This document shows, piece after piece, positions 1-64,000 of a stretch of DNA of 64,000 bases. The translations under genes and the position numbers were made by a program. The stretch comes from a virus (taxonomy: Duplodnaviria > Caudoviricetes): positions 10,105-74,104 of the IMG/VR virus record IMGVR_UViG_3300028832_000131. One strand, written 5' to 3'. A model generated the notes under the pieces. The model searched no databases. It was given only the letters and a program-made list of their open reading frames with translations, and had not been told where the DNA came from. Within the stretch, counting starts at the first letter, position 1, and every line of letters starts with the position of its first letter.

Positions 1-71
1 GTTGAACTATAGTTTGATAGACACTTTAAATGTAAAATAAAAAACTTTTTTACAAAAATGTTTAAAATATA

Positions 72-100
72 TTGACTAACGATTTAAAACGTGATATGTT
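72..100 (+). promoter_or_regulatory. SigA-type promoter for the replication operon
   Basis: TTGACT-17 nt-TATGTT with TG extended -10. Confidence 0.55.
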
Positions 101-214
101 TATTTCGTAGATTAGACGAGGATTCCTCGGCTTATATTTTTAAATTAGGTAGTTCCCATAATATATAGTATGAATATTATTAACACTTAACATAATATAA
201 TTTAGACCTAAATT

Positions 215-247
215 AAAAACTGAGTCGAAATCCGATTCAGTTTTTTT
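215..247 (+). terminator. Leader hairpin plus T-tract (attenuator-like) before the first gene
   Basis: AAAAACTGA...TCAGTTTTTTT; an analogous hairpin and T-run sits at ~47546-47581 in phage B. Confidence 0.45.
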
Positions 248-272
248 GTTTAATTTATAGAAAGGAGTAAAC

Positions 273-482
273 GTGGCAAAACAATTAAGAGAACTTAAAT
301 ATCCAAACTTATTAGCAGAAATGAGAAGACATGGTGAAACACAAGATGATTTAGGTGAATTACTTGGATTATGTAGAACCACAATTAATTTCAAATTATC
401 TGGTAAATATGATTGGACGATAGGTGAAATTGAAATAATCTGCAATCATTACGAAAAAGATTATTATGAATTATTCAAATAA
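273..482 (+). CDS. XRE/Cro-like HTH regulator
   Basis: 69 aa, TQDDLGELLGLCRTTINFKLSG HTH; GTG start with AGGAG RBS; homologue at 47603. Confidence 0.8.
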   Translation: MAKQLRELKYPNLLAEMRRHGETQDDLGELLGLCRTTINFKLSGKYDWTIGEIEIICNHYEKDYYELFK

Positions 483-547
483 AAAAAGAACTCTAGGCGA
501 CCTGAGTTCTATAAAGACATTGCGTGAGCAGTATTAACTGGTCACAC
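481..547 (-). ncRNA. Putative antisense (countertranscript/OOP-like) RNA upstream of rep
   Basis: Minus-strand promoter at 554-582, stem 487-493/504-510, U7 tract at 481-487; same layout in phage B. Ends approximate. Confidence 0.6.
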
Positions 548-553
548 AATAAA

Positions 554-582
554 ATCTTAACATAGAATCTCTAGGAAGTCAA
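554..582 (-). promoter_or_regulatory. Antisense SigA promoter next to the rep RBS
   Basis: TTGACT-17-TAAGAT with TG extension on the minus strand; B counterpart is TTGACT-17-TATAAT. Confidence 0.65.
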
Positions 583-598
583 TAAGGAAAGGAGAGAT

Positions 599-1303
599 AT
601 GGATAAAGGCTTTATATTCCTACATAGAAAGTTTCTAAAATGGGAATGGTATAGCAATGTTAATGACCGTTTAGTATTTATACATTGTTTGTTAAGTGCT
701 AATTGGGAAGATGGGTGGTTTGAAGGTAAAAAGATACCTCGTGGTAGTTTTGCTACGAGTTATAAAAATCTCGCTAAAGAGATAGGTATTTCGGTGCAAT
801 CTCTACGAACTTCGTTAGAACACCTAAAATCAACAAACAATATAACACACGAAACTAATAGACAATTCTCAATAATAACAATAAATAATTACAACAAATA
901 CCAGTTAGATAACACACAAGTTAACAAACGATTAACAAACGACCAACAAACGACTAACAACAATATAATAAATAATAATAAATTAATAAATAAAGAAAGT
1001 ATATCTAAAGATATACCAAAGAAAGTTTTTAGTAAGCCAACTCTCCAAGAAATTAGTGATTATTGTTTAGAGAGAAACAATGGTATAAATCCTAATAAGT
1101 TTTATGATTTTTACGAAAGTAAGAACTGGATGATAGGTAAAAACAAAATGAAAGATTGGAAGGCTTGTGTTAGAACTTGGGAGCAACACGAAAGTAAACA
1201 AGATAATTCTAAACTACCTGATTGGTGGGATAAAGATTTTAAGGAAAGGGAAAGAACTGATGAGGATGAACGAGAATTACAAGAACTTATTAGAGGTTAT
1301 TAA
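599..1303 (+). CDS. Phage replication initiator (lambda O/DnaD-like architecture)
   Basis: N-terminal GFIFLHRKF..WEWY and wHTH, internal iteron linker, C-terminal FYDFYESKNW..DWKACVRTWE domain. Confidence 0.85.
   Translation: MDKGFIFLHRKFLKWEWYSNVNDRLVFIHCLLSANWEDGWFEGKKIPRGSFATSYKNLAKEIGISVQSLRTSLEHLKSTNNITHETNRQFSIITINNYNKYQLDNTQVNKRLTNDQQTTNNNIINNNKLINKESISKDIPKKVFSKPTLQEISDYCLERNNGINPNKFYDFYESKNWMIGKNKMKDWKACVRTWEQHESKQDNSKLPDWWDKDFKERERTDEDERELQELIRGY
910..1016 (+). repeat. Replication origin inside rep: 11-bp iterons, AT-rich tract, palindrome
   Basis: (T/C)(T/C)AACAAACGA at 921, 932, 943 and partial at 954; AT-rich 962-994; GTATATCT-AA-AGATATAC at 999-1016. Confidence 0.75.
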
Positions 1304-1505
1304 ACAAAGAAAACCTTTAGTAATGGATTTGGGTGATGAAGTTTTACTCCACATGAAATGGGATGAAGAAAGAGTAACACCTGACGGAGTTAAAGGTTGT
1401 TATGTTGATGAAATGGGAATGACTTCAATGAAATTAATACAAGATATTTTACAAGAGAAAGTTTATATTGGTGAACGAAAAGTAACGATAAGAGAGGATA
1501 AATAA
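1260..1505 (+). CDS. Hypothetical protein
   Basis: 3' part of ORF 1167-1505; overlaps the rep end and abuts ERF. Start uncertain. Confidence 0.55.
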   Translation: MRMNENYKNLLEVIKQRKPLVMDLGDEVLLHMKWDEERVTPDGVKGCYVDEMGMTSMKLIQDILQEKVYIGERKVTIREDK

Positions 1506-2188
1506 TGGAAGATAAGGAAGAAGTAAAGTTGAACTTAAAAGAAAAATTAAATGAAATAAAAAAAGAAGTAAGTATTTTACAAAAGAATAGTGAAGGTCAT
1601 GGATATACCTTTGTTGATGAGGAAAGTATTCTACTTAAAGTAAATACTAAAATGGACGAGTTAAGAGTTAGATTGATACCTAATTTTGTACCTCAAACAA
1701 CCAATGTGTTTCCTGTCACTTATGAAAACGCTAAAGGTCAAAACAAGACTGACATAGTAGTACATAGTGAAATGACATTTACTTGGGAAGATTTAGATAG
1801 TAACGAGAAAGAAGTAAATTACTGGTATATGGTAGGACAACAAGCGGACGGTAGTCAGGCTATGGGAAGTGGACTTACATATACAAATAGATATTTTCTA
1901 CTTAAATATTTCAATAGTGCTACTACAAAGGATGACCCTGATGCTATTAGAAGTGCTATGGAAAAAGAAGAGGAGCAAAAGAAATTAAGTGCTACTCAAA
2001 CTAAAGTTAAAAAGATATTTGATAAGATGCTTAAAAAATATCAAACACAAGAAAAGATTTATGAAATACTAGGGACTAATAAAGACGACTTCGTAAAAAA
2101 TTATAGTGATAATGAGAAATGTAAAACATTACTAGAGCAAATGGAATTAATCGAAAAAGAAAGCGAGAAGAAAAAGAAAGATGCTTAG
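1505..2188 (+). CDS. ERF-family single-strand annealing protein
   Basis: GHGYTFVD..., QAMGSGLTYTNRYFLLKYF...DDPD motifs. Confidence 0.78.
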   Translation: MEDKEEVKLNLKEKLNEIKKEVSILQKNSEGHGYTFVDEESILLKVNTKMDELRVRLIPNFVPQTTNVFPVTYENAKGQNKTDIVVHSEMTFTWEDLDSNEKEVNYWYMVGQQADGSQAMGSGLTYTNRYFLLKYFNSATTKDDPDAIRSAMEKEEEQKKLSATQTKVKKIFDKMLKKYQTQEKIYEILGTNKDDFVKNYSDNEKCKTLLEQMELIEKESEKKKKDA

Positions 2189-2843
2189 TATTGAAGAAAG
2201 AGAAGAAAGAAGAAAGCAAATAGGAGCATCTGAAGTATATAAGTTATTTAATTTTGATAGCCAAGATGCACAGGATTTGTGGGAATTAAAGATTGGCTTA
2301 CAAGATTATCAAGAGATAGACAATGATGCAATTATGGCGGGAAACATTTTAGAAGAGGAGTGTTTGAAATATTACGAAAGAACAAATAATTTAAAACTTG
2401 TTTATAATGCTCGTATTCCTTCTAAAGAAATAATTGGTTTGGTAGCAAGCACGGATGCTTATGAGCCTGACTTTGGTATTCCTGTTGAAAATAAAGTTAT
2501 AAACGAGAAGACTTGGTTATCATGGATTGCTAAGAGAAGTGGTAATGCGGAGTATGAAGGAATTAAATTAATCATTCCTAAATCATATTACTATCAATTA
2601 CAAACTCAAATATATGTAATGGATGCGGATGAAGGTGTATTTAATATAAACACACTAACCGATGAGGAACAAGAAAATCCAATTATGGTAACAATTACTG
2701 ATTTACATAATAAACAAATCCGAATTAAAAGAGACGATGAGGCTATTAACGAAATTAAGAAAAGAGTCAAATATATGCTCCATTGTATGAAATATAAGAT
2801 TAGACCTAGTGAATTAGATTATTTAGAGAAAGAGGTGTTCTAG
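2181..2843 (+). CDS. YqaJ/lambda-exonuclease-like recombination nuclease
   Basis: RRKQIGASEV, MAGNILE, ASTDA..VENK, YYYQLQTQ; adjacent to the SSAP. Confidence 0.75.
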   Translation: MLSIEEREERRKQIGASEVYKLFNFDSQDAQDLWELKIGLQDYQEIDNDAIMAGNILEEECLKYYERTNNLKLVYNARIPSKEIIGLVASTDAYEPDFGIPVENKVINEKTWLSWIAKRSGNAEYEGIKLIIPKSYYYQLQTQIYVMDADEGVFNINTLTDEEQENPIMVTITDLHNKQIRIKRDDEAINEIKKRVKYMLHCMKYKIRPSELDYLEKEVF

Positions 2844-2845
2844 TT

Positions 2846-3076
2846 ATGCAAATATTTTATGACAACTTTGATAATGTGTTCATAATGAAAGAAGATATAA
2901 ACAAATGGTTGGGAGAACATTTTTCTAAAGACCGCATTTCAATAAATGATTTATTAGCAACTATAGAAGATTTAGATAGCGAAGTAGAATGTTTAAAAGA
3001 AAAAATCAATTTATTAGAAAACAAAGATAATGAAATTGATGATGACTACATTGAAAGGATAAGGTTAGGTATATGA
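2846..3076 (+). CDS. Hypothetical acidic protein
   Basis: 76-aa ORF tiling the operon. Confidence 0.6.
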   Translation: MQIFYDNFDNVFIMKEDINKWLGEHFSKDRISINDLLATIEDLDSEVECLKEKINLLENKDNEIDDDYIERIRLGI

Positions 3077-3288
3077 AATTGGATGACTTTAGACTACCTA
3101 CTACTTATTCGATTGTAGAGTGTAAATGTGGGGAGGTTTTGCATTTTCACCATAATTTCCCAGCAATATGTAATAGATGCGGTCATAAAGTTTATCCAAC
3201 GGAATTATGGAGATTTAGAGATTTAATGAAGAAAACTTTGATTGAAAGGAAGAGAGAAGAAAATGAACAAAGTGTTTTTAAGAGGTAA
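3073..3288 (+). CDS. Small Zn-ribbon protein
   Basis: CKCG...CNRCG; homologue at 50669-50953. Confidence 0.65.
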   Translation: MKLDDFRLPTTYSIVECKCGEVLHFHHNFPAICNRCGHKVYPTELWRFRDLMKKTLIERKREENEQSVFKR

Positions 3289-3700
3289 TTTAACTCGAGA
3301 CGTAGAAACAAAACAATCTAGCAACGGAAATTGGATGGCTCGTTTTGGAATAGCCGTTCGTAGAGATTTCAAAAATGCTGACGGGGAGTATGATTCTGAT
3401 TTTATTAACTGTCTTGCTTATAACAAAATCGCCGAAATGTTAGGCAAATACTTTCACAAAGGTAGTGGAATTATTGTTATTGGGCATATTCAAACAGGTA
3501 GTTATGATGATAGAGACGGAAAGAAGGTTTATACTACTGACGTTATTGTAGAAACAGTAGAGTTTGATAGAAGTAATTCTACCAAAGAAGAAAAAGAGGA
3601 AAAACCAAAGGTTGAGGAAAAACCTAAACAAAAACTAAGTAATGACCCATTCGCTGATTTTGGAAGACAAATGTCAGTTGATGATGATTTACCATTTTAG
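3263..3700 (+). CDS. ssb: Single-stranded DNA-binding protein
   Basis: MNKVFLRGNLTRD, SDFINC, GHIQTGSY, acidic DDDLPF tail. Confidence 0.95.
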   Translation: MNKVFLRGNLTRDVETKQSSNGNWMARFGIAVRRDFKNADGEYDSDFINCLAYNKIAEMLGKYFHKGSGIIVIGHIQTGSYDDRDGKKVYTTDVIVETVEFDRSNSTKEEKEEKPKVEEKPKQKLSNDPFADFGRQMSVDDDLPF

Positions 3701-3708
3701 GAGGAATT

Positions 3709-4188
3709 ATGGACATAAAGAAAAGTTTAAAAATTAATTATAAGTTAGGTAGTAATTATTTACTATTTCCAACTCATGATGGTTGGGTGTTAATGAGAAG
3801 TGGTTCTTATAGACCTATAATGAATAGTAATGACAACACTGATGAACAATTAGATAAGTTTGTAAAGGAACATAGAGAATATAATGCTCTAACAATATTA
3901 ACTAGATATACAATTATTGCTAATTTAATTATCTTGGGTTTGTGTGTTTTAAATCTATTTAAACACTCAACAACATTATCTTATTTTTGTTGGGGAGCAT
4001 TAATGGTTTTACTACCAATGTTAATTTTAATTAATTACATGATAGTAGAAAACAAAAAAGTTTATCACAAAGTGTTAAATGAAGACCAAATATATTATGC
4101 AAAATTATTAGCGGAAACAAATAAAAAAGAAAGGAAAAGCACTAGGTTAAAAAAGGGAGAAAAGAGGTCTAGTGAAGTACAAAAGTAA
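3709..4188 (+). CDS. Hypothetical membrane protein
   Basis: Two hydrophobic helices; RBS GGAGG. Confidence 0.6.
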   Translation: MDIKKSLKINYKLGSNYLLFPTHDGWVLMRSGSYRPIMNSNDNTDEQLDKFVKEHREYNALTILTRYTIIANLIILGLCVLNLFKHSTTLSYFCWGALMVLLPMLILINYMIVENKKVYHKVLNEDQIYYAKLLAETNKKERKSTRLKKGEKRSSEVQK

Positions 4189-4498
4189 GCACGTTTTAAT
4201 AGACGGTCATGACTTTCCAAGTAAAATGGAAGGTAATCGTTATCTAAAACTTAAAGAGATGCTAAAACAAGAAAAAATATCCAACTTAGAATTGCAACCT
4301 GCATTTATATTACAAGAAGGATTTACAAGAGACGGAAAGAAATATCGCCCTATTACGTATGTAGCGGATTTTAGATACAAAATAGGGGACAAAGTAATAG
4401 TGGAAGACGTTAAAGGCTTTAAGACTAAAGAATATCAAATAAAAAAGAAACTATTGCTTTACAAGTATGAGGGTTTTGAGTTTAAAGAAACGAGATAA
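4172..4498 (+). CDS. DUF1064-like PD-(D/E)XK nuclease (possible junction resolvase)
   Basis: FPSKMEGNRY, LELQPAF, YVADFRY, VEDVKG, YQIKKKL. Confidence 0.8.
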   Translation: MKYKSKHVLIDGHDFPSKMEGNRYLKLKEMLKQEKISNLELQPAFILQEGFTRDGKKYRPITYVADFRYKIGDKVIVEDVKGFKTKEYQIKKKLLLYKYEGFEFKETR

Positions 4499-4508
4499 GG
4501 AGTGAATT

Positions 4509-4811
4509 ATGAAGGAAAGAAATTATGGTGAAATAACTACTTTTGAAACTAGAAAAGAGAGTTATGACCAAGTTGATAAGCAAAAAAGATATGCTCAAAT
4601 TAAAGAGATATTATCTGAGTGGGGAGAATTAACCGCCAAACAAATTGCTGTCATCATGTTTAAAAAAGGTTATATTCCTACTTCCGAGAGAAACTACTCA
4701 AGTCCTCGTTTGACTGAACTATGTATCTCTGGTGAAGTAGAGGTTGTTGGAAAAACTAAATGTGAGTTTAGTGGAAAGACAGTAAGTGTCTTCAAATTAA
4801 GAGAGGAATAG
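4509..4811 (+). CDS. Winged-helix-like DNA-binding protein
   Basis: ELTAKQIA...PRLTEL pattern; close homologue at 51383. Confidence 0.6.
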   Translation: MKERNYGEITTFETRKESYDQVDKQKRYAQIKEILSEWGELTAKQIAVIMFKKGYIPTSERNYSSPRLTELCISGEVEVVGKTKCEFSGKTVSVFKLREE

Positions 4812-4813
4812 TT

Positions 4814-5119
4814 ATGAAAGAGGAGTTTAGAAAAATGTGGGGCGGATTCGTTGAGTGGTATAAATACATGAGAAATTATAAAACCAACAAGAATTACGAT
4901 GCAATTAAAGAGCAAGAATGTGTGGCTAAAGATAACGAAATTGAACGTCTAAAGAAAGTACTTGACGAACGTACAGTTATTGGAAAAGAAAAGGATAATT
5001 TAATTAAAATATTGTTAGATAGGTTAGATTCAAAGAATCAACAATTAAGTGATGCAAAGAAAGAATTACAAAGCAAGGGGGTAAAGAAAAAATCAAGAAA
5101 GTCGAATACAAATGTGTAA
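4814..5119 (+). CDS. Hypothetical coiled-coil protein
   Basis: 101-aa ORF with heptad pattern. Confidence 0.55.
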   Translation: MKEEFRKMWGGFVEWYKYMRNYKTNKNYDAIKEQECVAKDNEIERLKKVLDERTVIGKEKDNLIKILLDRLDSKNQQLSDAKKELQSKGVKKKSRKSNTNV

Positions 5120-5280
5120 TATGCCATAAGCAACTAGAAAACAAAGATACCATAAGATTGGCTAAACAACTTTATGGTATCTCCTATGTTGGTGGGCATC
5201 AAACAGTTAGAAAGTATGATTTTTGCAAAGATTGTTATAGACACTTTGCAGCGTGGATTAAAAAACATAATTCACAATAA
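5092..5280 (+). CDS. Small CxxC...CxxC protein lacking a canonical start (ATC start or pseudogene)
   Basis: Frame reads KKVEYKCVICHKQLENKDTIRLAKQLYGISY..KYDFCKDCY, homologous to 54230-54421; in-frame TGA at 5050 and no ATG/GTG/TTG before the Cys motif. Confidence 0.55.
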   Translation: MKKVEYKCVICHKQLENKDTIRLAKQLYGISYVGGHQTVRKYDFCKDCYRHFAAWIKKHNSQ

Positions 5281-5297
5281 AGGGAAAAGGAGCGAAA

Positions 5298-6323
5298 ATG
5301 AGTAATATTTATGTAAAACAAATGCAACAATTAGGATTAAATCCTAAACAGTATGCGGAATTAATTGATATACCTTACGAGGTAGTTAAAAACTTCATTT
5401 ATGGAAAAGAGGGTGAGTATGAAATGGGGTTAGGAGATTTATTAAGAAAAAATATGTTTAGTAAGCATCAAGAGGTAGAAAGAAATATTGAAAATGCAAA
5501 GATAAAAGCGGCTGAGATTAAATATCAAAGTCGAGAAAATCCAAGAGATTGGTATGAAAATGTATATACCCCTGAACTATTATTAAATACACTAAAATTA
5601 AAAACAAGGGTAGAGTTTGAAAGAAATTATGACATTATACTTGAAGGAGAAAGAGCATCTAAGTGGTTTTATAATTGCTTAACTGGTAAAACTAATTATG
5701 ATAATCACGAAATTAATTATGAAAAGCAAGCACAATTTATTGAACAATTATATGATATTTTAGTTAATGGAAATGTAGAAAAATATAAAAGAGAAACACC
5801 TATAGAAACAAAGATATTTCCAACTGAAAGAAGGCCAATTAAAAATGGTAATTATAAAAACAAATATTTTAAATGGTTTGCTGATTTCAACCTTAAACAA
5901 TACATGAAAGAAAACGGACTTCGAAATGAAGATTTATGTAAGAAATTAGGTGTAGGAGTAACAACTGTAAGTCATTTAATAAATAAGAGACATTATACTA
6001 AGAGAACATTACAAAAATTATATAACTTTGTAAATGCTAATATTAAAGAGACAAAGCCAACAGTTATTAAAAATACTGAAGAGTTTACAATTCCTATAGA
6101 ACCAAAAGAAGACGATATAAATGTAATTACTATACCAAGTGATAAGGTTATAAGAGGTAGCATTGAATATTTTACGGAGAAAAAAGAACCTGAAACAATG
6201 TTTACTAAACATGAAAATAATATTGAAAATACCAATAATGATTTATTAAAGAAAATCTTAAAAAATCGTTTAACTGAAGAAGAAAAAGAACTAATTAAAA
6301 TATTTGGTGGAGTTATAGATTAA
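5298..6323 (+). CDS. Protein with two XRE-like HTH domains
   Basis: QYAELIDIPYEVVKNF and LCKKLGVGVTTVSHLIN. Confidence 0.6.
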   Translation: MSNIYVKQMQQLGLNPKQYAELIDIPYEVVKNFIYGKEGEYEMGLGDLLRKNMFSKHQEVERNIENAKIKAAEIKYQSRENPRDWYENVYTPELLLNTLKLKTRVEFERNYDIILEGERASKWFYNCLTGKTNYDNHEINYEKQAQFIEQLYDILVNGNVEKYKRETPIETKIFPTERRPIKNGNYKNKYFKWFADFNLKQYMKENGLRNEDLCKKLGVGVTTVSHLINKRHYTKRTLQKLYNFVNANIKETKPTVIKNTEEFTIPIEPKEDDINVITIPSDKVIRGSIEYFTEKKEPETMFTKHENNIENTNNDLLKKILKNRLTEEEKELIKIFGGVID

Positions 6324-6349
6324 AGAAATTAAATCAAAATTAAAGGAGA

Positions 6350-6841
6350 GTGATTAAAATGTTTCCAAATAGAAATTGTGAAGGTAAATTATATTTAACT
6401 ACAACTACTGGTGGACTAAGTTATGGAAAAGATATGTATCAAAAAATAGAAAGTATTGAGGGAGATAGTGACGGTAATATAACTATAAAGGGAATAACAT
6501 ATTTACCAACAACATATCCAATTCCAGCGGTTTGGAAAGAGTGGAAATCCCCATTTGACGTAGACCCAGAATTAATAACATTTGATTTACCAAAAAAATA
6601 TATAATCAATGATAAGGTTTGTGTATTGGTGTGGGAAGATGGTAAAATAACCAAAATAAAAAAGAGTCCTGACGATGATTATGACCCTGTTAAAGCATTT
6701 TTATGGGCTTGGTTTCAACACACTTGTAGTTTACCTAAATGGAAAGCCAACAAATATCTTGCTGAAGTAGAAGAGAATTGTATAAATAACATAACTAAAA
6801 AGAAACCTAAAAAGAAGAAAACAGTAATAGAGGAAATATGA
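6350..6841 (+). CDS. Conserved phage hypothetical protein
   Basis: C-terminal VLVWEDGKITKIK..DDYDPVKAF resembles the common phage W.DG.KT.VKC family. Confidence 0.55.
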   Translation: MIKMFPNRNCEGKLYLTTTTGGLSYGKDMYQKIESIEGDSDGNITIKGITYLPTTYPIPAVWKEWKSPFDVDPELITFDLPKKYIINDKVCVLVWEDGKITKIKKSPDDDYDPVKAFLWAWFQHTCSLPKWKANKYLAEVEENCINNITKKKPKKKKTVIEEI

Positions 6842-7254
6842 AAGTTGGAGATTATATAAGAAACAAATATGGTTTTGCCAAGTTTGTTAAAATTGAGCAA
6901 AACACATTGGGTGATGACCTATATGTTTTTGATAATAATATATGTTGGTTTACTGATAATGAAGGTAATGAAAGAAAAGATATGCCTTTAACAAACAGAA
7001 TATTTGTTACACCACAAATTGAATTAGATAAAGTTAGACAAAGTTCTAATATAGAAGATTTAATTGATGCTTTAGATTTGTTATTTATTGATATAAGTCC
7101 TGATGATTATGGTGGAATAGTAGTTCCTAGAATTGCTGAAACTGAACGAGAATTAGAAATATGGAAAAAAAAGTTTAAAAGTGGAGAATATATTCTAAAA
7201 GGAGTAGTTCCAAAAGAGGTAATAGCAACATATACATATTGGATAGGTGATTAA
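6838..7254 (+). CDS. Hypothetical protein
   Basis: 138-aa ORF with ATGA overlap. Confidence 0.6.
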   Translation: MKVGDYIRNKYGFAKFVKIEQNTLGDDLYVFDNNICWFTDNEGNERKDMPLTNRIFVTPQIELDKVRQSSNIEDLIDALDLLFIDISPDDYGGIVVPRIAETERELEIWKKKFKSGEYILKGVVPKEVIATYTYWIGD

Positions 7255-7854
7255 ATGAGGGAATATACCATATATCTTCATCGTTTGAAAAGAGATAATA
7301 GAGTATATATAGGTATAACAAAGCAAGAACTTACTAAAAGATGGCAAAATGGTTTAGGTTATATTCGTTCAAGTTATTTCTATAATGCGATTAAAAAATA
7401 TGGTTGGAAATCTTTTGAACATATCGTTTTGTTTAAAAATCTTACTAGAGAGGAAGCACAAGAAAAAGAAAAAGAACTAATAAAAATATTTAGTTCTAAT
7501 TTAAAAGAATATGGCTTTAATATTAGCGAAGGTGGCTTTGCACCAATAATAACAGAGGAGCAAAAAATAAAAATAAGCAACAGTGAAAAAGGTAAGAAAA
7601 TTAGTAGAAAAACTATTGAGAAAGCCAACGCAACAAAAAGAAAAAGATATTTAGAACATGGCTTAACTGATAAACAAAAAGAACATTATAAGAATATGAT
7701 AAAACCAATAGTATGTATTGAAACCAATAAAGTATATTATGGACACAAAGAATTAAAAAAAGATAATTTTATTCCTAATAGTGTTTATTTGGTTTGTAGA
7801 GGAATTAGAAAAACTGCTAGTGGTTATCATTGGAAGTATTATGTAAAGGAGTGA
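7255..7854 (+). CDS. GIY-YIG homing endonuclease with NUMOD-type C-terminus
   Basis: YTIYL..RVYIGIT, RW.NG, AIKKYGW..F, GFNISEGG; C-terminal SVYLVCRGIRKTASGYHWKY. Absent at the equivalent site in phage B. Confidence 0.85.
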   Translation: MREYTIYLHRLKRDNRVYIGITKQELTKRWQNGLGYIRSSYFYNAIKKYGWKSFEHIVLFKNLTREEAQEKEKELIKIFSSNLKEYGFNISEGGFAPIITEEQKIKISNSEKGKKISRKTIEKANATKRKRYLEHGLTDKQKEHYKNMIKPIVCIETNKVYYGHKELKKDNFIPNSVYLVCRGIRKTASGYHWKYYVKE

Positions 7855-8516
7855 TAATTATTATTTACGTTATTATGGCAGGTGGTCAATATCAAGACTT
7901 TGAAACACCAAAACAATTAACTGTAATTAATGGTGAGTGTTTAGTAGATAGAACAATTCGTTTGTTAAGGGAAAACGGAATAAAAGACATATACATTACT
8001 AGCAACGATAAAAGGTTTGATTATAGCGATGCCCCTAGGCTAAAACATTACAATTCATACAAAGTGGAGGACGGTATTCAATATGGATATTGGTTGGATG
8101 CCTTTTTTCCACTATTTAAGCCTACCGAGAAAGTGTGTTTCATGTTTGGAGACGTATATTATACTGAAGAGGCAATTCGCACGATAGTGGACTTAGAATG
8201 TACTAAAAACACCTTATTTGGTACAAGTGATGCTAAAAACGAGAATCACGAGAATTGGGGAGAACCATTTGCTTATAAAGTGGTCGATTATAAGGCTTTT
8301 ATGGAAGGTATAGAGGCGGTAAAGAAAATGCAAGACGATGGATTAACTAAACGTATGCCTATTGTATGGGAACTGTATCGTTATTTAAACGGCTTAGACA
8401 TTAATGTTCAACAGGTTTTGGATGAAACTTATGTATGTGTTGATGACGGAACTATGGACGTTGATACCTTAGATAAGGTAGAAATGGTTCGAAAGAGGTT
8501 CGAAGATAATGAGTGA
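7851..8516 (+). CDS. Nucleotidyltransferase-fold protein (LicC/MobA-like NTP transferase)
   Basis: YVIMAGG..PKQL..INGE.LVDRTIRLL...GI.DIYI, FGDVYY, DVDT; canonical GxGxR is replaced by GGxY. Confidence 0.72.
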   Translation: MIIIIYVIMAGGQYQDFETPKQLTVINGECLVDRTIRLLRENGIKDIYITSNDKRFDYSDAPRLKHYNSYKVEDGIQYGYWLDAFFPLFKPTEKVCFMFGDVYYTEEAIRTIVDLECTKNTLFGTSDAKNENHENWGEPFAYKVVDYKAFMEGIEAVKKMQDDGLTKRMPIVWELYRYLNGLDINVQQVLDETYVCVDDGTMDVDTLDKVEMVRKRFEDNE

Positions 8517-8925
8517 AGAAAGATTACAAGAAATAAAAGATAGTCTAACAGAAGAATTAAATAGTATTGATTATTATGGAAGTGAAACAGCAAAAGAAGG
8601 GTTAGAACTATACAATGAAGTAATTAGATTAAAAAAGCAAAATGAAACATTAAAGCAAAATAATATAAATGAAATATTAAAAAATGATTTATCAATATGT
8701 GCTAAACAATACAAAAAAAGTGAAGAAAAATTAGAAAAAGCAAACAAGAAAATAGAAAAAGCAAACAAGAAAATAGATAAAGCAATAGAATATATAGAAA
8801 ATACACCATTATATGAAACAACATACGATTATAATATGGAAGAAGAACTAGAAATACAAAATGTTAGTGATGAAACAGCAAGTAATGATTTATTAAATAT
8901 ATTAAGAGGTAATGATGAAAAATAG
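8509..8925 (+). CDS. IDKAIEY...LLNILRG family small protein
   Basis: Shares conserved blocks with 52779, 53705, 55073. Confidence 0.65.
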   Translation: MSEERLQEIKDSLTEELNSIDYYGSETAKEGLELYNEVIRLKKQNETLKQNNINEILKNDLSICAKQYKKSEEKLEKANKKIEKANKKIDKAIEYIENTPLYETTYDYNMEEELEIQNVSDETASNDLLNILRGNDEK

Positions 8926-9100
8926 GTCATATATAGTAGCATTTACAATATTTCCAAAGTATTATGGAAGTTTTAAAACAAAATTTGAAGTATTTAGTGA
9001 TTATAAAATGGCATATAATTTTTATAAAAATTTAATGACAGAAGATAAATGCTTTTATAAACAAGTATTTAAGGAAGAATTAAGAGGTAAAGATAAATGA
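8912..9100 (+). CDS. Hypothetical protein
   Basis: 62 aa, ends LRGKDK with the junction motif. Confidence 0.55.
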   Translation: MMKNRSYIVAFTIFPKYYGSFKTKFEVFSDYKMAYNFYKNLMTEDKCFYKQVFKEELRGKDK

Positions 9101-9186
9101 TAGGAATAATAGTATTAAGTTTTATAATTGGTGCAAGTATAGGTTTTTTTCTTGCTTGTTGTTTAAAAGTGGGGAAGGATGATTAA
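9097..9186 (+). CDS. 29-aa single-TM peptide (DUF3789-like)
   Basis: MIGIIVLSFIIGASIGFFLACCLKVGKDD; overlaps both neighbours; homologue at 55387. Confidence 0.55.
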   Translation: MIGIIVLSFIIGASIGFFLACCLKVGKDD

Positions 9187-9800
9187 TGGATAATATTCTA
9201 TTAACTATAATAGTTCCTGTATACAATTATCCTGAAGTAGATAAAGCACTAGATAGCATACCCCAAAGGAGTGATATTGAAATATTAATTGTTGATGATG
9301 GCTCAACTGATGAGACACCAAACGTAATTAATAAGTGGATATTTAGTCATTTATTTCAAAATGTTAGAGTAATAAGACATGGTTGGAATATGGGTTTGGG
9401 TGCTGCTAAAAATACGGGATTCGATAATGCTAAAGGTATGTATGTTACACAATTAGATAGCGATGATTATTTATACACTAACAAATACAACAAAGTAATT
9501 AATCAACTTGACGGAAAAGATATAGTTTATATTGATATGCAAGTTAATGATGGCTTAGTATTTGCTATAGACGAAAGTAGTAGAAGAGGTTTTTGTTCTG
9601 GCTGTGCTAGGTTGATTAGAAGAGATTTTTTAGGAGACATAAGGTGTCCTGAAATACAAGCAGGGGAAGATTGGTATTTAAGTGAAGAGTTACTAAAGAA
9701 AAAACCAACCGAAAAGTTTACAAGAGTAGTAGCATATCACTATAATTATCCTCGAGAGGGTAGTTTGTATGATAAATTAGTAAAAGGAGAAATAAAATGA
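9186..9800 (+). CDS. GT2-family glycosyltransferase
   Basis: IIVPVYN, LIVDDGSTD, NMGLGAAKNTG, LDSDD motifs. Confidence 0.92.
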   Translation: MDNILLTIIVPVYNYPEVDKALDSIPQRSDIEILIVDDGSTDETPNVINKWIFSHLFQNVRVIRHGWNMGLGAAKNTGFDNAKGMYVTQLDSDDYLYTNKYNKVINQLDGKDIVYIDMQVNDGLVFAIDESSRRGFCSGCARLIRRDFLGDIRCPEIQAGEDWYLSEELLKKKPTEKFTRVVAYHYNYPREGSLYDKLVKGEIK

Positions 9801-9985
9801 AAAGTTTAGTTAATACCAAGAAAGTATTTATGTATGACACAAACGGGAACTTGTTAAAAGTGTTCCCCACTTCATTTGAATGTGCCGATTTCTTTGACAA
9901 GCCCCCACAATACATTTATTACAATATCAAATACTTTAAGAAGATACGAAAAGACGGAAAATGGTATGTAATAAAACGTAATTAA
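9797..9985 (+). CDS. Stand-alone NUMOD1-like DNA-binding mini-protein
   Basis: KVFMYDTNGNLLKVFPTSFECADF pattern; homologue at 56084. Confidence 0.6.
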   Translation: MKSLVNTKKVFMYDTNGNLLKVFPTSFECADFFDKPPQYIYYNIKYFKKIRKDGKWYVIKRN

Positions 9986-10001
9986 TAATTTAAGGAGCAA
10001 A

Positions 10002-10334
10002 ATGGAGGATTGTATAAAATATATGGATAATTTTGAAATGGAAATTATTGCATTAGAGGGGTTAATGAAAAGAACGGACGATATTAAGATGCAACAACTC
10101 CTAGAAATAGAGGTAAGCAATAAAAAAACACTACTGTCAAAGTACCGTAGTGTCCTAAGTAATATATCATCAAATGATATATGCTGTCGTCTATTTGCGA
10201 AGATACTGGGAGGTCTCCCCCCCACTAAAGCAGTAGAAGACGTTGCAAAAGAGAATTATTATAGAGATATTAAGCCAAATAGTTTATCGGCTATATGGAG
10301 ATATTATTCAAAAATCAAAGATTTATTGGAATGA
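10002..10334 (+). CDS. Putative late-transcription activator (RinA/ArpU-like by position)
   Basis: 110 aa with C-terminal helical DNA-binding-like segment, directly upstream of the conserved late promoter and terS; homologue at 56295. Confidence 0.4.
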   Translation: MEDCIKYMDNFEMEIIALEGLMKRTDDIKMQQLLEIEVSNKKTLLSKYRSVLSNISSNDICCRLFAKILGGLPPTKAVEDVAKENYYRDIKPNSLSAIWRYYSKIKDLLE

Positions 10335-10335
10335 T

Positions 10336-10366
10336 AGTGAAATGAGAGTAGATTATAGGGTATATT
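10336..10366 (+). promoter_or_regulatory. Putative late promoter
   Basis: AGTGAAATGAGAGTA followed by TATATT; 15-nt core identical at 21132 and near-identical at 56629. Confidence 0.55.
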
Positions 10367-10437
10367 TATGGTGTCATAGAGGGTAGCACACCCCCTTTCC
10401 CTCTATGATGCTCCTATATAATGAAAAGGAAGGTATA

Positions 10438-10656
10438 ATGAGTTATATAAGCAAAATAGATACAAAGTTTATTACGTTTATTAATAGAAAGTATGGGACT
10501 ACTTTCATTTATTTTGATGATTATATTTTGTGGCTTTATAAAGCAAAAAATAACAACAAAGATAACTATTATAGCCAATTAGAAAAAGATTTATGGGAGT
10601 ATTCGGATTTTCAGACGGGTAGTCCCCGTTTAAATGGAAGAACAACAAAGAGGTGA
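10438..10656 (+). CDS. Conserved hypothetical protein before terS
   Basis: Strong similarity to 56721-56942. Confidence 0.7.
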   Translation: MSYISKIDTKFITFINRKYGTTFIYFDDYILWLYKAKNNNKDNYYSQLEKDLWEYSDFQTGSPRLNGRTTKR

Positions 10657-11334
10657 GTGTGCGTGAAAAAGTTTTCTCAAGAAAGTATAAATAAGAGGGT
10701 AGCAGCCACCCTAGAAAACAGTGATAAAAAAGAAATGGCTAAGCAAAAAATGATTCAAGAAATCAAAGAGGAATCAAAGGGGATGCTACTCCCCAACTTA
10801 AAAGAAAAAATGGAAAAAACTACGGAGTTAATTCTTAGTTTATTAAAAGAAAAAGATATTAGTAATATACAAATCATGTCATATATTGCGAAGGGAAGTT
10901 TACTTGAAAATGCTTTGGGTAGGAGTGTAGGGTACACCCCCCAAGAATTAAGCATTGGATTCGACTTATACCTAGATATGATTAATAAGATAAATGAAAT
11001 TAAGCCCTTTCCCCCCACAGTAGAAAGTTTTGCTAACTTTATGGGGATAAGTAGGGATACTTATAACAATTATCTAGTGGATGCGGATAGGAAAGATATT
11101 ATGAGTTATATACACTCATATTTATTAGGAGTCCTAGCCACCTCCTCCCTAACAGGTGAAACAAAGGAAATATCTAGTATCTATTTACAAAAATCAATGG
11201 GCAAAGTAGAGCAAGTTCAACCGATTGTGGTAGAGCATAAAAAGATAGCCAACTTAGAAGATATTAATAAGCGACTTGCCGACCTATCAAAAGATAATAT
11301 TATTAATGCGGAATATGAAGAAAAAGAGGATTAA
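10657..11334 (+). CDS. terS: Terminase small subunit (gp3 DNA-packaging family-like)
   Basis: YTPQELSIGFDLYLD...PPTVESFANFMGISRDTYNNY matches the gp3-type TerS pattern; no other terS candidate near terL. Confidence 0.68.
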   Translation: MCVKKFSQESINKRVAATLENSDKKEMAKQKMIQEIKEESKGMLLPNLKEKMEKTTELILSLLKEKDISNIQIMSYIAKGSLLENALGRSVGYTPQELSIGFDLYLDMINKINEIKPFPPTVESFANFMGISRDTYNNYLVDADRKDIMSYIHSYLLGVLATSSLTGETKEISSIYLQKSMGKVEQVQPIVVEHKKIANLEDINKRLADLSKDNIINAEYEEKED

Positions 11335-11355
11335 ATAAATCCTCTATTTTTTTTT
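11325..11355 (+). terminator. Intrinsic terminator after terS
   Basis: AGAGGATT...AATCCTCT plus T9; conserved at ~57607-57636. Confidence 0.75.
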
Positions 11356-11396
11356 AGCAAACTCACACAAAGCACACCATAAAGCAAGTATTACTA

Positions 11397-12065
11397 TTAA
11401 TACAAATCCCAATCTAAATCCTCCTGTAACTTTGCTAGAATCTCTTTATAATCTTTAGTTCCATATCTAGCATAACATAATTTTATTTTTCTCTCGAACG
11501 ATACTAATGGAACATTTAATATCGAACAAGCCGCTCTCATACCTGTATTAGTATCTACCATATATTGTAATACCTTAATAAAGTTTTCACGAGTAGACCT
11601 ATCGGAATATGCTCTACCTAGTTTCTTCCCACTTTCACGTACCGCTCTTAATCCTTCTTTAGTTCTTTCACTTATAATGTCTCGTTCAAATTGTCCTAGT
11701 ACCGAGAAAATACCTAGTAATAAACTTGTGGTAGAGTTTGGTTGTTCCCCAGCCCTTAACTCGAATCCTTCTTTAAAAATAATTACGTTAATTTTTCTTT
11801 TTTGTACTAAATCAGTTATTAATTCTAATGTTCTAATAACTCCACCACGAGAAAGACGAGATAAACTTTCTACTATTAAGGTATCACCCTCCACCATAGT
11901 AGCCATAAGTTCATCAAATACAGGACGATTGATTTTTGTTCCTGTAAACTTTTCTTCCACGTAAGTACAATTATTATTATTTATATAGCCTCTATCCTTA
12001 AATATTTGTATTTGTCTATTAAACTCTTGTGAATCTCTTGAAACTCTTATATAACAATAAATCAT
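11397..12065 (-). CDS. Small serine recombinase (resolvase/invertase)
   Basis: YIRVS catalytic motif, EEKFTG, GDTLIVESLSRLSR, ERDIISERTKEGL, C-terminal HTH; no large-integrase domains. Confidence 0.93.
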   Translation of the reverse strand: MIYCYIRVSRDSQEFNRQIQIFKDRGYINNNNCTYVEEKFTGTKINRPVFDELMATMVEGDTLIVESLSRLSRGGVIRTLELITDLVQKRKINVIIFKEGFELRAGEQPNSTTSLLLGIFSVLGQFERDIISERTKEGLRAVRESGKKLGRAYSDRSTRENFIKVLQYMVDTNTGMRAACSILNVPLVSFERKIKLCYARYGTKDYKEILAKLQEDLDWDLY

Positions 12066-12088
12066 AAATCACCTCATAAATCGGTCAT

Positions 12089-12117
12089 ATTATACCATAT
12101 TTCCTTTCTTTTTTCAA
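12089..12117 (-). promoter_or_regulatory. SigA promoter of the resolvase
   Basis: TTGAAA-17-TATAAT with TG extension; near-identical at 58373-58401. Confidence 0.8.
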
Positions 12118-12119
12118 CA

Positions 12120-12350
12120 TTAATCTTCTTCTTTGAATAAATCTTTTCTTGTGGTTTTAGAGGATTCGTGTACGACAAAGTATTCAATATCAGTCATATC
12201 TCTATCCGCTATTAAATCTAGTGTTCTAACATTTCCCTGTCTATCTTCTACCTCTAAAACATTTTGTAGTGGGAATAAAATCCCGTTGTGTGTGTTTTCA
12301 ATTTGCACATTATTTACTTTTGTAATTCTAATTATATCTTTATCACTCAT
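12120..12350 (-). CDS. Conserved hypothetical protein
   Basis: Homologue at 58405-58638. Confidence 0.7.
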   Translation of the reverse strand: MSDKDIIRITKVNNVQIENTHNGILFPLQNVLEVEDRQGNVRTLDLIADRDMTDIEYFVVHESSKTTRKDLFKEED

Positions 12351-12427
12351 TTTAAAAACCTCTCTATTATAATATTATATCATCATTTTAAATGGAAGGG
12401 AAGGGAATAGACCCCACCCCCCACTTT

Positions 12428-12961
12428 TTAATATGTACGCACAGGTAAAACTAACCCTAATTCTTTATCTTCGTTTTCAAAGTATAATGGTTGTAATTCG
12501 CCTTGATAGTAGATTTTACTATCTTTACCAATAATATCTAACATATTCTTTAAAAACTTTGCTTGATATTGACTACCGCCAAGTTTATATAAAGCCATTT
12601 CACGACCTTTATGATTCTTAATAAACTCCTTTAAATCATCATAATCAATAGTTAATTCGTTATTTCTATCAAAGTTTCCATTAAAATAATTCATTATTAC
12701 ACTAGGATACTTTGCATAAATGATAGAGCCTACCCCGTGTTCATCATGATATTTTTTAATATCTATACCATATTGTTTAATTTCATCATTAGTAATAACT
12801 AATGGTAAGGGAATATTTTCTTCTTTAATCATAATAGCATGGTAGGAGTCCGTTACGCATTTATACTCCCCAAAAATCCCATATCCCGTTAATACAGGAT
12901 TCGTATGAGTCTTTTTGCTTGCTACTCGTTTAATAGCATTTAATCTAGTTTTCTTATTCAT
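12428..12961 (-). CDS. Truncated DnaN (beta sliding clamp)-like protein
   Basis: PVLTGY...VTDSYHA and C-terminal Y.AKFLKNMLD...LVLPVR echo DnaN domain II and III motifs; homologue at 60070. Confidence 0.6.
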   Translation of the reverse strand: MNKKTRLNAIKRVASKKTHTNPVLTGYGIFGEYKCVTDSYHAIMIKEENIPLPLVITNDEIKQYGIDIKKYHDEHGVGSIIYAKYPSVIMNYFNGNFDRNNELTIDYDDLKEFIKNHKGREMALYKLGGSQYQAKFLKNMLDIIGKDSKIYYQGELQPLYFENEDKELGLVLPVRTY

Positions 12962-13388
12962 TATTTTTCAACTCCTTTACAATCTTATTAATTGTTTTTT
13001 TATCTAAAATAATCTCGTTATCCCAATGTTTAATAATATAATCTAAATTACCAATTATTTTGTTTGATTGTTCTAATAACATATTTACTACAAATGCCTC
13101 CGCACTTTCAAATGGATTCAAATTGCAACCTGTCATGTTTACAAAGTTTTCATATAAATCCCCAAAGTCATCCCAATATTTATGTATAAGTTCGATACTC
13201 CAATAAGTAGAGTAGGTAAATGAGCCGTCTACATTTTCCCCCTCAAATAACTTGTATCCTAAATCACAAGCATATATTTTTTGGTCTTTATATTGCTCTA
13301 ATCTATCTATAATTAAATCCTTAACTAAGTCTTCCCATGATTCATAGGTATCCATTAATTCTTCTACCCAATGTTTATTATTATCCAT
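12954..13388 (-). CDS. Hypothetical acidic early protein
   Basis: 144-aa ORF in the leftward array. Confidence 0.7.
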   Translation of the reverse strand: MDNNKHWVEELMDTYESWEDLVKDLIIDRLEQYKDQKIYACDLGYKLFEGENVDGSFTYSTYWSIELIHKYWDDFGDLYENFVNMTGCNLNPFESAEAFVVNMLLEQSNKIIGNLDYIIKHWDNEIILDKKTINKIVKELKNNE

Positions 13389-13573
13389 TATTTTTCCTCC
13401 TTTAATTCCTTTAATTTTTCTTCTAAATCAACAAAGTGCATAGTATATAGCCCCCCGTCTTTTGTCTCAAAACCGAACTTATACTCGTTAGCAAAAATAA
13501 ACTCATATCCCATTTTTTTGCAATATGCTCTTGCAACTCTTGTTAATTCTTCTTTACTTGCATATTTACTCAT
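13388..13573 (-). CDS. Hypothetical early protein
   Basis: 61 aa, coupled to neighbours. Confidence 0.65.
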   Translation of the reverse strand: MSKYASKEELTRVARAYCKKMGYEFIFANEYKFGFETKDGGLYTMHFVDLEEKLKELKEEK

Positions 13574-13718
13574 TATCTAATCCCTCATATTCTTGTTTAA
13601 TCTCGTCTAGTAATTCATATAAACTTTCAATACTACCCCCGTAGGATATATCGTATTTTACTTTATTGTCCTCTATAAATTGTATTAAATAATCATGTAA
13701 ATTAAAATTACCTGTCAT
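13566..13718 (-). CDS. 50-aa acidic protein (below track cutoff)
   Basis: MTGNFNLHDYLIQFIEDNKVKYDISYGGSIESLYELLDEIKQEYEGLDNE; fills the gap between two ORFs. Confidence 0.6.
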   Translation of the reverse strand: MTGNFNLHDYLIQFIEDNKVKYDISYGGSIESLYELLDEIKQEYEGLDNE

Positions 13719-13948
13719 TAAAACTCCTCCTTTAATAATTCATATTTCCCTGTAATAATATCTTCTATAATGTACTCTTCATTGTTGAAAAATCCAACCC
13801 AATCTTTTACAATTATTTGATAATCAAAATCCGTCATGTTTATAGTTAATAAATCACTCGTTTTATTTTCTATGTCATATTGAAAATCAAAGCCTTTATT
13901 ATCTTTCCATATAACGAAATCTTCAGTTTCATAAATCTTTTCTAACAT
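13718..13948 (-). CDS. Hypothetical acidic early protein
   Basis: 76 aa, RBS GGGGGTGGT. Confidence 0.65.
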   Translation of the reverse strand: MLEKIYETEDFVIWKDNKGFDFQYDIENKTSDLLTINMTDFDYQIIVKDWVGFFNNEEYIIEDIITGKYELLKEEF

Positions 13949-13963
13949 AGTACCACCCCCCCA

Positions 13964-14215
13964 TTAAAATGGTATTTCATCTTCTTTTAATTCGCTATTT
14001 AATAAATCTAATAAATCTAAATCTTCATATAATCTATAGCAATATACCTGTATAATATCAATTAAATCGTTTTTTAATTCTTCATCACATTTATCTAATA
14101 TTTTTGATAATTGCTCAACTCTTTCACTATCTTCTTCAATACTATTATCCCATATACCATTAATCTCATAACTAATGTCATTATATACATTTTTTAATAT
14201 GTCTATTTTTTTCAT
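13964..14215 (-). CDS. Hypothetical acidic early protein
   Basis: 83 aa, ends EDEIPF (SSB-tail-like). Confidence 0.65.
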   Translation of the reverse strand: MKKIDILKNVYNDISYEINGIWDNSIEEDSERVEQLSKILDKCDEELKNDLIDIIQVYCYRLYEDLDLLDLLNSELKEDEIPF

Positions 14216-14448
14216 TATTTTTCCTCCTCGTGTTTTTTATTACAAATTACACTATTCAACTCGTTTTCATATTCTCTTAACGTTTTAAATAATAATTTTC
14301 TAAACTCACGATTATATATAAAATCAATGTTGTTTTCCATAATCATAATTGCAATATATTCTTGTTCTAATAAATCAAGAGATAAACTCTCTGCAACCTC
14401 TTTTAATAATGCTTTCTCTTCATCAGTAAAAATAATTTTTTTATCCAT
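14215..14448 (-). CDS. Hypothetical early protein
   Basis: 77 aa, RBS upstream. Confidence 0.65.
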   Translation of the reverse strand: MDKKIIFTDEEKALLKEVAESLSLDLLEQEYIAIMIMENNIDFIYNREFRKLLFKTLREYENELNSVICNKKHEEEK

Positions 14449-14465
14449 ATATACCTACCCCCCCT

Positions 14466-15125
14466 TTAACACACATTATCCTCGTGCAAAGTTTCCACAG
14501 ATTCAAAATCCATATCTTCAAAATACATATCTAGCCACTCTTTATCTTCATCATCATGGATATTATATGGATAACAATATTCTCTAGTTAATATATATTT
14601 ACTAGATTCGTTTACCCTGTCTACCCATTTTTGAATATCGTTTTTAATACCATCTAGCCAATTTTTGTATTTTTTTGTTTCCATGATTCTTGTCATTTTA
14701 TCCGCATCAACATAATAATCATCAACAATTATGTCAAAGTCTTCTATATATCTTCTAATAGTAAAGTCAACACTATCAACCCATAGGTTTTCCCCATAGA
14801 TATTAATGCCTTCATCATTAATCTTAAATCCTTTAATGGAGTCTATCCACCCCCCCTGACTATTGCTATCTAGGTAGACCTCATCAAAGGAAATGTTTTT
14901 AAACTCGTATCTTAAATTGTCTAACTCCATTTTATACTCCTCGTATAAATCGTCTTGGTATCTCATGTAAATATCTTCTTTATGTCTATCAATTTCTTCT
15001 TCTTTTTCTTCATCAGTTAACTCGTCCCAACTCTTTATAGTATGGAGTGTTTCACGGATAGATTCTTGCTCGTGTCCGTCTTCTTCATATATTTTAGTAA
15101 TGTCTACTTGTCTATATTTTTTCAT
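14466..15125 (-). CDS. Highly acidic conserved early protein
   Basis: 219 aa, D/E-rich; homologue at 61900-62556. Confidence 0.75.
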   Translation of the reverse strand: MKKYRQVDITKIYEEDGHEQESIRETLHTIKSWDELTDEEKEEEIDRHKEDIYMRYQDDLYEEYKMELDNLRYEFKNISFDEVYLDSNSQGGWIDSIKGFKINDEGINIYGENLWVDSVDFTIRRYIEDFDIIVDDYYVDADKMTRIMETKKYKNWLDGIKNDIQKWVDRVNESSKYILTREYCYPYNIHDDEDKEWLDMYFEDMDFESVETLHEDNVC

Positions 15126-15367
15126 TATTTTACCTCCCTCATATCGTCTTTAGTCCAACATATAACTTTAAAAAATAATCCTTCATAATTGACACATAAC
15201 ATATCATCATCATTATATTTTTTTATTGCATCAAGTATTAGAAAGCAAGTATCACATACATAATCATCCCCACACTTTTTAAACTCTTTTAAAGTCTTTT
15301 TGGTGTCCTTAATAATGTCTTTTTTGCTCCCCAATAAACAAGTATCATTGTCGTATATTTTTCCCAT
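15125..15367 (-). CDS. Hypothetical early protein
   Basis: 80 aa, AGGAGGT RBS. Confidence 0.65.
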   Translation of the reverse strand: MGKIYDNDTCLLGSKKDIIKDTKKTLKEFKKCGDDYVCDTCFLILDAIKKYNDDDMLCVNYEGLFFKVICWTKDDMREVK

Positions 15368-15460
15368 TATTCTATTACCTCCTTAATTGAATGGAGTAGG
15401 GGGAGTCCCCCCTCTAACTCCTGTATATTTTTCATAATGCTATTGTGCATTGTATCGTAT

Positions 15461-15688
15461 TTATTCATTTATACCACTTATAATTAAATCTTTTAAATAG
15501 TCTATAAACTCTTTTAAATCTTCATCAGTTTCAAAATCCTCAAAATCATTGTCTTGATAGTCGCATATATCCCCACATACACTATCGTACTCGGTTATAC
15601 TATCCCATTGCTCGTTTCTATCTCTAACAACACACAATAAATCCTGTAAATAGTCTATTTCATCAATATATTTTTCTCGTAAACTCAT
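15461..15688 (-). CDS. Very acidic 75-aa protein
   Basis: 24 D/E versus 6 K/R. Confidence 0.7.
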   Translation of the reverse strand: MSLREKYIDEIDYLQDLLCVVRDRNEQWDSITEYDSVCGDICDYQDNDFEDFETDEDLKEFIDYLKDLIISGINE

Positions 15689-15689
15689 A

Positions 15690-15878
15690 TTAATCCACCT
15701 TCTTTATATCTAAATCCAACTCGTCATTAATAGCCTCTAGTATTTCATCATCATCAATGTTATATGTTTTTAGTAAATTAATTAAATTATCACACATAAT
15801 CATTAAATCATCCATGTCAACCTCCATGGTGTAGTTAGCATTGTCAAGACAAGCCATGTATCCTGTAGTTTTATACAT
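15690..15878 (-). CDS. Acidic 62-aa protein
   Basis: ORF tiling the array. Confidence 0.65.
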   Translation of the reverse strand: MYKTTGYMACLDNANYTMEVDMDDLMIMCDNLINLLKTYNIDDDEILEAINDELDLDIKKVD

Positions 15879-15880
15879 AA

Positions 15881-16126
15881 TTAATCCTCCTCGTCATAAT
15901 TGTGTTTTCTATCCCATATCTCTTTTACCTGTTTATTATCAATAAAAGAGTAGCAACTTAATGAATAAATCTCGTTAAGTTTATCCAATATATCACAAGC
16001 CTCGTCAACACTCTCAAAAAAGTCTTTATAATCCTCGTCATCACGGGGGATAGCCCCGTCATCCGCATAATTTATCATACTAGATAAAGAATCTATAATT
16101 TTACCTAACATATCTTTACTTATCAT
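15881..16126 (-). CDS. Acidic 81-aa protein
   Basis: ORF tiling the array; AGGAGGT RBS. Confidence 0.65.
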   Translation of the reverse strand: MISKDMLGKIIDSLSSMINYADDGAIPRDDEDYKDFFESVDEACDILDKLNEIYSLSCYSFIDNKQVKEIWDRKHNYDEED

Positions 16127-16419
16127 TATTTAACCTCCTTAATCAAAGAGCCTTCTTTAAATAACTTGTCAATTTCATCCCACGTTAATCCACATTGTCT
16201 AAAAAACTCTTTTTGGTGTCTTGTGGTCGTTTGTGAATATTTACCAAAATAATTGTAAGTAATTACTCCTGTCCCGTAAACTTGTGTCTTTTTACCGACA
16301 AGTGTCCCGTAAGAATATAATCTATAATCCACCACATTGTTGTTAGAAACAACCTCTACTCGTGCTTTACCATAAAAGTTTTGTCTTGAATCATAAATAC
16401 ATGATAAATCAAATGTCAT
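16126..16419 (-). CDS. Conserved early protein
   Basis: Homologue at 61435-61734 (YDSR.SFYGKA.V, LYSYGTLV, YSQTTTRHQKEF). Confidence 0.75.
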   Translation of the reverse strand: MTFDLSCIYDSRQNFYGKARVEVVSNNNVVDYRLYSYGTLVGKKTQVYGTGVITYNYFGKYSQTTTRHQKEFFRQCGLTWDEIDKLFKEGSLIKEVK

Positions 16420-16432
16420 ATTATTCTACCTC

Positions 16433-16750
16433 CTAAATAATCCCGTTTTCTCTATACTCCTGTAAAAGTCCGTATCTCTTGCCTATAGTCTCAAAAAATG
16501 TATTAATTTCAACTAACTCCCCATAACTCCATGATAAACTTGAAAAGTTATATTGATAGTCTTTTGCCAACTCAATAGCATTGTCTTTTTTTTCTTTATA
16601 AGTATCCCCACTAACAGATAATTTTAAAAGCATTAAATCTTTAGTAAAGGGGGAAAAAGTATCATTGTGAAAAGCCTCCCACCCGTATTTATTGTTATAA
16701 TAGATAGAAAACTCCTCTATATCATCAATAGTATACTTTACTAAAAACAT
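16433..16750 (-). CDS. Hypothetical early protein
   Basis: 105-aa ORF. Confidence 0.65.
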   Translation of the reverse strand: MFLVKYTIDDIEEFSIYYNNKYGWEAFHNDTFSPFTKDLMLLKLSVSGDTYKEKKDNAIELAKDYQYNFSSLSWSYGELVEINTFFETIGKRYGLLQEYRENGII

Positions 16751-16751
16751 A

Positions 16752-17048
16752 TTATTTTACCCCCTTTTCTCTATCAACTAAATACTTGTGTTTAAATACA
16801 AGTGAATCAGTCGCTCCAATACCACCTCTAACACTCATAATATAGTCGTGTCTTATTAAAGCAATAATATTACCGCTATCCACTAAATTATGCTCGTCAT
16901 AAATAATGGTATACTCGTAATCATTTTGCTCGTTAAACTTTATTATTTTTCTAATGCCTTCATCACTTAATTGTAGTCCTGTATTAATTACTTTTTCTAC
17001 TCTTGTAAATCCTAAATCCTTAATATCATCAATAGTTATTTTTTCCAT
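16752..17048 (-). CDS. Hypothetical early protein
   Basis: 98 aa, AGGAGGT RBS. Confidence 0.65.
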   Translation of the reverse strand: MEKITIDDIKDLGFTRVEKVINTGLQLSDEGIRKIIKFNEQNDYEYTIIYDEHNLVDSGNIIALIRHDYIMSVRGGIGATDSLVFKHKYLVDREKGVK

Positions 17049-17057
17049 AAATACCTC

Positions 17058-17261
17058 CTAAAATCTACTTGCGGTGTAAAACTCTTTAGTATCCTCGTCA
17101 TAATATACTCTTATAGCACAACCGCTCCAATACCCTTGTGTATTTAAACAAGCCTGTAATTGATTCATTAAATAATCCTCGTCATCCATGAATATAAACT
17201 CGTTATAATCATCCATAATCTTTAAAAAATCGTCTAACATTTTTTTATTTACTTTTACCAT
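17058..17261 (-). CDS. Conserved early protein
   Basis: Homologue at 62830-63030 (CLN.QGYWSGC.IRVYY). Confidence 0.75.
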   Translation of the reverse strand: MVKVNKKMLDDFLKIMDDYNEFIFMDDEDYLMNQLQACLNTQGYWSGCAIRVYYDEDTKEFYTASRF

Positions 17262-17270
17262 AATAGCCTC

Positions 17271-17432
17271 CTATAAATAACGACCTTTTTCTTCTAATGC
17301 GGATAAAATATTTCTAATGGATAGCCATGTCCCGTTAATATAACAACCGCACTCCATAGACCACTCATCATCCTCATCAATGTCATACTCTCGTCTTAAT
17401 ATTTCCTCAATTTCTTCTATAGTTAATCTCAT
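17271..17432 (-). CDS. 53-aa acidic protein (below track cutoff)
   Basis: MRLTIEEIEEILRREYDIDEDDEWSMECGCYINGTWLSIRNILSALEEKGRYL, AGGAGGT RBS. Confidence 0.65.
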   Translation of the reverse strand: MRLTIEEIEEILRREYDIDEDDEWSMECGCYINGTWLSIRNILSALEEKGRYL

Positions 17433-17441
17433 ATATACCTC

Positions 17442-17696
17442 CTACCATATTTCCTTTATAGATATTTTATTTTTGGTGCAACTTAATTTATAACGAGGGG
17501 GAGTATCATATTGGTCTATCTCGTAGGTATACCATATTTCATTGTCTTTTAATTTAAAATCCCCCATAGAATCCTCGTTGTGTAGGTTTAAATGCTCCGC
17601 CAATTTATCCGCCTGTTTCTTGCTATTACATAGAATAGTAAACTTGTTAGAATATAAATATTCTTGTCCTTTAATCGTTTTACTTATAATAAACAT
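17442..17696 (-). CDS. Hypothetical early protein
   Basis: Start chosen at the ATG after the GGAGGT RBS. Confidence 0.6.
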   Translation of the reverse strand: MFIISKTIKGQEYLYSNKFTILCNSKKQADKLAEHLNLHNEDSMGDFKLKDNEIWYTYEIDQYDTPPRYKLSCTKNKISIKEIW

Positions 17697-17765
17697 ATTT
17701 TTACCTCCATTTTTGTACCCCACCACCCCTTTTTTCATCGGTAGAAAAATAGGGGAGGGGCAATT

Positions 17766-18047
17766 TTATTTTTCCTCTTTCTTTACTATATTTTTATAAT
17801 AATAATCATTTATAAATTGTCTTCTTTCCTCAAATGTTTTATCACTCGTTATAATATCGTTGTTTATAAAATTATAAATATTTATTAAATCGTTTTTATT
17901 AAAAATTGTCTTTAAATCCTCATTATTTTTATCGTCTTTTATAGTTAAAACATAATAGCCGTAAAAATAAGCCTTTACTTGTGTAATATTTATTTCATAA
18001 TTGTTTTTTTTATCGTAAATTGTTATTAAATCTTGATATTTTATCAT
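17766..18047 (-). CDS. Hypothetical early protein
   Basis: Start chosen at the ATG after the CGGAGG RBS. Confidence 0.55.
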   Translation of the reverse strand: MIKYQDLITIYDKKNNYEINITQVKAYFYGYYVLTIKDDKNNEDLKTIFNKNDLINIYNFINNDIITSDKTFEERRQFINDYYYKNIVKKEEK

Positions 18048-18140
18048 ATTTCCTCCGTTTTTCATCATCAGTTTATCATCGTTTTTCCTCAGTAATGCCT
18101 TTTTATGAAAAAACTTTATTTTTTTATCATTTTTTATCAT

Positions 18141-18244
18141 GCACGCACGTACGGAAGAAGATTCTACTCAATTTTACGTTGTTTTTCTTTAGTCGCACGC
18201 ACGCACGTGGAAAAAGTTTTTCCAAAAAGTAGGGGAAGAAGATT
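18141..18244. repeat. CGCACG-rich plus GGAAGAAGATT motif cluster
   Basis: Copies at 18141, 18194 and 18231; conserved at 63821-63940. Confidence 0.7.
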
Positions 18245-18489
18245 AGAGAAGTTTTTTAAAAAAGATTCTTTTCATCCTGTCCGCTCGTTTATGCTCTTTT
18301 ATGCTCTTTTTTTGCTCCTGTTGTGGTCGTGATTCTCTTCTTTAATCTTCTATAAAAAAATTATAAAATAACAATTCAAGTGGCTATAATATCCGCTTGA
18401 CTCGTTAATAATACCATGGTTTTTTGTCAGTAATGCTTTTTTATGTTTTTATTTAAAATAATTATAAATAATTAAATAATAGGATATAA

Positions 18490-18605
18490 AAAAGCCGTTA
18501 TTATATGGATAAAAGCCAATAAATATTATCTAAAAGCCGTTTATAAGCCGTTAATATAAACATATTAAAACAATAAAAGCCCGTTAAATAGCCGTTAAAA
18601 TGCCA
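18490..18605. repeat. Cluster of AAGCCGTT-like direct repeats in AT-rich spacer
   Basis: About 6 copies of (A)AGCC(C)GTT(A) within 115 bp. Confidence 0.6.
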
Positions 18606-18690
18606 TAGAATAGGTAGTTATATTATGTTAAGTTGTTTATATAATAAAAAAATAACATTGTTTTTTGGTCCAATGTTATTTTATAATTTT

Positions 18691-19263
18691 TTATCCCTCG
18701 TTTATCTCGTTTATATAACGCATATATTCACTAGATAAGCCAATTATATATTTATCTTGTAATAACTCTTTTATTCCGTTGTCAATGTCTTTAATTATGT
18801 AATTTTTTAATACTCTATAACTTTTTTGTAAATCCTCGGTCATGTCTTTTATCGTGTAATATTCTTTTATGTATCTTAAATCATGGTTAATTTTATTATA
18901 TTTGTATAGAATCCACGTTTTTTGTAATAATTTAATGTCTTTTTTATTCTTTAAATCATAAATAGCAAGTTGTTTATTTTTTATCCCGTTTTTAATTGCA
19001 TCTTGTTTATTGTTATAATGTCTTGAAATGTCAACATAAATAAGCCCGTTATCTTGCCATAATCCAACATATTGCCCCGCTTTTAGTAGGTGTTTATATG
19101 TTATAATGTCCGCCTTTATCTCGTTAATGTCGGTTGGTTGGTGCGTTTTCTCGAATCCGTAAAGACTACACATAAAGCCATTTTTTAGAGTTGCCTCCTG
19201 TAAATCTCTGGTTAATGTTGCCCCCGTTTTAATCCATTTTTTTAATTGCTCGTCATTTATCAC
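18691..19263 (-). CDS. Hypothetical protein with SAM-lyase-like motif pattern
   Basis: YVGLWQD..IYVDIS...QDAIKNG...QLAIYDL. Confidence 0.4.
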   Translation of the reverse strand: MINDEQLKKWIKTGATLTRDLQEATLKNGFMCSLYGFEKTHQPTDINEIKADIITYKHLLKAGQYVGLWQDNGLIYVDISRHYNNKQDAIKNGIKNKQLAIYDLKNKKDIKLLQKTWILYKYNKINHDLRYIKEYYTIKDMTEDLQKSYRVLKNYIIKDIDNGIKELLQDKYIIGLSSEYMRYINEINEG

Positions 19264-19280
19264 TTTTTAAATCCTCCGTT

Positions 19281-19679
19281 TTAAAATCCTTCGTTTATGT
19301 ATTGTCTTTTTAGCTCGTGTCCGTTGCCGTTTATAATCTTTTTTAATTTTAGTAAACTTTTTATGTCGTCTTTTTTGTTAAATTGCTTTTGTAAATCCTC
19401 TTTTTTTTCTTTTGTTAATCTTGTTATGCCGTTTATGTTTTTATAATCCATTAAGTAAAAATTAAATTGTATGTTGTAATAATCGTTAATTGCTCCACGC
19501 ATGCAAGTCTGATATTGAAAACTTTCCCAAGTCCTGTTGTAATAAGTTATTTTATATTCTGGTACTATTCTATTGTTTACTATAAATTGTACTTTATGCC
19601 CCCAATTATAGTAATTTTCGTATGTTTTACAATTAAATTGATAATTAAACCCGTTAATTTTTTTAGTTAATATTTCCAC
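19281..19679 (-). CDS. Hypothetical early protein
   Basis: 132 aa, GTG start, GGGGTG RBS. Confidence 0.6.
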   Translation of the reverse strand: MEILTKKINGFNYQFNCKTYENYYNWGHKVQFIVNNRIVPEYKITYYNRTWESFQYQTCMRGAINDYYNIQFNFYLMDYKNINGITRLTKEKKEDLQKQFNKKDDIKSLLKLKKIINGNGHELKRQYINEGF

Positions 19680-19694
19680 TTTTTCACCCCCTTA

Positions 19695-20048
19695 TTAAAT
19701 CCAGTATTTCATTTCTTGTAAATCTTCTTTACATGGTGTAAATATTAAGTCGTTAAAATAATCGTTGTATAAATCTTTTATTTCTTGCGGTGTTTTATCT
19801 TTTAAAATCATGCTTTTAATGTTTTTTACTTGCTCAATCATTTTAAAAATTAAATCTCTTCTTTTTATTGTGTCCCCGTTTTTCTCGTTTTCTTTTTGTT
19901 GCTCCTCATAATAATTAATTGCATTATATAAAGCCAATAAATCATCATTTTTATTAATTAGTTGCTTTCTTGTCTCCTTGTCCGTTTTTTTATTGTCTAT
20001 CTTTTTTTGATTCTTTATAAATTGCTTTTCTATTTCTTTTTTAGTCAT
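19695..20048 (-). CDS. Hypothetical Lys-rich early protein
   Basis: 117 aa, AGGAG RBS. Confidence 0.6.
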   Translation of the reverse strand: MTKKEIEKQFIKNQKKIDNKKTDKETRKQLINKNDDLLALYNAINYYEEQQKENEKNGDTIKRRDLIFKMIEQVKNIKSMILKDKTPQEIKDLYNDYFNDLIFTPCKEDLQEMKYWI

Positions 20049-20162
20049 AATATTTTTTTACTCCTTTACATTTTTATTTTATTATGTTATAATGTAAAAA
20101 GTCGGTTGTAATATATCTTATAATCGGCGGTTGTTATGGAAGACCCCGCAAGTCGTCAATTT

Positions 20163-20339
20163 TTAGCGGTCGTCTTCTTTTTTTATGCTCTTTAATAACT
20201 GATATAATATAATGTAATATAGTGTTATATCTAACATGGATATATTATTATAAGTCATGTTATATAATAATAATAGTAATATAATCATGTATAATAATAT
20301 TTTATATGCCGTCTTTAGTTTATATCTTTTTTTAGTCAT
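20163..20339 (-). CDS. 58-aa two-TM membrane peptide, first gene of the leftward operon
   Basis: MTKKRYKLKTAYKILLYMIILLLLLYNMTYNNISMLDITLYYIILYQLLKSIKKEDDR; AAGGAGG upstream (spacing ~15 nt). Confidence 0.5.
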   Translation of the reverse strand: MTKKRYKLKTAYKILLYMIILLLLLYNMTYNNISMLDITLYYIILYQLLKSIKKEDDR

Positions 20340-20427
20340 GATTCTTTTTTTCTACCTCCTTTATTGAATCCCCTGTTATTGAATCCGCTCTAATAAAGAT
20401 ATATCACTTTTAACTTTTTACAATTAT

Positions 20428-20456
20428 ATTGTATCATAATAATATAATATTGTCAA
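20428..20456 (-). promoter_or_regulatory. Near-consensus SigA early promoter driving the leftward island
   Basis: TTGACA-17-TACAAT with TG extended -10. Confidence 0.85.
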
Positions 20457-21131
20457 TAGTTTTTTAATAAAAAAATATTATTTTTTTTCTTTATTTGTCA
20501 ATGTCTTTTTGTATCATATATTATTTTTAAATATAATCTTTTTTTGTATCCGTTTATTAATCCATATATATCGGCTTTTAGAATCTATTTTAATTACTTT
20601 TTTAGAATCCTTATTCTTTAATACCTGTTATTTGTCTTTAGGTTGTATCGGCTTTTAGTTGTCTATAGTTTATCATGTTATTATGTCTTGTTTTCTTGGT
20701 GTTGTGTGTTGTGTTGTGCCTGTGTTTTTGGTGGAAGGTTAAAAAAGTTTTTGCTTGTCTATAAATCAAAAAATATAATGATGCTTTTATAATATATTAT
20801 TTTATTTTTATAAAAAAATTAATCTATAAATTGATAATAAAATATTGTTGTTTTTGTGTTGTCTTTTCTTGTTTTCTTGTATTGTAAACGGTCGTCAGTA
20901 ATACCCCGTCCCCTATATAGAGAGCGACACCCCCCTATATTTTACCCCCTCAAACATACCAAAAATAACAAAAGAGTCGAGTGGCATTATACTCAAACAT
21001 ACAAAAAAATCAAAAGACTTCATTCGCATTTTACTCAACCCACTCAAGGGTATCGCATAATCAAAAGAGCCTGTTTACGGACGGGAAGTACTGGAAACTC
21101 CAATAAAGTTACACTTTTTTTTCGAAATGAG

Positions 21132-21162
21132 AGTGAAATGAGAGTAAATGATATGATATAGT
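21132..21162 (+). promoter_or_regulatory. Putative late promoter, second copy
   Basis: AGTGAAATGAGAGTA, then TG-n-TATAGT; the GAAATGAGAGT core is tandemly duplicated from 21123. Confidence 0.55.
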
Positions 21163-21168
21163 GAAGAC

Positions 21169-21397
21169 GGAATGAATAGAACCTAGAGCAGAAAAGTTCC
21201 ATCACCTCCTCTTAACGTGTGTGGTAATGCTCGACATTCATTCCTCCTTTCTAGTCACAAGTTGACGATTACTAGGGTGCTTAGGCACAAGAGATACCGA
21301 GGGTTTTGTCGTAGTGTCCTGTAGAAGTGCGTTTGAGATTTTTTAACTTTCTACAAATCGGTATCTCCGATACCTAGTAATACTGAAGGAATACTAG
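21169..21397 (+). ncRNA. Candidate structured noncoding RNA
   Basis: Five consecutive stem-loops including GGAATGAAT/ATTCATTCC and GAGATACCGA/TCGGTATCTC, starting just after the promoter. Confidence 0.5.
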
Positions 21398-21552
21398 AAA
21401 TTAGATAGAAGATATATTTTTAATAAAAAGTAGTTAAGAATGTTGATATATATAGATAAAAGTGGGGTAGCGAAATGTATCGAAGTTGATATATAGTTTT
21501 AATGAAAAACCGAGAACGTGCTATCAAGAATGATACTAATTAAGGTGGTTTT

Positions 21553-22065
21553 ATGGATAAATCGGGTTATATTGTCGATAGTGACGGTGTAATAGTTCGT
21601 AATGTAGGCAATATAGATAATTTATTTGAGGTTGAGGCGGGAGATAGAATACTTCGCAAGAAGAACTTAGAAGGAGTAGATAAGTTAGTCGAGATTAAGA
21701 TGCGATTTGCGAAGGTCAATTATGTAGTGTTTGGAGATATAATTGATAAATACCCCGTGTTTGCTAAAATGATTAAATTAATTGGATATTATAGTGGTCG
21801 GTTAATGTATAAAAATGGTGTTAGTGTTAATCGAAGAAACTTATCTAAGGCTTGTGGTGTTTCTAATGCTACTATTAATCGTCAATTAAGAGGTTTAATT
21901 AATGATGACGTTATTAAGGTTGTGAGAGAGGGTCGTGAGGCTGCTTATTTCGTCAATCCTTATGTCGTTCATTTAGGAAAAAAAGTTAATTTATCTTTAT
22001 ATGAGTTGTTTAAAGATACGATTTATCGAGAAAATTACGAGAAGACGTTGAGGAGTGATAAATAA
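21553..22065 (+). CDS. RepL-like winged-helix protein (Firmicutes plasmid replication family)
   Basis: LSKACGVSNATINRQLRGL HTH followed by YFVNPYVVHLG...LYELF. Confidence 0.6.
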   Translation: MDKSGYIVDSDGVIVRNVGNIDNLFEVEAGDRILRKKNLEGVDKLVEIKMRFAKVNYVVFGDIIDKYPVFAKMIKLIGYYSGRLMYKNGVSVNRRNLSKACGVSNATINRQLRGLINDDVIKVVREGREAAYFVNPYVVHLGKKVNLSLYELFKDTIYRENYEKTLRSDK

Positions 22066-22310
22066 TGCCTACTATAAGTGAAATGAGGGCTATAGATTTA
22101 GTTCATCCTAATTACCTATATCGTCTTTATAAAGATTACAAGTATTTATATGATTTTTGGGAGAACAATCGAAACACCCGAAGAGTTTCTGATGAAGATA
22201 TGCGAAATAGAATTAAGTATATTTTAAAGAATAATGTTAAACAGAGGGATGAGATTGCGACTTTATGTTGGATTTTAGGAGAGGAAGATGCGAGAAGGAT
22301 TAACTATTAA
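22065..22310 (+). CDS. Hypothetical protein
   Basis: 81 aa, coupled. Confidence 0.6.
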   Translation: MPTISEMRAIDLVHPNYLYRLYKDYKYLYDFWENNRNTRRVSDEDMRNRIKYILKNNVKQRDEIATLCWILGEEDARRINY

Positions 22311-22509
22311 ACAAAGAATTACTTTAGAGTGCATAGATAATTACATTAACGAACACGGATATAGCCCTACTTATCAGGAATTAGCCGCTGAATTAAGTTG
22401 TGACATTAATACTGCTTATAAGAAGGTTGTTATTTTAACCGATAAAGGCTATGTTACTTCGGTTAATGGGAAATCGAGAACTTTGAAGGTGATTAAGAGA
22501 TATGATTAA
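22288..22509 (+). CDS. LexA N-terminal DNA-binding domain only
   Basis: LTIKQ...I..YI.EHGYSPTYQELA.EL...L.DKGYV...GKSRTL; no peptidase domain. Confidence 0.82.
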   Translation: MREGLTIKQRITLECIDNYINEHGYSPTYQELAAELSCDINTAYKKVVILTDKGYVTSVNGKSRTLKVIKRYD

Positions 22510-22798
22510 TGTTTCTGATTATATTAAGTTAATTTTAGAGAAGAAAGGCTGGACGAGAGTGAGACTTTGTGAGGAAATTAATAAGATTGAGGCGAAGTTG
22601 GGTGAATCTCGTACTACGAAAAATGTTTTAAGTTATTATTTAAACGGTGACTTTGCTTTTAGACCTAAGATACTTGCGAAGTGGGAGAAGGCTTTAGGTT
22701 TAAAGGAGGGAACTTTAGTTAATATGGTTTTACCTCCGATAACTAAGGAGGGAAAAGACGAGTTAAGAGAGACGATTGAGAGACTTAGAAAAGTATGA
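22502..22798 (+). CDS. XRE-family HTH protein
   Basis: ILEKKGWTRVRLCEE...LSYYLNG..WEKAL. Confidence 0.7.
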   Translation: MINVSDYIKLILEKKGWTRVRLCEEINKIEAKLGESRTTKNVLSYYLNGDFAFRPKILAKWEKALGLKEGTLVNMVLPPITKEGKDELRETIERLRKV

Positions 22799-23244
22799 TG
22801 GGAGGAAATATGGGAAAGATATTATTAGTAAGTCAAAGTGAGAACGATACTTGGTTCGTAAATGGTATTTCTATTGGTGTTAGACAACCTAGAAACATTT
22901 GGGGAGATAAGATTAAGGAAGTATTAAAGGAGAAACACATAGACGAAGATACTTTTATTAGCACTATGGGAACAAGTTATAGAGAGAACATTGAGAGAGT
23001 TTTAAAAAACGAGGAAATACCTAAAAAACAATTATTAGATAAAATACTTAAATATTTAGAGAAGGAAATTGATTACTTCCAAGATAAACAATTAAAGAAC
23101 GTAATTGTTAATGACTCTCGAATGGTGGTAGGGGAGTATGAAACTGATGCTCGTGCTATGGACGTAAAAAAAGAACTTGACGAGATAATTTTAAGTAGTT
23201 TTCAAAACGGTAAACCTATAATTATAAAATTACCTAAGGAGTAG
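22795..23244 (+). CDS. Protein with XRE-like HTH
   Basis: GDKIKEVLKEK...IERVLKNEEIP...ILKYL. Confidence 0.5.
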   Translation: MMGGNMGKILLVSQSENDTWFVNGISIGVRQPRNIWGDKIKEVLKEKHIDEDTFISTMGTSYRENIERVLKNEEIPKKQLLDKILKYLEKEIDYFQDKQLKNVIVNDSRMVVGEYETDARAMDVKKELDEIILSSFQNGKPIIIKLPKE

Positions 23245-23246
23245 TT

Positions 23247-23510
23247 ATGCTAAAAGTAATTGATAATTATGACTTAAAATATTTATCGAGATATGGTTTT
23301 AAAAGATATAATTATTTACCGTTATATGTAAAAACAATTTATTATGATAAAAATAAACTTTATGTATGGGTTGAATATGAAATAGACACTAAAACACGAA
23401 AAATAGAGTTTAAAACTGTAAACATTGGGGAACAACCTCAAAAGTTTCCTGTAGATAATACGTTGTTTGATATGATGCAAGATAAAATATTAGAAAAAGT
23501 AGAGGAGTAG
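23247..23510 (+). CDS. Hypothetical protein
   Basis: 87-aa ORF. Confidence 0.6.
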   Translation: MLKVIDNYDLKYLSRYGFKRYNYLPLYVKTIYYDKNKLYVWVEYEIDTKTRKIEFKTVNIGEQPQKFPVDNTLFDMMQDKILEKVEE

Positions 23511-23513
23511 TGT

Positions 23514-25253
23514 ATGTTAAAGGTAGGGGACAAGATAGAATTAAAACCTAAACAAAATACTCTAAAAGATACGTTTTTAGGCGTTTGTGAGGCTCTTCGA
23601 AGTGATAGATTGTCCGAGGAAGAGAAACTCGAATGGTCTGAGACCGCCTTAAATGTGCTAGAAATGTGGTATAATCAGGAAGATATGGAGTCAATAGGGG
23701 TAGCAAAGAAAAAATTGATTCCTGCCTTATATAATTTAATTAATAAAGGGAGCATAAATAATATGGCTCTCTTTTTTGATTATTATAGACGAGTATACAG
23801 CATTTGTGCGAGACGAGATTTTGAGTGTTTTGTAGATTACATAGAATGGGAGCAGCCTAGGAAGGTTTTGGCTAATAGACGAGAGGTATTAAAACCTTAT
23901 ATTGATGCTTTACAAGAATTAGCCTTTAATCCAAGACTTCATTATGTAATTGTATGCTACCCACCAAGTTTAGGAAAGAGTTATATTGCGACTTTATGGG
24001 AGGCTTGGGCTTTCGGTATGAGTATAGATAACTCGATTATTCGTATGAGTTATTCTGATGAGTTAGTATTAGGTTTCTCGAGAACGGTTAAAGGAATCTT
24101 ATGTAGTCCTGCTTTTTGTGAGATATTTACTAATTATCAAAGATATGGTGGCAAACCATTTGAAGTTGAAAGAGAGTCGGATTGGAAGATTAAAAATGCT
24201 AATGTTCCTAAATCTAACTTAATTTCGAGAACGAGAAGTGGTGCTACTACTGGTGAACGTGCGAACTTTGCTATTATCTTTGATGATATGACTAAAGGAG
24301 CAGAAGAGGCTAATAGTGATAGTGTTCACCGTGGTGTTTATGATAAATGGAACACCGAATGGTGGAATAGACGTGACGGAGAACGATGCAAGTTCTTATT
24401 TGTAGGAACACAATGGACTCCTGAAGATATACTTAACCGAATAATTGAAGATAGAAACAAGATAAGTCCTCTTAGAGAGACGGATAATCCTTATGTGATG
24501 AGAAACGAGGACACTATTGTTATAAGAGTACCTTTGTTTGATGCAGAAGGAAAAACTACGTGTTCTGAGGTTTATCCTCAGGAAATAGCCGAGCAAATAA
24601 GAGATACTACTGACCCGTTCTTGTTTAGTTGTGTTTACCAACAAGACCCTATCGCTCCTACTGGACGAGAGTTGGCTTGGGAGAACTTATCTACTTATAT
24701 TGAGCCTCCTGAGAACTTAGAACCTTACTGTATGGCGGTAATGGATACTAAAAGAAGGGGAAAAGACAACTTAAACATGTTTATTTGCAAACCTGATGGC
24801 TGTGGTAAGCATTTTTTGTGGGATTGTATATTTAGTAAGAAACCCATGGAAGAGTTATATAACGACATAATAAATAAAGTAATTGACAATAATATTACGA
24901 CTTTAGTAATAGAAAATAATATAGACGTTTCATTAAAACCTTTATTAGAAGGAAAACTTAGTGAACGTGGTTGGTATACTTGCAAAATTGTTGAATTATA
25001 CAACACCAAAAAGAAGGAAGAACGTATAAAAAACAATTTAGGTGGAATCCAAAAAAATATTATCTTTAAAGACAAGTCTATTGTTAAAGCAAATACTGAT
25101 ATTGGTAGATTAATGGATAATATAACGAAGTATTCTTTTGATTATCCTAACAAGTTTGATGACGGGCCAGATGGTGCTGCTATGTATAACTCCGAAATCG
25201 TTGTTGGGCGAAGTATTTTACAAAAACCGAAGGCTGTGCAAAGAATATTTTAA
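23514..25253 (+). CDS. terL: Terminase large subunit
   Basis: Walker A PPSLGKS, Walker B IIFDD, VGTQW, VYQQDP, nuclease MDT...KFDDGPD. Confidence 0.95.
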   Translation: MLKVGDKIELKPKQNTLKDTFLGVCEALRSDRLSEEEKLEWSETALNVLEMWYNQEDMESIGVAKKKLIPALYNLINKGSINNMALFFDYYRRVYSICARRDFECFVDYIEWEQPRKVLANRREVLKPYIDALQELAFNPRLHYVIVCYPPSLGKSYIATLWEAWAFGMSIDNSIIRMSYSDELVLGFSRTVKGILCSPAFCEIFTNYQRYGGKPFEVERESDWKIKNANVPKSNLISRTRSGATTGERANFAIIFDDMTKGAEEANSDSVHRGVYDKWNTEWWNRRDGERCKFLFVGTQWTPEDILNRIIEDRNKISPLRETDNPYVMRNEDTIVIRVPLFDAEGKTTCSEVYPQEIAEQIRDTTDPFLFSCVYQQDPIAPTGRELAWENLSTYIEPPENLEPYCMAVMDTKRRGKDNLNMFICKPDGCGKHFLWDCIFSKKPMEELYNDIINKVIDNNITTLVIENNIDVSLKPLLEGKLSERGWYTCKIVELYNTKKKEERIKNNLGGIQKNIIFKDKSIVKANTDIGRLMDNITKYSFDYPNKFDDGPDGAAMYNSEIVVGRSILQKPKAVQRIF

Positions 25254-25435
25254 TAAAAAGGTAAAAAGTCATTGGATTTTTAGACCTAAAAAATAGAATA
25301 TTTTTTAAATCCGTGGTAGATAAGAAGTGAGCAAACGTGATTTCCCTTTGCAGTTTGCTTAGTGCTACACGGGAGCATAACCGTATTTATATAGTTATGT
25401 TCCCAATTCTATTAGGGGACGGAATGGGTGATAGT

Positions 25436-27037
25436 ATGGACGAAAACAATGTTGAAAATGTTAATCAAAATGTTGAAAATAACAATGAAACTCCTGTTTC
25501 TACTCCAAGTAGACCAACAGACAGGGTACAAAATCCTGTAATGATTGCTCCTGCCGAATTAAGATTATATGGTAGAAAAGTAATTTATGCGGATTTTCAT
25601 GCTGACGAAATGAATACTGAGACGATTAAGAAGATTTTAAATGACGTTTTTAATATTCATGTTCAAAATGCAAGTGAAATTGATTATTTAGAAAAGTATT
25701 ATAGAGGTTATCAACCTATTATTGGTAAGAAAAAAGAAGTAAGACCTACCATTAATAACACGGTTGTAGAAAATAATGCGTATTTCGTAACAGAGTTTAA
25801 GAAAAGTTATGTATTTGGTGAGCCTATTCAGTACGTTCAACGTGGAGACGTTGCTAACGAAGAGGTTTCAACCTTAAATAGTTATATGTTAGCCAAAGAC
25901 AAGTATCCTAAAGATACTGAATTGGCTGAAAGTATATATGTATCAGGAATAGGACACAGAATAGTACTTCCTAGTTCTGATTATGATAGTCCGTTCGATA
26001 TTGAAAACTTAGATAGTAAAAATACGTTTGTAGTATATTCTAGTTTCTTACCTCACGAAAGATTGTTTGCTTTCACTTATACAATAGGTGTTAAAGATAG
26101 CAATTTAAGAGGTAGTATATATACTAAAAACGCTTATTACGAAGTTAATAAGGATTCAGTAAGTTCGGAGTTTAATGTAGTGTTTAAACAAAATCATATA
26201 TTAGGTGATATACCGATATTTGAATATTGTTTAAATAAATCTAGGTTAGGTATTATTGAAGTAATTATGGATTTGTTAAATCAAATAAACCGAATTACTT
26301 CTGATGAAATTGATGGATTAGAGCAATTTATTCAAAGTATCTTAGTATTTGTAAACCAAGATATAGATGCTGAGGATTATGCTAGTTTACTTGATTTAGG
26401 TGCTGTAAAAATTGCTACTAGCGACCCATCAAGACCTGCTGACTTAAAGTTGCTATCTAATAACATAGACCATGGTAATACTAAGATATTACATGATAGG
26501 TTATTAAATACTGCTTTACAAATAATTGGTATTCCTAAAAGTAACGAAAGAACGTCTGGTGGAGATACTGGTCAAGCCCGTATGTTATCAGAAGGTTGGA
26601 CTATGGCGGATGAACGTGCTAAACAAGACGAAATGCAGTTTAAACGCTGTGCTAAACCAGAGTTAGAGTTAATTTTAAGAATATGTACTTTATCACCTTG
26701 GAGTGATATTAATTCATTAACTTTGAAACAAGTTGAACAAAAGTTTACTCGTAATAAGAGTGATAACTTCCTAGTTAAGTCTCAAGGATTGATGAATCAA
26801 ATTAATAGTGGAGTTTCACCTGACGTTGCTATGGCTACTACAGGCTTATATAGTGACACTAACGAGGCTTATAACAAATCAATGGCTTTCTATGGAGGAG
26901 TTGATAATTGGATTAAGTTATTTGTAGGTGAGGCTAACAAACAACTTAGGGAAAAGAAGAATGATGAACAGTCTTCTTTAGATAGTGGAGACAACCCTCC
27001 TAAAGAAGGAGAGGAAACTTCAAATGGGGATGAATAA
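25436..27037 (+). CDS. Portal protein (SPP1 gp6-like)
   Basis: YYRGYQPI, NNTVVENNAYFVT.FKKSYVFGEPIQY, LNQINRITSDEIDGLEQF; start taken at the ATG after GGTGA. Confidence 0.92.
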   Translation: MDENNVENVNQNVENNNETPVSTPSRPTDRVQNPVMIAPAELRLYGRKVIYADFHADEMNTETIKKILNDVFNIHVQNASEIDYLEKYYRGYQPIIGKKKEVRPTINNTVVENNAYFVTEFKKSYVFGEPIQYVQRGDVANEEVSTLNSYMLAKDKYPKDTELAESIYVSGIGHRIVLPSSDYDSPFDIENLDSKNTFVVYSSFLPHERLFAFTYTIGVKDSNLRGSIYTKNAYYEVNKDSVSSEFNVVFKQNHILGDIPIFEYCLNKSRLGIIEVIMDLLNQINRITSDEIDGLEQFIQSILVFVNQDIDAEDYASLLDLGAVKIATSDPSRPADLKLLSNNIDHGNTKILHDRLLNTALQIIGIPKSNERTSGGDTGQARMLSEGWTMADERAKQDEMQFKRCAKPELELILRICTLSPWSDINSLTLKQVEQKFTRNKSDNFLVKSQGLMNQINSGVSPDVAMATTGLYSDTNEAYNKSMAFYGGVDNWIKLFVGEANKQLREKKNDEQSSLDSGDNPPKEGEETSNGDE

Positions 27038-27377
27038 CTCCCCCCATATCGGGAGTGAAAGGTAAATACTTTTACTCCTGTCCAATAAACAAAGAAAAAC
27101 AGACTAATATCAACTTTTTCTTTCCTTATGTGTCGCCTTTATAGGTGGCACACAGTAGATATGAATAATAATGGTGAGATTGACAATGCAAACTGCTACT
27201 GCATACCGTATTTTTGTTTGGTGGTAGCGATAACCAGCAAAGAGTAAAGTCAACGTAGTTATATCTATTGTGTGGTGCTTATAAAAGCACTAGAACTTCT
27301 TCTTGTTCTGTTTAGGTAAAAGTCATTAATACGCTATCTATTTTTATAGGTAGCATAGAGTAGATATATAAATAAAT

Positions 27378-27453
27378 GGGTTTATCGTTTAACAGGAAAG
27401 GATTATGGTCTCCAAAACCATTGATTAGGGTTCGAATCCCTATGAATCTGCCA
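27378..27453 (+). tRNA. trnW: tRNA-Trp (CCA)
   Basis: Full cloverleaf: ATGGT-CTCCAAA-ACCAT anticodon arm, TAGGG-TTCGAAT-CCCTA T-arm, G discriminator, encoded CCA; 76 nt. Confidence 0.9.
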
Positions 27454-27579
27454 ATATATCTATTCTATGGTGCTTATAAAAGCATTAAATCTGCTCATCA
27501 TAGAGAGCATAAAATCTATGACACTCTAATAAGTTGGAACGAGGCAACTATAAAAGCGTAAGAGTGGGAGGAAAAATTA

Positions 27580-28212
27580 ATGGAAGAGGCAATTCAACAG
27601 GTGTTAAGTAATGAAACTTACACTACGGATGAGGAAAGGGTAGATGCTATCAAAAAAGAGTTAGCCAAATTGGTTATCCCTAAAGATAAGTATAATGACC
27701 TTAGTAGTCGTCTAAAGAATACGGAATCTGAATTATCGGCTTTGCAAACCGAGTATGAAGATTTCAAAAAGTCTAAAATGACTGATGATGAAAAAAGAGA
27801 GAGTGAAAGGAAACAGTTTGAAGAGCAAATAAAGCAAAATGCTATTGCTAAAAGCGATTTAGCGGTACAAAAGTTGTTACTTCAAAACGGTATTGAAATC
27901 AAAGACGAAGATACTGAATTGAAAGAAACACTAGCAACTATTGTTAGCGAAGATTATGATAAATCTCTTAAACTAGCAAATAGTTTTATATCTTTAATCA
28001 ATAAGACTAAAGACCAAACTGCTAAAGAAACAACTACAAAGTTGTTGAACGACACTCCTAAACCAATCGGTGGATTAGACAGTTCGTCTTCATTAAGTAA
28101 AGTTGATATGTTAAAGAAAGACTTAGAAGAGGCTATCAAAAATAAAGATAGCATGAAACAAACTGAGTTAATTAGTCAAATATATCAAGAAGAGCATAAA
28201 ACAGGGATTTAA
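27580..28212 (+). CDS. Capsid scaffolding protein
   Basis: IPKDKYND, coiled coil, KSKMTDDEK; directly before the capsid gene. Confidence 0.85.
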   Translation: MEEAIQQVLSNETYTTDEERVDAIKKELAKLVIPKDKYNDLSSRLKNTESELSALQTEYEDFKKSKMTDDEKRESERKQFEEQIKQNAIAKSDLAVQKLLLQNGIEIKDEDTELKETLATIVSEDYDKSLKLANSFISLINKTKDQTAKETTTKLLNDTPKPIGGLDSSSSLSKVDMLKKDLEEAIKNKDSMKQTELISQIYQEEHKTGI

Positions 28213-28217
28213 TTGTT

Positions 28218-28236
28218 AGCACTTTTCAAAGGGAAA
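28218..28236 (+). promoter_or_regulatory. AGCACTT-N3-6-AAAGGGAAA leader motif
   Basis: Recurs before capsid (28218), tail tube (32165) and distal tail (36668) genes. Confidence 0.5.
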
Positions 28237-28260
28237 AAAATATTTTGAGAGGTGATTTTA

Positions 28261-29250
28261 ATGAACACAGGAACAGTACAATCATTTTTAGTTCCTAACT
28301 ATTCAGGTTTACTTTACAATAAAGCAAATACTGATACGCCATTCCTTAATTCAATTTCTGGAAGGGTAAAATATACTAACTCAGTTGAGTTCGTTTGTGG
28401 TCAATATTATACGAGTGAAGAAGGTGCAATCCCTAATATTAGTGAAACTGCATCATTAACTGCTCCAGATGCTACTTACGTAACTAGAACTCAATTAAGT
28501 AACGTAACACAAATATTCCATGAAACTGTTGCAGTTAGTTATGCAAAACAATCTAATATGGCAACTTTAGGTGGAGTAAATATTGCAGGACAAGTTGAAA
28601 ATCCTACAAACGAGTTAGATTTCCAAACTAACGCAAAAATGAACAAAATTAAGAGAAGTATTGAAAAAACTTTCATCCAAGGTACTTATAACAAGGCTGC
28701 TAGTGATAGCCAAGTAAATAAGACTCGTGGTATTCTTGCTGCTATTACAAGTAACGTAATTGCTGCTAGTGGTGCTGCATTAGACTTATGGTTAGTTAAT
28801 GACTTAGTAACTGAAATTAAAGAATCAGGTGGAGACATTTCTAACTTACTAATGCTAGTAAACGCTACTAACCTATTACAATTACATGGTAATGCAATAG
28901 AAATGGGTATGAAAGTTGGAGAACCTTATGCTAATGCTTATGGTATTATGGTAAGAGATATTCTATTACCTATCGGTTGCGTATTACACTTCGGTTTAGG
29001 TGAGTTTATACCTGACGGAACAGCATTAATCTATAATCCATCAGTTTGTGGACCAGTTGAACAACCAGTTCCAGGAAAAGGTAACTTCTTTAGAGAAGAA
29101 CTTGCTAAAGATGGTGCAAGTGTTAAATATCAAATCTTTGGACAAATCGGTCTTGACCATGGACCAGAATGGTATCATGGAAAGATTACTGGTTTAAGTA
29201 CTACATTCACTAAACCAGATGGTATCAAAGTTAAGACAGTTAGTGCTTAG
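28261..29250 (+). CDS. Major capsid protein
   Basis: 332-aa ORF after the scaffold; TPFLN, SNVTQIFHETV, KTRGIL, GQIGLDHGPE. Confidence 0.92.
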   Translation: MNTGTVQSFLVPNYSGLLYNKANTDTPFLNSISGRVKYTNSVEFVCGQYYTSEEGAIPNISETASLTAPDATYVTRTQLSNVTQIFHETVAVSYAKQSNMATLGGVNIAGQVENPTNELDFQTNAKMNKIKRSIEKTFIQGTYNKAASDSQVNKTRGILAAITSNVIAASGAALDLWLVNDLVTEIKESGGDISNLLMLVNATNLLQLHGNAIEMGMKVGEPYANAYGIMVRDILLPIGCVLHFGLGEFIPDGTALIYNPSVCGPVEQPVPGKGNFFREELAKDGASVKYQIFGQIGLDHGPEWYHGKITGLSTTFTKPDGIKVKTVSA

Positions 29251-29281
29251 TAAATAAATCATATTCAAAGGGAGAAGTAAG

Positions 29282-30187
29282 ATGGAAAAGAAAAAAATAG
29301 TATTATTACAACATTATTACAACGAAATAGGTGGAATTGAAACATTTCTACGAAACTTCTGTAAGAGGTTTGGTGATGAATATGATATGACACTTGTATG
29401 CCGTGAAATAAGTTTTGAAAATGCTATCGTTCTTAGTAAATACGTTAACGTAGTTATTGAACTTACTTCCCCAATAGAGTGTGATATTTGTATTATAACG
29501 AGTGTTTTGGTTGATGATGAATACTTCAGCCAAATAAGGTATAAAGAAATATATCAAATGATACATTCCGATTGGACGGCTATGAAAAAGTTTTGGGATT
29601 GGAAGTTTCGAGAAAAAGACCCTAATACTAAATACATAGCAGTTAGCGAATGTGCTAGGCAATCTTTTATTAGAGAGTTTAATAAGGATAGTGTAGTTAT
29701 ACCAAATATATTGGATGATGAAGATTATCAAATAAAAATAGTAGTATTTAGTAGATTAACTGAAGAAAAAGGTTATGCTAGATACTGTACTTTGTGCGAT
29801 TTGTTTGAAAAATATGGATATACTTATGTAATAGACGTATTTGGAACTAATCCGCTTAATTACGTTAACTATAAAAACTTGATAATTCATGACCCTATAC
29901 GAGACGGTCAACGAGTTATGAAGGCTTACGATTATGTCGCTCAATGCTCTGATACAGAGTCGTTTTGCCTGACAATGTACGAGGCTTTGCAACAACACGT
30001 TCCCGTCTTGGTAACACCGTTTCCTAATGCCGTATTAGACATTAAGGACGGAGAAAATGGTTATATACTACCATTCGATATGAAACTTACTAAGAAAGAT
30101 ATTGATAAAATAGTTAATAAGATTCCTAAAAATGTTGATTATAAGCAGAAGGGAGTTTACGAGTTATGGAAAAAAATATTAAAGTAA
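29282..30187 (+). CDS. GT-B (GT4-like) glycosyltransferase
   Basis: IGGIETF, YIAVSE, VIPN, SRLTEEKG, SDTESFCLTMYEAL...PVLVT. Confidence 0.88.
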   Translation: MEKKKIVLLQHYYNEIGGIETFLRNFCKRFGDEYDMTLVCREISFENAIVLSKYVNVVIELTSPIECDICIITSVLVDDEYFSQIRYKEIYQMIHSDWTAMKKFWDWKFREKDPNTKYIAVSECARQSFIREFNKDSVVIPNILDDEDYQIKIVVFSRLTEEKGYARYCTLCDLFEKYGYTYVIDVFGTNPLNYVNYKNLIIHDPIRDGQRVMKAYDYVAQCSDTESFCLTMYEALQQHVPVLVTPFPNAVLDIKDGENGYILPFDMKLTKKDIDKIVNKIPKNVDYKQKGVYELWKKILK

Positions 30188-30327
30188 GAGTTACTCAATA
30201 TTATAGAGATATTGTAGAGGACACATACTTTACCGCTGGTACAGTTCGCTACTTAGATTATCAACGTGCTAGGGAATTATTAAGTAAAGGTTTAATAGTA
30301 ATAATGGAGATAAGGAAGTGTAAATAA
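30166..30327 (+). CDS. 53-aa protein (KVRV..YY.D...RARELLSKG type, often in head modules)
   Basis: ORF overlaps the GT stop and the next start exactly. Confidence 0.55.
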   Translation: MEKNIKVRVTQYYRDIVEDTYFTAGTVRYLDYQRARELLSKGLIVIMEIRKCK

Positions 30328-30659
30328 TGAGTGATAGTGAGAAAATAATAAAAATGAGAATATCTATTCTTGGAGCATCTGATGATGATTCGCAAGACGA
30401 TTTATTATATTCAATGTTAGACGATGCTAAAAGCATCGCATTAGATACACTTTATCCATTTGACCCAAACGCAGAACTTCCTAGCACATGGAGAATGGAT
30501 ATGTGGTTAGTAAGGTGTGCAATCGAACTATACAATAAGAAAGATAACACTAATGTTCAAATGTATACTGAAAATGGTATATCTGTGTCTTATCTAAGTG
30601 GATTAATTTCTAAGTCGTTATTAGACGAATTAATTCCTAAGGCTGGTGTTCCAAAATGA
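30327..30659 (+). CDS. Head-tail adaptor
   Basis: 110 aa, AIELYNK...YTENGISVSY; position in the module. Confidence 0.8.
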   Translation: MSDSEKIIKMRISILGASDDDSQDDLLYSMLDDAKSIALDTLYPFDPNAELPSTWRMDMWLVRCAIELYNKKDNTNVQMYTENGISVSYLSGLISKSLLDELIPKAGVPK

Positions 30660-31030
30660 TACCAGTAAAGGCGAATCCTGAAACTTGGGCTAAAAAGTTA
30701 TATATAGCCAGCAAGATTGGAACAGAGTTAGATGATGAGGGTAATGAAGTAAGTACTTATGCTACTCCCGTAGAATATTCCTTTAATTATAGAGGAGTTA
30801 AATCTAATGCTGAAATGGTTGAGTTTGGTGAAAAAGCGAGTATAACTCAAAGAATGGTAATACCAATTTCGTATGACGGAATGTTTAAAGAGTTTGACGT
30901 AGCATATTTATATGGGACAACTCCTGAAGGAGAATACAATAATGGTGACAAAGCCAATTATGTATTATTGCCTCCTAGAGTTGGTAATTCAGTAATAATA
31001 ATCTATATGCAAAAGATAGTAGGAGAGTAG
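30656..31030 (+). CDS. Head closure (stopper) protein
   Basis: Position and beta-rich sequence. Confidence 0.7.
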   Translation: MIPVKANPETWAKKLYIASKIGTELDDEGNEVSTYATPVEYSFNYRGVKSNAEMVEFGEKASITQRMVIPISYDGMFKEFDVAYLYGTTPEGEYNNGDKANYVLLPPRVGNSVIIIYMQKIVGE

Positions 31031-31037
31031 GTGTTTT

Positions 31038-31208
31038 ATGTATAAGTTCAGTAATGGTGTAGTAGTTTTTACGGAGGAAGATAAAGAGGCTTTCATAAAA
31101 GCGGGCTATGTTTTAGTAAAGGAAGAAAATGAAAACAAAGATAACAGCGGAACTATCAAGGAACAGTCTAAAGCAAGCAATAAAATTACTTCGAGAGTTC
31201 GAAAGTAA
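31038..31208 (+). CDS. 56-aa hypothetical protein
   Basis: MYKFSNGVVVFTEEDKEAFIKAGY...; AGGTG RBS. Confidence 0.5.
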   Translation: MYKFSNGVVVFTEEDKEAFIKAGYVLVKEENENKDNSGTIKEQSKASNKITSRVRK

Positions 31209-31665
31209 TTATCAAAAAGGTGTGCATGATTCAATAAAATCAGCCACCGAGGCTATGTATAATAAAGTCCTTCAAAACTGTTACGAAAACGGAATAAGTA
31301 ATCATACGAGTGAAATCCATTGGGAGTACGATGATTCAAAAAACATTGGGCGAGTATGGACTAACGATATGGTACTAATATTCAACGAAATGGGGACAGG
31401 AGTAAAAGGACAAAATAAACCTCATCCCAAAGCGGATGGCTGGGAATATGATATAAACGGACATGGCGAACAAGGCTGGTGGTATCCAACAACTGATAAT
31501 GACCCTAATCCAATAAAAAGAATTGGAAAAGACGGTCAATTAAGAGGTTGGACTGCTGGTTTGCCTAGCAGAAGAATGTTTTATGATGCTTACGAAAGTA
31601 TGAAAAATGAAATAGGAGACTATGTTGAAATCGAATTGCGAAAAAATATTGGCAATTTATATTAA
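31129..31665 (+). CDS. Neck/tail completion protein (HK97 gp10-like)
   Basis: FNEMGTG, AGLPSRRMFYDA. Confidence 0.75.
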   Translation: MKTKITAELSRNSLKQAIKLLREFESNYQKGVHDSIKSATEAMYNKVLQNCYENGISNHTSEIHWEYDDSKNIGRVWTNDMVLIFNEMGTGVKGQNKPHPKADGWEYDINGHGEQGWWYPTTDNDPNPIKRIGKDGQLRGWTAGLPSRRMFYDAYESMKNEIGDYVEIELRKNIGNLY

Positions 31666-31679
31666 AGGAGTGATTAAGT

Positions 31680-32165
31680 ATGGTAGTAGAAAATATATTT
31701 GATAGTGTGTTCTATCCTGCTTTTAAAGAGTATGTAGAGGCACACAACAATTATTCTGCTAAAGTAGTTAAAATTAATCCTGAAGACAGCAAAGTATTTC
31801 CTATAATACCTGTTAGACTACTTTCTGTATCCAATAGATATAACAATCTAAACTATGGTGAAGAAACTTATTCTTTTGGTATAGAAATTGATATATATGC
31901 CGTAGATACAACAGTTGAGGAAGTTGTTACTGAAAATAGCCAATCAACTGTTATACATAAAAAAGTATCTAAAAAAATGGTTTGCGACAATTTGTGTGAA
32001 ATAATAGTTGATTATATAAAAGAAACATATCATTTTACAGTAAGAGTAAATCATGATGCTCCTAACATGGATACAAATGTTCACAGGACATTAATTCGAT
32101 TAACTGGAGTATTAGATACTAAATATGGAAATGACAATTTAGTAATATATCCAACTTTGAGATAA
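31680..32165 (+). CDS. Tail terminator
   Basis: FPIIPV, FGIEIDIYA; position before the tube gene. Confidence 0.7.
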   Translation: MVVENIFDSVFYPAFKEYVEAHNNYSAKVVKINPEDSKVFPIIPVRLLSVSNRYNNLNYGEETYSFGIEIDIYAVDTTVEEVVTENSQSTVIHKKVSKKMVCDNLCEIIVDYIKETYHFTVRVNHDAPNMDTNVHRTLIRLTGVLDTKYGNDNLVIYPTLR

Positions 32166-32205
32166 GCACTTCTAAAAAGGGAAAAAATATGAGAGGTGAT
32201 TATTA

Positions 32206-32637
32206 ATGATAGACTTAGGTATTGAACTAAGAGTAAAAGCATCAACAGATGCAAAATATCCTTATGCAAAATTAGTAGCAGTTAAAGGTATGCCTGCAAC
32301 AGGACAAGCAGGTGGAAACGTAGAAACAACTACTTCAAGTGACCCAGTTAAAGTATATATTCCAGACCGTCCTGATACAGGAGATATGGACTTCACTTAT
32401 AACTATTCACAAGATAACTTAACAGCAGTTCAAGCAGTATGTGATAATACAGTAAAAGATATTCTTATCAAGTTCCCAGACGGAGCAGGATTTGAATACA
32501 AAGGTGTATGTCAAACTTGGATTAATGAAGAATCAGTTGGTGGAGTTATGGAATGTACTATTCATACAACACCAAGTGTTGCAGGAACTTATCTAAACTC
32601 AACACAAGTTGCTGCTAAAATAAGTGCAAGTAACTAG
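32206..32637 (+). CDS. Major tail tube protein
   Basis: VETTT..D..KVYIP..PDTGDMDFTYNY; siphovirus tube pattern. Confidence 0.85.
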   Translation: MIDLGIELRVKASTDAKYPYAKLVAVKGMPATGQAGGNVETTTSSDPVKVYIPDRPDTGDMDFTYNYSQDNLTAVQAVCDNTVKDILIKFPDGAGFEYKGVCQTWINEESVGGVMECTIHTTPSVAGTYLNSTQVAAKISASN

Positions 32638-32662
32638 GAAATAAAAGAGAGGGAAATTAACG

Positions 32663-33013
32663 ATGCGAAAATTGAAATTAAAAATCAAGGATGAAGAATA
32701 CATTCTTGAATATAACAGAGATTCGATTAAATGGTTAGAGTCAGTTGGTTTTGATATAGAACAACTAACTATTAAACCTCTAACTTATAGGGAAATGTTA
32801 TGGCAATCTTTATTCGTAAAAAACTATGGTAATACAGTAAATCCAAAATTAGCATTAAAACTAATGGATACGTATACTGAAGAACATGGTGCAAAAATGA
32901 CTGCTAAAGTAGTTAAGTTTGCACTAGACGAATACACGGCTTTTTTCAATGCCCTAGCAGATACAAACTCCGAGAAGACGGAGGAAGAGGAATTAGAGAT
33001 AATCGAACAATAG
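32663..33013 (+). CDS. Tail assembly chaperone G
   Basis: Between tube and TMP; contains the slippery site. Confidence 0.85.
   Translation: MRKLKLKIKDEEYILEYNRDSIKWLESVGFDIEQLTIKPLTYREMLWQSLFVKNYGNTVNPKLALKLMDTYTEEHGAKMTAKVVKFALDEYTAFFNALADTNSEKTEEEELEIIEQ
32941..32947 (+). other. -1 programmed ribosomal frameshift site (T TTT TTC)
   Basis: Heptamer is in register; the -1 frame is open from 32944 through ORF 33070-33453. Confidence 0.85.
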
Positions 33014-33453
33014 AAGAAGAAGGCAAGAAATATAAAAACTTAACAGATTGGTTTTATGATTTATTACCTTTGGCGATAACATACGGTATGTCTGTAAAAG
33101 AGTTTTGGGAAGATAACCCAGACCTGTTCTGGGCATACCGTTTTTCTTATTATAATAATATGAAAAATGAGCAAGAGGCTTTAAACTTCCAATTATGGTT
33201 ACAGGGATTATATTTCCATGAGGCTGTATCTGTAGCATTGTTTAATTCTTTTGGAAAAGGAAAAAAACTTACTTATTCCGACAAGCCTTATATTTTATCA
33301 CAAAAAGAGGAAGAAGAAGAGTATAAGAAACAACAAAAGAAGTTAGAAATACAAATTAAAAATCGTATTTCGGAAATGCAAAAGATAAAGGGCAAAGAAG
33401 AAGAGGCATTACCAAATCAAAAGGGAGAAGGTGGTGAAAACAATAATGGATGA
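32944..33453 (+). CDS. Tail assembly chaperone GT extension
   Basis: LAITYGMSVKEFWE..P; reached by frameshift. Confidence 0.8.
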   Translation, partial: FQCPSRYKLREDGGRGIRDNRTIEEEGKKYKNLTDWFYDLLPLAITYGMSVKEFWEDNPDLFWAYRFSYYNNMKNEQEALNFQLWLQGLYFHEAVSVALFNSFGKGKKLTYSDKPYILSQKEEEEEYKKQQKKLEIQIKNRISEMQKIKGKEEEALPNQKGEGGENNNG

Positions 33454-36400
33454 TACACAAAGTTTAGAATTACAACTAAAAACAACTGGTGAAGAAACTT
33501 TAAAAGTATTAAAAGAAGTTGCTAGTGAAATAACTGGAATTGATGGCTCACTAAAGGACATTAGTAAAACCATTAAAAACGTATCTTCTGTATCTTCTCA
33601 AATAAACGGAATTGATACTTCTGCTAAGAAGGCATCAATAAGTGTAGATAACTTAAATAAATCATTTGGTAAGTTAATTTCATTTGCTGCTATCAAAAGA
33701 ATAGGAATTAAGGCTTTTGAGTTTGTAGATTCCGCATCTGATAGGGCGGAGGAATTAAACTTATTTAATGTTATTTTTAAAAACATAACTGTAAACGGAG
33801 AAAAGACTTTTTCTGAATTAGGACAAGATGCTATGAGATTCCAAAACCAATTAAACGAGGCTTTTGGAACAAATATGACTGAAACATTACGTTATCAAGG
33901 TTTGTTTCAGGCTATGGCAACTAACCAAGGTGTAGAAGAAAAATATGCCTCATTAATGTCAGAAAATATGCTTAAACTAACTTATGATTTAGCATCTTTA
34001 TATAATCGTAATGAAAAGACTGTTGCTGAGGCTTTGCGTGGTGGTGTATATGCTGGACAGACTAAACCTTTACGTGGATTTGGTATTGACGTTACACAGA
34101 CTACGATGAAACCATTGCTTGCTGAATTAGGTATAGAAAAATCCGTCAACGAATTATCTCAGGGTGAGAAACAAATATTACGTTATATAGCGACATTAAG
34201 GCAGGCTCAATCTGCTATGGGAGACTTTGCTGATACAATAGAATCTCCTGCTAACCAATTAAAAATATTTAAACAACAGTTAGCCGAAGTTAAAGTTGCT
34301 ATAGGTAATTTATTTATGGGCTTATATGCTAATATACTTCCTTATGCCAATGCTATTCTAATGGTTATTAAGGAAATAGCCAAAGCATTAGCCGATTTAT
34401 TTGGAATAGATACAAAGGACTATAATAGCGGTTTAGCAAGTACTGAAGAAATATATGACGGTATTTCTACAAGTGCAGGAAATGCGGCAAAATCTGCTAA
34501 AGAGTTAAAGAGACAATTATTAAAGTTTGATGAAGTAAATAACTTGACTACTCCTAGCAGTTCAGGAAGTGGTTCAGGAAGTGGCGGAATAAATGGTGGT
34601 ATAGACCAAAGATTACTTGATGCGTTAAAAGGATATGATAATTTAATGGGTCAAGTAAAAATGAAGGCTACTGCAATTCGAGACAGAATCATGGAATGGC
34701 TTGGTTTTACAAAGGAAGTTAACTTGTTAACTGATGAAACGTCTTTCAAATTTGACCATATAACTGGTGGTACTGTATTAGGTGCGTTAGCAGTTGGTGG
34801 AACTATATATACTGGTGTCAAAAAAATATATGACATGGTCATGGCTATATTTGGAAAAAAGGCGGTAGAAGAAACTGGAAGTGCTGTACTTTCAACTGCG
34901 GCAGGAGGTGCTGCAAAAGGTGCTGGTACTGCGGCTGGAGGTGCTGCAAAAGGTGCTGGTACTGCGGCTGGAGGGAAAGGATTAGCAAGCATAGCATCTG
35001 CTGTCGGATATACTGATTTAGTGGCTGCTGGTGGAGCATTAGCCTTTATTGCAACAGAAATGTATGACGTAAACGAAAGAGCAAAAGAATTAAATACTTT
35101 CGAATATAAGAAAACTGGATTAGCAGAAGGCATAGAAGATTTTAATACTTTATTTGGATTAATGAGTTTAAATCCAATAGGAGCAGTATTTAATTTCAAC
35201 ACAATAAATGATATGTTAGCAACTATGCAAGATGGCATGAGTAATGTAATTACACAAGGTGCAATATTTGATGAAACTATTAGTGAAATATCACAAGAAA
35301 AATTAACAGATTTAATTAATGAGTTTATTACTTTAGATAATATTGTAGGTGAAATGAAATTCACAGGAAAGATTATATCTAAAGATGACGTAACTATAAT
35401 GAAAAATCTGCTTAAAATGATAAAACAAACAATAGTCAAAGAACTAGATGCTGATAAAAATGCCGAACTTGGTAATCTTAAAGTACTTGAAAAAGCGTTG
35501 GGAGCAAAAGATTATAAAAACATAGTTGATAGTATTAAAGGCTTTTATGAAGAACAAAAATTAGCAGTAGAAGAAGGCGAAAAACAAATAAATGATATTA
35601 TTGCTGCTGCTGCAGAAAGAGGAGGAGCATTAAGACAAGATGAATTAGACAAAATAGATGAAATTAGAAGTACTATGATGGATAACGGCATTAAAATAAT
35701 GACTGAATCTGAGGAAGAATACATTAAGATTACTACTCGTTTAAATCACAACATGGAGGCTTTAACACTCGAAAGAGCATCTGCAATTATAAAGAGTGCT
35801 AAAGAAACAAAAGAGAAAGCAATTCAAGAGGCCGAAGAACAATATGACAATGTTATTTTACAAGCAGAAAAATTACGTCAAGCAGGAATAATTAATGAAG
35901 ACGAATATAACAAAATGATAGATGCGGCTGAACTTGCTAAACAAGAAACAATTCAAAAATCTGATGAACAATATTCTTCTATTCTATCAACCGTAAAAGA
36001 AAAATTAGGCGAAAGTGCTAGTTATGTAGATACTGAAACAGGTGAAATAAAAACGAAAATGGAAGAGTGGAATGAAAACCTAAATACTGGTATTACAACA
36101 GGATTTGAAGGTTTTAAAACTGGTTTATCAACATTGCTATCTGACATAGGAAGAACATTACTTGGCTGGACTGGTATCTCTACATTTAAAACTAATACTG
36201 AAACCGAAATGGGAAGTCTTAAAACAAGTATTGAATCTTGGAAACCAAAGATACCAAGAATATCATGGTCTTCTAATGGTAAACAAACAACAGGAACATT
36301 AAAGTCTATACTTGAGGCACTTGGATTACCAACCACATTACCTAAACTATCAGTTACTTGGGTAAGTCAATATGCTAACGGAGGATTCCCAGAAGACGGA

Positions 36401-36658
36401 TTATTCTTTGCAAACCATAACGAGTTAGTTGGTAAGTTTAGTAATGGTAAGACAGCCGTTGCAAATAACGAACAAATAATTCAAGGTATTCAAAGCGGTG
36501 TTTATACTGGTGTTCTATCTGCTATGAGTCAAACAAATGCTGGCTCAAGTAAGGTTGACGTAGACGTTTATGTTCATAGCAACGAAGAAGTAGTCGTAGA
36601 TAAAATTAATCAAAAAACTAAACAAACTGGTGTGTGTCCAATTAACATACCAGCATAG
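33446..36658 (+). CDS. Tape measure protein
   Basis: About 1070 aa helical; LTYDLASLYN, PANQLKIF, YANGGFP. Confidence 0.95.
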   Translation: MDDTQSLELQLKTTGEETLKVLKEVASEITGIDGSLKDISKTIKNVSSVSSQINGIDTSAKKASISVDNLNKSFGKLISFAAIKRIGIKAFEFVDSASDRAEELNLFNVIFKNITVNGEKTFSELGQDAMRFQNQLNEAFGTNMTETLRYQGLFQAMATNQGVEEKYASLMSENMLKLTYDLASLYNRNEKTVAEALRGGVYAGQTKPLRGFGIDVTQTTMKPLLAELGIEKSVNELSQGEKQILRYIATLRQAQSAMGDFADTIESPANQLKIFKQQLAEVKVAIGNLFMGLYANILPYANAILMVIKEIAKALADLFGIDTKDYNSGLASTEEIYDGISTSAGNAAKSAKELKRQLLKFDEVNNLTTPSSSGSGSGSGGINGGIDQRLLDALKGYDNLMGQVKMKATAIRDRIMEWLGFTKEVNLLTDETSFKFDHITGGTVLGALAVGGTIYTGVKKIYDMVMAIFGKKAVEETGSAVLSTAAGGAAKGAGTAAGGAAKGAGTAAGGKGLASIASAVGYTDLVAAGGALAFIATEMYDVNERAKELNTFEYKKTGLAEGIEDFNTLFGLMSLNPIGAVFNFNTINDMLATMQDGMSNVITQGAIFDETISEISQEKLTDLINEFITLDNIVGEMKFTGKIISKDDVTIMKNLLKMIKQTIVKELDADKNAELGNLKVLEKALGAKDYKNIVDSIKGFYEEQKLAVEEGEKQINDIIAAAAERGGALRQDELDKIDEIRSTMMDNGIKIMTESEEEYIKITTRLNHNMEALTLERASAIIKSAKETKEKAIQEAEEQYDNVILQAEKLRQAGIINEDEYNKMIDAAELAKQETIQKSDEQYSSILSTVKEKLGESASYVDTETGEIKTKMEEWNENLNTGITTGFEGFKTGLSTLLSDIGRTLLGWTGISTFKTNTETEMGSLKTSIESWKPKIPRISWSSNGKQTTGTLKSILEALGLPTTLPKLSVTWVSQYANGGFPEDGLFFANHNELVGKFSNGKTAVANNEQIIQGIQSGVYTGVLSAMSQTNAGSSKVDVDVYVHSNEEVVVDKINQKTKQTGVCPINIPA
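34895..34974 (+). repeat. 33-bp tandem repeat in TMP (TAAGGAAKGAG)
   Basis: 2.4 near-perfect copies. Confidence 0.85.
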
Positions 36659-36689
36659 ATAAAGTGTAGCACTTTCTTTTAAAGGGAAA

Positions 36690-37163
36690 TTGAAAGATGG
36701 TGATATGATGATACAAGAATATACTCAAGGAGTTTATACTTATAAGTTAGCAAGCCCATCTGTAGTAATATCTAAAGTTAAAATAAACAACGTAGATATA
36801 TCTAAATATTTATCTAACAACTCTCAAGTTGGTTGGTATGACGTTTCTAGGAATAGTGGACGTGATACTACTACTGCTGACGGGAAAATGATACTTAATG
36901 TTATATCTACTAAATATAGACTTGATTTAGTAACTAGACAATTAACTCGTGATGAAATAGTTGATTTCTTTGCACAAATTAAATTACGTCCTACTATGGA
37001 AGTAAAGTTTTTAAATCCATTTACTAATACTTGGAAAACAATAAATGCTTATAGAGGAGATAGAATTGCTCAGGCTGCTTATCCAGTTCAAGTAACTGAG
37101 GGAGTAAATAATGCTTTGGTTGAAATCTTTAATCCAGTATCAATAGCATTAATAGAATTGTAG
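36690..37163 (+). CDS. Distal tail protein-like
   Basis: Follows TMP; SGRD..ADGKM..VI..KY.L, FLNPFT...AYRGDR. Confidence 0.7.
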   Translation: MKDGDMMIQEYTQGVYTYKLASPSVVISKVKINNVDISKYLSNNSQVGWYDVSRNSGRDTTTADGKMILNVISTKYRLDLVTRQLTRDEIVDFFAQIKLRPTMEVKFLNPFTNTWKTINAYRGDRIAQAAYPVQVTEGVNNALVEIFNPVSIALIEL

Positions 37164-37170
37164 GTGTTAT

Positions 37171-38832
37171 ATGGTAAGTGAAGAGTTTATAAATGAGTGT
37201 AAAAATTATGCTTATGAAAACCGATATGGAAAAATAGAGTTTTCAAGTCCCTCATTAGAATTAAATCAAAGCAATAAAATACAAGAGTTTACTATAGATG
37301 ATGGTTGCTATGATAATGGTGATATTGTAGGATCTGTGTATGTAAAGAAACTAACAGCCAAACTTATAGATGCTATTGAAGATAACATAGAAAATAGAGA
37401 ATTTGATGCTAGTGTTGGTGTTACTTATAATGTGGTTGAAGAGATTGACGGTGAAGACGTAGAGAGTGAAGAAACCGAATATATGGACTTAGGCTCATAC
37501 ATAGTAGAGAAACCTAAAGACGAACAAACGGAAAACTTTTCATCATTTGTTAGTTATGACTTGTTAATGCAACATTTAGATGAAAAATATACGACTTCAT
37601 TAGATTATGAAAATGAGACTATAACAATAGCAGACGTTTATGAAGAAGTATGTAGTTTACTAAATGTAACACCAGTAACATTAACATTTACAAATAGCAC
37701 AATTCAAGTTGAAGATAATCCATTTGTAGGTGGAGAAACAAATCGTATGGTATTAAACTCTATTGCAAAAACTGCTTGTGCATTTGTAGATATAGATTAT
37801 GATACAAATGAAATAGATTTAAAATGGTTAAGCAATAGTTTAGATTATACCTTCGAATTAAGCGATTATTCGTCCTTAGAAGGCGGAAAAACTGTATATG
37901 GACCAATTAACTCATTAATAATAAAAAGTAGTGCTATAGATAGCGAAAACGTGTCTTATGATGATGATGAAAGCATTGCACTATATGGAGAACACCAATT
38001 AGTTATAAGTGAAGATTATTTCTTATATAATGCAGATAAAAGAGAAGAAGCTTTAATGCCTATATGGAATAAAGTAAATGGACTAACGTATACAGAATGT
38101 AGTTTGACTACTTATACTGGTAAACCATTTTTGAAAAAAGGTAGCAAGATAAGAATATACAAAGACGAAGAAAATTACATAGATAGTTATGTATTACAAC
38201 ACCAATTTAAGTTTGATGGTGCATTTACAAGTATAATCAAATGTCCTGTATTAACAGAACAAGAAATAAAAACAAAACAAGACATAAGCTTAGGCGAAAA
38301 ACTAAGACAAACCGAAATAATTGTTAACAAACAAAACGGAACAATTACAAGTGTAGTATCGAGAACAGATCAATTAGATACAACAGTAAATAATAACTAT
38401 CAAGAAATTATTAACAAGTTTGATGCTTATGCTCCACAGTCTGCAATAGTAGATATACAAACACAAGTACAAAACATTCAAACAGACACATACAGTAGAA
38501 CACAAATAGATACTATGATGATAGATGGTACTGTAAAAAAAGTACAAACAGCAAGTGCTACTTATGATGAAAGTGGAATGACTTATGAAAAAAGTAACTC
38601 AAATGCAAAAACAACAATAAATGAGGTTGGAGTACAAGTTAAAGACTCTAACACTAATAACACAATATTATTTGCTGGTTATGTAGATGGTAATAATACA
38701 CAATATACTGCATATCAAGGACAGACAATCGTAGCAACCGACAATATTATTGTAGACAATTATTTAGTTATAGGAACACATAGCAGATTTGAAGATTATG
38801 AATCAGGAACAGGTTGTTTCTTTATAGGGTAG
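37171..38832 (+). CDS. Baseplate hub / minor tail protein
   Basis: 553 aa; position; C-terminal coiled coil and beta segments. Confidence 0.75.
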   Translation: MVSEEFINECKNYAYENRYGKIEFSSPSLELNQSNKIQEFTIDDGCYDNGDIVGSVYVKKLTAKLIDAIEDNIENREFDASVGVTYNVVEEIDGEDVESEETEYMDLGSYIVEKPKDEQTENFSSFVSYDLLMQHLDEKYTTSLDYENETITIADVYEEVCSLLNVTPVTLTFTNSTIQVEDNPFVGGETNRMVLNSIAKTACAFVDIDYDTNEIDLKWLSNSLDYTFELSDYSSLEGGKTVYGPINSLIIKSSAIDSENVSYDDDESIALYGEHQLVISEDYFLYNADKREEALMPIWNKVNGLTYTECSLTTYTGKPFLKKGSKIRIYKDEENYIDSYVLQHQFKFDGAFTSIIKCPVLTEQEIKTKQDISLGEKLRQTEIIVNKQNGTITSVVSRTDQLDTTVNNNYQEIINKFDAYAPQSAIVDIQTQVQNIQTDTYSRTQIDTMMIDGTVKKVQTASATYDESGMTYEKSNSNAKTTINEVGVQVKDSNTNNTILFAGYVDGNNTQYTAYQGQTIVATDNIIVDNYLVIGTHSRFEDYESGTGCFFIG

Positions 38833-38842
38833 GTGATAATTA

Positions 38843-41104
38843 ATGGCAAGAACAGATTGGCAAACAATTAGTGGTTCAACAAATAACAATTCGGCATTCT
38901 TTACAGGTATAAGATGGCGATATAGAGATGATTTATTTGGAACAGGCGAATATCCTAGCGATAGAGTTTCAAGTAATACTGATATTATTGAATACCAACC
39001 ATTTGTAGGTAAAAAGAGTTCATCATATACCTCAAATTATTATTCTAACTGGTTATCATCTAATTATAAATACTCATACAATACAACAAGTGGAAATGAT
39101 CCTGATGCTGCAAGTAATCAATTAAATGTATCAACAACATTCAGATTTGATAAAGCTAGTGTTAATTCAACGTATTACTTAACACAAGGTAGTTTATCTG
39201 CTGGTAATGTAATGAATACAAGTTCATCAAATACTTCAAGAATTATAGAAGTACCACATTGTACAGATGGAACAAGCAAATTAAGATTGTATTTCTATTT
39301 TGCTGGTAATTCAAATACTTCGTTTAGATATGCTGAAACAAACGGAATTGTTACACTTGAAACAATACCAAGAGCAAGTTCAATAACAGTAAATGATGCC
39401 AACATAGGAAGTAGTACAAATATAGTTATAAACAAAGCAACAGCAAGTTTTACTACAACATTGGAATATTCAACGGATAATAGTACATGGAATACTATTG
39501 TAAGTAAAACGAATAATCAAGTATATGGTTGGACTGTGCCTACAAGTTTTTATTCACTAATACCTAATGCTAAAACAATAACTTGTTATTTTAGGGCAAC
39601 AACATATTCGGGGGATACAAATGTTGGAGTTAAAACTACACAAGCTATATTTACTGCAACAGGAAATCCAGTAATAAATAGTTCAAGTGCAACAGATACA
39701 AACAGCACGACAGTAGCATTAACTGGTAATAGTGCAAATATGGTTAAATATGCTTCTAATGTTCAAATATCGATTAATGTAAGTGGACAAAATAGTGCAA
39801 GTATAAGTTCAGTAACAGTAAATGGAAACAATGTAACATTAAGTGGCACAGATCCAAAAACTGGTTCTATAACATTTGTTGCTGCAAGTACAAATTCATT
39901 TGAAATAAAAGTAACAGATAGTAGAGGTTATCAAACAACAACTACTAAAACAATGACTATGGTAGATTATATACCATTATCAATTAATGCAACAATAAAA
40001 AGAAATCAACCAACTGATGAAAAAGTAAATATTAATTTTAGTGGTAATTATTACAATGGTAGTTTTGGTGCTGAATCAAATACGTTAGTAGTTCAATATA
40101 GATATAAAGAAAGTACAAGTTCAAGTTGGGGAAACTGGACTAATGTAACAGCAACAATAACTGATAATACATATAGTGGTTCAACACAAATAAGCAATAT
40201 TGATTATACAAAGCAATATGATTTTGAAATTCAAGCAATAGATGAAATACAACCAAAACCTATTGTAGGTATAAGAGTATCAAAAGGAACACCAGTATAT
40301 TGGTGGGATAATGACCAATTTAATCTAAATGGTAAATTATATACAAGTAATGCTGGTAGAGAAGATTATGCTGCATTTGGATTTATTTATGATGGTGCAG
40401 GTAATATGAAACACAAGAGAAACGATAGTGGTGATAGCTTTCAAATTCAGGCATACAATGGAACAGCTACTGTTGGAATCAATCCTGAAAGTGGTAATGT
40501 AAATGCTAATGGAAAAACAATTTCAAACAATGGATTTTATTCAAGAGAAACAGGTGAAGTTGGAACACCAAGTGGCACAGGTACATTAATGATTAAAAGA
40601 GCAACTAATAGTGAAGCACCAAACAATGGAGTAGTATTAGAGTATGGAAATTCAACAACGTGGACAGGTCAATTATATATAGGTGATAATGCCGACCAAG
40701 GTGTTTATTATAATGGGTGGTCTAATGGAACAAGAGGCAGTTGGAAAAAATTAATGTTTATAACTGAAACAGGTAGTAATAGCAATGGTAATTATATGAA
40801 GTTTGATGATGGAACACTAATTTGTACAAAAAGAATAACAGGAACAGTAAATATTTCTACAGGTTGGGGAAATGGTCAAACTTCTAGTGGAATAAGTCTA
40901 GGTAATTGGGCTTATGAATTTACTGATGAGCCAGTAACAACTGTATCACCAAAAAGAGGTACAGGTGGTTATAACTATTGGTTAGGTGCTTTACAAGATA
41001 CGTCAAAAACATTTGTAGGTAATATAACACTATTACGTTTCACTTCATCTAACAATGTTAATTACATTATATATGCTACTGGAATAGGTAGGTGGAAATC
41101 ATGA
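38843..41104 (+). CDS. Tail fibre/minor structural protein (DUF859-like with C-terminal receptor-binding-type domain)
   Basis: VPHCTDG, TIPRASS, SNGNYMKFDDGTLIC; Ser/Thr/Asn-rich. Confidence 0.78.
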   Translation: MARTDWQTISGSTNNNSAFFTGIRWRYRDDLFGTGEYPSDRVSSNTDIIEYQPFVGKKSSSYTSNYYSNWLSSNYKYSYNTTSGNDPDAASNQLNVSTTFRFDKASVNSTYYLTQGSLSAGNVMNTSSSNTSRIIEVPHCTDGTSKLRLYFYFAGNSNTSFRYAETNGIVTLETIPRASSITVNDANIGSSTNIVINKATASFTTTLEYSTDNSTWNTIVSKTNNQVYGWTVPTSFYSLIPNAKTITCYFRATTYSGDTNVGVKTTQAIFTATGNPVINSSSATDTNSTTVALTGNSANMVKYASNVQISINVSGQNSASISSVTVNGNNVTLSGTDPKTGSITFVAASTNSFEIKVTDSRGYQTTTTKTMTMVDYIPLSINATIKRNQPTDEKVNINFSGNYYNGSFGAESNTLVVQYRYKESTSSSWGNWTNVTATITDNTYSGSTQISNIDYTKQYDFEIQAIDEIQPKPIVGIRVSKGTPVYWWDNDQFNLNGKLYTSNAGREDYAAFGFIYDGAGNMKHKRNDSGDSFQIQAYNGTATVGINPESGNVNANGKTISNNGFYSRETGEVGTPSGTGTLMIKRATNSEAPNNGVVLEYGNSTTWTGQLYIGDNADQGVYYNGWSNGTRGSWKKLMFITETGSNSNGNYMKFDDGTLICTKRITGTVNISTGWGNGQTSSGISLGNWAYEFTDEPVTTVSPKRGTGGYNYWLGALQDTSKTFVGNITLLRFTSSNNVNYIIYATGIGRWKS

Positions 41105-41205
41105 TTAGTTTTATTGTAGGATTTATGTTAGGTGCTTTTATAGGTATGATGATAATGGCATGTATTCAAATAAATAAAGGAGATGATAAAAATGGAGAAG
41201 ATTAA
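41101..41205 (+). CDS. 34-aa single-TM peptide (DUF3789-like)
   Basis: MISFIVGFMLGAFIGMMIMACIQINKGDD. Confidence 0.5.
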   Translation: MISFIVGFMLGAFIGMMIMACIQINKGDDKNGED

Positions 41206-41407
41206 AAAAATTAGTAAATACACCATGAATATTTTAGCAATGATAAATGCGTTAATTATAGGATTAAGTCCAATATGGAATTGGCAACTAGATAAAATTA
41301 CAGATAGTATAGCAATTATTATAGGTGTAATTGGTTTATATTTAGTAGGTGGCAAATTATTTGAAGTTGAAGAAATAATACCAGAAGAAGAGGACAAAGA
41401 AGAATAA
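41183..41407 (+). CDS. Holin-like two-TM protein
   Basis: Two TM segments and an acidic tail. Confidence 0.5.
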   Translation: MIKMEKIKKISKYTMNILAMINALIIGLSPIWNWQLDKITDSIAIIIGVIGLYLVGGKLFEVEEIIPEEEDKEE

Positions 41408-41423
41408 ATAAAAAGGACGTGAC

Positions 41424-42968
41424 GTGATGAATAATATAAATATATTAATTGAAAAGGCAACAAGAGAAGTACATTTATCAAAAAGTGTAATTGGTAATGA
41501 TGGTGAAAATCTACAAGAAAATTTAGTTTTCTCTTTTGATGAGTTTGTAGACGGAACAGCAAGAATTGAATTATTAAAATCAAACGAAGAAAAATCATAT
41601 ATTATGTTAGAAAAGGTAGATGAAACATACCAGTTACCTATAAAATCAGTATTAACAAAAAGCGGAAGACTAAACTTACAATTAGTCATTACACAAGGTA
41701 GTGATGATGAAGAAATACCAATATTTAAAAGCAATAAGTTTTATTTGGTAATTAATTCGAGTATTAATGCAGAAATAGAAGAAGAAGAGGAATATCCACA
41801 ATGGATAGACGTAGCTAATACAAAATTAAATGAAATAGATGAAGCTTTGGAAGATCTACAAGAAAAAGTGGATAATGGATATTTTAAAGGTGACAAAGGT
41901 GATACAGGTGATAGAGGTCAAGACGGTGTTAATGGTAAAGATGCAAAAATAAATGGAGTAAATACAATATCATTAATTGCTGGAGATAACATTACACTAA
42001 ATCAAAGCGGCAACGAATTAGAAATAAGTGCAACAGGTGGAAGTGGTGGTGGAGCAGTAAATAGCGTAAATGGTATGACTGGTGACGTAATTATAAACAT
42101 ACCAGAAATACCAAAAAATGTAAGTTCATTTACAAATGATGCGGGTTATCTAACAGAGCATCAAGATTTGAGTGGAAAACAAGATAAAATAGATAATTCA
42201 AATAAATTAAATGCAGATTTAGTTGACGATAGTACAAGTACAAATAAATTTACAAACGCAACAGAAAAAGCAACGTGGAACGCAAAAAGTAATTTTAGTG
42301 GCAATTATGAGGATTTAACTAATAAGCCAGATTTAAGTAATTATCAAACAATAATAGATAGTACGCATAAACTAGGTGCAGATTTAGTTGATGATAGTAC
42401 AAGCGAAAATACATTTTTCTATATTGGGAAAATGAGTGATTTAAGCACAACAAATTGGTTAGATTTAAGAAAAGCAAAAAAAGGTGTATATTTGCCAGAT
42501 AAAACATATAATTATATGATAGATGAATTGGATAGTGATTATTCAACGTCATCAACTATAAGATATTATGAATTACAAACAATTTTTGTTCTAAAAGAAA
42601 TAAATGGTATTGCAACACCAAGTGAAAATCTATATTTTGCATACGCCATTGCATTTGGAGAAGAAGATGGCTCACCTTTACTTGTGAAGTTTTACGTAAA
42701 CACAACAAGAAAAATTGATTTTCAATCGGTGTCATTCGCAGATGCAAAAATGATTGGTACAGGTGGACAAACAATAAATGGACAAAAAACATTTACTTCT
42801 ATACCAAAACAGAATAACACAAATGCTCCAACATTAGATAGTCAATTTACAAATAAAAAATATGTAGATGATAGTATATCTAATAAAATTTGGATAGGTA
42901 CACAAGAAGAATATGATGCAATACTAACAAAAGACGAAAACGTATTGTATTTCATTCGAGAGGCATAA
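41424..42968 (+). CDS. BppU-like baseplate/fibre protein with collagen-like and internal repeats
   Basis: N-terminal GENLQENLVFSFD..., GDKGDTGDRGQDG, VNSVNGMTGDV, duplicated KL.ADLVDDSTS. Confidence 0.7.
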   Translation: MMNNINILIEKATREVHLSKSVIGNDGENLQENLVFSFDEFVDGTARIELLKSNEEKSYIMLEKVDETYQLPIKSVLTKSGRLNLQLVITQGSDDEEIPIFKSNKFYLVINSSINAEIEEEEEYPQWIDVANTKLNEIDEALEDLQEKVDNGYFKGDKGDTGDRGQDGVNGKDAKINGVNTISLIAGDNITLNQSGNELEISATGGSGGGAVNSVNGMTGDVIINIPEIPKNVSSFTNDAGYLTEHQDLSGKQDKIDNSNKLNADLVDDSTSTNKFTNATEKATWNAKSNFSGNYEDLTNKPDLSNYQTIIDSTHKLGADLVDDSTSENTFFYIGKMSDLSTTNWLDLRKAKKGVYLPDKTYNYMIDELDSDYSTSSTIRYYELQTIFVLKEINGIATPSENLYFAYAIAFGEEDGSPLLVKFYVNTTRKIDFQSVSFADAKMIGTGGQTINGQKTFTSIPKQNNTNAPTLDSQFTNKKYVDDSISNKIWIGTQEEYDAILTKDENVLYFIREA

Positions 42969-42969
42969 T

Positions 42970-43068
42970 ATGAAAATAACTAATGATATAAAATTTTATG
43001 CAGGAACAAATGAGATTATAAAAGTATATAAAGGAGAAGAAATAATATATACTATGGATAAAAAATGA
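42970..43068 (+). CDS. 32-aa fibre-associated peptide
   Basis: FYAGTNEIIKVYKGEEIIY resembles fibre-adjacent motifs. Confidence 0.4.
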   Translation: MKITNDIKFYAGTNEIIKVYKGEEIIYTMDKK

Positions 43069-43087
43069 AAACAAAGGAGGTGAAAAT

Positions 43088-43903
43088 ATGGGAAAAGTAT
43101 TTACAGCACAACAATTTATAGATAAATTAAAATGGCTTGTTAATGACGTTCCTAACGTGTATTATAGTGGCTCTAATTGGTCTAAACTTAATTCAAGTGG
43201 TAAATGGCAATTCGACTGTGTATTGTCCGTTAAATCGCTTTTATGGGGCTTTAAAGGAGATAAAAACTTATTTAGAGGGGGAACAGTATATAAATCTAAT
43301 GGAGTAGCAGATTTTAGCTGCAACGGAGCATTAAATTATTGTACAGACGTTAGCACTAATTTTAATAATTTAGTGGCAGGCGAGTATTTATGTATGAAAG
43401 GAACTTCTCACAACCACACAGGTATTTATTTAGGCAATGGAAAAGTGTTTGAAGATACAACAGGTTGGGGTACTAAAAAAGCTATAATAAGTGATATAGA
43501 TAAAAATGGTGTACGTAGTTATAAAGGTGTTAAGAGCCTTAGATGGACGTATCATGGCAAATTAAATTATATAGATTATTCTAATGAGCCAAAACCTATC
43601 AATCAAGTAATGATATGGCAAGAAGCAATGAATAAACAATGGAATTGTGGACTTGCAGTAGACGGATCATTTGGTCCTGCTTGTACTAAGGAAGCAACAA
43701 AACATTACTTACATTATGGAATAAAAGCACCTATTATGGTTAAGTGGCTTCAAACAAGATTAAAAGAATTAGGTTATTCACTAGCAGTGGACGGAAGCTT
43801 TGGACCAGACTGTCGCAAAAAAGTCAAAGACGTACAAAAACGTTTTGGATTAGCAGTCGATGGAAATGTCGGTCCTGCAACAACTAAGGCATTAACAGAA
43901 TAA
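43088..43903 (+). CDS. Endolysin (NlpC/P60-like peptidase plus PG-binding domains)
   Basis: FDCVLSVK Cys, HTGIYLGNG His, repeated LAVDGSFGP motifs. Confidence 0.88.
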   Translation: MGKVFTAQQFIDKLKWLVNDVPNVYYSGSNWSKLNSSGKWQFDCVLSVKSLLWGFKGDKNLFRGGTVYKSNGVADFSCNGALNYCTDVSTNFNNLVAGEYLCMKGTSHNHTGIYLGNGKVFEDTTGWGTKKAIISDIDKNGVRSYKGVKSLRWTYHGKLNYIDYSNEPKPINQVMIWQEAMNKQWNCGLAVDGSFGPACTKEATKHYLHYGIKAPIMVKWLQTRLKELGYSLAVDGSFGPDCRKKVKDVQKRFGLAVDGNVGPATTKALTE

Positions 43904-43923
43904 GGGAAGAAAAGGAGTAGATT

Positions 43924-44250
43924 ATGGTTGAGCAAATAATAAAAACTATAATTAGCTATTTAGTCCCTGCATTAATAGGTTTTCTTATTGCACAAGTAAC
44001 TGGTTATAGAAAGAAAAACAATAGTATGAAAATTGCAATAATGACATTATTACAAAGTAATTTGACAAACACATATTTCTTATATGATGATGAAAAAACT
44101 ATACCTGACTATATATATAAAAATTTTCTTAACGAATTAAAAGCATACGAAGGATTAGATGGTGATGATTACGTTCACACTATTGCAGAAAAAATGAAAT
44201 CATGGAAGATTATTCGTACAGATATATTGCACGATAAACCACAAATATAG
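43924..44250 (+). CDS. Holin-like/lysis-associated membrane protein
   Basis: N-terminal TM, follows the endolysin. Confidence 0.55.
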   Translation: MVEQIIKTIISYLVPALIGFLIAQVTGYRKKNNSMKIAIMTLLQSNLTNTYFLYDDEKTIPDYIYKNFLNELKAYEGLDGDDYVHTIAEKMKSWKIIRTDILHDKPQI

Positions 44251-44300
44251 TAAGTTTATGAGGCGGTTTATTCCGCCTTTTTTTATAAAGGAGAAATCAA

Positions 44301-44570
44301 ATGGAAGAAGAAATTAAAGAAATAAGACAAATTGCATTAGAAAACAAAAAAGCAATTCAAGAGCATACTGAAAATATAAAAGAAAGTTTTGAAAAAATAG
44401 AACAAAACTCGTTTGTTTTAGATATTATTAAAGATTATAAAAACGAAATTGATACATTAAAAGACATTGTCAAAACAAACAAAAAAACAATTAAGATTAT
44501 GTTAGGTATACTAATATTTATGTTAATTTTATTAGGAGTTGTTTGTTATCATCATTTAATAATCGTGTAG
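44301..44570 (+). CDS. Coiled-coil protein with C-terminal TM
   Basis: Heptads then MLGILIFMLILLGVVCY. Confidence 0.6.
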   Translation: MEEEIKEIRQIALENKKAIQEHTENIKESFEKIEQNSFVLDIIKDYKNEIDTLKDIVKTNKKTIKIMLGILIFMLILLGVVCYHHLIIV

Positions 44571-44580
44571 GTGAAAGCCT

Positions 44581-44781
44581 ATGAAAAGTTTTAATTTTAG
44601 TAGAACTGAATATGAATACATTTGCGAAGAAGCGATGCTTAATGAAAAATATAGAAAACTTTTAAAAATGAAAATATTAGATTATTCAAGAGCCAAAATG
44701 GCAGATGAATTAGGCTATAGTATTGATACGATAGATGATATGGTGGCAGAGTTAAAGAAAAAAATAAAAAAAGCAATATAA
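44581..44781 (+). CDS. Sigma70-region-4/LuxR-like HTH (head of the post-lysis cassette)
   Basis: YSRAKMADELGYSIDTIDDMVAELKKKI. Confidence 0.7.
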   Translation: MKSFNFSRTEYEYICEEAMLNEKYRKLLKMKILDYSRAKMADELGYSIDTIDDMVAELKKKIKKAI

Positions 44782-44821
44782 TTACTAAAAACATTGCCAA
44801 TTTTAATACCAAAAATACTAC

Positions 44822-44851
44822 AAGAACATTACAAAACAATGTTCTTTTTTT
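44822..44851 (+). terminator. Intrinsic terminator after the HTH gene
   Basis: AAGAACATT/AATGTTCTT plus T-run. Confidence 0.7.
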
Positions 44852-44880
44852 ATGCAATAATGTAAGTGAAAGGAGATATT

Positions 44881-45003
44881 ATGACTGAATTAATGGAAGA
44901 ACTTTTAAAAATAATGGATAAAGAATGCGAAGAATGTAAAGAATGGCAAAAAAACAAGCCTCTCATAATTAATATATATGTAGGAGATGATGAATATGAA
45001 TAA
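44881..45003 (+). CDS. 40-aa acidic peptide with CxxC
   Basis: MTELMEELLKIMDKECEECKEWQKNKPLIINIYVGDDEYE; AAGGAG RBS. Confidence 0.5.
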   Translation: MTELMEELLKIMDKECEECKEWQKNKPLIINIYVGDDEYE

Positions 45004-45346
45004 TCAATATATAATAGATAATTTAGTAAGACAACGAGAAAAGATAGATGATATGCTACGTGGCTATCAACAACCTCAACCAATGAATGTATTTAATGTG
45101 GGAGGCACTCAAATCGATTTTGAGGCACGTATGATAGGCAAAGACGAGAAACCAAGTGAAATTATGGTACAACGTAAAACAGCGTTTATATCGTTGGATA
45201 ATTCGTTATTAACTATAAAAGAAATTAACGGAGATATTAAAGAATATAAAATACAAATACCAAAAACAAAAGAACAAATTGAAAATGAAGAGTTAAAGAG
45301 AAAAATTAAAGACTTAGAAGACAAATTAAGAGAGAGAGGTAAATAA
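44987..45346 (+). CDS. Cassette protein, Gln/Asn-rich N-terminus and coiled-coil end
   Basis: 119-aa ORF. Confidence 0.7.
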   Translation: MMNMNNQYIIDNLVRQREKIDDMLRGYQQPQPMNVFNVGGTQIDFEARMIGKDEKPSEIMVQRKTAFISLDNSLLTIKEINGDIKEYKIQIPKTKEQIENEELKRKIKDLEDKLRERGK

Positions 45347-45347
45347 T

Positions 45348-45548
45348 ATGAATATGAGTTTTTTACAACAAATAATTAAAAGTGGTAATCCAAAACAAAT
45401 GATATTAAATATGATGACACCACAACAAAAGCAAATGGCAGAAGCTTTTTTAAATAATCCTAACAGAGAACAAGCTTTGAAAGATCTGATGAAACAACAT
45501 AACGTAACAGATGAACAAATAAACTCTGTAAAAAGTATTATTAAATAA
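45348..45548 (+). CDS. Cassette protein, small Gln/Met-rich helical
   Basis: GNPKQMILNMM...ALKDLMKQHN. Confidence 0.7.
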   Translation: MNMSFLQQIIKSGNPKQMILNMMTPQQKQMAEAFLNNPNREQALKDLMKQHNVTDEQINSVKSIIK

Positions 45549-45583
45549 GATATTAATATTATTAATATAGAAAGGAGGACACA

Positions 45584-46096
45584 ATGAACGGAACAACAGG
45601 AATTGGGTTAGATTGGAGTGGTCTAATTGGATTACTTATCATAGCTGGGATATTTGGATATGGTAATGGGTTTGGATTTGGAGGCAATAATGCAGTATCT
45701 ACTTTGACAAATGCTGAGCTTCAAATGGGACTATACAATCAAACTACTGACAACGCTATTCGTGGCATATCAAGTCAAGTTGCTACCTTGAATGATACTG
45801 TCTTAATGGGTAAGTATGATAACGCATTACTAATGAAAGATGCGTCACAACAACTATCTAATAGTATTGCATCTATTGGTAATTTAGTAGTACAAGAAAA
45901 TCAGGCTACTAGAGATATGATAATGCAAAATAAGATTGATTCATTATCAGACACAATTACAATTCTACGTGGAGAGAATAGTAATTTAAAACAAACCGCT
46001 GAAATCACCCAAAATATTTTAGGTAGTTTAGCTACTACTGCTCCAAAACCACCATGTTATTATGGATATGGTTGCGGTTGCAATTCTCTATACTAA
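45584..46096 (+). CDS. Cassette protein: TM/Gly-rich N-terminus, coiled-coil stalk, Cys/Tyr/Gly tail
   Basis: LIGLLIIAGIFGYGNGFGFGG; ENQATRDMIMQNKIDSL; PCYYGYGCGC. Confidence 0.75.
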   Translation: MNGTTGIGLDWSGLIGLLIIAGIFGYGNGFGFGGNNAVSTLTNAELQMGLYNQTTDNAIRGISSQVATLNDTVLMGKYDNALLMKDASQQLSNSIASIGNLVVQENQATRDMIMQNKIDSLSDTITILRGENSNLKQTAEITQNILGSLATTAPKPPCYYGYGCGCNSLY

Positions 46097-46116
46097 GGTA
46101 TAGATTGACTTATATT

Positions 46117-46145
46117 GACTAGACACTATAAGTCTAGTCTTTTTT
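46117..46145 (+). terminator. Internal cassette terminator
   Basis: GACTAGAC/GTCTAGTC plus T6. Confidence 0.8.
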
Positions 46146-46164
46146 AAAGAAAGGAGGTAATAAA

Positions 46165-46527
46165 ATGTGTAATACAATATTTTGTTCAAACGTAACAACT
46201 ACTGATACAGCAGTTGTATTAATTCCTAATCAAGAAATTAAAACTTTAGAAAACGTTGGTTGTTATAGATTAATTATATGTTGCAACGCTACTGCTACTA
46301 GCAACTTGCCTGTATTTATTCAAGTAGGGACTACTAATATTCCTGTGTTATGTCATGCAGGTAATGTAGTATACTCTTCACAATTAACTAAACGTAAAAA
46401 TTATCCAATTATATATGGAAACGAAAACCCAGAATATACTAATGGACAATTTGTAATACAAGGTAATATATGCCCAAGAGCTGCAACTATACCAGCAGTA
46501 CAAACAACAACACAAAAAGTTAAATAA
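46165..46527 (+). CDS. Cassette protein: Cys-rich beta-sandwich-like
   Basis: Seven Cys, beta-rich, 120 aa. Confidence 0.7.
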   Translation: MCNTIFCSNVTTTDTAVVLIPNQEIKTLENVGCYRLIICCNATATSNLPVFIQVGTTNIPVLCHAGNVVYSSQLTKRKNYPIIYGNENPEYTNGQFVIQGNICPRAATIPAVQTTTQKVK

Positions 46528-46544
46528 AGAATGGAGGTGAAAGT

Positions 46545-46985
46545 ATGATAAAGGAATATATAAATAAAATAGGAAATATAAAAGATTCGAATAAAATGGA
46601 TAAATTAGGAGAAATGTTAGAAAAATTAATATATAATTTAAAAGATGAACACGAAGAAGAATATGAAAAATATAAAACAGAATTATACGAATTAGCTTAT
46701 GGGAAAAAGATAAGTAGAGAAATGGCAGTAGAGTGGGTGAATAGTATGAAACCATTAGGAGAATACTGGACTATAGACCAAACTACAAATGCTATGCAAA
46801 CGTTAGGATATAATTTAGATTCAATAGATTTTTATGTAGCGGCTAATATGATAATGAACGATTATAGTGATTTATTAGAAGAGGAAGAAGAATTAGCATT
46901 AAAAATGGCTTATGATTGGTTAAATGATGAAGATGCTAAAGATAATAAATTATATTGTTATTGGAAGCATATAGTAAAAAAATAA
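46545..46985 (+). CDS. Cassette protein: acidic helical
   Basis: AVEWVNSM..GEYWT..QT, FYVAANMIMNDY, AYDWLNDEDA...KLYCYW. Confidence 0.75.
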   Translation: MIKEYINKIGNIKDSNKMDKLGEMLEKLIYNLKDEHEEEYEKYKTELYELAYGKKISREMAVEWVNSMKPLGEYWTIDQTTNAMQTLGYNLDSIDFYVAANMIMNDYSDLLEEEEELALKMAYDWLNDEDAKDNKLYCYWKHIVKK

Positions 46986-47008
46986 GAGCATTAAACTCTT
47001 ATTTTTCT
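46981..47008. terminator. Bidirectional terminator
   Basis: AAATAAGAG...CTCTTATTT flanked by A and T runs. Confidence 0.65.
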
Positions 47009-47054
47009 TTAGGATAACACCTACTACGGACTAAATATATTATACCATATAAGT

Positions 47055-47083
47055 TTGACAAAAGCGAGTATATAGTGTATATT
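47055..47083 (+). promoter_or_regulatory. SigA promoter of a stand-alone gene
   Basis: TTGACA-17-TATATT. Confidence 0.7.
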
Positions 47084-47084
47084 A

Positions 47085-47369
47085 ATGCACTTAAAAAGGG
47101 GGTGTATATTTGTGAATTGTATTGTTACATACCAAAAGTCAAACGGGGAAATATTTATAAGACCATACGACCACTCTTGTTTTGCAATGAGTAAAAGAGT
47201 AGGGGACGAAACTTCAATGGGTTGGACTATAATTGATATACATTATAAATACAAAAACAACTATTATTGTTTTGATGATTTTATAAAGTTGTTCAATAGA
47301 GAAGTTAAAGAAAAATTAAACAAAAAAATGTTAAAATTCGTAATAAGAAAATTAAACAAATTAACTTAA
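47085..47369 (+). CDS. Stand-alone (moron-like) hypothetical protein
   Basis: Own promoter; likely GTG start near 47112 after GGGGTG. Confidence 0.6.
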   Translation: MHLKRGCIFVNCIVTYQKSNGEIFIRPYDHSCFAMSKRVGDETSMGWTIIDIHYKYKNNYYCFDDFIKLFNREVKEKLNKKMLKFVIRKLNKLT

Positions 47370-47429
47370 ATATATTGACATTAATATTGTAAACCTGAAA
47401 TAAAAAATAAAGGAATTACAAAAAAAGTA

Positions 47430-47458
47430 TTGACGAAGCAACAAAAGTATTATAAAAT
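47430..47458 (+). promoter_or_regulatory. SigA promoter for the phage B replication operon
   Basis: TTGACG-17-TAAAAT. Confidence 0.65.
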
Positions 47459-47602
47459 TGACTTGTAAATAGATAGAGGGACAAGATAATTTTTACCTTT
47501 TTTTGCTATATGTAGTACTTAACATAATATATATTACAACAATTTAGCCGAAATAGGTAAAACACTTATTTCGGTTTTTTTGTATCTATAGAAAGGAGAA
47601 AC

Positions 47603-47806
47603 ATGAAAGAATACAAATACCTTAACTTATTTTATGAGATGAGGAAAAACAAAGAGTTTTTAAAGGACGTAGCAGAGTTGTTAGACGTAACACCACAAAC
47701 AATAAGTGCTAAGTTAGCGGGAGAACATGATTGGACAATAGGTGAGATCGAAACACTATGCGAACATTACAATAAAGACTATTACGAATTATTTAAAAAA
47801 GATTAA
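47603..47806 (+). CDS. XRE/Cro-like HTH regulator (B)
   Basis: Homologue of 273-482 (DWTIGEIE..C.HY.KDYYELFK). Confidence 0.8.
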   Translation: MKEYKYLNLFYEMRKNKEFLKDVAELLDVTPQTISAKLAGEHDWTIGEIETLCEHYNKDYYELFKKD

Positions 47807-47821
47807 TTATGAATTGTGGGT

Positions 47822-47887
47822 ATAAAAAAAGACCTCTAGGCGATGGCTGAGGTCACGTAAATAATACGCACAAAAAAATTACTTACA
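47822..47887 (-). ncRNA. Putative antisense RNA upstream of rep (B)
   Basis: Promoter 47894-47922, stem GACCTC/GAGGTC, U7 tract. Ends approximate. Confidence 0.62.
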
Positions 47888-47893
47888 AACTAT

Positions 47894-47922
47894 ATTATAC
47901 AACAAATGAAATTATAAGTCAA
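47894..47922 (-). promoter_or_regulatory. Antisense SigA promoter (B)
   Basis: TTGACT-17-TATAAT. Confidence 0.8.
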
Positions 47923-47939
47923 TAAAGAAGGTGAGATAG

Positions 47940-48659
47940 ATGGGTTATATACAAATTGACAGAAATATTAGTAATAATTGGATATGGCAAAAAACACCGT
48001 TTTCTTATGGACAGGCTTGGATAGATTTATTGTTATTAGCAAATTATAAAGAAAATAAAAGAATAAAAAATAACGAAATAGTTATCTCTAATAGAGGAGA
48101 AGTAAACTTATCAATATTATATTTATCTAATAAATGGGGTTGGGACAGAAAAAAAACAACAAGATTTTTAGAGCTACTAGAGAGAGATAACATGGTGGAA
48201 CTTAACAAATCTAAAAATGGGACAACGATAAGGATAACTAATTACAATATATATCAACAAAATCAAGTAGATACGAAACAAAAAATGGGACAACAAAAGG
48301 ACAACGAATGGGACAACAACTCCCCATATATAAATAAAGAAAACAAAGAAATAAATAATATATATAAAGAAAGTATATCTAAAGATATACCAAAGAAAGT
48401 AGAAACAAAATATTTTGAAAGTTTAAAAGTAAATACATTGTTTAATGAGTTTTTAGAATTACGAAAGAAGATAAAAGCAGTAAATAGTGAAAGAGCTATA
48501 AACACACTAATAAACAAACTTAAAAACTATGATGAAGATACTCAGTACAAGATGATAGAAAATTCTATAGTTAATTCTTGGAAAGACGTGTATGAGCTTA
48601 AAGAACAAAAAAGAAAGGATAATGTTTTAGATACATTAAGGGAAATCTATAATGAGTAA
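47940..48659 (+). CDS. Phage replication initiator (B)
   Basis: GYIQIDRNI..WIW, AWIDLLLLAN; different C-terminal domain from A. Confidence 0.85.
   Translation: MGYIQIDRNISNNWIWQKTPFSYGQAWIDLLLLANYKENKRIKNNEIVISNRGEVNLSILYLSNKWGWDRKKTTRFLELLERDNMVELNKSKNGTTIRITNYNIYQQNQVDTKQKMGQQKDNEWDNNSPYINKENKEINNIYKESISKDIPKKVETKYFESLKVNTLFNEFLELRKKIKAVNSERAINTLINKLKNYDEDTQYKMIENSIVNSWKDVYELKEQKRKDNVLDTLREIYNE
48218..48400 (+). repeat. Origin (B): TGGGACAAC iterons plus the conserved palindrome
   Basis: Copies at 48218, 48286, 48298, 48309; 48365-48400 identical to 991-1026. Confidence 0.72.
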
Positions 48660-49182
48660 AAAAGAAATATCAAAAATAATTTTACTATTAAAAACTTCAT
48701 ATCCATACGCATTTAAAGATATGGAAAGAGAAGATATAACGAACATGGTAGACCTCTATGAAGAATTATTTAAAGAGAATACTTATGAAGAGGTATTAAC
48801 TGCTATCAAATGTATAGTAACTACAAACGAATATATGCCAGCAATCGCTACCATAAAAGCGAAGATATATGAACTAAGCCACCCGCAGCAAGAAAGTAAT
48901 AGTGACTTATGGGATAGTTTACTAAAAGCGATTGGCAATAGTAGTTACCATTCAGAAGAAGAGTTTGAAAAATTACCGTTGTTAGTTAAAGAGTATATAA
49001 GAAGTCCAAGACAATTACAAGAAATGGCTACAATGCCTAGTGATGAAATACATACAGTAGTTAAAGGACAATTTTTAAAACAAATCGAAATTATAAAACA
49101 AAATTATAAAGAAAGTGAAATAACAGGAAGAAACTTATTACAAGAAAAAGGATATATAAAATTAGAAGAGGTGATTGATTAA
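48652..49182 (+). CDS. G39P-like helicase loader/inhibitor
   Basis: KEISKIILLLKTSYP...Y.EV..AI.....NEYMPAIATI; directly after rep. Confidence 0.7.
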   Translation: MSKKEISKIILLLKTSYPYAFKDMEREDITNMVDLYEELFKENTYEEVLTAIKCIVTTNEYMPAIATIKAKIYELSHPQQESNSDLWDSLLKAIGNSSYHSEEEFEKLPLLVKEYIRSPRQLQEMATMPSDEIHTVVKGQFLKQIEIIKQNYKESEITGRNLLQEKGYIKLEEVID

Positions 49183-49835
49183 TGGAAAACGTAAAAAGTT
49201 TAAATGAAAGTATTATGGCAATAAGAGTTAAATTACAAAACGCACAATTAAAGAAAACAGGAAAGAATAGTTTTGCTGGATTTGATTATTTTGAATTAGC
49301 AGACTTTTTACCAAAGCTAAATGAATTAATGTTAGAAGAAGGATTAAATGATCTATTTACTATTGAAACAGATATGAATGAAACAATGGTAGCTAAATTG
49401 ACTTTGATAAAAGGTGAAGAAAAACAAGAATATAGAATGCCTTTTAAACTATTCGAAACACCAACTAACTTAAAGAAAGATAAAGATACTGGTGAAATAA
49501 GAGAAGTTAAAAGTATGCAAGATATTCAGTATTTAGGAGCATTAAATACATACTATAAACGTTATCTATACCTAAACGCATTTGGAATAACAGACGGTGA
49601 CGTAATTGATGCAATAGATAATACTGATATTGAAAACAAAAAGAAAAGTAAACAAGATCTAAAAGCAAGTCCAAAACAAATTGATATTATAGCTAAAAGA
49701 TATGTAGGCGAAAACTTAATTAAATTGCTTAAAGCAAACGAAATTGAAAAGATAGAAGATTTACCTGCAACAAAAGCTAGTGAAATTGTTAAATGGATAT
49801 TTGAAGAAAACAAGAAAGATGAAGGAGATAAATAA
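49182..49835 (+). CDS. ERF-family single-strand annealing protein (B)
   Basis: GKNSFAGFDYFELADFLP, QYLGALNTYYKRYLY. Confidence 0.75.
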   Translation: MENVKSLNESIMAIRVKLQNAQLKKTGKNSFAGFDYFELADFLPKLNELMLEEGLNDLFTIETDMNETMVAKLTLIKGEEKQEYRMPFKLFETPTNLKKDKDTGEIREVKSMQDIQYLGALNTYYKRYLYLNAFGITDGDVIDAIDNTDIENKKKSKQDLKASPKQIDIIAKRYVGENLIKLLKANEIEKIEDLPATKASEIVKWIFEENKKDEGDK

Positions 49836-49837
49836 TT

Positions 49838-50149
49838 ATGGAATTAATTAAAATAGAAAACGGATTAGAGGTTGCAAGTGAAGAATTAATAAATGCAGCA
49901 TTAGAGATTAAGTTTTTAGAAGAAAAATTAAAAGCAAAAAAAGATGCTCTTACACTAAGTCTTTTAGAAGAAATGGAAAGTAAAGAAATTAAAAAAATAG
50001 ATACCCCTGACGTAGTTATATCTTACATTGGAGAAAGTGAAAGGGAAACATTCGATTCTAAGAGATTTAGAGAAGACTATCCAGATATGTATGATGAATA
50101 TACCCGATTTAGCATAGTGAAACCTTCAATAAGGATAAAAATAAAATAA
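49838..50149 (+). CDS. Conserved phage recombination-region protein
   Basis: ETFDSKRFREDYPDMY motif. Confidence 0.6.
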   Translation: MELIKIENGLEVASEELINAALEIKFLEEKLKAKKDALTLSLLEEMESKEIKKIDTPDVVISYIGESERETFDSKRFREDYPDMYDEYTRFSIVKPSIRIKIK

Positions 50150-50163
50150 TATGGTGATAGATA

Positions 50164-50778
50164 ATGGAAGAATGGAGCATAAAGGGTGGAACATTAGAAT
50201 ATGACGATGAAGCACATTGCTACATATACGAGGGAATGATATTACCAAGTATTACACAAATCTTACAAACTAAGTTTGGTAAAAAATACGAAGGTGTAGA
50301 AACTAGGATATTAAATAGAGCTGCTGAAAAGGGAACACTAATACATAAAGCAATAGAAAAATTATGTAAGACTGGTGAGATGGAAGATTACAAAGAGGTA
50401 CGTAACTTTCTATTCTTACAAAAACATTATCAGTTTAATGTTATTGATAACGAAGTACCAGTTGTATTGTTTAAAGATGATATTCCTATAGCTGCAGGTC
50501 GATTAGATCTTGTATTAGAAATAAATAACGGATTATATCTAGGTGATATTAAAAGAACCTCAGTACTTGATAAAGAATATTTAGGTTATCAATTAAATCT
50601 TTATCGTATAGCATATCAACAATGTTATGAAAAGAAAATAAAAGGTCTAAGAGGAATCCACCTAAGAGATGATAAACGAAAGTTTGTACCAATTCCAATT
50701 AAAGAAGAAATGGCATGGAATTTGGTTGAAGAATATAAGAGGTGTGAAGATGAAAATGAAAAAGGACTCTTGTTTTAA
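50164..50778 (+). CDS. PD-(D/E)XK exonuclease (B)
   Basis: LPSITQIL, KGTLIH, AGRLDL, GDIKRT, YQLNLY. Confidence 0.8.
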   Translation: MEEWSIKGGTLEYDDEAHCYIYEGMILPSITQILQTKFGKKYEGVETRILNRAAEKGTLIHKAIEKLCKTGEMEDYKEVRNFLFLQKHYQFNVIDNEVPVVLFKDDIPIAAGRLDLVLEINNGLYLGDIKRTSVLDKEYLGYQLNLYRIAYQQCYEKKIKGLRGIHLRDDKRKFVPIPIKEEMAWNLVEEYKRCEDENEKGLLF

Positions 50779-50953
50779 TAAGTATGATAACTGCGTAAAG
50801 GTATATTGCAAATGCGGACGTTCAACACACTTTTTTAGAAATCATTCTGTAGAGTGTAATCATTGCGGACGTATGGTATATCCAACAAAAGAATGTGAGT
50901 TTAAAGAGAAAATGAAAATGAAATTGAGAAAGGAATTAAGTAAACATGAATAA
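50669..50953 (+). CDS. Small Zn-ribbon protein (B)
   Basis: CKCG...CNHCG; the true start is probably internal. Confidence 0.6.
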   Translation: MINESLYQFQLKKKWHGIWLKNIRGVKMKMKKDSCFNKYDNCVKVYCKCGRSTHFFRNHSVECNHCGRMVYPTKECEFKEKMKMKLRKELSKHE

Positions 50954-51374
50954 AGTATTTTTAAGAGGAGTAGTAACTAAAGATATAGAATTAAAATCCA
51001 CACAAAATAAAACAGCAATGACAAAGTTTAGTATTGCAGTAAGAAGAGATATAAAAAACGCTAATGGAGAATATGATACAGATTTTATTAACTGTATTGC
51101 ATTTGGCAAAATAGCTGAAACAATAAGTAAGTACTTTCATAAAGGTAGTGGAATACTTGTAATGGGGCATATTCAAACAGGTTCTTATGAAAAAGAAGAT
51201 GGAGGTAGAGTATATACTACTGACATTATCGTAGAAAATATTGAGTTTGATAGAAGCAATTCAAATAAAGAAACTGAGAAAGAGAAAGAAGAACCAAAAC
51301 AAAAACTAAGTGATGAACCATTTGAGAGTTTTGGTAGACAAGTTACTATAGATGAAAGTGAATTACCATTTTAG
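50946..51374 (+). CDS. ssb: Single-stranded DNA-binding protein (B)
   Basis: Homologue of 3263-3700; ELPF tail. Confidence 0.95.
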   Translation: MNKVFLRGVVTKDIELKSTQNKTAMTKFSIAVRRDIKNANGEYDTDFINCIAFGKIAETISKYFHKGSGILVMGHIQTGSYEKEDGGRVYTTDIIVENIEFDRSNSNKETEKEKEEPKQKLSDEPFESFGRQVTIDESELPF

Positions 51375-51382
51375 GAGTATGT

Positions 51383-51685
51383 ATGGAAGAAAGAAGATAT
51401 GGTGAGGATATATCTTTTGAAACTAGAAGAGAAAGTAATGACAAAGTAGATAAGAAAAAAAGATATAACCAAATAAAAGAGATTTTGAAAGAGTGGGGAG
51501 AATTAACAGCTAAGCAAATTGCAGTAATAATGCAAAAGAAAGGTTATATACCTACGTCAGAAAGAAATTTTACAAGTCCAAGACTAACTGAATTATGTAT
51601 ATCAGGTGAAGTAGAAATTGTTGGAAAAGAAAAATGTGAGTTTACTGGAAAGACAGTTAGTGTATTTAAGTTAAGAAATAATTAA
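51383..51685 (+). CDS. Winged-helix-like protein (B)
   Basis: Close homologue of 4509-4811. Confidence 0.65.
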   Translation: MEERRYGEDISFETRRESNDKVDKKKRYNQIKEILKEWGELTAKQIAVIMQKKGYIPTSERNFTSPRLTELCISGEVEIVGKEKCEFTGKTVSVFKLRNN

Positions 51686-51698
51686 TATAGGGGAATGG

Positions 51699-51971
51699 TT
51701 GAAAGAAAGGGAAATTATGAAAATTATAATAGATATATTTGTAATCGTATCATGTATAGCAATTATTTATATAGCTATCCATTATCTAATTATTGATATA
51801 AATAACGCTAAAAGAATAGAGCAAATTGATGAAGAAAAAAATAACACACAAATACAAATATATGAAATAAATCGAAGAGTTGTAGCGTTAGAAAAGGAAA
51901 ATCAAGATGAGGAACGAGATAGTACTAGAAAAAATAAAACAAGCAATAAGCATACTGGACGAAATAGATGA
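51699..51971 (+). CDS. Single-TM coiled-coil protein
   Basis: N-terminal TM. Confidence 0.55.
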   Translation: MKEREIMKIIIDIFVIVSCIAIIYIAIHYLIIDINNAKRIEQIDEEKNNTQIQIYEINRRVVALEKENQDEERDSTRKNKTSNKHTGRNR

Positions 51972-52347
51972 GATGATTGACACACAATCTATTGAAATAC
52001 AAAACACAGATCTACAACTAAGTGACTTATATCATTTGATAGAAAATAACGAATTAAGTGATTCAGCTAGTATAAACGTTGTTAAGAAAATACATTATTT
52101 AAGGCAATTAAGACGTAGTTTAAATAATGAACACGAAATAGAAAACACTTATAATATACACAAATCAAAATTATCAGGTAAAGATACAAGACAGTTTTTA
52201 TTACATGAAGTATATAAAACAGTTAAAAGTCTTGGCTCTAAATATAAAAACAGGATATTAACTGAGGAGGATATTCAAGAAATAATAGAACCTAAAAAGA
52301 AAAGAGGAAGACCTCCTAAGGAGAAAATAAATGAGAGAGAAAATTGA
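51907..52347 (+). CDS. Helical protein with AT-hook (KKRGRPP)
   Basis: 146 aa. Confidence 0.6.
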   Translation: MRNEIVLEKIKQAISILDEIDEMIDTQSIEIQNTDLQLSDLYHLIENNELSDSASINVVKKIHYLRQLRRSLNNEHEIENTYNIHKSKLSGKDTRQFLLHEVYKTVKSLGSKYKNRILTEEDIQEIIEPKKKRGRPPKEKINEREN

Positions 52348-52571
52348 AACCTATAAATTATTAATTACAGAAGAGTTAATACGAGTAGATTTAGAAAATA
52401 AGAAAGAAAACAAACAAGAATATCTAAAAATGACTAGAGTAGATTACTTAAAAAGATTGTTAAAATTGTTAAAGATGGTGGAAGAATGATTGAGTTTATA
52501 TTAGGATTTTTATTTACAATATTTTTAATAGCAGTAATAGTATTTTGTTTAATAGTAGGAGGTGATAAATA

Positions 52572-52766
52572 ATGAAAGCATTATTATTAAAAGCAAGTGA
52601 TTATGATTATCAAGAAAAAATTGAAGTAAATACAATAGAAGATTTATTAAAAATAGATAAGTCTTTAATTATCGAAAGTGATGAAGAAACATTAGATATT
52701 TTTAAAAACAGCGATAGTGATGATTTTGAAATGGTTATAACAATTTATGATGATTATATAGAGTAG
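52572..52766 (+). CDS. Acidic 64-aa protein
   Basis: GGAGGT RBS. Confidence 0.6.
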   Translation: MKALLLKASDYDYQEKIEVNTIEDLLKIDKSLIIESDEETLDIFKNSDSDDFEMVITIYDDYIE

Positions 52767-52778
52767 GTGATAAGTTAA

Positions 52779-53201
52779 ATGAATAATGAAATAAAAGAAA
52801 TATTAGATTATTTAAAAGAGTTTATTGATGAAGATAGATTAGAACAAATTAATCTTAATAGATGGTTTATTAGTTCATTATTAGATTACATAACTAATTT
52901 ACAAGAACAATTACATCAAGCGAGTTTAGATATTCAAGAATTAACTGAAAGAGATATTGAATGTCCTAGTTGGTGTGATAAATTAACTAAATTACAACAA
53001 GAAAATCAAGATTTAAGTAGAATGTGTGAATTATATGGTAAATCTTTGTATAATGCAGAATTAACAGATTATAAATCAAGAATAGATAAAGCAATAGAAT
53101 ATGTTAAAGAGTGTTATACACAACCACCTAACATAGAAAACTTTATGCACGAAGGAGAAATGAATTATTTATTAAATATATTAAGAGGTGAAGATAAATG
53201 A
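52779..53201 (+). CDS. IDKAIEY...LLNILRGEDK family protein
   Basis: Conserved flanks, unique core. Confidence 0.65.
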   Translation: MNNEIKEILDYLKEFIDEDRLEQINLNRWFISSLLDYITNLQEQLHQASLDIQELTERDIECPSWCDKLTKLQQENQDLSRMCELYGKSLYNAELTDYKSRIDKAIEYVKECYTQPPNIENFMHEGEMNYLLNILRGEDK

Positions 53202-53410
53202 CAAAAGAAGAATTTAAAAAGAAATGGGAAAGTGATGATGATGGTGGTGGAATAACAAATGAAGATATAGCAAGTTGTTATATTGAATGGGGATTAGGAA
53301 GAGCACCATATTCACAAACAATAGATTATGTTATTTGGAGAGTATGTGAAAGTGCTAATACAAATGACAAAAAGTATTGGGAGAAAAGAGCATTAAGGAG
53401 CGATGAATAA
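53198..53410 (+). CDS. Hypothetical protein
   Basis: 70 aa, ATGA overlap. Confidence 0.6.
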   Translation: MTKEEFKKKWESDDDGGGITNEDIASCYIEWGLGRAPYSQTIDYVIWRVCESANTNDKKYWEKRALRSDE

Positions 53411-53680
53411 ATGTTAAAGATTAAAGATTTACAAAGATTAATTGTAGAAATACAGCATTATGAAATGGAATTGTTTGAGGCATTAGATGAAGATTATCCT
53501 GATAATAGAATTGTAAGAGCAAAAGAAAGAGCAATATATAATCGATTAGATAAAATCACGAATGATATTGTATTAAAAGAAAAAATAAGGTTATGTATTC
53601 AACAAGGAATGTGGAATACAAAAGATTATACATTTAAGCCAATATTTGATAATTTAAGAAATATTGGACTTGAAGTTTAG
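53411..53680 (+). CDS. Hypothetical protein
   Basis: 89 aa. Confidence 0.6.
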   Translation: MLKIKDLQRLIVEIQHYEMELFEALDEDYPDNRIVRAKERAIYNRLDKITNDIVLKEKIRLCIQQGMWNTKDYTFKPIFDNLRNIGLEV

Positions 53681-53704
53681 TAGAAAAGGTAGAGTGATAA
53701 AGAA

Positions 53705-53938
53705 ATGCATATGACAGTAAATATTGATAGATATATTGAAGACATGGAACAATGGAAAAAGACAAGAGAAGAGAATGATAAATTGAAGCAAGAACTCCAA
53801 AGAAAAGATAATATAATAGAAAAAGCAATAGAATACGTAGAACATAATACTTTTCAAAATAGTGGTGGTGATTGGATATTTACATTTTATGAAGGAAAAG
53901 AATTATTATTAGATATTTTAAGAGGTGAAGATAAATGA
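53705..53938 (+). CDS. IEKAIEY...LLDILRGEDK family protein
   Basis: Conserved flanks, unique core. Confidence 0.65.
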   Translation: MHMTVNIDRYIEDMEQWKKTREENDKLKQELQRKDNIIEKAIEYVEHNTFQNSGGDWIFTFYEGKELLLDILRGEDK

Positions 53939-54225
53939 AAGAGATGATGAGAGAATTGTTTTTAGAAAACTGGGTAAAAGAAGCAAGTTTAGAAGAAATA
54001 GTTCAAAAATTAATAGAAAATGATGAAAGACACAAAGAAATAGAAAGACTTAATAATATAGTTAATGAATTAGAAAAATGGTTAAAAGAAGAAAAAGAAA
54101 ATTATAATTTAGAATTAACAAAGAAAAACGAAAAAGCATTAAGTTATAGTTTACCAATAAAAAATGTTTATAGACAAGTTTTAGATAAAATAAAGGAATT
54201 AGAAGATAGTGGGAGTGATGAATAA
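53935..54225 (+). CDS. Hypothetical coiled-coil protein
   Basis: 96 aa. Confidence 0.6.
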   Translation: MKEMMRELFLENWVKEASLEEIVQKLIENDERHKEIERLNNIVNELEKWLKEEKENYNLELTKKNEKALSYSLPIKNVYRQVLDKIKELEDSGSDE

Positions 54226-54229
54226 ATAA

Positions 54230-54421
54230 ATGCCTAAAAAAATAGATTATGAATGTTGTATATGCCACCAAAAATTAGAAAACAACGAGACTATTAGATT
54301 GGTAAAGCAGTTATACGGAATTTCATACTCTGGTGGTCATTATGCAGTAAGAAAATATGATTTTTGTAAACAATGTTATAGCAAGTTTGCGGGTTGGATA
54401 AAGAAACATAAGGAGGGATAA
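54230..54421 (+). CDS. Small CxxC...CxxC protein (B)
   Basis: Homologue of 5092-5280. Confidence 0.7.
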   Translation: MPKKIDYECCICHQKLENNETIRLVKQLYGISYSGGHYAVRKYDFCKQCYSKFAGWIKKHKEG

Positions 54422-55080
54422 TTATTATTTACGTAATAATGGCAGGTGGTGAATATAAAGATTTTAAAACGCCAAAGCAATTAACTATAATTAACGGGGA
54501 AAGATTGGTTGATAGAACAATAAGATTATTAAAAAAAAATGGAATTAACGAAATATATATTACAAGTACAGATCCTAGATTTGATAATTGTGTTGCCCCT
54601 AGACTAGAACACAAGAACACATATAAAGTTAGGGAAGGTATTCAAGAAGGATATTGGTTAGATGCCTTTTATCCCTTCTTTAAACCCTCTGATACCGTTT
54701 GTTATATGTTTGGAGACGTATATTACACAGAAGAGGCAATTCGCACGATAGTGGGTTTGAAATGTGTTAAAAACACACTGTTTGGAACAAGTGATGCAAA
54801 AAACGAGGAGCATGAGAATTGGGGAGAACCATTTGCTTACAAAGTGGTAGATTATGCAGAGTTTATGCGTGGAGTTGAAGCGGTTAAAGAAATGCAAGAT
54901 GCAGGATTAACTAAACGTATGCCTATTGTATGGGAATTATACAGATTTTTAAACGGATTAGACATTAATGTTCAGAGGGTATTGGACGAAACTTATGTAT
55001 GTATTGATGACGGCACCATGGACGTTGATACCTTAGATAAGGTTGAAATGGTAAGAAAGAGGTTTGAAGATAATGAGTGA
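54421..55080 (+). CDS. Nucleotidyltransferase-fold protein (B)
   Basis: Homologue of 7851-8516; conserved IIYVI precedes the first ATG (54439), so the start may be ATT. Confidence 0.72.
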   Translation: MIIYVIMAGGEYKDFKTPKQLTIINGERLVDRTIRLLKKNGINEIYITSTDPRFDNCVAPRLEHKNTYKVREGIQEGYWLDAFYPFFKPSDTVCYMFGDVYYTEEAIRTIVGLKCVKNTLFGTSDAKNEEHENWGEPFAYKVVDYAEFMRGVEAVKEMQDAGLTKRMPIVWELYRFLNGLDINVQRVLDETYVCIDDGTMDVDTLDKVEMVRKRFEDNE

Positions 55081-55390
55081 AGAAAGATTACAAGAAATAA
55101 AAGATAGTCTAACAGAAGAATTAAATAGTATTGATTATTATGGAAGTGAAACAGCAAAAGAAGGGTTAGAACTATACAATGAAGTAATTAGATTACAAAA
55201 GAATAATGAAGAAATGCAAATAGAAATGGCAAGAACGTGGAAAATAGCTGATGATTACAAGACAAGAATAGATAAAGCAATAGAATATATAAATAATTTA
55301 AGTAAAGAGCCAAATGTTTTTGGACATTATGGAATACATAATGATTGTGCAAAATGGTTATTAAAATTATTAAGAGGTGAAGATAAGTGA
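55073..55390 (+). CDS. IDKAIEY...LLKLLRGEDK family protein
   Basis: First 41 codons identical to 8509-8925. Confidence 0.68.
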   Translation: MSEERLQEIKDSLTEELNSIDYYGSETAKEGLELYNEVIRLQKNNEEMQIEMARTWKIADDYKTRIDKAIEYINNLSKEPNVFGHYGIHNDCAKWLLKLLRGEDK

Positions 55391-55473
55391 TACTTAATAT
55401 AGTTAGTTTTATCTTTGGAATGAGTATAGGTTTCTTTCTTGCTTGTTGTTTAAAAGTGGGGAAGGATGATTAA
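55387..55473 (+). CDS. 28-aa single-TM peptide (B)
   Basis: Homologue of 9097-9186. Confidence 0.55.
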   Translation: MILNIVSFIFGMSIGFFLACCLKVGKDD

Positions 55474-56087
55474 TGGATAATATTCTATTAACTATAATAG
55501 TTCCTGTATATAATTATCCTGAAGTAGATAAAGCATTAGATAGCATACCCCAAAGGAGTGATATTGAAATATTAATTGTTGATGATGGCTCAACTGATGA
55601 GACACCAAATGTAATTAATAAATGGATATTTAGTCATTTAAGTCAAAATGTCAGAGTAATAAGACACGGTTGGAATATGGGTTTGGGTGCTGCTAAAAAT
55701 ACGGGATTCGATAATGCTAAAGGTATGTATGTTACACAATTAGATAGTGATGATTATTTATACACAAATGAATATAACAAAGTAATTAATCGACTTGACG
55801 GAACGGATATAGTTTATATTGATATGCAAGTTAATGATGGCTTAGTATTTGCTATAGACGAAAGTAGTAGAAGAGGGTTTTGTTCTGGCTGTGCTAGGTT
55901 GATTAGAAGAGATTTTTTAGGAGACATAAGGTGTCCTGAAATACAAGCAGGGGAAGATTGGTATTTAAGTGAGGAGTTACTAAAGAAAAACCCAACTGAA
56001 AAGTTTACAAGAGTAGTAGCATATCACTATAATTATCCTCGAGAGGGTAGTTTATTTGATAAATTAGTAAAAGGAGAAATAAAATGA
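55473..56087 (+). CDS. GT2-family glycosyltransferase (B)
   Basis: 6 aa differences from 9186-9800 over 204 aa by manual comparison. Confidence 0.92.
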   Translation: MDNILLTIIVPVYNYPEVDKALDSIPQRSDIEILIVDDGSTDETPNVINKWIFSHLSQNVRVIRHGWNMGLGAAKNTGFDNAKGMYVTQLDSDDYLYTNEYNKVINRLDGTDIVYIDMQVNDGLVFAIDESSRRGFCSGCARLIRRDFLGDIRCPEIQAGEDWYLSEELLKKNPTEKFTRVVAYHYNYPREGSLFDKLVKGEIK

Positions 56088-56278
56088 AAAGTTTAGTTAA
56101 TACCAAGAAAGTATATATGTATGATACTGAGGGAAATTTAATAAAAATATTTAATACCTCATTTGATTGTGCAGATTATTTTGAATGCGATCCTCATTAT
56201 ATTTCATATAACATAAAGTACTTCAAAAGAATTAGAAATAAAAGAGAACAAAAATGGTATGTAATTAAGAGAAGTTAA
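56084..56278 (+). CDS. NUMOD1-like mini-protein (B)
   Basis: Homologue of 9797-9985. Confidence 0.6.
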   Translation: MKSLVNTKKVYMYDTEGNLIKIFNTSFDCADYFECDPHYISYNIKYFKRIRNKREQKWYVIKRS

Positions 56279-56294
56279 TCTTATAGGAGCATAT

Positions 56295-56627
56295 ATGAAG
56301 GAGTGTAAAGAGTACATGGATAGTTTTGAAATGGAAATAAAAACATTAGAGGGGTTAATTAATAAAACTGATGATGAGAAAATGAAAGTTTTATTAGAAA
56401 AAGAGGTTGATAATAAAAAAACACTACTAGGAAAATATCGTAGTGTATTAAGTAATATATCTTCAAACGAAATATGCTGCCGATTATTTGCTAAGATACT
56501 AGGAGGCAGCCCCCCTACTAAAGCAGTAGAGGAAGTTGCAAGAGAGAACTACTTTCAAAATATAAAGCCAAATAGCTTATCAGCGATATGGAGATATTAT
56601 TCAAAAATAAAAGAATTGGTAGAATGA
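56295..56627 (+). CDS. Putative late activator (B)
   Basis: Homologue of 10002-10334. Confidence 0.4.
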   Translation: MKECKEYMDSFEMEIKTLEGLINKTDDEKMKVLLEKEVDNKKTLLGKYRSVLSNISSNEICCRLFAKILGGSPPTKAVEEVARENYFQNIKPNSLSAIWRYYSKIKELVE

Positions 56628-56628
56628 T

Positions 56629-56659
56629 AGTGAAATAGGAGTAAATCGTATTATATAAT
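56629..56659 (+). promoter_or_regulatory. Putative late promoter (B)
   Basis: AGTGAAATAGGAGTA...TATAAT. Confidence 0.55.
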
Positions 56660-56720
56660 TAAAATGCCACAGAGGAGACCACCCCCTCCTTTGTGGTAGC
56701 TCCTATTAGAAAGAAGGAAT

Positions 56721-56942
56721 ATGGGTTATATAAGCAAGTTAGATACTAAATTTATTACTTTTGTAAATAGAAAGTATGGAACAACTTTTAATTATTTTGA
56801 TGATTACATTTTGTGGTTGTATAAAGCAAAAAACAATAATAAGGAAAACTATTATAGTCAATTAGAAAAAGACTTGTGGGAATATTCAGACTATCAAACA
56901 GGATCTCCTAGGTCTATGGGGAAGAAGACTATAAAGAGGTAG
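56721..56942 (+). CDS. Conserved hypothetical protein before terS (B)
   Basis: Homologue of 10438-10656. Confidence 0.7.
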   Translation: MGYISKLDTKFITFVNRKYGTTFNYFDDYILWLYKAKNNNKENYYSQLEKDLWEYSDYQTGSPRSMGKKTIKR

Positions 56943-56945
56943 GAT

Positions 56946-57620
56946 ATGAAGAAGTTTACAACTGAAAGCATAGAAAAAAGAGCAACTAATACAAAAAATA
57001 ACAATCACAAAAAAGAAATAGAAAAGCAAAAGATGATTCAAGAAATAAAAGAAGAGTCTAAAAATATGTTGCTGCCTAATCTAAAAGAGAAGATGCAAGA
57101 AACAACAAATCAAATAATAAAATTATTAAAAGAAAAAGATATAAATAATATACAAATAATGTCTATAATTGCGAAGGGAAGTCTACTTGAAAATGCCTTA
57201 GGTAGAAGCGTAGGGTACACCGCCCAAGAATTAAGTATTGGATTTGATTTATACCTAGATATGATTAATAAAATAAATGAAATAAAGCCCTTCCCCCCTA
57301 CAATAGAAAGTTATTGTAATTTTATGGGGATAAGTAAAACAACTTATGATAATTACTTAGTAGATGCAGATAGAAAAGACGTAATGAATTTTATACACTC
57401 ATATTTATTAGGGGTACTAGCTACAGGGGGGCTAACAGGTGAGTTACGAGAAATATCTAGTATATTTATTCAAAAACACATGGGAAAAACAGAACAAACT
57501 CAACCGATAGTAGTAGAACATAAAAAGATAACTAATATTGAAGAAATACAACAAAAACTAGCAAGTTTAAAAAAAGATAATATTATAGATGCAAGTTATA
57601 ATGAAAAAGAGGATATATAA
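56946..57620 (+). CDS. terS: Terminase small subunit (B)
   Basis: Homologue of 10657-11334. Confidence 0.68.
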   Translation: MKKFTTESIEKRATNTKNNNHKKEIEKQKMIQEIKEESKNMLLPNLKEKMQETTNQIIKLLKEKDINNIQIMSIIAKGSLLENALGRSVGYTAQELSIGFDLYLDMINKINEIKPFPPTIESYCNFMGISKTTYDNYLVDADRKDVMNFIHSYLLGVLATGGLTGELREISSIFIQKHMGKTEQTQPIVVEHKKITNIEEIQQKLASLKKDNIIDASYNEKEDI

Positions 57621-57680
57621 TCCTCTATTTTTTTTTGTTAGCAACCTCACATAAAGCTAACCATAAACCAAGTGCAACAA

Positions 57681-58355
57681 TTAATATAAATTCCATTCGT
57701 CCTCCTTTAATTTAGCAAGTATTGTAGGATAATCTTTTGTATTATATCTTTCGTAACATTGTTGTATTTTCTTTTCGAAAGAAAGTAGGGGAACATTTAA
57801 TAATCTACAAGCTGCCCTCATACCAGTTTTAGTTTCTATCATGTATGTTAGTACAGTTATAAAGTTATCTTTGTTAGATCTGTCAGAGAAAGCACGTCCT
57901 AGTTTTTTTCCTGTCCCTTTTACTGCTTTTAATCCTTCTTTCGTACGCTCACTAATTAAATCTCTTTCGAATTGTCCTAATACTGAGAATATACCAAGTA
58001 ATAGGGAGGTAGTAGAGTTAGGCTGCTCCCCAGCCCTTAATTCAAAACCTTCTTTAAATATGATTACATTAATCTTTCTTACTTGTACTAAGTCAGTAAT
58101 TAGTTCTAATGTTTTAATAACACCACCACGAGATAAACGAGATAAGCTTTCTACTACTAGGGTATCCCCCTCCCTCATTATATCAAGTAGGTGCGTAAAC
58201 TCTGGTCTATCTAGTTTAGTTCCAGTAAACTTTTCTTCTACATAAGTACAATTAGTGCCGTCATAGTATCCTTTGTCTTTAAGTATTTGTATTTGTCTAT
58301 CAAACTCTTGTGAATCACGACTAACACGTATATAACAATATTTCATATATATCAC
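57681..58355 (-). CDS. Small serine recombinase (B)
   Basis: YIRVS, GDTLVVESLSRLSR; homologue of 11397-12065. Confidence 0.93.
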   Translation of the reverse strand: MIYMKYCYIRVSRDSQEFDRQIQILKDKGYYDGTNCTYVEEKFTGTKLDRPEFTHLLDIMREGDTLVVESLSRLSRGGVIKTLELITDLVQVRKINVIIFKEGFELRAGEQPNSTTSLLLGIFSVLGQFERDLISERTKEGLKAVKGTGKKLGRAFSDRSNKDNFITVLTYMIETKTGMRAACRLLNVPLLSFEKKIQQCYERYNTKDYPTILAKLKEDEWNLY

Positions 58356-58372
58356 CCCATTAAATTGGCTAT

Positions 58373-58401
58373 ATTATACCATATTTTCCTTTCTTTTTCA
58401 A
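58373..58401 (-). promoter_or_regulatory. SigA promoter of the resolvase (B)
   Basis: TTGAAA-17-TATAAT. Confidence 0.8.
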
Positions 58402-58404
58402 CTT

Positions 58405-58638
58405 TTAGTCATCATTTTCTTTAAACAAGTCTTTTCTTTTTGTTTTAGGTGAGTCATGTACTACTAAATAACTTATATCAGATATATCACGTTGTGCCAT
58501 TAAATCAAGTACACGTACCCCTCCGTCTCTATATTCAATTTCTAATATGTTTTGTACGGGAAACATAAACCCGTTGTGCGTATTTTCCACACGTACGTTA
58601 TCAACTTTTGTAATTCTAATAATATCTTTATCGTTCAT
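58405..58638 (-). CDS. Conserved hypothetical protein (B)
   Basis: Homologue of 12120-12350. Confidence 0.7.
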   Translation of the reverse strand: MNDKDIIRITKVDNVRVENTHNGFMFPVQNILEIEYRDGGVRVLDLMAQRDISDISYLVVHDSPKTKRKDLFKENDD

Positions 58639-58708
58639 TTTAATTCCTCTCTATTATAATAATACTATATTTTATATATCAATGTAAAGGGGAGGTAGCC
58701 CCCCCTTA

Positions 58709-59404
58709 TTAAAATAATGGCTTTCCTTCTGGAAATATATCTTTTTCCTTTAAACAATCACTATATAAATATTCTGTATCAAATATTTCTTTATATTCTT
58801 CATCAGTAAGTAATTCAAAGTTATTATCTATGAAGTTAATTTGATTCATTACTATATCATATAATTCTTTATCTTGATTCTCTAGTTTATATTCTTCATA
58901 TTCTTTTGTATAACCTCTTTGAGATATATCAAAATATTCTCTAGCACTAATCATTTTAAATCCTTTATAATCGTCTAAATCTTCATATCCAGCAGCAAGT
59001 CCATATTTTACTTGCCCGTTTTCCTTTATATCTATAACTAATATACCATTATTATTATCTTGATTCTCTGGATTCATTTTAAATGTTATATGATTGTTGT
59101 TTTCATTATTCCATGTATATTGTTCTTTTACAAGATCGTGACCACCTACCCAGCTACCAATAGTAGTATTAATTTGAATAAGTGATTGTAAAATGTTTAA
59201 ATCTTCTCTATAATTACCAGAGTTAGATATATCAAAGTTATTACCTTTAAAGTTAGAATAATCACTTTGTGCATTTTTACCTATAAAATCTAATAATTGA
59301 TAAGTTCTATTAATCATATAATAACCATAATTCCATTGTAGGTGCATAGCCACCAAGTTTTTACCGTTTCTATATCTTATATATATTTGGCTTCTTTGTC
59401 CCAT
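58709..59404 (-). CDS. Hypothetical early protein (B only)
   Basis: 231 aa, MGQRSQIYI N-terminus, AGGAGGT RBS. Confidence 0.7.
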   Translation of the reverse strand: MGQRSQIYIRYRNGKNLVAMHLQWNYGYYMINRTYQLLDFIGKNAQSDYSNFKGNNFDISNSGNYREDLNILQSLIQINTTIGSWVGGHDLVKEQYTWNNENNNHITFKMNPENQDNNNGILVIDIKENGQVKYGLAAGYEDLDDYKGFKMISAREYFDISQRGYTKEYEEYKLENQDKELYDIVMNQINFIDNNFELLTDEEYKEIFDTEYLYSDCLKEKDIFPEGKPLF

Positions 59405-59415
59405 AATTTTACCTC

Positions 59416-60027
59416 CTATCTATTAGCCCAATAGCCATGAGTACCAATATTTTTATTGTACTTTTTATAATATTTTTTTAATCTTTCAATATATCTTTCT
59501 TTTTCTTGCTTAGATATTTCTAATATATCATCAATTTCATCATCAGTTAAATCTCTTACAGTAGTATGATCTCTTCTTGATAGCCCACAATATTGCCAAA
59601 ATACTAGGTATACATTTTTGCTATCATCAGAATAATTTCTATTAATAAAAGGTTTCAATTCAATACGTCCTGAGCAATATCCCTTAGTTTGTAAATCATC
59701 TCTTTCTTTTATCCACTCATCAAAATCAAACTGAAAGTTTCTTATATTGTAATGGATAAAAAACTCTTCTGTAACGTTAGGGCATGGAGTCTCATCATCA
59801 TAATAAATAGTGCTATCTATATGAGTCTTAGTATCTACTATAAAATAGTATCCATCTTCAAACATATATATAGAATATCTTTTGAAATTATTAATGTTAT
59901 CTTTTTGTTCTAATTCTTTTCTTTTTTCATCTGTAATAGGTTTATTACCATAATATCCATACTTGTAATTGCTTCTATAAAGCTTTGTAAACTCTTCATA
60001 GTCTTCAATTTTTTTAATCGTTTTCAC
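59416..60027 (-). CDS. Hypothetical early protein (B only)
   Basis: 203 aa, GTG start, AGGAGG RBS. Confidence 0.7.
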   Translation of the reverse strand: MKTIKKIEDYEEFTKLYRSNYKYGYYGNKPITDEKRKELEQKDNINNFKRYSIYMFEDGYYFIVDTKTHIDSTIYYDDETPCPNVTEEFFIHYNIRNFQFDFDEWIKERDDLQTKGYCSGRIELKPFINRNYSDDSKNVYLVFWQYCGLSRRDHTTVRDLTDDEIDDILEISKQEKERYIERLKKYYKKYNKNIGTHGYWANR

Positions 60028-60069
60028 TTTATTCCTCCTTTATTTTAGAAGGGGGGTAGCCCCCCTCTT

Positions 60070-60732
60070 TTAAAACTTGCGTACTGGCAGTACTATCCCT
60101 ATTTCTTCATTTTTATTAACAAAGTATAATGGCATATTAATACCTTGAAAATATATTTTACAATCTTCGCCAATAACGTCTATAACGTTCTTAACAAATA
60201 TAGGATTGTAAGCTTGTTCCCCAATTTGATAGAAAGCGTCATTTCTAGCTATTTCCTTCTTGTTAGTTTTAATAAATGCTATCAGATCATTAACGTCCAG
60301 TGTTAACTCATTACTTTTATCATAATCTAATGTAATACAATTCATTAAGTTAGGATATGTAGCATTGATTATAGCCGTTTCCCCATATTTTTCTTTATAT
60401 TCGTTTTTATCTATCCCCAATTTTTCTAAATCAGAGTCGGTAGCCACAAGGGGTAGGGGCATTTCATCTTGCTTAATCATAATAGCGTGGTAGCTATCTG
60501 TTACGCATTTATAATCACCGCATATACCATATCCCGTAAGAGCTAGTCTATCCTCCATTTTACTAGCAATTTTCTTAATAGCATTTACTCTTGTTTTATT
60601 TGTTGTTTTATAAGCAGCATTTTTTCTTATTTCTTTTTCTAATTTATCCCTTAGCTCAACAAACTTTATGTAATTAATATCATTGTCTCTTGTTATTCCT
60701 TTTATCTCATTATAGATTGTTTCTATTGTCAT
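60070..60732 (-). CDS. Truncated DnaN-like protein (B)
   Basis: RLALTGY...VTDSYHA; YNPIFVKNVIDVI...IVLPVRKF. Confidence 0.6.
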   Translation of the reverse strand: MTIETIYNEIKGITRDNDINYIKFVELRDKLEKEIRKNAAYKTTNKTRVNAIKKIASKMEDRLALTGYGICGDYKCVTDSYHAIMIKQDEMPLPLVATDSDLEKLGIDKNEYKEKYGETAIINATYPNLMNCITLDYDKSNELTLDVNDLIAFIKTNKKEIARNDAFYQIGEQAYNPIFVKNVIDVIGEDCKIYFQGINMPLYFVNKNEEIGIVLPVRKF

Positions 60733-60958
60733 TAATTATCCCTCCAATCCTATTTATCCAATAATTAGCATATTCTAATGTTGTTTTATTACATTTCTCT
60801 TTATCAAACTTATAATAATTTATTGTTCTTGTTATAATGTTTTTAATACGTTTTTCTATATTTTCATGTCCCCCGCTAAAATATAAATCACCATTAAAAC
60901 ATATATCATTATTAGAATAAACAATATATTTATATCCTTTATATTCTTTTATTATCAT
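60710..60958 (-). CDS. Hypothetical early protein
   Basis: 82 aa. Confidence 0.6.
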   Translation of the reverse strand: MIIKEYKGYKYIVYSNNDICFNGDLYFSGGHENIEKRIKNIITRTINYYKFDKEKCNKTTLEYANYWINRIGGIINDNRNNL

Positions 60959-61212
60959 TAATTATCCCTCTTTTCATTTTTATATTGATATAAATATTCA
61001 TGTATTGTCTCATCAATCGTATCTACTAAATCACTATTAATTTGTATATTATCATAAATGTTATTATAATCTTCTATTGATAAGCTATCTAAAAACTCTA
61101 AATCACTTTTACATTTTTCTTGTTCTTCTTCGTTCAGATCCCCCTCAATATATTCAATCTCATTGTTTACATAGCTTTCTATTAATCGGATCATTAAATC
61201 ATCAAATCTCAT
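60958..61212 (-). CDS. Very acidic 84-aa protein
   Basis: D/E-rich, AGGAGGT RBS. Confidence 0.65.
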   Translation of the reverse strand: MRFDDLMIRLIESYVNNEIEYIEGDLNEEEQEKCKSDLEFLDSLSIEDYNNIYDNIQINSDLVDTIDETIHEYLYQYKNEKRDN

Positions 61213-61223
61213 TATAATACCTC

Positions 61224-61457
61224 CTATATAGTAATTTCTCTTTCATCATAGCCAAGCTTATTAAAATTGTCGTAAATAAAGTCCTCTATTTCTTGAAAAT
61301 TATCATAACTTTCACTTAATCTTTCTAGCTCAGCATATTTTTCTTCAAAGTCATCAGTTTTTTCAACTATAATAGTATAGTCAAAGTCAATATCGTCAAT
61401 ATCATGTATTTTTATTAAAGCATATTTATCCATATTATCTAACCTCCATAATACCAT
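61224..61457 (-). CDS. Very acidic small protein
   Basis: D/E-rich; the true start is probably the internal MDKY. Confidence 0.6.
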   Translation of the reverse strand: MVLWRLDNMDKYALIKIHDIDDIDFDYTIIVEKTDDFEEKYAELERLSESYDNFQEIEDFIYDNFNKLGYDEREITI

Positions 61458-61734
61458 TTTTAAATAATTCTTTTATTTCATTATCAGATAAGCCATATTG
61501 CTTGAAAAACTCTTTTTGGTGGCGTGTAGTCGTTTGTGAATATTTTCCTAGATATTCGCAAGTAGCCATGCAAGTATCTTCATTTTTAGTGATCCTAGCA
61601 ACTAATGTACCATAGCTATATAACTCTAACTCAGTATATAAAATATTGTCTTGAATTGTACTTGTTTGTTTTACTCTTGCTTTTCCATAAAAGCTATTTC
61701 TACTATCGTATCGACAACTTAAATCGTATAACAT
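61435..61734 (-). CDS. Conserved early protein (B)
   Basis: Homologue of 16126-16419. Confidence 0.75.
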   Translation of the reverse strand: MLYDLSCRYDSRNSFYGKARVKQTSTIQDNILYTELELYSYGTLVARITKNEDTCMATCEYLGKYSQTTTRHQKEFFKQYGLSDNEIKELFKNGIMEVR

Positions 61735-61899
61735 ACCTACACCCCCTTATTTATAAATACAATAATTTATCTTTCCTTTATATTTTTTTACTATTTCACC
61801 TTGATAAGTCATAGCTTTAATAATATTGTCAAACTCTTTACTAATAATTTCTAATGTATCAGTAAATTGATATTCTACTATATATTTCATATATACCTC

Positions 61900-62556
61900 C
61901 TAGTCAATATCCTCAATAGTTTCAAACTCTTCACCGTCAAACCAATTAGCTAGCCAATCAGCGTCTTCTGAGTCATCAATATTATATGGATAAGAATATT
62001 CTCTATCTAACATATATTTACTAATTTCATTTACTCTATCTATCCATTTATTTACATATTCTTTATTATCAGATAGCCAATCTTGATATTTTTTAGAGCT
62101 TTCAATTCTTTCCAATTTATCACTTTCTACATAATAGTTATCAACGTATATTTCAAAGTCTTCACGGATATATTTACTAAAATGTAAATCAACGTCATCA
62201 ACCCATAAATGCTCCCCGTATACCTCAATATCTCTATTTAATTTAAAACCCTTTATACCGTCTATCCAGCTACCTTGACTGGAGCTATCAAAATATATAT
62301 CATCAAATGTAATATCTTTAAAGTCATCTCTAATTTCATCTAATTGATATTTAAAATCTTCATATAATTGATCTTGATAGTCTCTATAAATCATTTCATT
62401 ATTTAATTCAATTTTTTCTTCTTTTTCTTCATCTGTTAATTCGTCCCATGTTCGTATTTTATGTAATGTTTTTTTTGTATTTTTTGTTTCTTTCCCTGTT
62501 TCATCAATAATAGTCGTTTCTACTATTTGTTTAAATTGTTTCATAATTTTCCTCAC
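61900..62556 (-). CDS. Highly acidic conserved early protein (B)
   Basis: Homologue of 14466-15125. Confidence 0.75.
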   Translation of the reverse strand: MRKIMKQFKQIVETTIIDETGKETKNTKKTLHKIRTWDELTDEEKEEKIELNNEMIYRDYQDQLYEDFKYQLDEIRDDFKDITFDDIYFDSSSQGSWIDGIKGFKLNRDIEVYGEHLWVDDVDLHFSKYIREDFEIYVDNYYVESDKLERIESSKKYQDWLSDNKEYVNKWIDRVNEISKYMLDREYSYPYNIDDSEDADWLANWFDGEEFETIEDID

Positions 62557-62821
62557 AATCTCTTAATCTTCTACAATCTAATACAAAGTTATCACAAAGA
62601 GTATTTATAAACTCATAATTATTGCTATCATACCAACTAATAAATGTAAATATATCATAGTATAAACAATAAGCTGGAGCATATACCTTATGCCCGTATA
62701 GGAATAAACCGTTTTTTGTGATCCTTGTCTTTTTGATATAGTTTTGTTTTTCTCCATATTGTCTTTTAATATATTTATAACAATATTTCTTTAATTCTTC
62801 TAAATCTTCTTTAATACTCAT
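62531..62821 (-). CDS. Hypothetical early protein
   Basis: 96 aa, GGAGGT RBS. Confidence 0.6.
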   Translation of the reverse strand: MSIKEDLEELKKYCYKYIKRQYGEKQNYIKKTRITKNGLFLYGHKVYAPAYCLYYDIFTFISWYDSNNYEFINTLCDNFVLDCRRLRDCEENYETI

Positions 62822-62829
62822 AATACCTC

Positions 62830-63030
62830 CTAAAACCTATTTCCTACTGTAAAGTCTTTAATATCTTCATTATAGTAAACTCTGATTGAACAACCGCTCC
62901 AATATCCTTGACTATTTAAACATACCTCTAATTGTTTTTTTAAATACTCATCATCACCGAACAAAAACTCCCCGTAATCGTCCATAATTTCTAAGAATCT
63001 TTTATACATTTTATTATTTACTTTTATCAT
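62830..63030 (-). CDS. Conserved early protein (B)
   Basis: Homologue of 17058-17261. Confidence 0.75.
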   Translation of the reverse strand: MIKVNNKMYKRFLEIMDDYGEFLFGDDEYLKKQLEVCLNSQGYWSGCSIRVYYNEDIKDFTVGNRF

Positions 63031-63041
63031 AATACCTCCTA

Positions 63042-63398
63042 CTATCTAATAATTGAATTGTAATTTCTGATTGTATCGTTACAATATTCATAAAATTCTT
63101 TTAAATGTTTTTTATCGTTATAATCATTTATACTTGTTAAGTAATAATGATCCGCTAAATTATAAGCATATTCTCTTATCTCTTCTTTTGTTATATAATC
63201 TTTATCGTAAAACTCTTGAACGTCAAATATATCAAACCACTCAACGTATCTAAATTTTCTGTATCTTGTTTTATCTTCATTGTATATTTTCCCATAATAT
63301 ATGTAATAAAAGTTATGTACCTTATCATTGTTTACCTCATGTATCTTATTTATTTTTGTATATTCATAATTTACCATTTTAATACCTCCATATTTCAT
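63042..63398 (-). CDS. Tyr-rich hypothetical early protein
   Basis: 118 aa; likely start at MVNYEY after GGAGGT. Confidence 0.6.
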   Translation of the reverse strand: MKYGGIKMVNYEYTKINKIHEVNNDKVHNFYYIYYGKIYNEDKTRYRKFRYVEWFDIFDVQEFYDKDYITKEEIREYAYNLADHYYLTSINDYNDKKHLKEFYEYCNDTIRNYNSIIR

Positions 63399-63451
63399 AC
63401 CCTATAACCCCCTTTTTGAATTGTCAGAAAAGCAGGGGGGCATATTTTTTT

Positions 63452-63721
63452 TTACTTATACCAATCTAAATATCCTAATTCTTTATAACATTTTTCTTTA
63501 CCATAATCAGTAATGTCGTAAACCTCTTGATCTGTAAATTGATTTTCATATTTATAAAACTCTTCATAGCATTTATTTCTGTTTTTATCATCATATTTAT
63601 CATATTTATCTAAATTATTGAATAATTTATTGTGAATATCACACCAATATTGATAAGCATTTTCTAAATCGTGTTTTTTATAAGCATTTTTGCATTTATC
63701 AACTAATTTTTGATAAGTCAT
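63452..63721 (-). CDS. Hypothetical early protein
   Basis: 89 aa; GAGGTG RBS. Confidence 0.6.
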   Translation of the reverse strand: MTYQKLVDKCKNAYKKHDLENAYQYWCDIHNKLFNNLDKYDKYDDKNRNKCYEEFYKYENQFTDQEVYDITDYGKEKCYKELGYLDWYK

Positions 63722-63820
63722 AGCTTTTTCACCTCAATTCGCTAACATTTTATCATCTGTTTTCTCTAATTAACCCGCTTTTATGAAAATAATTTATATT
63801 TTTCTTAATTTCTTCATATA

Positions 63821-63940
63821 TACGCACGTACGGGAGAAGATTTTTAATCAATTTCACACGCACACGCACGCACGGAAGAAGATTTTATACATATAAGGAA
63901 GGCGAAGGAAGATTTTTTTAAAAGAGAAGATTTTTTTATT
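63821..63940. repeat. CGCACG-rich plus (G/A)GAAGATT motif cluster (B)
   Basis: Four GAAGATT-ended units; matches 18141-18244. Confidence 0.7.
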
Positions 63941-64000
63941 TTTTTTCTTTTTCTCCATTTCTTTTTTTATCTTTTTTCTTTTTTTTGGATCTTCCTTCTT

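Follow-up and report, generated by a model that had tools for sequence, protein, structure and literature searches.

The spacer between a small regulator gene and the replication initiator gene (rep) of two related phages most probably contains a genuine antisense RNA gene, and we lean towards the view that its product down-regulates rep by RNA pairing, possibly aided by interference. The window analyzed here is a stretch of 64,000 nucleotides, corresponding to bases 10105-74104 of a 74,104-bp IMG/VR virus record. It contains the early regions of two related phages, A, beginning at base 1, and B, beginning near 47,000, which have a common gene order on the plus strand: a helix-turn-helix (HTH) gene, a spacer, the initiator gene, a gene for an Erf annealing protein and an exonuclease gene. 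The HTH-initiator spacer is 116 or 133 nt long in the two copies. A strong SigA-type promoter would face back into it from just before the ribosome-binding site (RBS) of rep, and the spacer would thus encode a cis-encoded antisense RNA. That this RNA is transcribed, what it targets and in which direction it acts are all inferred, the control of rep being suggested by position. The HTH gene and rep are presumably co-transcribed, as they lie on the same strand and the spacer has no plus-strand T-run terminator. The features of the two copies are as follows.

273 to 482, plus strand: small HTH (Cro/XRE-like) gene of copy A, 69 aa (open reading frame list, PHROG transcriptional repressor families)
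481 to 510, minus strand: antisense terminator (SL2) of copy A, AGAACUC-AGG-UCG-CCU-A-GAGUUCU then U7 (sequence, fold, compensatory changes in relatives)
522 to 547, minus strand: 5' stem-loop (SL1) of copy A, beginning at the predicted transcription start at about 547 (folds)
554 to 582, minus strand: antisense promoter of copy A, TTGACT-17-TAAGAT (promoter scan 9/12, TG before the -10)
599 to 1303, plus strand: DnaD-like / O-like replication initiator gene of copy A (PHROG 2514/186/428)
47603 to 47806, plus strand: small HTH gene of copy B, 67 aa (open reading frame list, weak Pfam HTH_26 and HTH_3 matches)
47824 to 47854, minus strand: antisense terminator (SL2) of copy B, GACCUC...GAGGUC then U7 (sequence, folds)
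47857 to 47886, minus strand: 5' stem-loop (SL1) of copy B, GUAAGUAAU / AUUAUUUAC (folds, comparison with the relative L226)
47894 to 47922, minus strand: antisense promoter of copy B, TTGACT-17-TATAAT (promoter scan 11/12)
47940 to 48659, plus strand: DnaD-like / O-like initiator gene of copy B (PHROG 2514/186/678)

The promoter scan found minus-strand promoters before the rep RBS in both copies, exactly where the initial annotation had placed them. In copy A, the -35 is 3 nt from the purine-rich stretch of the rep RBS, which starts at 586 and has its GGAG core at 591-594. The hairpin followed by seven U on the antisense strand, also claimed at the outset, is present in A and B. In plus-strand coordinates, copy A has A7 at 481-487 and then GAACTC...GAGTTC at 488-509, and copy B has A7 at 47824-47830 and then GACCTC...GAGGTC at 47831-47854. 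The stop codon of the copy A HTH gene falls within the A run that corresponds to the antisense U tail. On the plus strand a T run follows neither hairpin, in A or in B; therefore, each terminator is one-directional, leftward. Transcription starting 7 nt past the -10 would give RNAs of 67 nt (A) and 64 nt (B). The minus-strand RNA folds into two stem-loops in each copy, with -23.9 kcal/mol in A (z -5.3) and -15.6 kcal/mol in B (z -3.5), the z-scores being computed on slightly longer stretches of 71 nt (A) and 65 nt (B). SL1 of copy B includes a G-U wobble in its antisense form. The antisense RNA would match the untranslated spacer along its full length and lies wholly inside it, covering no coding sequence. 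About 37 nt, which include its promoter, separate its 5' end from the rep Shine-Dalgarno (SD) sequence further downstream. The A and B RNAs have in common only a 20-nt stretch, made up of the 3' half of SL2 plus the tail. The TAGGCGA that the two hairpins had been reported to share is real; CTAGGCGA occurs only twice within the 64 kb window, once per unit. Promoter matches of 9/12 are found at chance level (8 versus 7.8 expected), and an automated terminator scan flagged neither hairpin, owing to the bulge and the loop size. Because a single 9/12 match is at chance level, the case for the antisense RNA rests on ten distinct versions and on covariation.

Relatives were sought by pattern scans of viral and metagenome collections, by a protein scan guided by an HTH alignment and by look-ups of HTH homologues in public assemblies. 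With those from related metagenomic phage contigs, ten distinct full units were compared: A, B, L024, L028, L073, L221, L224, L226/L227, L234 and L235. The -35 TTGACT and the 17-nt spacing are found in all ten. The -10 is TATAAT in seven versions, TAAGAT in two and TATACT in one, with positions 1, 2 and 6 invariant; these are the most important -10 positions for sigma-70/SigA promoters. Pairwise identity across the ten versions is 100% for the -35 and 85% for the -10 versus 52% for the spacer between the hexamers. In most versions the -35 is 1-4 nt from the purine-rich stretch of the rep RBS. The predicted RNA is 59-69 nt in 10/10 versions, starts at the base of SL1 and, past a short linker, ends with SL2 and U6-8. 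Its 3' end coincides with the HTH stop codon in A-group units and lies 17-27 nt past it in those of the B group. Every full unit keeps UCGCC, the GC-rich motif of the SL2 loop. Thus, as far as sequences can tell, the antisense unit of about 65 nt that had been proposed between the HTH gene and the initiator is conserved in ten versions. A pattern scan of genome contigs gave chance matches only, and an SL1-pattern scan of viral contigs gave, after filtering and among the matches listed, only an unrelated promoter-palindrome family.

The stems of the two hairpins are conserved as structures. GAACTC/GAGTTC and GACCTC/GAGGTC covary between A and B, as the initial annotation had noticed, and compensatory changes extend to other relatives, in which both the promoter and the hairpin are conserved; a lack of this conservation would, on the annotation's own terms, have refuted it. 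Five versions have A-U as the outermost pair of SL2 and L235 has G-C; at the fourth pair, A-U of the A group contrasts with C-G of the B group. In the L028 group, the bulge of SL2 was shifted by three substitutions and a 10-bp stem re-formed. SL1 of A and L221 is unlike the GUAAAUAA-type stem of the other eight versions in sequence, yet it forms a stem in the corresponding position; A and L221 themselves differ on both sides of two of its pairs. We built a covariance model from four versions and searched 29 sources totalling 177 kb. This search across relatives, which had been suggested as a check, matched only at the HTH-rep spacer position and only on the antisense strand. In the model-fitted alignment of eight versions, 90.7% of cells pair, compared with 79.5% in shuffles and 37-49% in slid controls, and eight pairs are changed on both sides, compared with 2.5 +/- 1.1 in shuffles (the observed value was reached in 0/500), although these measures are inflated by the fitting of the alignment to the model structure and by the relatedness of the sequences.

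The two strands are not equivalent. The U run is on the minus strand in every version, the antisense fold is more stable than the sense fold in 9/10 versions, and there are 13 G-U wobbles in the antisense folds versus five in the sense folds. Where SL1 differs between B and L226, between L224 and L073 on the one side and L028 and L024 on the other, and between A and L221, the substitutions leave a G-U pair on the antisense strand, which corresponds to an A-C mismatch on the sense strand. Wobbles, fold stability and U-run orientation together indicate that the minus-strand transcript is probably the molecule under selection. Rfam adds no known family: at the gathering threshold a tRNA is the sole match in the window, at E <= 10 both spacers give only chance matches to unrelated families, and neither countertranscript (ctRNA) nor phage antisense RNA families are matched.

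The antisense unit is an accessory module and is dispensable. L044, L045, L047, L050, L056, L057, L228, L229 and L230 are without the unit despite having a homologous HTH gene, and the initiator of these loci lies 30-35 nt past the HTH stop. L057 shares its rep gene and RBS with B and lacks the unit, and the L057 and B sequences join exactly at the RBS. The statement that this phage group controls initiator expression with an antisense RNA was therefore right about a conserved antisense unit but too broad, since many close relatives, including L057, are without it. The unit also precedes differing initiator genes (L226 versus L227; likewise L024, L073 and L235), and at least four or five different ones are found behind it. 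As like units stand before different initiator genes, the unit belongs to the HTH module. Both deep clades of the HTH tree include full units, beside members without a unit. This scatter implies that the unit has probably been lost or exchanged repeatedly. L225 (665-737) carries a deletion remnant in which the -35 and part of SL2 are present and SL1 and the -10 are gone; L228, its sister lineage by HTH, has no unit. Mini-units are found in L239 (1405-1471), L240 (1405-1470) and L046 (2717-2792), in which nothing is left but an extended -10 (TGnTATAAT) directly followed by a hairpin of 8-9 bp and its U run. They adjoin the HTH stop codon, and their predicted RNA is 32-36 nt. For these three lineages, a promoter/terminator function fits at least as well as RNA pairing. 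Neither direct repeats nor clean insertion boundaries were found between loci with and without the unit, and the differences look like module exchange at the rep RBS.

We propose that the antisense RNA would be an accessory brake on the initiator and the downstream replication and recombination genes of the early mRNA. Pairing within the polycistronic early mRNA would produce a duplex of about 60 bp in the spacer, which a double-strand-specific RNase could cut, as for oop and cII. Such a cut would leave a hairpin at the 3' end of the HTH cistron and a new 5' end on the rep part, which would be open to decay. The near-consensus convergent promoter on the rep RBS DNA may in addition hinder incoming early transcription, as lambda pO does for pR. 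UCGCC in the SL2 loop, GC-rich in an otherwise AT-rich RNA, would be suited to fast loop-loop nucleation. The mini-units point to promoter and terminator as the minimal useful core, and the upkeep of the SL1 stems in full units speaks for a role of the RNA there.

Several classical mechanisms were also considered. When the target region was forced to be unavailable, the predicted accessibility of the SD and the start codon was unchanged in 10/10 versions. An RBS-sequestration switch or a direct translational block is thus unsupported, because accessibility does not change and the RNA is off the rep SD and start codon. Attenuation of the pT181/pIP501 type is unsupported as well, because the plus strand has no hairpin with a U run from the target to the rep RBS. 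A leader peptide and a type I toxin were rejected because neither spacer strand has a conserved small ORF, and an R1-type leader-peptide relay is likewise unsupported. With no overlap with the rep SD, no attenuator and unchanged accessibility, the classical translation and attenuation mechanisms are unsupported. Control of the initiator by the antisense RNA, as the initial annotation formulated it, therefore has to be qualified: the unit is linked to the HTH gene and not to rep, the RBS is left uncovered, and neither an attenuator nor an RBS switch is predicted.

Other readings give the RNA a different role or none. The convergent promoter might act by interference alone, its RNA polymerase being bound at the rep RBS DNA or firing there against the early transcript, with the RNA as a by-product and the terminator merely halting antisense transcription before the HTH gene; we regard this as unlikely. 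L239/L240 and L046, which retain just TGnTATAAT, a hairpin and a U run, agree with it, as does the lack of a predicted RBS change on target blocking; moreover, in lambda, pO affected pR transcription, and the oop RNA level barely affected replication (PMC3985674). However, interference needs neither UCGCC nor SL1, and UCGCC is kept in 10/10 full units and the SL1 stem is preserved via compensatory and wobble changes, with a different stem in A and L221. The RNA might instead pair with the 3' end of the HTH message and alter mRNA stability or events at the termination codon, so that the regulator and not the initiator is tuned, as oop acts on cII. This is consistent with the unit co-travelling with the HTH gene, rep being exchanged just past the AGTCAA-RBS junction (L226 versus L227, L024 and L073), with the A-group U tail overlapping the HTH stop codon and with the action of oop on cII via RNase III (PMC3985674, PMC12197685). 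But oop overlaps cII, whereas the RNA here has no overlap with HTH coding sequence and ends 17-27 nt past the stop in the B group, which makes an action on the upstream gene quite unlikely.

The remaining readings are less probable. The locus may not be an RNA gene at all; the hairpins would then be a stabilizer or processing site of the sense mRNA or protein-bound DNA palindromes, and the promoter-like hexamers a by-product of AT-rich sequence. Hairpins can form on both strands, a 9/12 promoter match is frequent by chance, and an unrelated phage family has a promoter and a GTAAATAAG palindrome before a real gene, suggesting an operator. We nevertheless consider this very unlikely, given that the 17-nt spacing, the whole -35 and -10 positions 1, 2 and 6 never vary around a spacer of 52% identity, that the U run is always on the minus strand with no plus-strand T run after the hairpin, that wobbles and folding energy favour the antisense strand, and that the SL1 type is independent of the HTH recognition helix. 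In particular, SL1 is unlikely to be an operator of the adjacent HTH protein, because its type tracks neither the HTH recognition helix nor the HTH clade. It is highly improbable that the RNA acts in trans or as an immunity RNA, made from a prophage or plasmid and targeting the spacer (types A and B) of incoming related phages or a host message. The A and B RNAs have only 20 nt in common, so that the co-assembled phages would be largely orthogonal, and the loop motif is conserved across types, as such a role would predict; but elsewhere in the window there is no complementary site beyond chance, the best being 11-12 nt (E >= 0.17). Our preferred reading is still a cis-encoded antisense RNA that would act as a brake on rep.

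The layout resembles known control elements, and its similarity to both pMV158 RNAII and lambda oop, which was pointed out initially, is borne out by position (PMC3985674, PMC4485353). As in lambda pO/oop/tO, a leftward promoter lies directly before an initiator gene that holds origin iterons, the corresponding RNA is small (77 nt in lambda and a predicted 59-69 nt in the present units), its intrinsic terminator lying where the small regulator gene upstream ends, and the unit is convergent with the early rightward transcript. The -10 of lambda pO is 2 bp from the O start codon, and pO reduces pR-driven transcription (PMC3985674). Unlike oop, which overlaps the 3' coding part of cII, the phage RNA stays in the untranslated spacer, and it has no sequence similarity to oop. 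The upstream gene is of the Cro/XRE-type HTH class and not cII, the host type differs (SigA-type promoters, AT-rich, probably Bacillota), and the unit is found in only part of the phage group. As in pMV158 CopG/RNAII/RepB, a small repressor gene and rep are in one operon, and the countertranscript, as also in pIP501/pT181-type ctRNAs, is wholly intergenic and has a terminator hairpin and U tail; its region begins just past the repressor stop codon on the sense strand. RNAII of pMV158 is a 48-nt RNA that lies wholly inside the copG-repB intergenic region (PMC4485353). In contrast to the phage RNA, which starts about 37 nt from the SD, the 5' tail of RNAII reaches just upstream of the repB translation signals and blocks translation. 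The phage unit also differs from pIP501/pT181 in being without an attenuator, and from pMV158 in its initiator, which is DnaD/O-like with iterons and not a rolling-circle Rep, and in its regulator, which is of the XRE/Cro-type HTH class and not a ribbon-helix-helix CopG. The antisense unit is thus a new sequence family of a known kind of control element, its putative function being drawn by analogy. If real, it extends the lambda oop / plasmid countertranscript layout to uncultivated phages that probably infect Bacillota. The term 'Gram-positive' is absent from the text of a 2025 review of phage small RNAs (PMC12197685). The unit would not surprise a specialist. Full and stripped-down units permit a test of whether the RNA or the convergent promoter matters, a question still debated for lambda pO/oop.

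The genes on either side of the spacer were characterized further. The copy A HTH protein has 249 homologues and matches Pfam HTH_26/BetR/DUF739. A tandem-repeat search found 11-nt iterons inside both rep genes, TAACAAACGAC x3.5 at 922-960 in copy A and AATGGGACAAC x3.2 at 48284-48319 in copy B, each followed by an AT-rich tract. Iterons and AT-rich tract inside rep are likely the replication origin. Blastn and tblastn searches against cultured phages and plasmids found no close relative. The promoter type, the Shine-Dalgarno sequences and distant HTH matches to Bacillus and Streptococcus phages indicate that the host is probably a member of the Bacillota, and related contigs suggest an origin in rumen or gut samples.

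The whole record (1-74104) contains tail and lysis genes, then the complete A genome and then the early half of B. Two related phages thus seem to be joined in a single contig, by a tandem or concatemer arrangement or through an assembly chimera. Among the proteins scanned in the record, no integrase was seen. The record has a small serine resolvase at 11397-12062 on the minus strand and a RepL-like protein, by a marginal match, at 21553-22062. Since no integrase was seen and a resolvase and a RepL-like gene are present, the phages may persist as plasmids. A speculative extension, which we think rather doubtful, is that leader terminator, HTH gene and antisense RNA form a portable plasmid-style copy-control cassette that serves several unrelated initiators, and that incompatibility or immunity type depends on SL1 and the linker, which are variable, A and B being mutually orthogonal.

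A further hairpin is found in the leader of the HTH gene. In the window, a plus-strand hairpin with a T5-8 run lies upstream of the HTH gene at 215-247 and 47546-47582. Such a leader hairpin and T run were present in 24/24 loci examined that have this HTH gene, with the position shared by L044-L059 and L221-L240. The beginning of the T run precedes the HTH start, or the start of the alignment match, by 18-56 nt (18-40 nt in 23/24). The stem sequences differ but always pair, and CTATAGAAAGGAG usually comes after them. There is no apparent room for a promoter after this hairpin, so the HTH-rep operon appears to be read through the leader terminator, by attenuation or antitermination. A conserved box, ACTTAACATAATATA, lies 20-40 nt upstream of the leader terminator in A and B, at about 194-208 and 47517-47531, and similar boxes are present in L046 and L054. 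The reverse complement of this box appears to resemble the XerD arm and core of Bacillus dif.

The promoter-palindrome arrangement of unrelated phages is seen in L141 (3935-4010) and also in L114, L140, L192 and L202. There, TTGACT-17-TATAAT is followed by the palindrome GTAAATAAG...CTTATTTAC. It precedes a real gene of 133 aa, and more TTGACT promoters are found in tandem upstream. This layout is the same as that of the antisense promoter and SL1, and it may reflect an operator or chance.

Follow-up and report, generated by a model that had tools for sequence, protein, structure and literature searches.

Half-size phage proteins homologous to domains II–III of the bacterial beta clamp DnaN, with conserved client-pocket positions and a family-specific basic helix

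The clamp-like genes and their genomic setting

The window analysed here is a 64,000-base stretch of a Caudoviricetes virus record (IMG/VR IMGVR_UViG_3300028832_000131, positions 10,105 to 74,104 of that record). It carries two short beta-clamp-like genes, A and B, each belonging to one of two related gut phages; the genes lie on the minus strand at exactly the coordinates, and with exactly the lengths (177 and 220 aa), given for them in the initial annotation of this DNA. Both are preceded by a Shine-Dalgarno-like sequence 5′ of the ATG. A and B display 51 % identity across the whole of A (E value 4e-62), and the N-terminus of B is longer than that of A by 43 residues; the nucleotide alignment between the two genes ends at 60600. 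The motifs from which a clamp relationship had originally been read, PVLTGY...VTDSYHA and AKFLKNMLD...LVLPVR, are both present in A, with the same blocks in B, and their placement was also right, the first corresponding to the start of domain II of DnaN and the second to the C-terminus of domain III. The features referred to below are as follows.

12428-12961, minus strand: ORF A (copy A), 177 aa, short beta-clamp-like protein without the N-terminal hairpin of the family
12911..12961, minus strand: basic helix of A (KKTRLNAIKRVASKK), residues 1-17, equivalent to that of B; helix at residues 3-14 in the AF2 model
12836..12901, minus strand: NPVLTG...VTDSYHA block, A residues 21-42; the R152 equivalent is N in A
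12437..12565, minus strand: Q..F.KN.LD...LPVR, A residues 133-175, C-terminal block matching that of B; P173 invariant
60070-60732, minus strand: ORF B (copy B), 220 aa, full-length family member
60604..60732, minus strand: N-terminal helical hairpin, B residues 1-43 (helices 3-13 and 21-43), from predicted secondary structure
60553..60603, minus strand: basic helix (KTRVNAIKK.ASK), B residues 44-60, corresponding to helix alpha1 of DnaN domain II
60484..60549, minus strand: R.ALTG...VTDSYHA block, B residues 62-83, pocket subsite I by alignment
60337..60357, minus strand: YPNLMNC, B residues 126-132, aligned to the P242/R246/V247 pocket linker segment of E. coli DnaN
60079..60207, minus strand: N..F.KN.ID...LPVR, B residues 176-218, C-terminal half of domain III
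20428..20456, minus strand: promoter-like site (TTGACA-17-TACAAT with TG, 11/12) heading the minus-strand block that contains A

The complete 74,104-base record comprises two collinear but diverged siphovirus units (66–84 % nucleotide identity), whose clamp genes are 47.6 kb apart. In window coordinates, genes of unit A occupy about 1–21,000 and those of unit B about 46,000–64,000, and the record amounts to about 1.6 copies of a ~47 kb phage genome; related complete contigs measure 46–49 kb. Despite a CheckV verdict of ‘100 % complete’, the record represents either two related phages joined in tandem or as a co-integrate, or an assembly chimera.

Each unit encodes a structural module (terminase, portal, major head protein, tape measure, tail and endolysin) and a replication/recombination module (DnaD-like loader, helicase-loader-like protein, Erf, exonuclease and SSB). 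Any ORFs large enough to encode a polymerase are confined to the structural module, and neither a phage polymerase nor a clamp-loader gene was found, suggesting that the phage depends on the host replisome. In the window, the clamp-like gene is positioned outside the replication module, in a minus-strand block whose products are for the most part small, acidic and unmatched by any family; this block ends adjoining a small serine recombinase. The probable location of the gene in an ‘early island’, as originally described, rests on the strong promoter-like site at the head of the block, which is a consensus match only, of a type that is not enriched over shuffled sequences in this region.

Comparison of 15 related loci revealed that the clamp-like gene is the sole family common to all of them, with its neighbours being shuffled from locus to locus. 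A fixed neighbouring partner gene was rejected on account of this variation, and the constancy of the clamp gene amid changing neighbours suggests that it functions independently of any fixed phage partner. More distant relatives carry the gene in an early DNA-metabolism block, 2.5–3 kb upstream of a helicase. A search for the clamp-binding motif (CBM) in 130 phage ORFs returned two matches only, in the recombinase and the tape measure; as both are internal and not conserved, these proteins were rejected as partners.

Several other genes of the window were recorded. The small serine recombinase (11397–12065 and 57681–58355, both minus strand) matches the phrog_125 DNA invertase (E value 8e-37) and has its own strong promoter-like site (12117–12089); scanning of the ORFs revealed neither a tyrosine nor a large serine integrase. 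A bidirectional terminator-like hairpin (11325–11345) lies between the recombinase and a terS-like gene (10657–11334, plus strand; weak match to phrog_606, E value 1e-4). The terS-like gene is parted from terL (23514–25253, plus strand) by the whole ~9 kb minus-strand block, a layout that is repeated in unit B (terS-like gene at 56946–57620). A very acidic protein of ~219 aa (pI 4.3) is encoded at 14466–15125 and 61900–62556 (both minus strand) and also in the related locus L029, and has no Pfam or PHROG match. Between its clamp-like gene and a 77-aa gene, unit B carries two extra minus-strand genes (58709–59404, 231 aa; 59416–60027, 203 aa) that are absent from unit A, recur in the related loci L030 and L034 and have no family match. 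Finally, unit A encodes a homing-endonuclease-like protein (7255–7854, plus strand; phrog_314, E value 1.9e-26) upstream of a block conserved between the units (7846–8646, equivalent to 54410–55210); no counterpart of similar size is present at the equivalent place in unit B.

Relatives and homology to domains II and III of DnaN

A word-indexed search returned 149 relatives of the two proteins, nearly all of 204–220 aa and metagenomic, often on contigs of 45–49 kb, and a further 1.84 billion cluster representatives, searched exhaustively with HMMER, yielded 49 clusters. As the relatives are mostly 204–220 aa long, A (177 aa) is an N-terminally shortened outlier. Fused or longer forms (390–2000 aa) were looked for and none was found, which is weak evidence, and in 50,697 deposited phage genomes tblastn gave no match to B or to two distant members.

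A and B are true homologues of domains II–III of the bacterial beta clamp DnaN. Using hhalign, a 57-sequence family alignment was compared with DnaN from E. coli K-12 (b3701) and 17 Clostridia genomes, yielding a probability of 95.7 % and an E value of 8.7e-9, with B residues 57–218 placed on residues 147–365 of E. coli DnaN. When searched against PDB sequences, the family profile matches B. subtilis DnaN up to its exact C-terminus (E value 0.016), and in six Clostridia genomes it matches the C-termini of true DnaN proteins (E values 2e-7 to 7e-6). The PHROG model phrog_6615 (214 positions, named ‘DNA polymerase’) is matched by 22/33 close relatives (best E value 5.5e-11), by distant relatives (E values 1.8e-6 to 2.6e-16) and by A (E value 1.9e-5), in the latter case over the last 50 residues only (128–177); B returned no match to this model at an E value of 0.01. 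A second model, phrog_947 (‘DNA polymerase processivity factor’), is matched by 14/33 family members.

Single-sequence searches were less informative. Neither A nor B returned a clamp match in Pfam, where chance matches only were obtained (EF-hand, dynein attachment factor), or any match in NCBIfam; phmmer of the single sequences against the PDB likewise gave chance matches only, and the PADLOC defence families yielded only chance-level matches (E value >0.004). The DnaN model TIGR00663 is matched by distant members only, at 20–24 bits against a cut-off of 137.65, and A and B lie outside the full DnaN class, which comprises three-domain protomers of ~366 aa that pass the curated models.

The AF2 models of A (pLDDT 92.9, pTM 0.87) and B (pLDDT 91.1, pTM 0.84) display the DNA-clamp fold of beta-alpha-beta-beta-beta repeats. 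Comparison with DnaN by AF2 and Foldseek, which had been put forward as a check on the original proposal, thus returned a clamp-like fold, with DnaN at the top of both the Foldseek and the VIA-align results. For B, the top Foldseek matches in the PDB are all DnaN (E value 1e-4, probability 1.00), and VIA-align against DnaN gives a Z score of about 11. For A, an unbiased VIA-align search of 48,161 PDB chains placed DnaN at all of ranks 1–16 (Z 8.7–11.1), with an rmsd of 3.2–4.2 Å over 147–160 of the 177 residues and always over chain residues ~132–366. The whole A model also superposes on the protomers of PCNA, 9-1-1 and T4 gp45 (Z 6.9–8.2, 139–148 residues) and matches the herpesvirus factors UL44, PF-8, BMRF1 and UL42 with Z scores of 4.4–6.4, while unrelated folds reach Z ≤4.4. 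As the superposition is limited to residues ~132–366 of DnaN and is followed by two-domain clamps, the protein represents a slimmed version of domains II–III, consisting of about 10 strands and 4–5 helices, with about 6/16 strands missing. The proposal that these are half-size, clamp-derived proteins starting at domain II is hence borne out by hhalign, the profile searches, Foldseek and VIA-align.

The A/B family shares with DnaN (B. subtilis PDB 4TR6; TIGR00663; PF00712/PF02767/PF02768) the motifs R.xLTG...TD.Y/H at the start of domain II, (F/Y)P.Y in the II–III linker and N..Y...D...LPVR at the C-terminus, together with the fold of domains II–III (Z about 11) and the positions of the CBM pocket. 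However, DnaN is about 366–380 aa long, compared with 177–220 aa for A/B, and possesses a domain I and an alignable interface, neither of which is present in A/B, whereas the basic alpha1 helix and, except in A, the extra N-terminal hairpin are peculiar to the phage proteins.

Short phage clamps have already been annotated, and A/B is a new, divergent representative of this known but uncharacterised kind. In BFVD, the top Foldseek matches are uncharacterised Siphoviridae proteins of 163–211 aa (E values 1.9e-9 to 7e-7). The wider set of top matches consists of phage proteins of 163–251 aa, several of which are named Pol III beta (full range: E values 1.9e-9 to 8e-3, TM about 0.35–0.66), and includes entries from Bacillus phage vB_BcM_Sam46 (217 aa), Xanthomonas phage Suba (222 aa), Escherichia phage Seurat (246 aa) and Pantoea phage LIET2 (195 aa). 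Similarly, gp20 of Burkholderia phage AH2, a protein of 209 aa, is annotated as ‘DNA polymerase III beta subunit’ (PMC3483164). The short Pol III beta-like proteins represented by phrog_6615 have their size class and truncated clamp fold in common with A/B, and in both cases function is named from homology only; in the literature, our search for truncated, half-size or decoy clamps of phages turned up annotations but no study of their function. Relative to the phrog_6615 proteins, the A/B family is a distant branch, and whereas AH2 and some other phages with short clamps encode their own polymerase, none was found in the A/B phages.

Client pocket, ring interface and family-specific additions

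DnaN forms a head-to-tail dimer ring through an interface between domain I and domain III (I78, F106, I272, L273, R103, E298 and E304). In A and B, domain I is absent, and about 75–85 residues of domains II–III have been deleted. What remains of domain II is helix alpha1, strands beta2–4 and the last strand, and what remains of domain III is helix alpha1, one strand and the C-terminal beta-alpha-beta-beta-beta half. The deletions comprise some three strands of domain III and most of the second half of domain II, the latter being replaced by a short helical insert that is itself missing in many family members. No family column aligns with I272, L273, E298 or E304 of the interface; with domain I gone and these domain III residues unaligned, no DnaN-type dimer interface can be recognised. 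Judged from sequence, the inability of these proteins to form a normal ring, as initially suggested, is plausible.

A true sliding clamp could in principle be built from more protomers, forming a closed PCNA- or gp45-like ring, e.g. a trimer, that acts as a processivity factor. The superposition of the whole protein on PCNA, 9-1-1 and T4 gp45 protomers, the similar size of gp45 (target length 230) and the annotation of short relatives elsewhere as Pol III beta or processivity factor are in keeping with such an arrangement. However, the loss of about 75–85 residues from the two-domain unit (leaving about 10/16 strands), the lack of aligned columns for the interface residues, the substitution of the first strand of domain II by the hairpin and the failure to find a phage clamp loader or polymerase make this improbable.

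In contrast to the interface, the segments that form the client pocket are kept. In E. coli DnaN, the pocket comprises subsite I (R152, L155, T172, G174, H175, R176, L177, P242, R246, V247, V360 and M362) and subsite II (H175, N320, Y323, V344, M362, P363, M364 and R365) (PMC11139829). All 18 of these CBM pocket residues have aligned columns in the family, most of which are strongly conserved and DnaN-like (examples: R 49/57, L 54/57, T 55/57, Y 55/57, P 56/57, P 56/57 and K/R 52/57). In B, residues 62–83 align to R152, L155, T172, G174, H175, R176 and L177; the column of P127, in the linker segment, is P in 56/57 family members; and residues 176–218 contain the equivalents of N320, Y323, V344, V360, M362, P363, M364 and R365. 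Pocket columns have a higher information content than the others (2.92 vs 2.05 bits, Mann–Whitney p 3e-4), and the family and DnaN consensus sequences are identical at 11/18 pocket positions vs 28/142 other aligned positions (Fisher p 4.5e-4), though both enrichment statistics are biased upward because the pocket positions anchor the alignment and are the best conserved of DnaN. Certain positions are altered: the R176 position mostly carries H or Q, S takes the place of G174 and the position of V344 varies, and in copy A, R152 is changed to N and N320 to Q. At the level of the alignment, the pocket-forming segments are therefore kept, with all 18 residues aligned in columns more conserved than the rest, and the CBM pocket between domains II and III, including subsites I and II, appears to be retained, in agreement with the initial annotation.

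The pocket residues are partly core-forming in DnaN, which bears on an alternative in which the clamp scaffold, in its re-used form, now serves an unrelated purpose, e.g. as a DNA-binding regulator or a partner of another phage protein, with the pocket residues kept only for the sake of the fold. Several pocket positions are semi-buried, the most conserved residues of DnaN overlap its core, and a number of non-pocket residues (K46, R48, K53, D79, K181, N182, D185, N206 and E210) are also among the most conserved in the family, as would be expected under such re-use. We nevertheless regard it as very unlikely, given that exposed client-contact residues are kept as well (R152 equivalent in 49/57, N320 as N/D in 50/57 and R365 as K/R in 52/57).

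Two features distinguish the family from DnaN. Helix alpha1 of DnaN domain II forms part of the lining of the DNA channel; the equivalent helix of the phage family reads KTRVNAIKRVASK and carries a mean net charge of +4.2, compared with +0.2 for DnaN. This helix is still basic in members of only about 25 % identity, and K46, R48, K53 and K54 rank within the 30 most conserved positions. Its composition suggests binding to DNA or to an acidic partner, something that a pure soluble decoy would not need. The second feature is the N-terminal hairpin (B residues 1–43), which is without a DnaN counterpart and takes the place of the first strand of domain II in B. The hairpin is present in 32/33 aligned members and is missing only in A. 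A 144-aa ORF upstream of A was considered as the source of the missing hairpin and rejected, as this ORF has its own homologue in the related locus L029, where it does not adjoin the clamp gene.

The basic helix also lends support to a possible loader-independent DNA tether reminiscent of UL42 and UL44, in which the helix would rest on unencircled DNA and the pocket would hold a host polymerase on the phage genome, used for instance in Erf/exonuclease recombination-dependent replication that bypasses the host clamp and its loader. UL42, UL44, BMRF1 and PF-8 bind DNA without a closed ring or a loader, and these herpesvirus factors display a two-domain clamp fold that does not close into a ring, as may be the case here. 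Their structural match to A (Z 4.4–6.4) is much weaker than that of DnaN, there is no sequence relation, and they bind their own viral polymerase rather than a bacterial CBM client. Besides this fold match, the conserved, family-specific charge of alpha1 (+4.2 vs +0.2; K46, R48, K53 and K54), the retained pocket, the failure to find a phage polymerase or clamp loader and the location of the gene near the helicase in the early DNA-metabolism block of distant relatives all lend support to a tether. On the other hand, alpha1 is the single clearly basic helix, the family is near neutral overall (median pI 6.5; B pI 5.4), and the gene of the window lies outside the replication module, and on balance we consider a tether unlikely. 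Slightly more doubtful is the specific form in which the proteins would be ring-less, bacterial-virus counterparts of UL42/UL44 that recruit a host replicative or repair polymerase through the CBM pocket, free of any loader; were it true, a polymerase-less, temperate-type siphovirus would have private access to the host replisome.

Proposed function of the clamp-like proteins

Bacterial replication and repair have their hub in the beta clamp, whose client pocket serves as a target for antibiotics. The explanation that we favour, with a probability of about 0.5, is that A and B are ring-less pocket modules that bind host clamp clients via the pocket, outside the normal ring. The protein would act apart from the usual head-to-tail beta dimer, and its retained pocket would bind host CBM proteins such as PolC/DnaE, clamp-loader delta, MutL/MutS, translesion polymerases or YabA-like regulators, such that the phage protein may compete with the host clamp for these clients or divert them. 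The conserved basic helix probably allows client binding on or near DNA, and the N-terminal hairpin probably either shields the surface that the deletions uncover or mediates self-association. Several points weigh against this explanation. By titrating Pol III or the clamp loader, a phage reliant on the host replisome would do itself damage; no phage ORF has a convincing CBM; some pocket positions are altered; and the pocket residues are in any case among the best conserved, and in part core-forming, of DnaN.

The decoy, poison and toxin-sponge roles raised in the initial annotation are hypotheses. In the poison alternative, the protein would act on the clamp or clamp loader by binding host DnaN monomers at a ring interface or by trapping delta, either of which would block the loading of clamps and replication of the host. 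Delta is bound about 50-fold more tightly by a monomeric beta variant than by the dimer (PMC11139829), and it docks in subsite I, which is retained here. However, the elements of domain III that form the dimer interface can no longer be recognised, and the phage is apparently itself dependent on the host replisome; hence, there is only a slim chance that poisoning is the function of these proteins. A phage protein aimed at the beta clamp is known in Gp168 of Staphylococcus phage Twort (PDB 7EVP), and A/B is presumably aimed at the clamp network likewise. Gp168, however, is an unrelated small clamp-binding protein, whereas A and B are themselves clamp derivatives; in PDB 7EVP, it is the beta-clamp chain that the model matches.

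If the favoured explanation of a ring-less, client-binding pocket module holds, a widespread phage family that keeps only the client pocket would be naturally suited to the interception of clamp clients. Identification of bound clients would then indicate which host process is diverted (replication, mismatch repair, translesion synthesis or initiation control) and would provide a minimal, monomeric pocket scaffold for binding studies. For the window itself, the outcome is mainly one of annotation, with two previously unannotated genes placed in the short phage clamp class, the new details being the family-specific basic helix and the N-terminal hairpin.

With regard to possible hosts, short family members were detected in only 2/399 sampled Clostridia genomes. 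The sole matches in genome collections came from one phage contig of 40,887 bases, recovered from goat ileum in both a Methanobrevibacter MAG and a Clostridia MAG (contigs JAFRFD010000049.1 and JAFRFO010000097.1); this double binning is an artefact, and neither MAG therefore identifies the host. Finally, one Clostridia genome (G018:C70:9943-11543) encodes two adjacent frames of 377 and 371 aa, each with a match to DnaN domain III, which may represent a tandem duplication of dnaN.

Follow-up and report, generated by a model that had tools for sequence, protein, structure and literature searches.

Why should a single viral contig be all but free of two common four-letter words along one long stretch and carry both of them from there on? 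The question is raised by the window under study, a stretch of 64,000 nucleotides that corresponds to bases 10105-74104 of a single 74,104-bp viral contig and contains no N. A first-pass annotation, based on a scan by eye, had reported no GATC in positions 1-37330 and a single AGCT, at 19312, before 38049, and had estimated that about 90 copies of each word should be expected. It had interpreted the change as the join of two genomes in the tail module.

Computation reproduced these counts. GATC is absent from window 1-37330 (contig 1-47434) and occurs 27 times to the right of 37330, at all the positions listed by the first-pass annotation and at further sites that include 39098 and 43665. AGCT is present in one copy (19312) left of 38049 and in 59 copies from 38049 on. 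For window 1-37330, a base-composition model gave 104 expected copies of GATC and of AGCT each, and a maximal-order Markov model gave 86 and 94, respectively. The earlier estimate of about 90 is in line with this range of 86-104, and the observed counts are far below it rather than at normal frequency. The probability of a zero count of such a word in this interval is lower than e^-80. To the right, AGCT is near expectation (59 of 68), and GATC reaches about 40% of it (27 of 68). The change-point analysis that the annotation had proposed was done as a scan for a single break, fitted by maximum likelihood to both words jointly over the whole contig. The best break fell at window 37330 and raised the log-likelihood by 83. 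GC content is nearly level across the seam, with a small shift from 0.33 to 0.31, and base composition therefore does not account for the shift in the two words. CCGG, GCGC and CGCG have zero copies anywhere in the contig; since they are missing on both sides, they are not markers of the seam.

Geometry of the contig and position of the join

The closest relative of the contig is IMGVR_UViG_3300028797_000022 (hereafter named G001), a complete genome of 49,485 bp with a 127-bp end repeat. Mapping showed that the 74,104-bp contig covers about 1.5 turns of this genome. Contig 1-7,500 corresponds to the tail tip and lysis region, contig 7,538-54,780 to one full turn and contig 54,670-74,104 to a second copy of the early region. 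When the contig was compared with itself, contig 47022-74104 was found to repeat contig 1-28,300 gene for gene, with 66-85% nucleotide identity. The two copies begin alike: contig 1-127 is exactly identical to contig 47022-47148 (window 36918-37044), and contig 1-383 shows four differences from contig 47022-47404. From contig 47405 (window 37301), the copies diverge by about 25-30%, at every third or fourth base. It follows from this geometry that one phage, named here phage A, closes on itself once in the left part, with a period of 47,021 bp; the second phage is named phage B. The A-specific part of the window (1-36884), together with the 10,104 contig bases that precede the window, forms the full circle of 47,021 bp. 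The contig measures about 1.58 genome lengths, with A complete within it. It is longer than its complete relatives and its gene content is repeated, as in an over-extended contig. An end repeat of the 74-kb contig was looked for, and none was found.

At the join, A and B share an exact identity of 160 bases (window 36885-37044). Exact A/B stretches of at least 127 bases number three in all, and the one at the seam is the longest. Independent parental contigs, described below, imply that the contig is A up to 37044 at most and B from 36885 at least. The A/B border is thus window 36885-37044, not 47.4 kb, and the join that the first-pass annotation had located at 36660-38052 is pinned to this switch zone. 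Given that the contig is A followed by B, the GATC/AGCT seam is the border of two separate genomes. The parts of the window are as follows.

1..36884: phage A-specific part; no GATC, one AGCT; collinear with G001
19312..19315: sole AGCT of phage A, inside a minus-strand ORF (19281-19679)
36885..37044: true seam, common to A and B; longest exact A/B stretch
36918..37044: 127-mer identical to the contig start; last 127-mer of the common stretch
37045..37300: B sequence with a match of about 99% to A; differences at 37045, 37090, 37118 and 37179
37301..64000: phage B-specific part, with tail tip, lysis and early genes; 27 GATC and 59 AGCT

The minus-strand ORF holding the sole AGCT encodes 132 aa without a family match.

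The join lies in frame inside a gene for a Dit-like protein, in the following gene environment.

33431..36658, plus strand: tape-measure protein of A (PHROG 1533, PHROG 1535)
about 36690/36705..37163, plus strand: Dit-like gene (DUF6711), spanning the join
37171..38832, plus strand: B tail protein, 553 aa, no family match, in the baseplate-hub position
38843..41104, plus strand: B DUF859 tail protein, 753 aa
41424..42968, plus strand: B tail fibre or tail tip protein, 514 aa, with a Phage_tail_C domain
43088..43903, plus strand: B endolysin-like protein with a PG_binding_1 domain
47370..47939: the "apparent 47.4 kb junction", in fact plain intergenic DNA of B

The form of the A tape-measure protein that starts at 33446 has 1070 aa and is on record elsewhere. 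B's first GATC (37331) and its first AGCT (38049) both fall in the gene for the 553-aa tail protein, whose counterpart in A encodes 561 aa (contig 254-1939). In the Dit product of the contig, an A-type N-terminal part is combined with the B-type residues N114 and Q129.

Several other genes were noted along the two phages. MobA-like nucleotidyl-transferase genes (A 7830-8516, B 54439-55080) and family 2 glycosyltransferase genes (A 9186-9800, B 55473-56087) are present in the early regions and could have a part in decorating DNA or the host surface with sugars. A 301-aa gene (29282-30187) directly follows the SU10-type major capsid gene; its copy in ENA has precomputed matches to glycosyltransferase family 1, an unusual location for such a gene. 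A tRNA-Trp (anticodon CCA, 27378-27453) is located between the portal and head genes of A. An exact-product look-up of the 149-aa gene at 22795-23241 gave no match.

Parental junctions and the origin of the contig

Both parental genomes had been suggested by the first-pass annotation as objects of a search, and both parental junctions were found in independent assemblies. Parent B is represented by a contig of 45,047 bp (JGI 3300033463, Ga0310690_10001291). Its first 16.6 kb include a stretch with 0 differences from window 36885-51104, while 442 differences separate it from window 34484-36884. Its tape-measure part contains seven AGCT and one GATC, so that B has its own unpurged tape-measure gene. 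The same contig crosses 47370-47939 at 100% identity, which bears out the earlier proposal of one continuous genome B through 47.4 kb. A join at 47.4 kb was accordingly rejected: the independent B contig is continuous there and nothing changes. The exact 753-aa and 553-aa proteins of B are also encoded on Logan contigs of SRR10393135 and SRR10393136. The exact 553-aa product is found on five other contigs, each time after B's own Dit gene, and four contigs on record carry this Dit, each time adjoining B's tail protein.

Parent A is represented by ENA ERZ27256849, in which A's tape-measure protein (1070 aa) and tail protein (561 aa) are both encoded in exact form. A 152-aa Dit gene is located between the two, with the same spacing as in the contig. 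Of note, the ERZ27256849 contig has 69,031 bp and is also longer than one genome. After a full turn of A, it carries a second set of head genes, with a portal of 521 versus 537 aa and a capsid protein of 328 versus 329 aa, and it is probably a second chimeric walk, with the switch near the terminase genes.

Isolated phages gave no such matches. A near-identity DNA search of GenBank phages with window 30000-50000 found nothing, and the best GenBank phage relatives of TerL and of the 753-aa tail protein are about 25-28% identical, matches so distant that no parental genomes are present among isolated phages. A pattern-based search of IMG/VR for relatives of the 553-aa tail protein found none. 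An exact 34-base word of the common stretch had no match in IMG/VR and JGI metagenome contigs, a search from which the window's own or a very near record may fall outside.

We conclude that the contig is very probably a chimeric, over-extended assembly walk through two related phages of one sample. From the last 127-mer of the 160-base A/B stretch, the walk would set out along the branch specific to A and would circle the A genome once (47,021 bp), this genome being circular or terminally redundant. It would then re-enter window 36885-37044, leave on the B-specific branch and follow 27 kb of B until its end. In a de Bruijn graph with k=127, a contig leaving a shared node would begin with the k-mer of that node, which here is the contig start. 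The 127-base repeats suggest that the assembler used k=127; JGI metaSPAdes runs commonly finish at this value, and the 127-bp "terminal repeat" of G001 fits an assembly of this kind. With k=127 taken from these repeats, the join is inside an exact parental repeat of at least k. The position of the seam within 160 bases of identity between two genomes marks it as very probably a contig artefact, not a natural hybrid, and one near-identical A/B patch (36695-37300) would have misled the assembler. The third exact A/B stretch, which spans 130 bases where the MobA-like gene ends (window 8502-8631 / 55066-55195), is another contact point of the k=127 graph of A and B.

The hybrid Dit gives further clues. 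Its product is on record in no other assembly, in a look-up from which the window's own or a very near record may fall outside, and this absence elsewhere is suggestive evidence for an artefact. An exact-product look-up of the 157-aa form had no match; its start codon differs from the one chosen by gene callers. The parental junctions are recovered in independent assemblies and the hybrid one is not, with the same restriction for the window's own record.

The first-pass annotation had left the choice between an assembly chimera and a real recombinant with new host-range genes. The evidence favours the former, with 1.58 genome lengths, a start 127-mer at the join and separate parental junctions on its side, over the latter. 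A real recombinant would combine the head and tail-tube genes of A with the tail tip, lysis and early genes of B, only the extra turn of A being an artefact. Such an event is biologically possible in view of past exchange between A and B. The two phages are 98-100% identical at window 35045-35700 and 36695-37300, in surroundings of about 75% identity, and identity between A and G001 is no more than 75-86% in the second of these patches, a sign that the A and B lineages exchanged DNA recently. In these two patches B has no GATC or AGCT, and has such sites just outside both. Evidence of past exchange is thus present at exactly the site of the junction, and tail-tip swaps are common in siphoviruses. 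Against this reading, the contig starts with the very 127-mer of the join, as a graph walk leaves it, the parental junctions are present in independent assemblies and the hybrid Dit in none, and one artefactual join would still be needed to reach 1.58 genome lengths. No unit-length genome with the hybrid junction was found: the contig has about 1.58 lengths and there is no other hybrid-Dit contig. We therefore give a real recombinant very little chance. Equally slight is the prospect that the A-left/B-right junction arose in the rumen-type sample itself, as a fresh recombinant or as a mixed replication concatemer after co-infection. If true, a phage purged of GATC and AGCT would have gained an unpurged tail tip and early region, and siblings with different avoidance sets would swap host-range modules in place.

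There is next to no chance that the contig is one true 74-kb molecule, i.e., a diverged partial duplication, a mixed concatemer or tandem prophages, in which the site content would be functional and reflect, for example, the order of DNA entry. The IMG/VR entry does describe a linear virus with an estimated completeness of 100%. Uneven avoidance along the genome is reported for phages whose early-entering DNA is most exposed (PMC12455610), and could be cited in the same sense. Related complete or near-complete genomes, however, have 44-50 kb, the right part repeats the left gene for gene, and each part is found alone in other assemblies. The join falls within the reading frame of a structural gene rather than at an attachment site or genome end, and a capsid for about 49 kb could presumably not pack 74 kb. 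Tandem prophages in particular were rejected on account of the in-frame join within a structural gene; the recombinases are also against them, being only small and resolvase-type, in both A and B. These serine recombinase genes are on the minus strand (A 11397-12065, 222 aa; B 57681-58355, 224 aa), and no large integrase was seen in the parts of A and B examined.

As a chimeric assembly, the record listed as linear, 74 kb and 100% complete would consist of one whole phage of 47 kb followed by 27 kb from another. Statements on its genome size, on duplication, on "paralogous" modules or on elements "in both halves" would then compare two phages. The change point in restriction words placed a hidden mis-join within about 300 bases, where GC content and gene order gave no hint, and change points of this type could be a cheap screen for chimeric viral contigs.

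Loss of restriction sites in phage A and its siblings

The seam is not real as a feature of a genome; the purge of restriction sites is real and of a known kind. Over the 47 kb of A, GATC is absent (0 of 130 expected), AGCT occurs once (1 of 130), and CCGG, GCGC and CGCG are each at 0 of 25 expected, these palindromes being far under both the composition and the Markov expectation. The 49.5 kb of G001 likewise contain no GATC and no AGCT; both words are kept in phage B and in more distant relatives. Among 31 aligned coding sites with GATC or AGCT in B, A differs at every one, by 18 synonymous and 13 non-synonymous changes, so that 18/31 removals spared the protein. At two sites, GGA TCT has become GGT AGT, which keeps Gly-Ser and switches the serine codon family. 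Synonymous removal of this kind points to selection against GATC and AGCT. The host enzymes behind the purge in A and G001 would most likely be of the MboI/DpnII/Sau3AI type (GATC) and of the AluI type (AGCT). The first-pass annotation had proposed that the host of A possessed restriction systems for both GATC and AGCT. This is plausible, and fits both the synonymous changes and the purged G001.

The three siblings were compared for other words. CCGG and GCGC are missing in A, B and G001, and CGCG is missing in A and B and present in G001 (26 of 31 expected). CATG is missing only in G001 (0 of 142) and GACGC only in A (0 of 18, versus 27 of 21 in G001); GCTTCA is at 0 of 14 in A, and CGACG is absent in all three. 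A is without nine 6-base palindromes. CAATTG, CTTAAG, GAATTC, GATATC, TCTAGA, ATGCAT and CATATG are at zero or nearly so in A, B and G001, and B keeps a few copies of three 6-base palindromes overall, including three ATCGAT and three TGTACA. Sibling phages that exchange DNA and have lost different sets of sites fit strain-level differences in host restriction, a known phenomenon. The non-palindromic word ACATC/GATGT is also absent or nearly so in A (0 of 91), B (1 of 49), G001 (1 of 99) and one further relative (L004, 0 of 19), and is at normal frequency in other relatives. This loss suggests a shared host lineage with a system targeting the 5-mer.

A cause of the purge other than host restriction, i.e., mutational or codon-usage bias or a nuclease of the phage itself, seems unlikely; it would concern the purge only, not the seam. 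In its favour, the depletion of GATC extends to the whole phage family, where the word reaches 15-40% of expectation. Against such a cause, only specific palindromes fall to zero while base content and neighbouring words are normal, and serine codon families were switched to remove GATC. Among 30 early proteins of A and B (covering part of B only), Pfam scans detected no methyltransferase and no restriction-type nuclease, which also argues against this alternative. Nuclease-like matches in these proteins were limited to a GIY-YIG domain of homing type and a weak match to PD-(D/E)XK. A methyltransferase giving tolerance to B and a nuclease driving avoidance in A were both considered, and neither was found in those 30 early proteins.

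Many relatives are present in IMG/VR, with TerL proteins 65-93% identical, mostly on contigs of 44-50 kb. The sole lead to a host comes from TerL relatives of 65-72% identity in genomes of uncultured gut Bacilli. In loci L065-L082, TerL relatives of 53-72% identity occur in gut-derived genomes of uncultured Bacilli, "Tenericutes" and Clostridia, with contigs reaching 248 kb, which suggests prophage relatives and points to possible hosts of the family. There, GATC stands at 6-47% of expectation, and at less than a third in most loci.

Comparison with known systems

It is documented that assemblies can merge similar, co-occurring viruses into chimeric contigs, an error encountered more often with metaSPAdes than with MEGAHIT (PMC5610896). 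Like these chimeras, the contig joins two genomes at an exact identity at least as long as the k-mer, exceeds the complete genomes of its group, and has parents that were recovered separately. Unlike them, it completed a whole circle of A before the switch, and the join is hidden in frame within a tail gene. With this full circle, the contig passes for a large "complete" phage.

The patches of near-identity between A and B in the tape-measure and Dit genes, within diverged surroundings, resemble the tail-module mosaics of siphoviruses. The 74-kb arrangement differs from such mosaics: it exceeds unit length, and other assemblies did not yield its hybrid junction.

Complete loss of Type II sites has been reported in about a tenth of phage genomes (PMC6286503). 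The avoidance described here is similar in that GATC, AGCT, CCGG, GCGC and several 6-mers are lost or nearly so at normal composition, many of them through synonymous changes. It differs in that three siblings, at about 75-85% nucleotide identity, have lost different sets of sites.

Follow-up and report, generated by a model that had tools for sequence, protein, structure and literature searches.

The genes at 44581-46985 of the window, the 64,000-nucleotide stretch of Caudoviricetes DNA analyzed here (from IMG/VR record IMGVR_UViG_3300028832_000131), are, as judged from sequence and gene order, one instance of an accessory operon that is mobile and widespread among phages of the gut and rumen. 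A core of four genes, encoding in fixed order proteins of 119 aa, 66 aa (Q/N/M-rich), 170 aa (the rod) and 120 aa (the knob), is usually preceded by a small HTH gene of the sigma-70-region-4/GerE type and often followed by a gene for a DUF7841 protein. We read the operon, tentatively and with rather less than even confidence, as specifying a late-made, non-enzymatic, membrane-anchored rod-and-knob with dedicated helpers, which would assemble at the cytoplasmic side of the membrane and be exposed by lysis.

A mobile operon with a conserved four-gene core

The seven ORFs of the initial annotation are all present on the plus strand with the boundaries it assigned, and a Shine-Dalgarno sequence can be read for each of the seven. 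The ORF list gives an HTH protein (66 aa, 44581-44781), a 40-aa acidic CxxC ORF (44881-45003) that overlaps the start of the next gene, the 119-aa (44987-45346) and 66-aa (45348-45548) core proteins, the rod (45584-46096), the knob (46165-46527) and the DUF7841 protein (146 aa, 46545-46985). That annotation had treated the seven as one cassette; the conserved unit is smaller, with four genes retained and neither the 40-aa ORF nor the TAC.AAAA repeats. The expectation that the genes co-occur across phages is borne out by the same order in 28 viral and four MAG loci, and six of the seven ORFs have relatives in other loci. The exception, the 40-aa ORF, has relatives only in L004 and L009 (77-81% identity), with unrelated tiny ORFs at its position elsewhere; its CxxC motif holds in the window and in L004, whereas L009 has lost the second Cys, and the ORF is thus a lineage-specific element.

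The claim that similar cassettes recur widely in gut phages without a known function likewise stands. The rod family (phrog_16490) has 647 close relatives, falling into 160 clusters at 50% identity, almost all from gut, rumen and faecal viromes; across these clusters there is no named member, no solved structure and no match in Pfam, NCBIfam, PADLOC or PDB, DUF7841 being the only partner represented in Pfam. More generally, profile searches of Pfam, PHROGs, NCBIfam, PADLOC and PDB linked the rod, knob, 119-aa and DUF7841 families to no informative family, a protein atlas search returned only viral 'hypothetical protein' clusters, and a literature search yielded no paper on the cassette and none containing 'DUF7841'. 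None of the profile libraries searched revealed an enzyme domain in the operon proteins, none of the seven proteins matched the PADLOC-DB anti-phage defence models at E <= 0.01, and inspection of the sequences showed no signal peptide or lipobox in any partner protein, the knob included. Remote copies, in which the order is likewise kept, occur in phages of Clostridium perfringens and of the lemur and rodent gut; they include those of C. perfringens phage CPD1, of Dulem virus 36 and of Bajarodcaudo virus 5. In an isolated-phage collection, neither the region (as DNA) nor the rod (as protein) found a match; the knob alone of the queries did, reaching C. perfringens phages.

Regulation and boundaries of the operon

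The HTH gene reported at the head of the unit is indeed there. Its product aligns with the final 47 positions of the sigma70-ECF model (E 5.5e-4) and, below the Pfam cut-off, with Sigma70_r4_2 (17.6 against 25.7 bits, E 0.003); its positional counterparts in L038 and L014 exceed the cut-offs of Sigma70_r4 (26.7 against 24.1 bits) and GerE (30.0 against 23.5 bits), respectively. We regard this 66-aa protein, probably of the sigma-70 region 4/LuxR-GerE type, as a candidate regulator of the operon. Between it and the terminator of the lysis genes (44260-44279) lies a plus-strand gene (44301-44570) for an 89-aa coiled-coil protein with a C-terminal membrane helix. This is the architecture of XhlA, and the similarity is one of architecture alone, the score against PF10779 being 10.4 bits (E 0.8) for a cut-off of 34.7. 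The same gene adjoins the HTH gene in L004 and L031, and analogous small genes combining TM and coiled-coil segments are found in L038 and L035.

Downstream of the HTH gene, a plus-strand leader element (44823-44861) comprises a hairpin with arms AGAACATT and AATGTTCT (44823-44845), a T-run, and an extended -10-like element with TG at 44853-44854 and AATAAT at 44856-44861. We read this hairpin, like the one that closes the operon, directly from the sequence, the G+C of both lying below the reach of the terminator scanner. Eight relatives keep the outer AGAAC/GTTCT arms and vary the inner stem with complementarity preserved, and they retain T7 and TGnNATAAT; within the window the motif occurs once. 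Thus, the element is probably both the terminator of the HTH unit and the operon's own promoter or operator. Of the terminator and TAC.AAAA repeats that had been proposed here, the former is thus probable, whereas the latter are at chance level: exact copies of TACNAAAA number 56 in the window and just two in 44784-44836, and the additional repeats are absent from relatives.

The internal terminator noted ahead of the Cys-containing beta protein was recovered by the terminator scan. It belongs to a conserved plus-strand intergenic element (46088-46145) in which a first hairpin (46088-46103) contains the stop codon of the rod gene, TTGACTTATA at 46105-46114 is near-invariant among relatives, and the intrinsic terminator (46117-46139) runs into a T-run (46140-46145). 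About 30 loci have a hairpin and T-run at this same position with at least nine different stem sequences; these were read sequence by sequence, RNAalifold on a MAFFT alignment of the spacers having given no consensus because the hairpins were misaligned. Since this terminator is conserved, the knob should be less abundant than the rod.

The bidirectional terminator said to close the unit is present in the window and recurs in only some relatives. Read from sequence and fold and assigned to neither strand, this A-run/hairpin/T-run element (46981-47006; hairpin proper 46981-47003, with the A-run before and the T-run after it) overlaps the DUF7841 stop codon. A promoter (TTGACA-17-TATATT, 47055-47083) lies beyond it; in relatives that lack the hairpin, the next promoter comes directly.

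The rod and the knob

The anatomy originally described for the 170-aa protein, a hydrophobic Gly-rich head, a long helix and a PPCYYGYGCGC tail, is supported by both the alignment and the AlphaFold model. A 10-residue N-terminal tail is followed by a hydrophobic helix (residues 11-23), a Gly-rich linker, a helix spanning residues 43-152 and an end of the form PKPPCYYGxGCG..SLY, whose columns are invariant; this end is the most conserved part of the protein (mean identity 77%). AlphaFold predicts a hydrophobic helix, a Gly-rich linker, a single 110-residue helix and a disordered Pro/Cys/Gly/Tyr tail, in keeping with a rod-like protein. Its composition, low in K, R and E and high in N, G, Q and T, resembles that of extracellular fibres more than that of cytoplasmic coiled coils. 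The head has a mean hydrophobicity of 2.35 across 122 relatives. K and R are more frequent after the hydrophobic helix than before it in 58 relatives and the reverse in 20; because both flanks are acidic, the topology is only weakly determined. Trimer state, membrane topology and surface exposure remain putative.

Many rod relatives begin with LSxxD(V/I)xA...GG, reminiscent of a double-glycine leader. Those relatives lack a Cys peptidase, the rod of L052, where a small Cys peptidase heads the cassette as it does in some others, lacks the leader, and the window has neither; we hence set this candidate aside.

AlphaFold models the knob, whose family counts 429 relatives, as a Cys-containing seven-strand beta-sandwich (pLDDT 79.9, pTM 0.72). 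Among PDB structures, bead III of the Pa193 gp47 tail fibre (9b45 chain 2, residues 244-340; Z 5.5, rmsd 3.2, 91 residues aligned) matches it best, with the next match at Z 3.4-3.7; the similarity is modest, and the 9b45 entry was itself made by fitting an AlphaFold model to a map. Matches in BFVD are to stand-alone gut-phage proteins and to the C-termini of fibre or receptor-binding proteins (E 2e-4 to 1e-2). The predicted fold, that of a fibre bead or tip, thus lends modest support to the earlier suggestion that the 120-aa protein forms a tip. The proposal that a disulfide would link the rod tail to the N-terminus of the knob fares worse: there are zero to three Cys in the first 12 residues across loci, with none in four tabulated loci, and C63 is the sole invariant Cys of the family.

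We also considered Ena-like and BclA-like affinities of the knob. The window protein has no match to the BclA C-terminal domain (PF18573), and none to the Ena family DUF3992 at E <= 1; solved BclA or C1q trimers are absent from the Z >= 2 matches of two VIA runs and from the Foldseek PDB list, and Ena is absent from the fold lists. Neither affinity thus has support from Pfam or from these lists. Similarly, the idea that the knob copies the tip of the phage's own fibre finds no relation to its fibre proteins. By hhalign there is no link between the knob family and the knob of L053, which differs by eye. No fusion of rod and knob, or of fibre and knob, was found among the 150 rod clusters listed, and one odd knob protein has 241 aa.

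The predicted helpers

The 66-aa core gene lies immediately 5' of the rod gene in all loci compared, and its basic product (Q 13.6, N 12.1 and M 10.6%) fits the Gln/Asn/Met-richness originally ascribed to both small proteins. In the 119-aa protein, by contrast, Q and N are only mildly enriched (7.6% each); its alignment shows an N-terminal helix, a Q/P linker, a small beta domain and a charged C-terminal coiled coil. It has no relative in Pfam or PDB, and phrog_21718 is matched by its distant counterparts in the CPD1, Dulem and Bajarodcaudo phages and not by the window protein. Pairwise identities of the 119-aa protein track those of the rod head (rho 0.76), and those of the 66-aa protein track both the 119-aa protein and the head (rho 0.84 for both), far above the correlation of the head with its own rod (rho 0.38). 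This co-variation is consistent with the chaperone-like roles suggested for the two small proteins, though it could merely reflect the adjacency of the genes.

The 146-aa protein, acidic and helical, belongs to DUF7841 (PF25223; E 7.6e-13, 49.2 bits against a cut-off of 25.2). It is an optional partner after the knob, present in about half of the loci and missing from L004, a second copy of the operon within the same record. In a crAss-like virus, a knob-like domain is found within a 294-aa DUF7841 protein, a natural combination that fits a helper role for DUF7841; the identities of knob and DUF7841 proteins are barely correlated (rho 0.19).

Proposed assembly and alternatives

Under our preferred reading, the 170-aa protein would form an alpha-helical rod of about 16 nm, parallel and probably trimeric, with its hydrophobic, Gly-rich N-terminal head in the membrane and its invariant Pro/Cys/Gly/Tyr tail bearing the knob at the opposite end. 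The two small proteins may act on the head or its juxtamembrane linker, and DUF7841 on the knob, and the rod-knob terminator would yield more rod than knob; we infer both the rod-knob contact and the trimer state. Signal peptides being absent and the flank charges weakly favouring N-out/C-in, we would place the assembly, expressed under a regulated promoter of its own, at the cytoplasmic side of the membrane in the infected cell; lysis would then expose it, whereupon the knob could bind its ligand. The fibre-like composition of the rod, unlike that of cytoplasmic coiled coils, counts against this reading. Weighing this location against release and insertion into another membrane, we incline modestly to the former.

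Such release is the essence of an alternative that we deem unlikely: a virion-independent particle freed by lysis, in which a trimer of rod and receptor-binding knob is kept soluble in the cytoplasm, its head shielded by the small proteins, until the knob binds a neighbouring cell and the head inserts, in the manner of a bacteriocin, adhesin or priming factor. The missing signal peptides, the virion-fibre-like composition of rod and knob, and the co-variation of two dedicated small proteins with the head would all suit it, as would the small-xxx-small motifs of the Gly-rich head, which recall a fusion peptide. Between the two phages of the record, the knob also diverges most (61% identity, against 94% for the rod), as is typical of receptor binders, and the flanking small TM and coiled-coil genes and sigma-like regulator are comparable to those of clostridial bacteriocin and toxin loci. 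However, so strong an N-terminal hydrophobic helix would normally be captured into the membrane of the producer, there is no homology to bacteriocins or pore formers, and no immunity gene is evident. If it were true, gut phages could act on neighbouring cells through a new class of phage effector, with chaperones of transmembrane segments analogous to those of secreted membrane toxins.

It is rather improbable that the operon specifies an accessory part of the virion, for instance a side fibre, a decoration or an ejection protein, encoded outside the tail and head modules. The fibre-bead fold and fibre-like composition are compatible with this, and in Dulem virus 36 the cassette occupies the end of the late region, immediately 3' of the receptor-binding protein genes. 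Yet its position varies (in L052 it precedes the terminase gene), it is equipped with a regulator and terminators of its own, many copies do without a DUF7841 gene, and the rod has a hydrophobic head in place of a virion-attachment domain; moreover, the operon is independent of tail type, since relatives are labelled sipho-, myo-, podo- and crAss-like.

We give little credence to an N-in/C-out structure that would sit on the surface of an infected or carrier cell and there mask receptors or keep out other phages. A promoter-like element, regulator and terminators of its own, as in morons, and a knob fold of the receptor-binding type would accord with it. Against this, neither the knob nor any partner has an export signal, the acidic N-terminal flank of the hydrophobic helix argues against N-in, the knob is unrelated to the phage's own fibre proteins, and the family is rare in the bacterial genomes sampled (5 of 399 and 1 of 401).

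Comparably slim is the chance of a spanin-like or XhlA-like lysis accessory that would act in the final step, disrupting membrane or envelope or timing that disruption. The cassette adjoins holin and endolysin genes in the window and in several relatives, a TM segment with a Cys-bearing coiled coil recalls i-spanins, and in the crAss-like phage cr6_1 the DUF7841 gene comes immediately after a gene for a holin and a spanin-like gene. However, other phages carry it away from the lysis genes, and known lysis systems have no place for a fibre-tip knob; there is also no lipobox lipoprotein partner, as a two-component spanin would have, and phages of monoderm C. perfringens carry the cassette.

The spore-coat or exosporium appendage once proposed is very improbable, for despite the Cys-rich, low-complexity proteins, the weak, sub-threshold PF18573 matches in 4 of 35 knob relatives (best E 0.019) and the carriage by C. 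perfringens phages, three of five carrier MAGs (themselves incomplete) yielded neither Spo0A nor SpoIVA, and BclA and Ena are missing from the fold lists.

Returning to the proposed membrane-anchored rod-and-knob, a strictly ordered, mobile, separately regulated and non-enzymatic module of four to six genes, borne by so many phages, probably marks an undescribed step in the interaction of phages with their hosts or communities. Culturable C. perfringens phages (CPD1, CPQ4, vB_CpeS-17DYC and others) carry a remote copy, and the operon is therefore directly testable.

Relationship to known systems

In the clostridial UviA/UviB-bcn and TcdR/TcdE loci, a small sigma factor and a holin-like protein accompany cargo proteins without signal peptides. 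The operon is thematically similar in that a sigma-70-type regulator and small TM/coiled-coil proteins flank signal-peptide-free cargo; in contrast, its regulator consists of region 4 only (66 aa), and we found no homology of its proteins to UviA, UviB, TcdE or any toxin. With the spanins (lambda Rz/Rz1, P2 LysB/LysC) it shares an N-terminal membrane helix, a Cys-bearing coiled coil, a small partner gene and, often, a location beside the lysis genes. Unlike them, it has no lipoprotein partner, its C. perfringens hosts have no outer membrane, and the rod's partner is a fibre-bead-like sandwich; there is no sequence relation.

The exosporium nap of the Bacillus cereus group (BclA, ExsFA/BxpB) likewise combines a filament, a small beta-sandwich knob and Cys-rich anchoring partners, but the operon has no collagen repeats and its carriers extend beyond genomes with sporulation genes. 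Ena1A/B (DUF3992) resemble the knob in being beta-sandwiches of some 120 aa that have Cys close to the N-terminus, a feature that the knob does not conserve, in addition to its lack of a DUF3992 match. Finally, tail fibres with a tip or bead and a helper gene, such as Pa193 gp47 (PDB 9b45; PMC11456595), differ from the operon in that its rod is a single alpha helix with a membrane-type head and no virion-attachment domain, its rod and knob are separate polypeptides (in the 150 rod clusters listed, the odd longer knob protein aside), and it lies outside the tail module under its own regulator. What they have in common is the sandwich fold of the trimeric bead, a helper-like gene 3' of the tip gene and an N/T/G/Q-rich composition.

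Conserved core and distribution of the cassette

The best-supported reading of the cassette is a non-enzymatic rod-and-knob assembly, and the overall architecture proposed in the initial annotation (stalk, tip and chaperones under HTH control) proved largely right. All seven plus-strand ORFs called there are present and preceded by Shine-Dalgarno sequences: a sigma-70 region 4/GerE-type HTH gene (44581..44781), a 40-aa CxxC ORF (44881..45003), genes for two small proteins of 119 aa (44987..45346) and 66 aa (45348..45548), the 170-aa rod (45584..46096), the 120-aa knob (46165..46527) and a 146-aa DUF7841 protein (46545..46985). The cassette is preceded by genes for an endolysin (PG_binding_1 domain, E 1.4e-19), a holin-like protein with one TM segment, and a coiled-coil protein of 89 aa whose membrane helix is C-terminal; 70 bases past the cassette end, a strong promoter (TTGACA-17-TATATT) opens a cro-like and replication region.

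In the loci fetched with the rod protein (28 viral, four from metagenome-assembled genomes, MAGs), the order 119-aa protein, 66-aa protein, rod, knob is adjacent and constant wherever the locus is long enough, the DUF7841 gene comes next in about half, and the HTH gene can be recognized in roughly a quarter. Only the two closest relatives share the CxxC ORF, and one of them has lost the CxxC pair. Remote copies keep this order in six Clostridium perfringens phages, among them CPD1, where the four are genes 036, 037, 039 and 040 and 038 is an inserted HNH endonuclease gene; in Dulem virus 36, immediately 3' of a receptor-binding protein gene; and in Bajarodcaudo virus 5, where holin, endolysin, TM coiled-coil protein and sigma-region-4 HTH genes precede the four core genes. 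Still more distant versions are found in two MAG loci (L052 and L053), one of them opening with a gene for a small Cys peptidase, which is absent from the window. The conserved unit is thus not the seven-gene one first proposed; it comprises four genes plus optional partners.

Two lineages have cassettes broken up by homing-endonuclease-type ORFs: one, HNH/NUMOD-like, sits between the rod and knob genes at locus L031 (2227-2894), and the other, the HNH gene CPD1_038, separates the 77-aa gene from the rod gene of CPD1 (L001:3600-4250). Some relatives carry a tandem pair of small sigma-region-4/GerE-type HTH genes near the lysis genes, 5' of the cassette (L014:3462-4082; L023:2295-2814; L025:2461-2982). 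In a 1.0-Mb genome, the reading frame of a weak rod-family match (L043, G204:C1:308971-312315; E 5e-6) is broken by three TGA codons, which its host may read as Trp.

The rod family is rare in sampled genomes: in one carrier MAG's phylum five of 399 have it, and in that of a second the carrier is the sole positive of 401. Spo0A and SpoIVA are both present in two of five carrier MAGs and both absent from three, although these MAGs are incomplete and their phage contigs possibly mis-binned; with that caveat, the cassette has no tie to sporulation, and the spore link suggested earlier is unsupported.

Control elements

A terminator scan gave two terminators, at 44260-44279 and 46117-46139, and the AT-rich hairpins at 44823-44845 and 46981-47003 are visible in the sequence, each followed by a T-run. 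The TAC.AAAA repeats reported at 44784-44836 are not a meaningful feature: of the 56 occurrences of TACNAAAA in the window, only two exact ones fall within that stretch, and the extra repeats are missing from relatives.

In eight relatives, the hairpin 3' of the HTH gene has constant outer arms (AGAAC/GTTCT), inner pairs that vary yet stay complementary, a T7 run and then a conserved TGnNATAAT element, which occurs once in the window. These features suggest a terminator that may also serve as an operator, with an extended -10 promoter after it. Between rod and knob, a hairpin with a T-run lies at the same place in every locus with at least nine different stem sequences; this retention of position despite differing stems is good evidence for a real terminator, which should lower the output of the knob and DUF7841 protein relative to the rod.

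The rod stop codon is followed by the near-invariant TTGACTTATA, which is complementary to TATAAGTC, a stretch covering the loop and 3' arm of this terminator (46105-46139); at L015:5071-5159 both sides are altered together (GACATAAA/TTTATGTC). The pairing could form an antiterminator helix masked by the terminating ribosome; alternatively, the TTGAC may serve an internal promoter as its -35 box. The ribosome-binding site of the knob is another potential pairing partner of the T-run in several relatives. A small hairpin (CTATAC TAAG GTATAG, 46088-46103) has the rod stop codon in its loop, and in relatives its non-coding arm co-changes with the final codons (CTTTAT...ATAAAG, CTAT...ATAG).

The rod and its proposed helper proteins

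Rod relatives number 647 at E <= 1e-3 (90% clusters), and a profile search of 1.84 billion representatives gave 160 clusters, none longer than 296 aa among the 150 listed. The family is named "hypothetical protein" in every case, and searches with the rod found no Pfam family or solved structure. Its AlphaFold model (122 sequences) comprises a helix (11-23), a disordered Gly-rich linker, a single continuous helix (43-152) and a disordered tail. The tail is the most conserved segment (mean pairwise identity 77%), with the end PKPPCYY..GCG..SLY near-invariant in the close lineage. In 122 relatives, net charge is -2.4 in the acidic N-terminal flank and less negative (-1.0) in the flank past the hydrophobic helix, with K/R commoner after the helix in 58 sequences and before it in 20; an N-out/C-in topology is thus weakly favoured.

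Heads are of two types, short (as in the window) and long (starting LSxxDV..A), each accompanied by its own type of small proteins. When pairwise identity matrices were compared across 30 loci, the 119-aa and 66-aa proteins co-varied (rho 0.84) and tracked the head (rho 0.76 and 0.84, respectively), whereas the head correlated weakly with its own rod (rho 0.38) and hardly with the knob (rho 0.12). This fits a head-specific role for the small proteins, but mere adjacency on the DNA could yield the same pattern.

The correlation of DUF7841 with the knob is weak (rho 0.19). It is optional, and in the crAss-like phage cr6_1 stands alone, right after a holin gene and a TAG-recoded spanin-like gene. 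There (L054:3848-4920) the DUF7841 protein, named sigma factor/ubiquitin-like protein in the database, has a Pro-rich C-terminal tail and overlaps the end of the spanin-like TM coiled-coil gene, which lies directly 3' of the holin gene and has 10 in-frame TAG codons, requiring TAG to be read as Gln. In several relatives, DUF7841 is replaced after the knob by a protein of 66-77 aa that combines an N-terminal membrane helix with a coiled coil (L001:5329-5529; L037:8199-8432; L023:5822-6040; L025:5791-6003), without a Pfam holin match.

Proposed assembly

We propose that a 16-nm helical, probably trimeric rod would be anchored in the membrane by its hydrophobic head, with a fibre-bead-like knob capping its invariant tail and helper proteins specific to the head or to the knob. 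Expression would come at the end of the late region, from a regulated promoter of its own. The favoured fate is anchoring in the producer cell and exposure at lysis; the rivals are that the assembly is released from the infected cell or that it joins the virion.

The 74-kb record holds a second, diverged cassette outside the window. Between this copy (L004, G000:C1:7021-10524), which lacks a DUF7841 gene, and that of the window (44301-47369), which carries one, the rods are 94% identical and the knobs only 61%; on this comparison the knob behaves like a swappable specificity module.

Comparison with known structures

The knob has 429 relatives, and its sole invariant Cys is C63, which leaves the earlier idea of a disulfide-linked tip unsupported. 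The only longer relative, P0436, has 241 aa and a mechanosensitive-channel Pfam domain; it spans half of the knob (73% identity) and, lying on a 2-kb contig, probably reflects a chimeric gene call. No signal peptide was found in the knob, nor any relation to this phage's own fibre proteins. BclA_C matched weakly in four of 35 relatives, and neither BclA nor Ena was found in the fold-search lists.

The AlphaFold model of the knob is a seven-strand sandwich (pLDDT 79.9, pTM 0.72). Foldseek against the PDB gave no significant match; VIA-align gave a single outstanding one, PDB 9b45 chain 2, residues 244-340 (Z 5.5, rmsd 3.2, 91 residues). The source paper assigns this chain to bead III of gp47, a trimeric tail fibre, and the bead is in its turn an AlphaFold model that was fitted to the map (PMC11456595). 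In a comparison with predicted viral structures, stand-alone gut-phage proteins of 110-130 aa rank first, ahead of the C-termini of proteins annotated as tail fibre, collagen-repeat, tail-collar fibre, receptor-binding protein and hyaluronidase; another match is a crAss-like virus protein of 294 aa named "DUF7841 domain-containing protein". The rod differs from ordinary cytoplasmic coiled coils in its composition, being high in N, G, Q and T and low in K, R and E.
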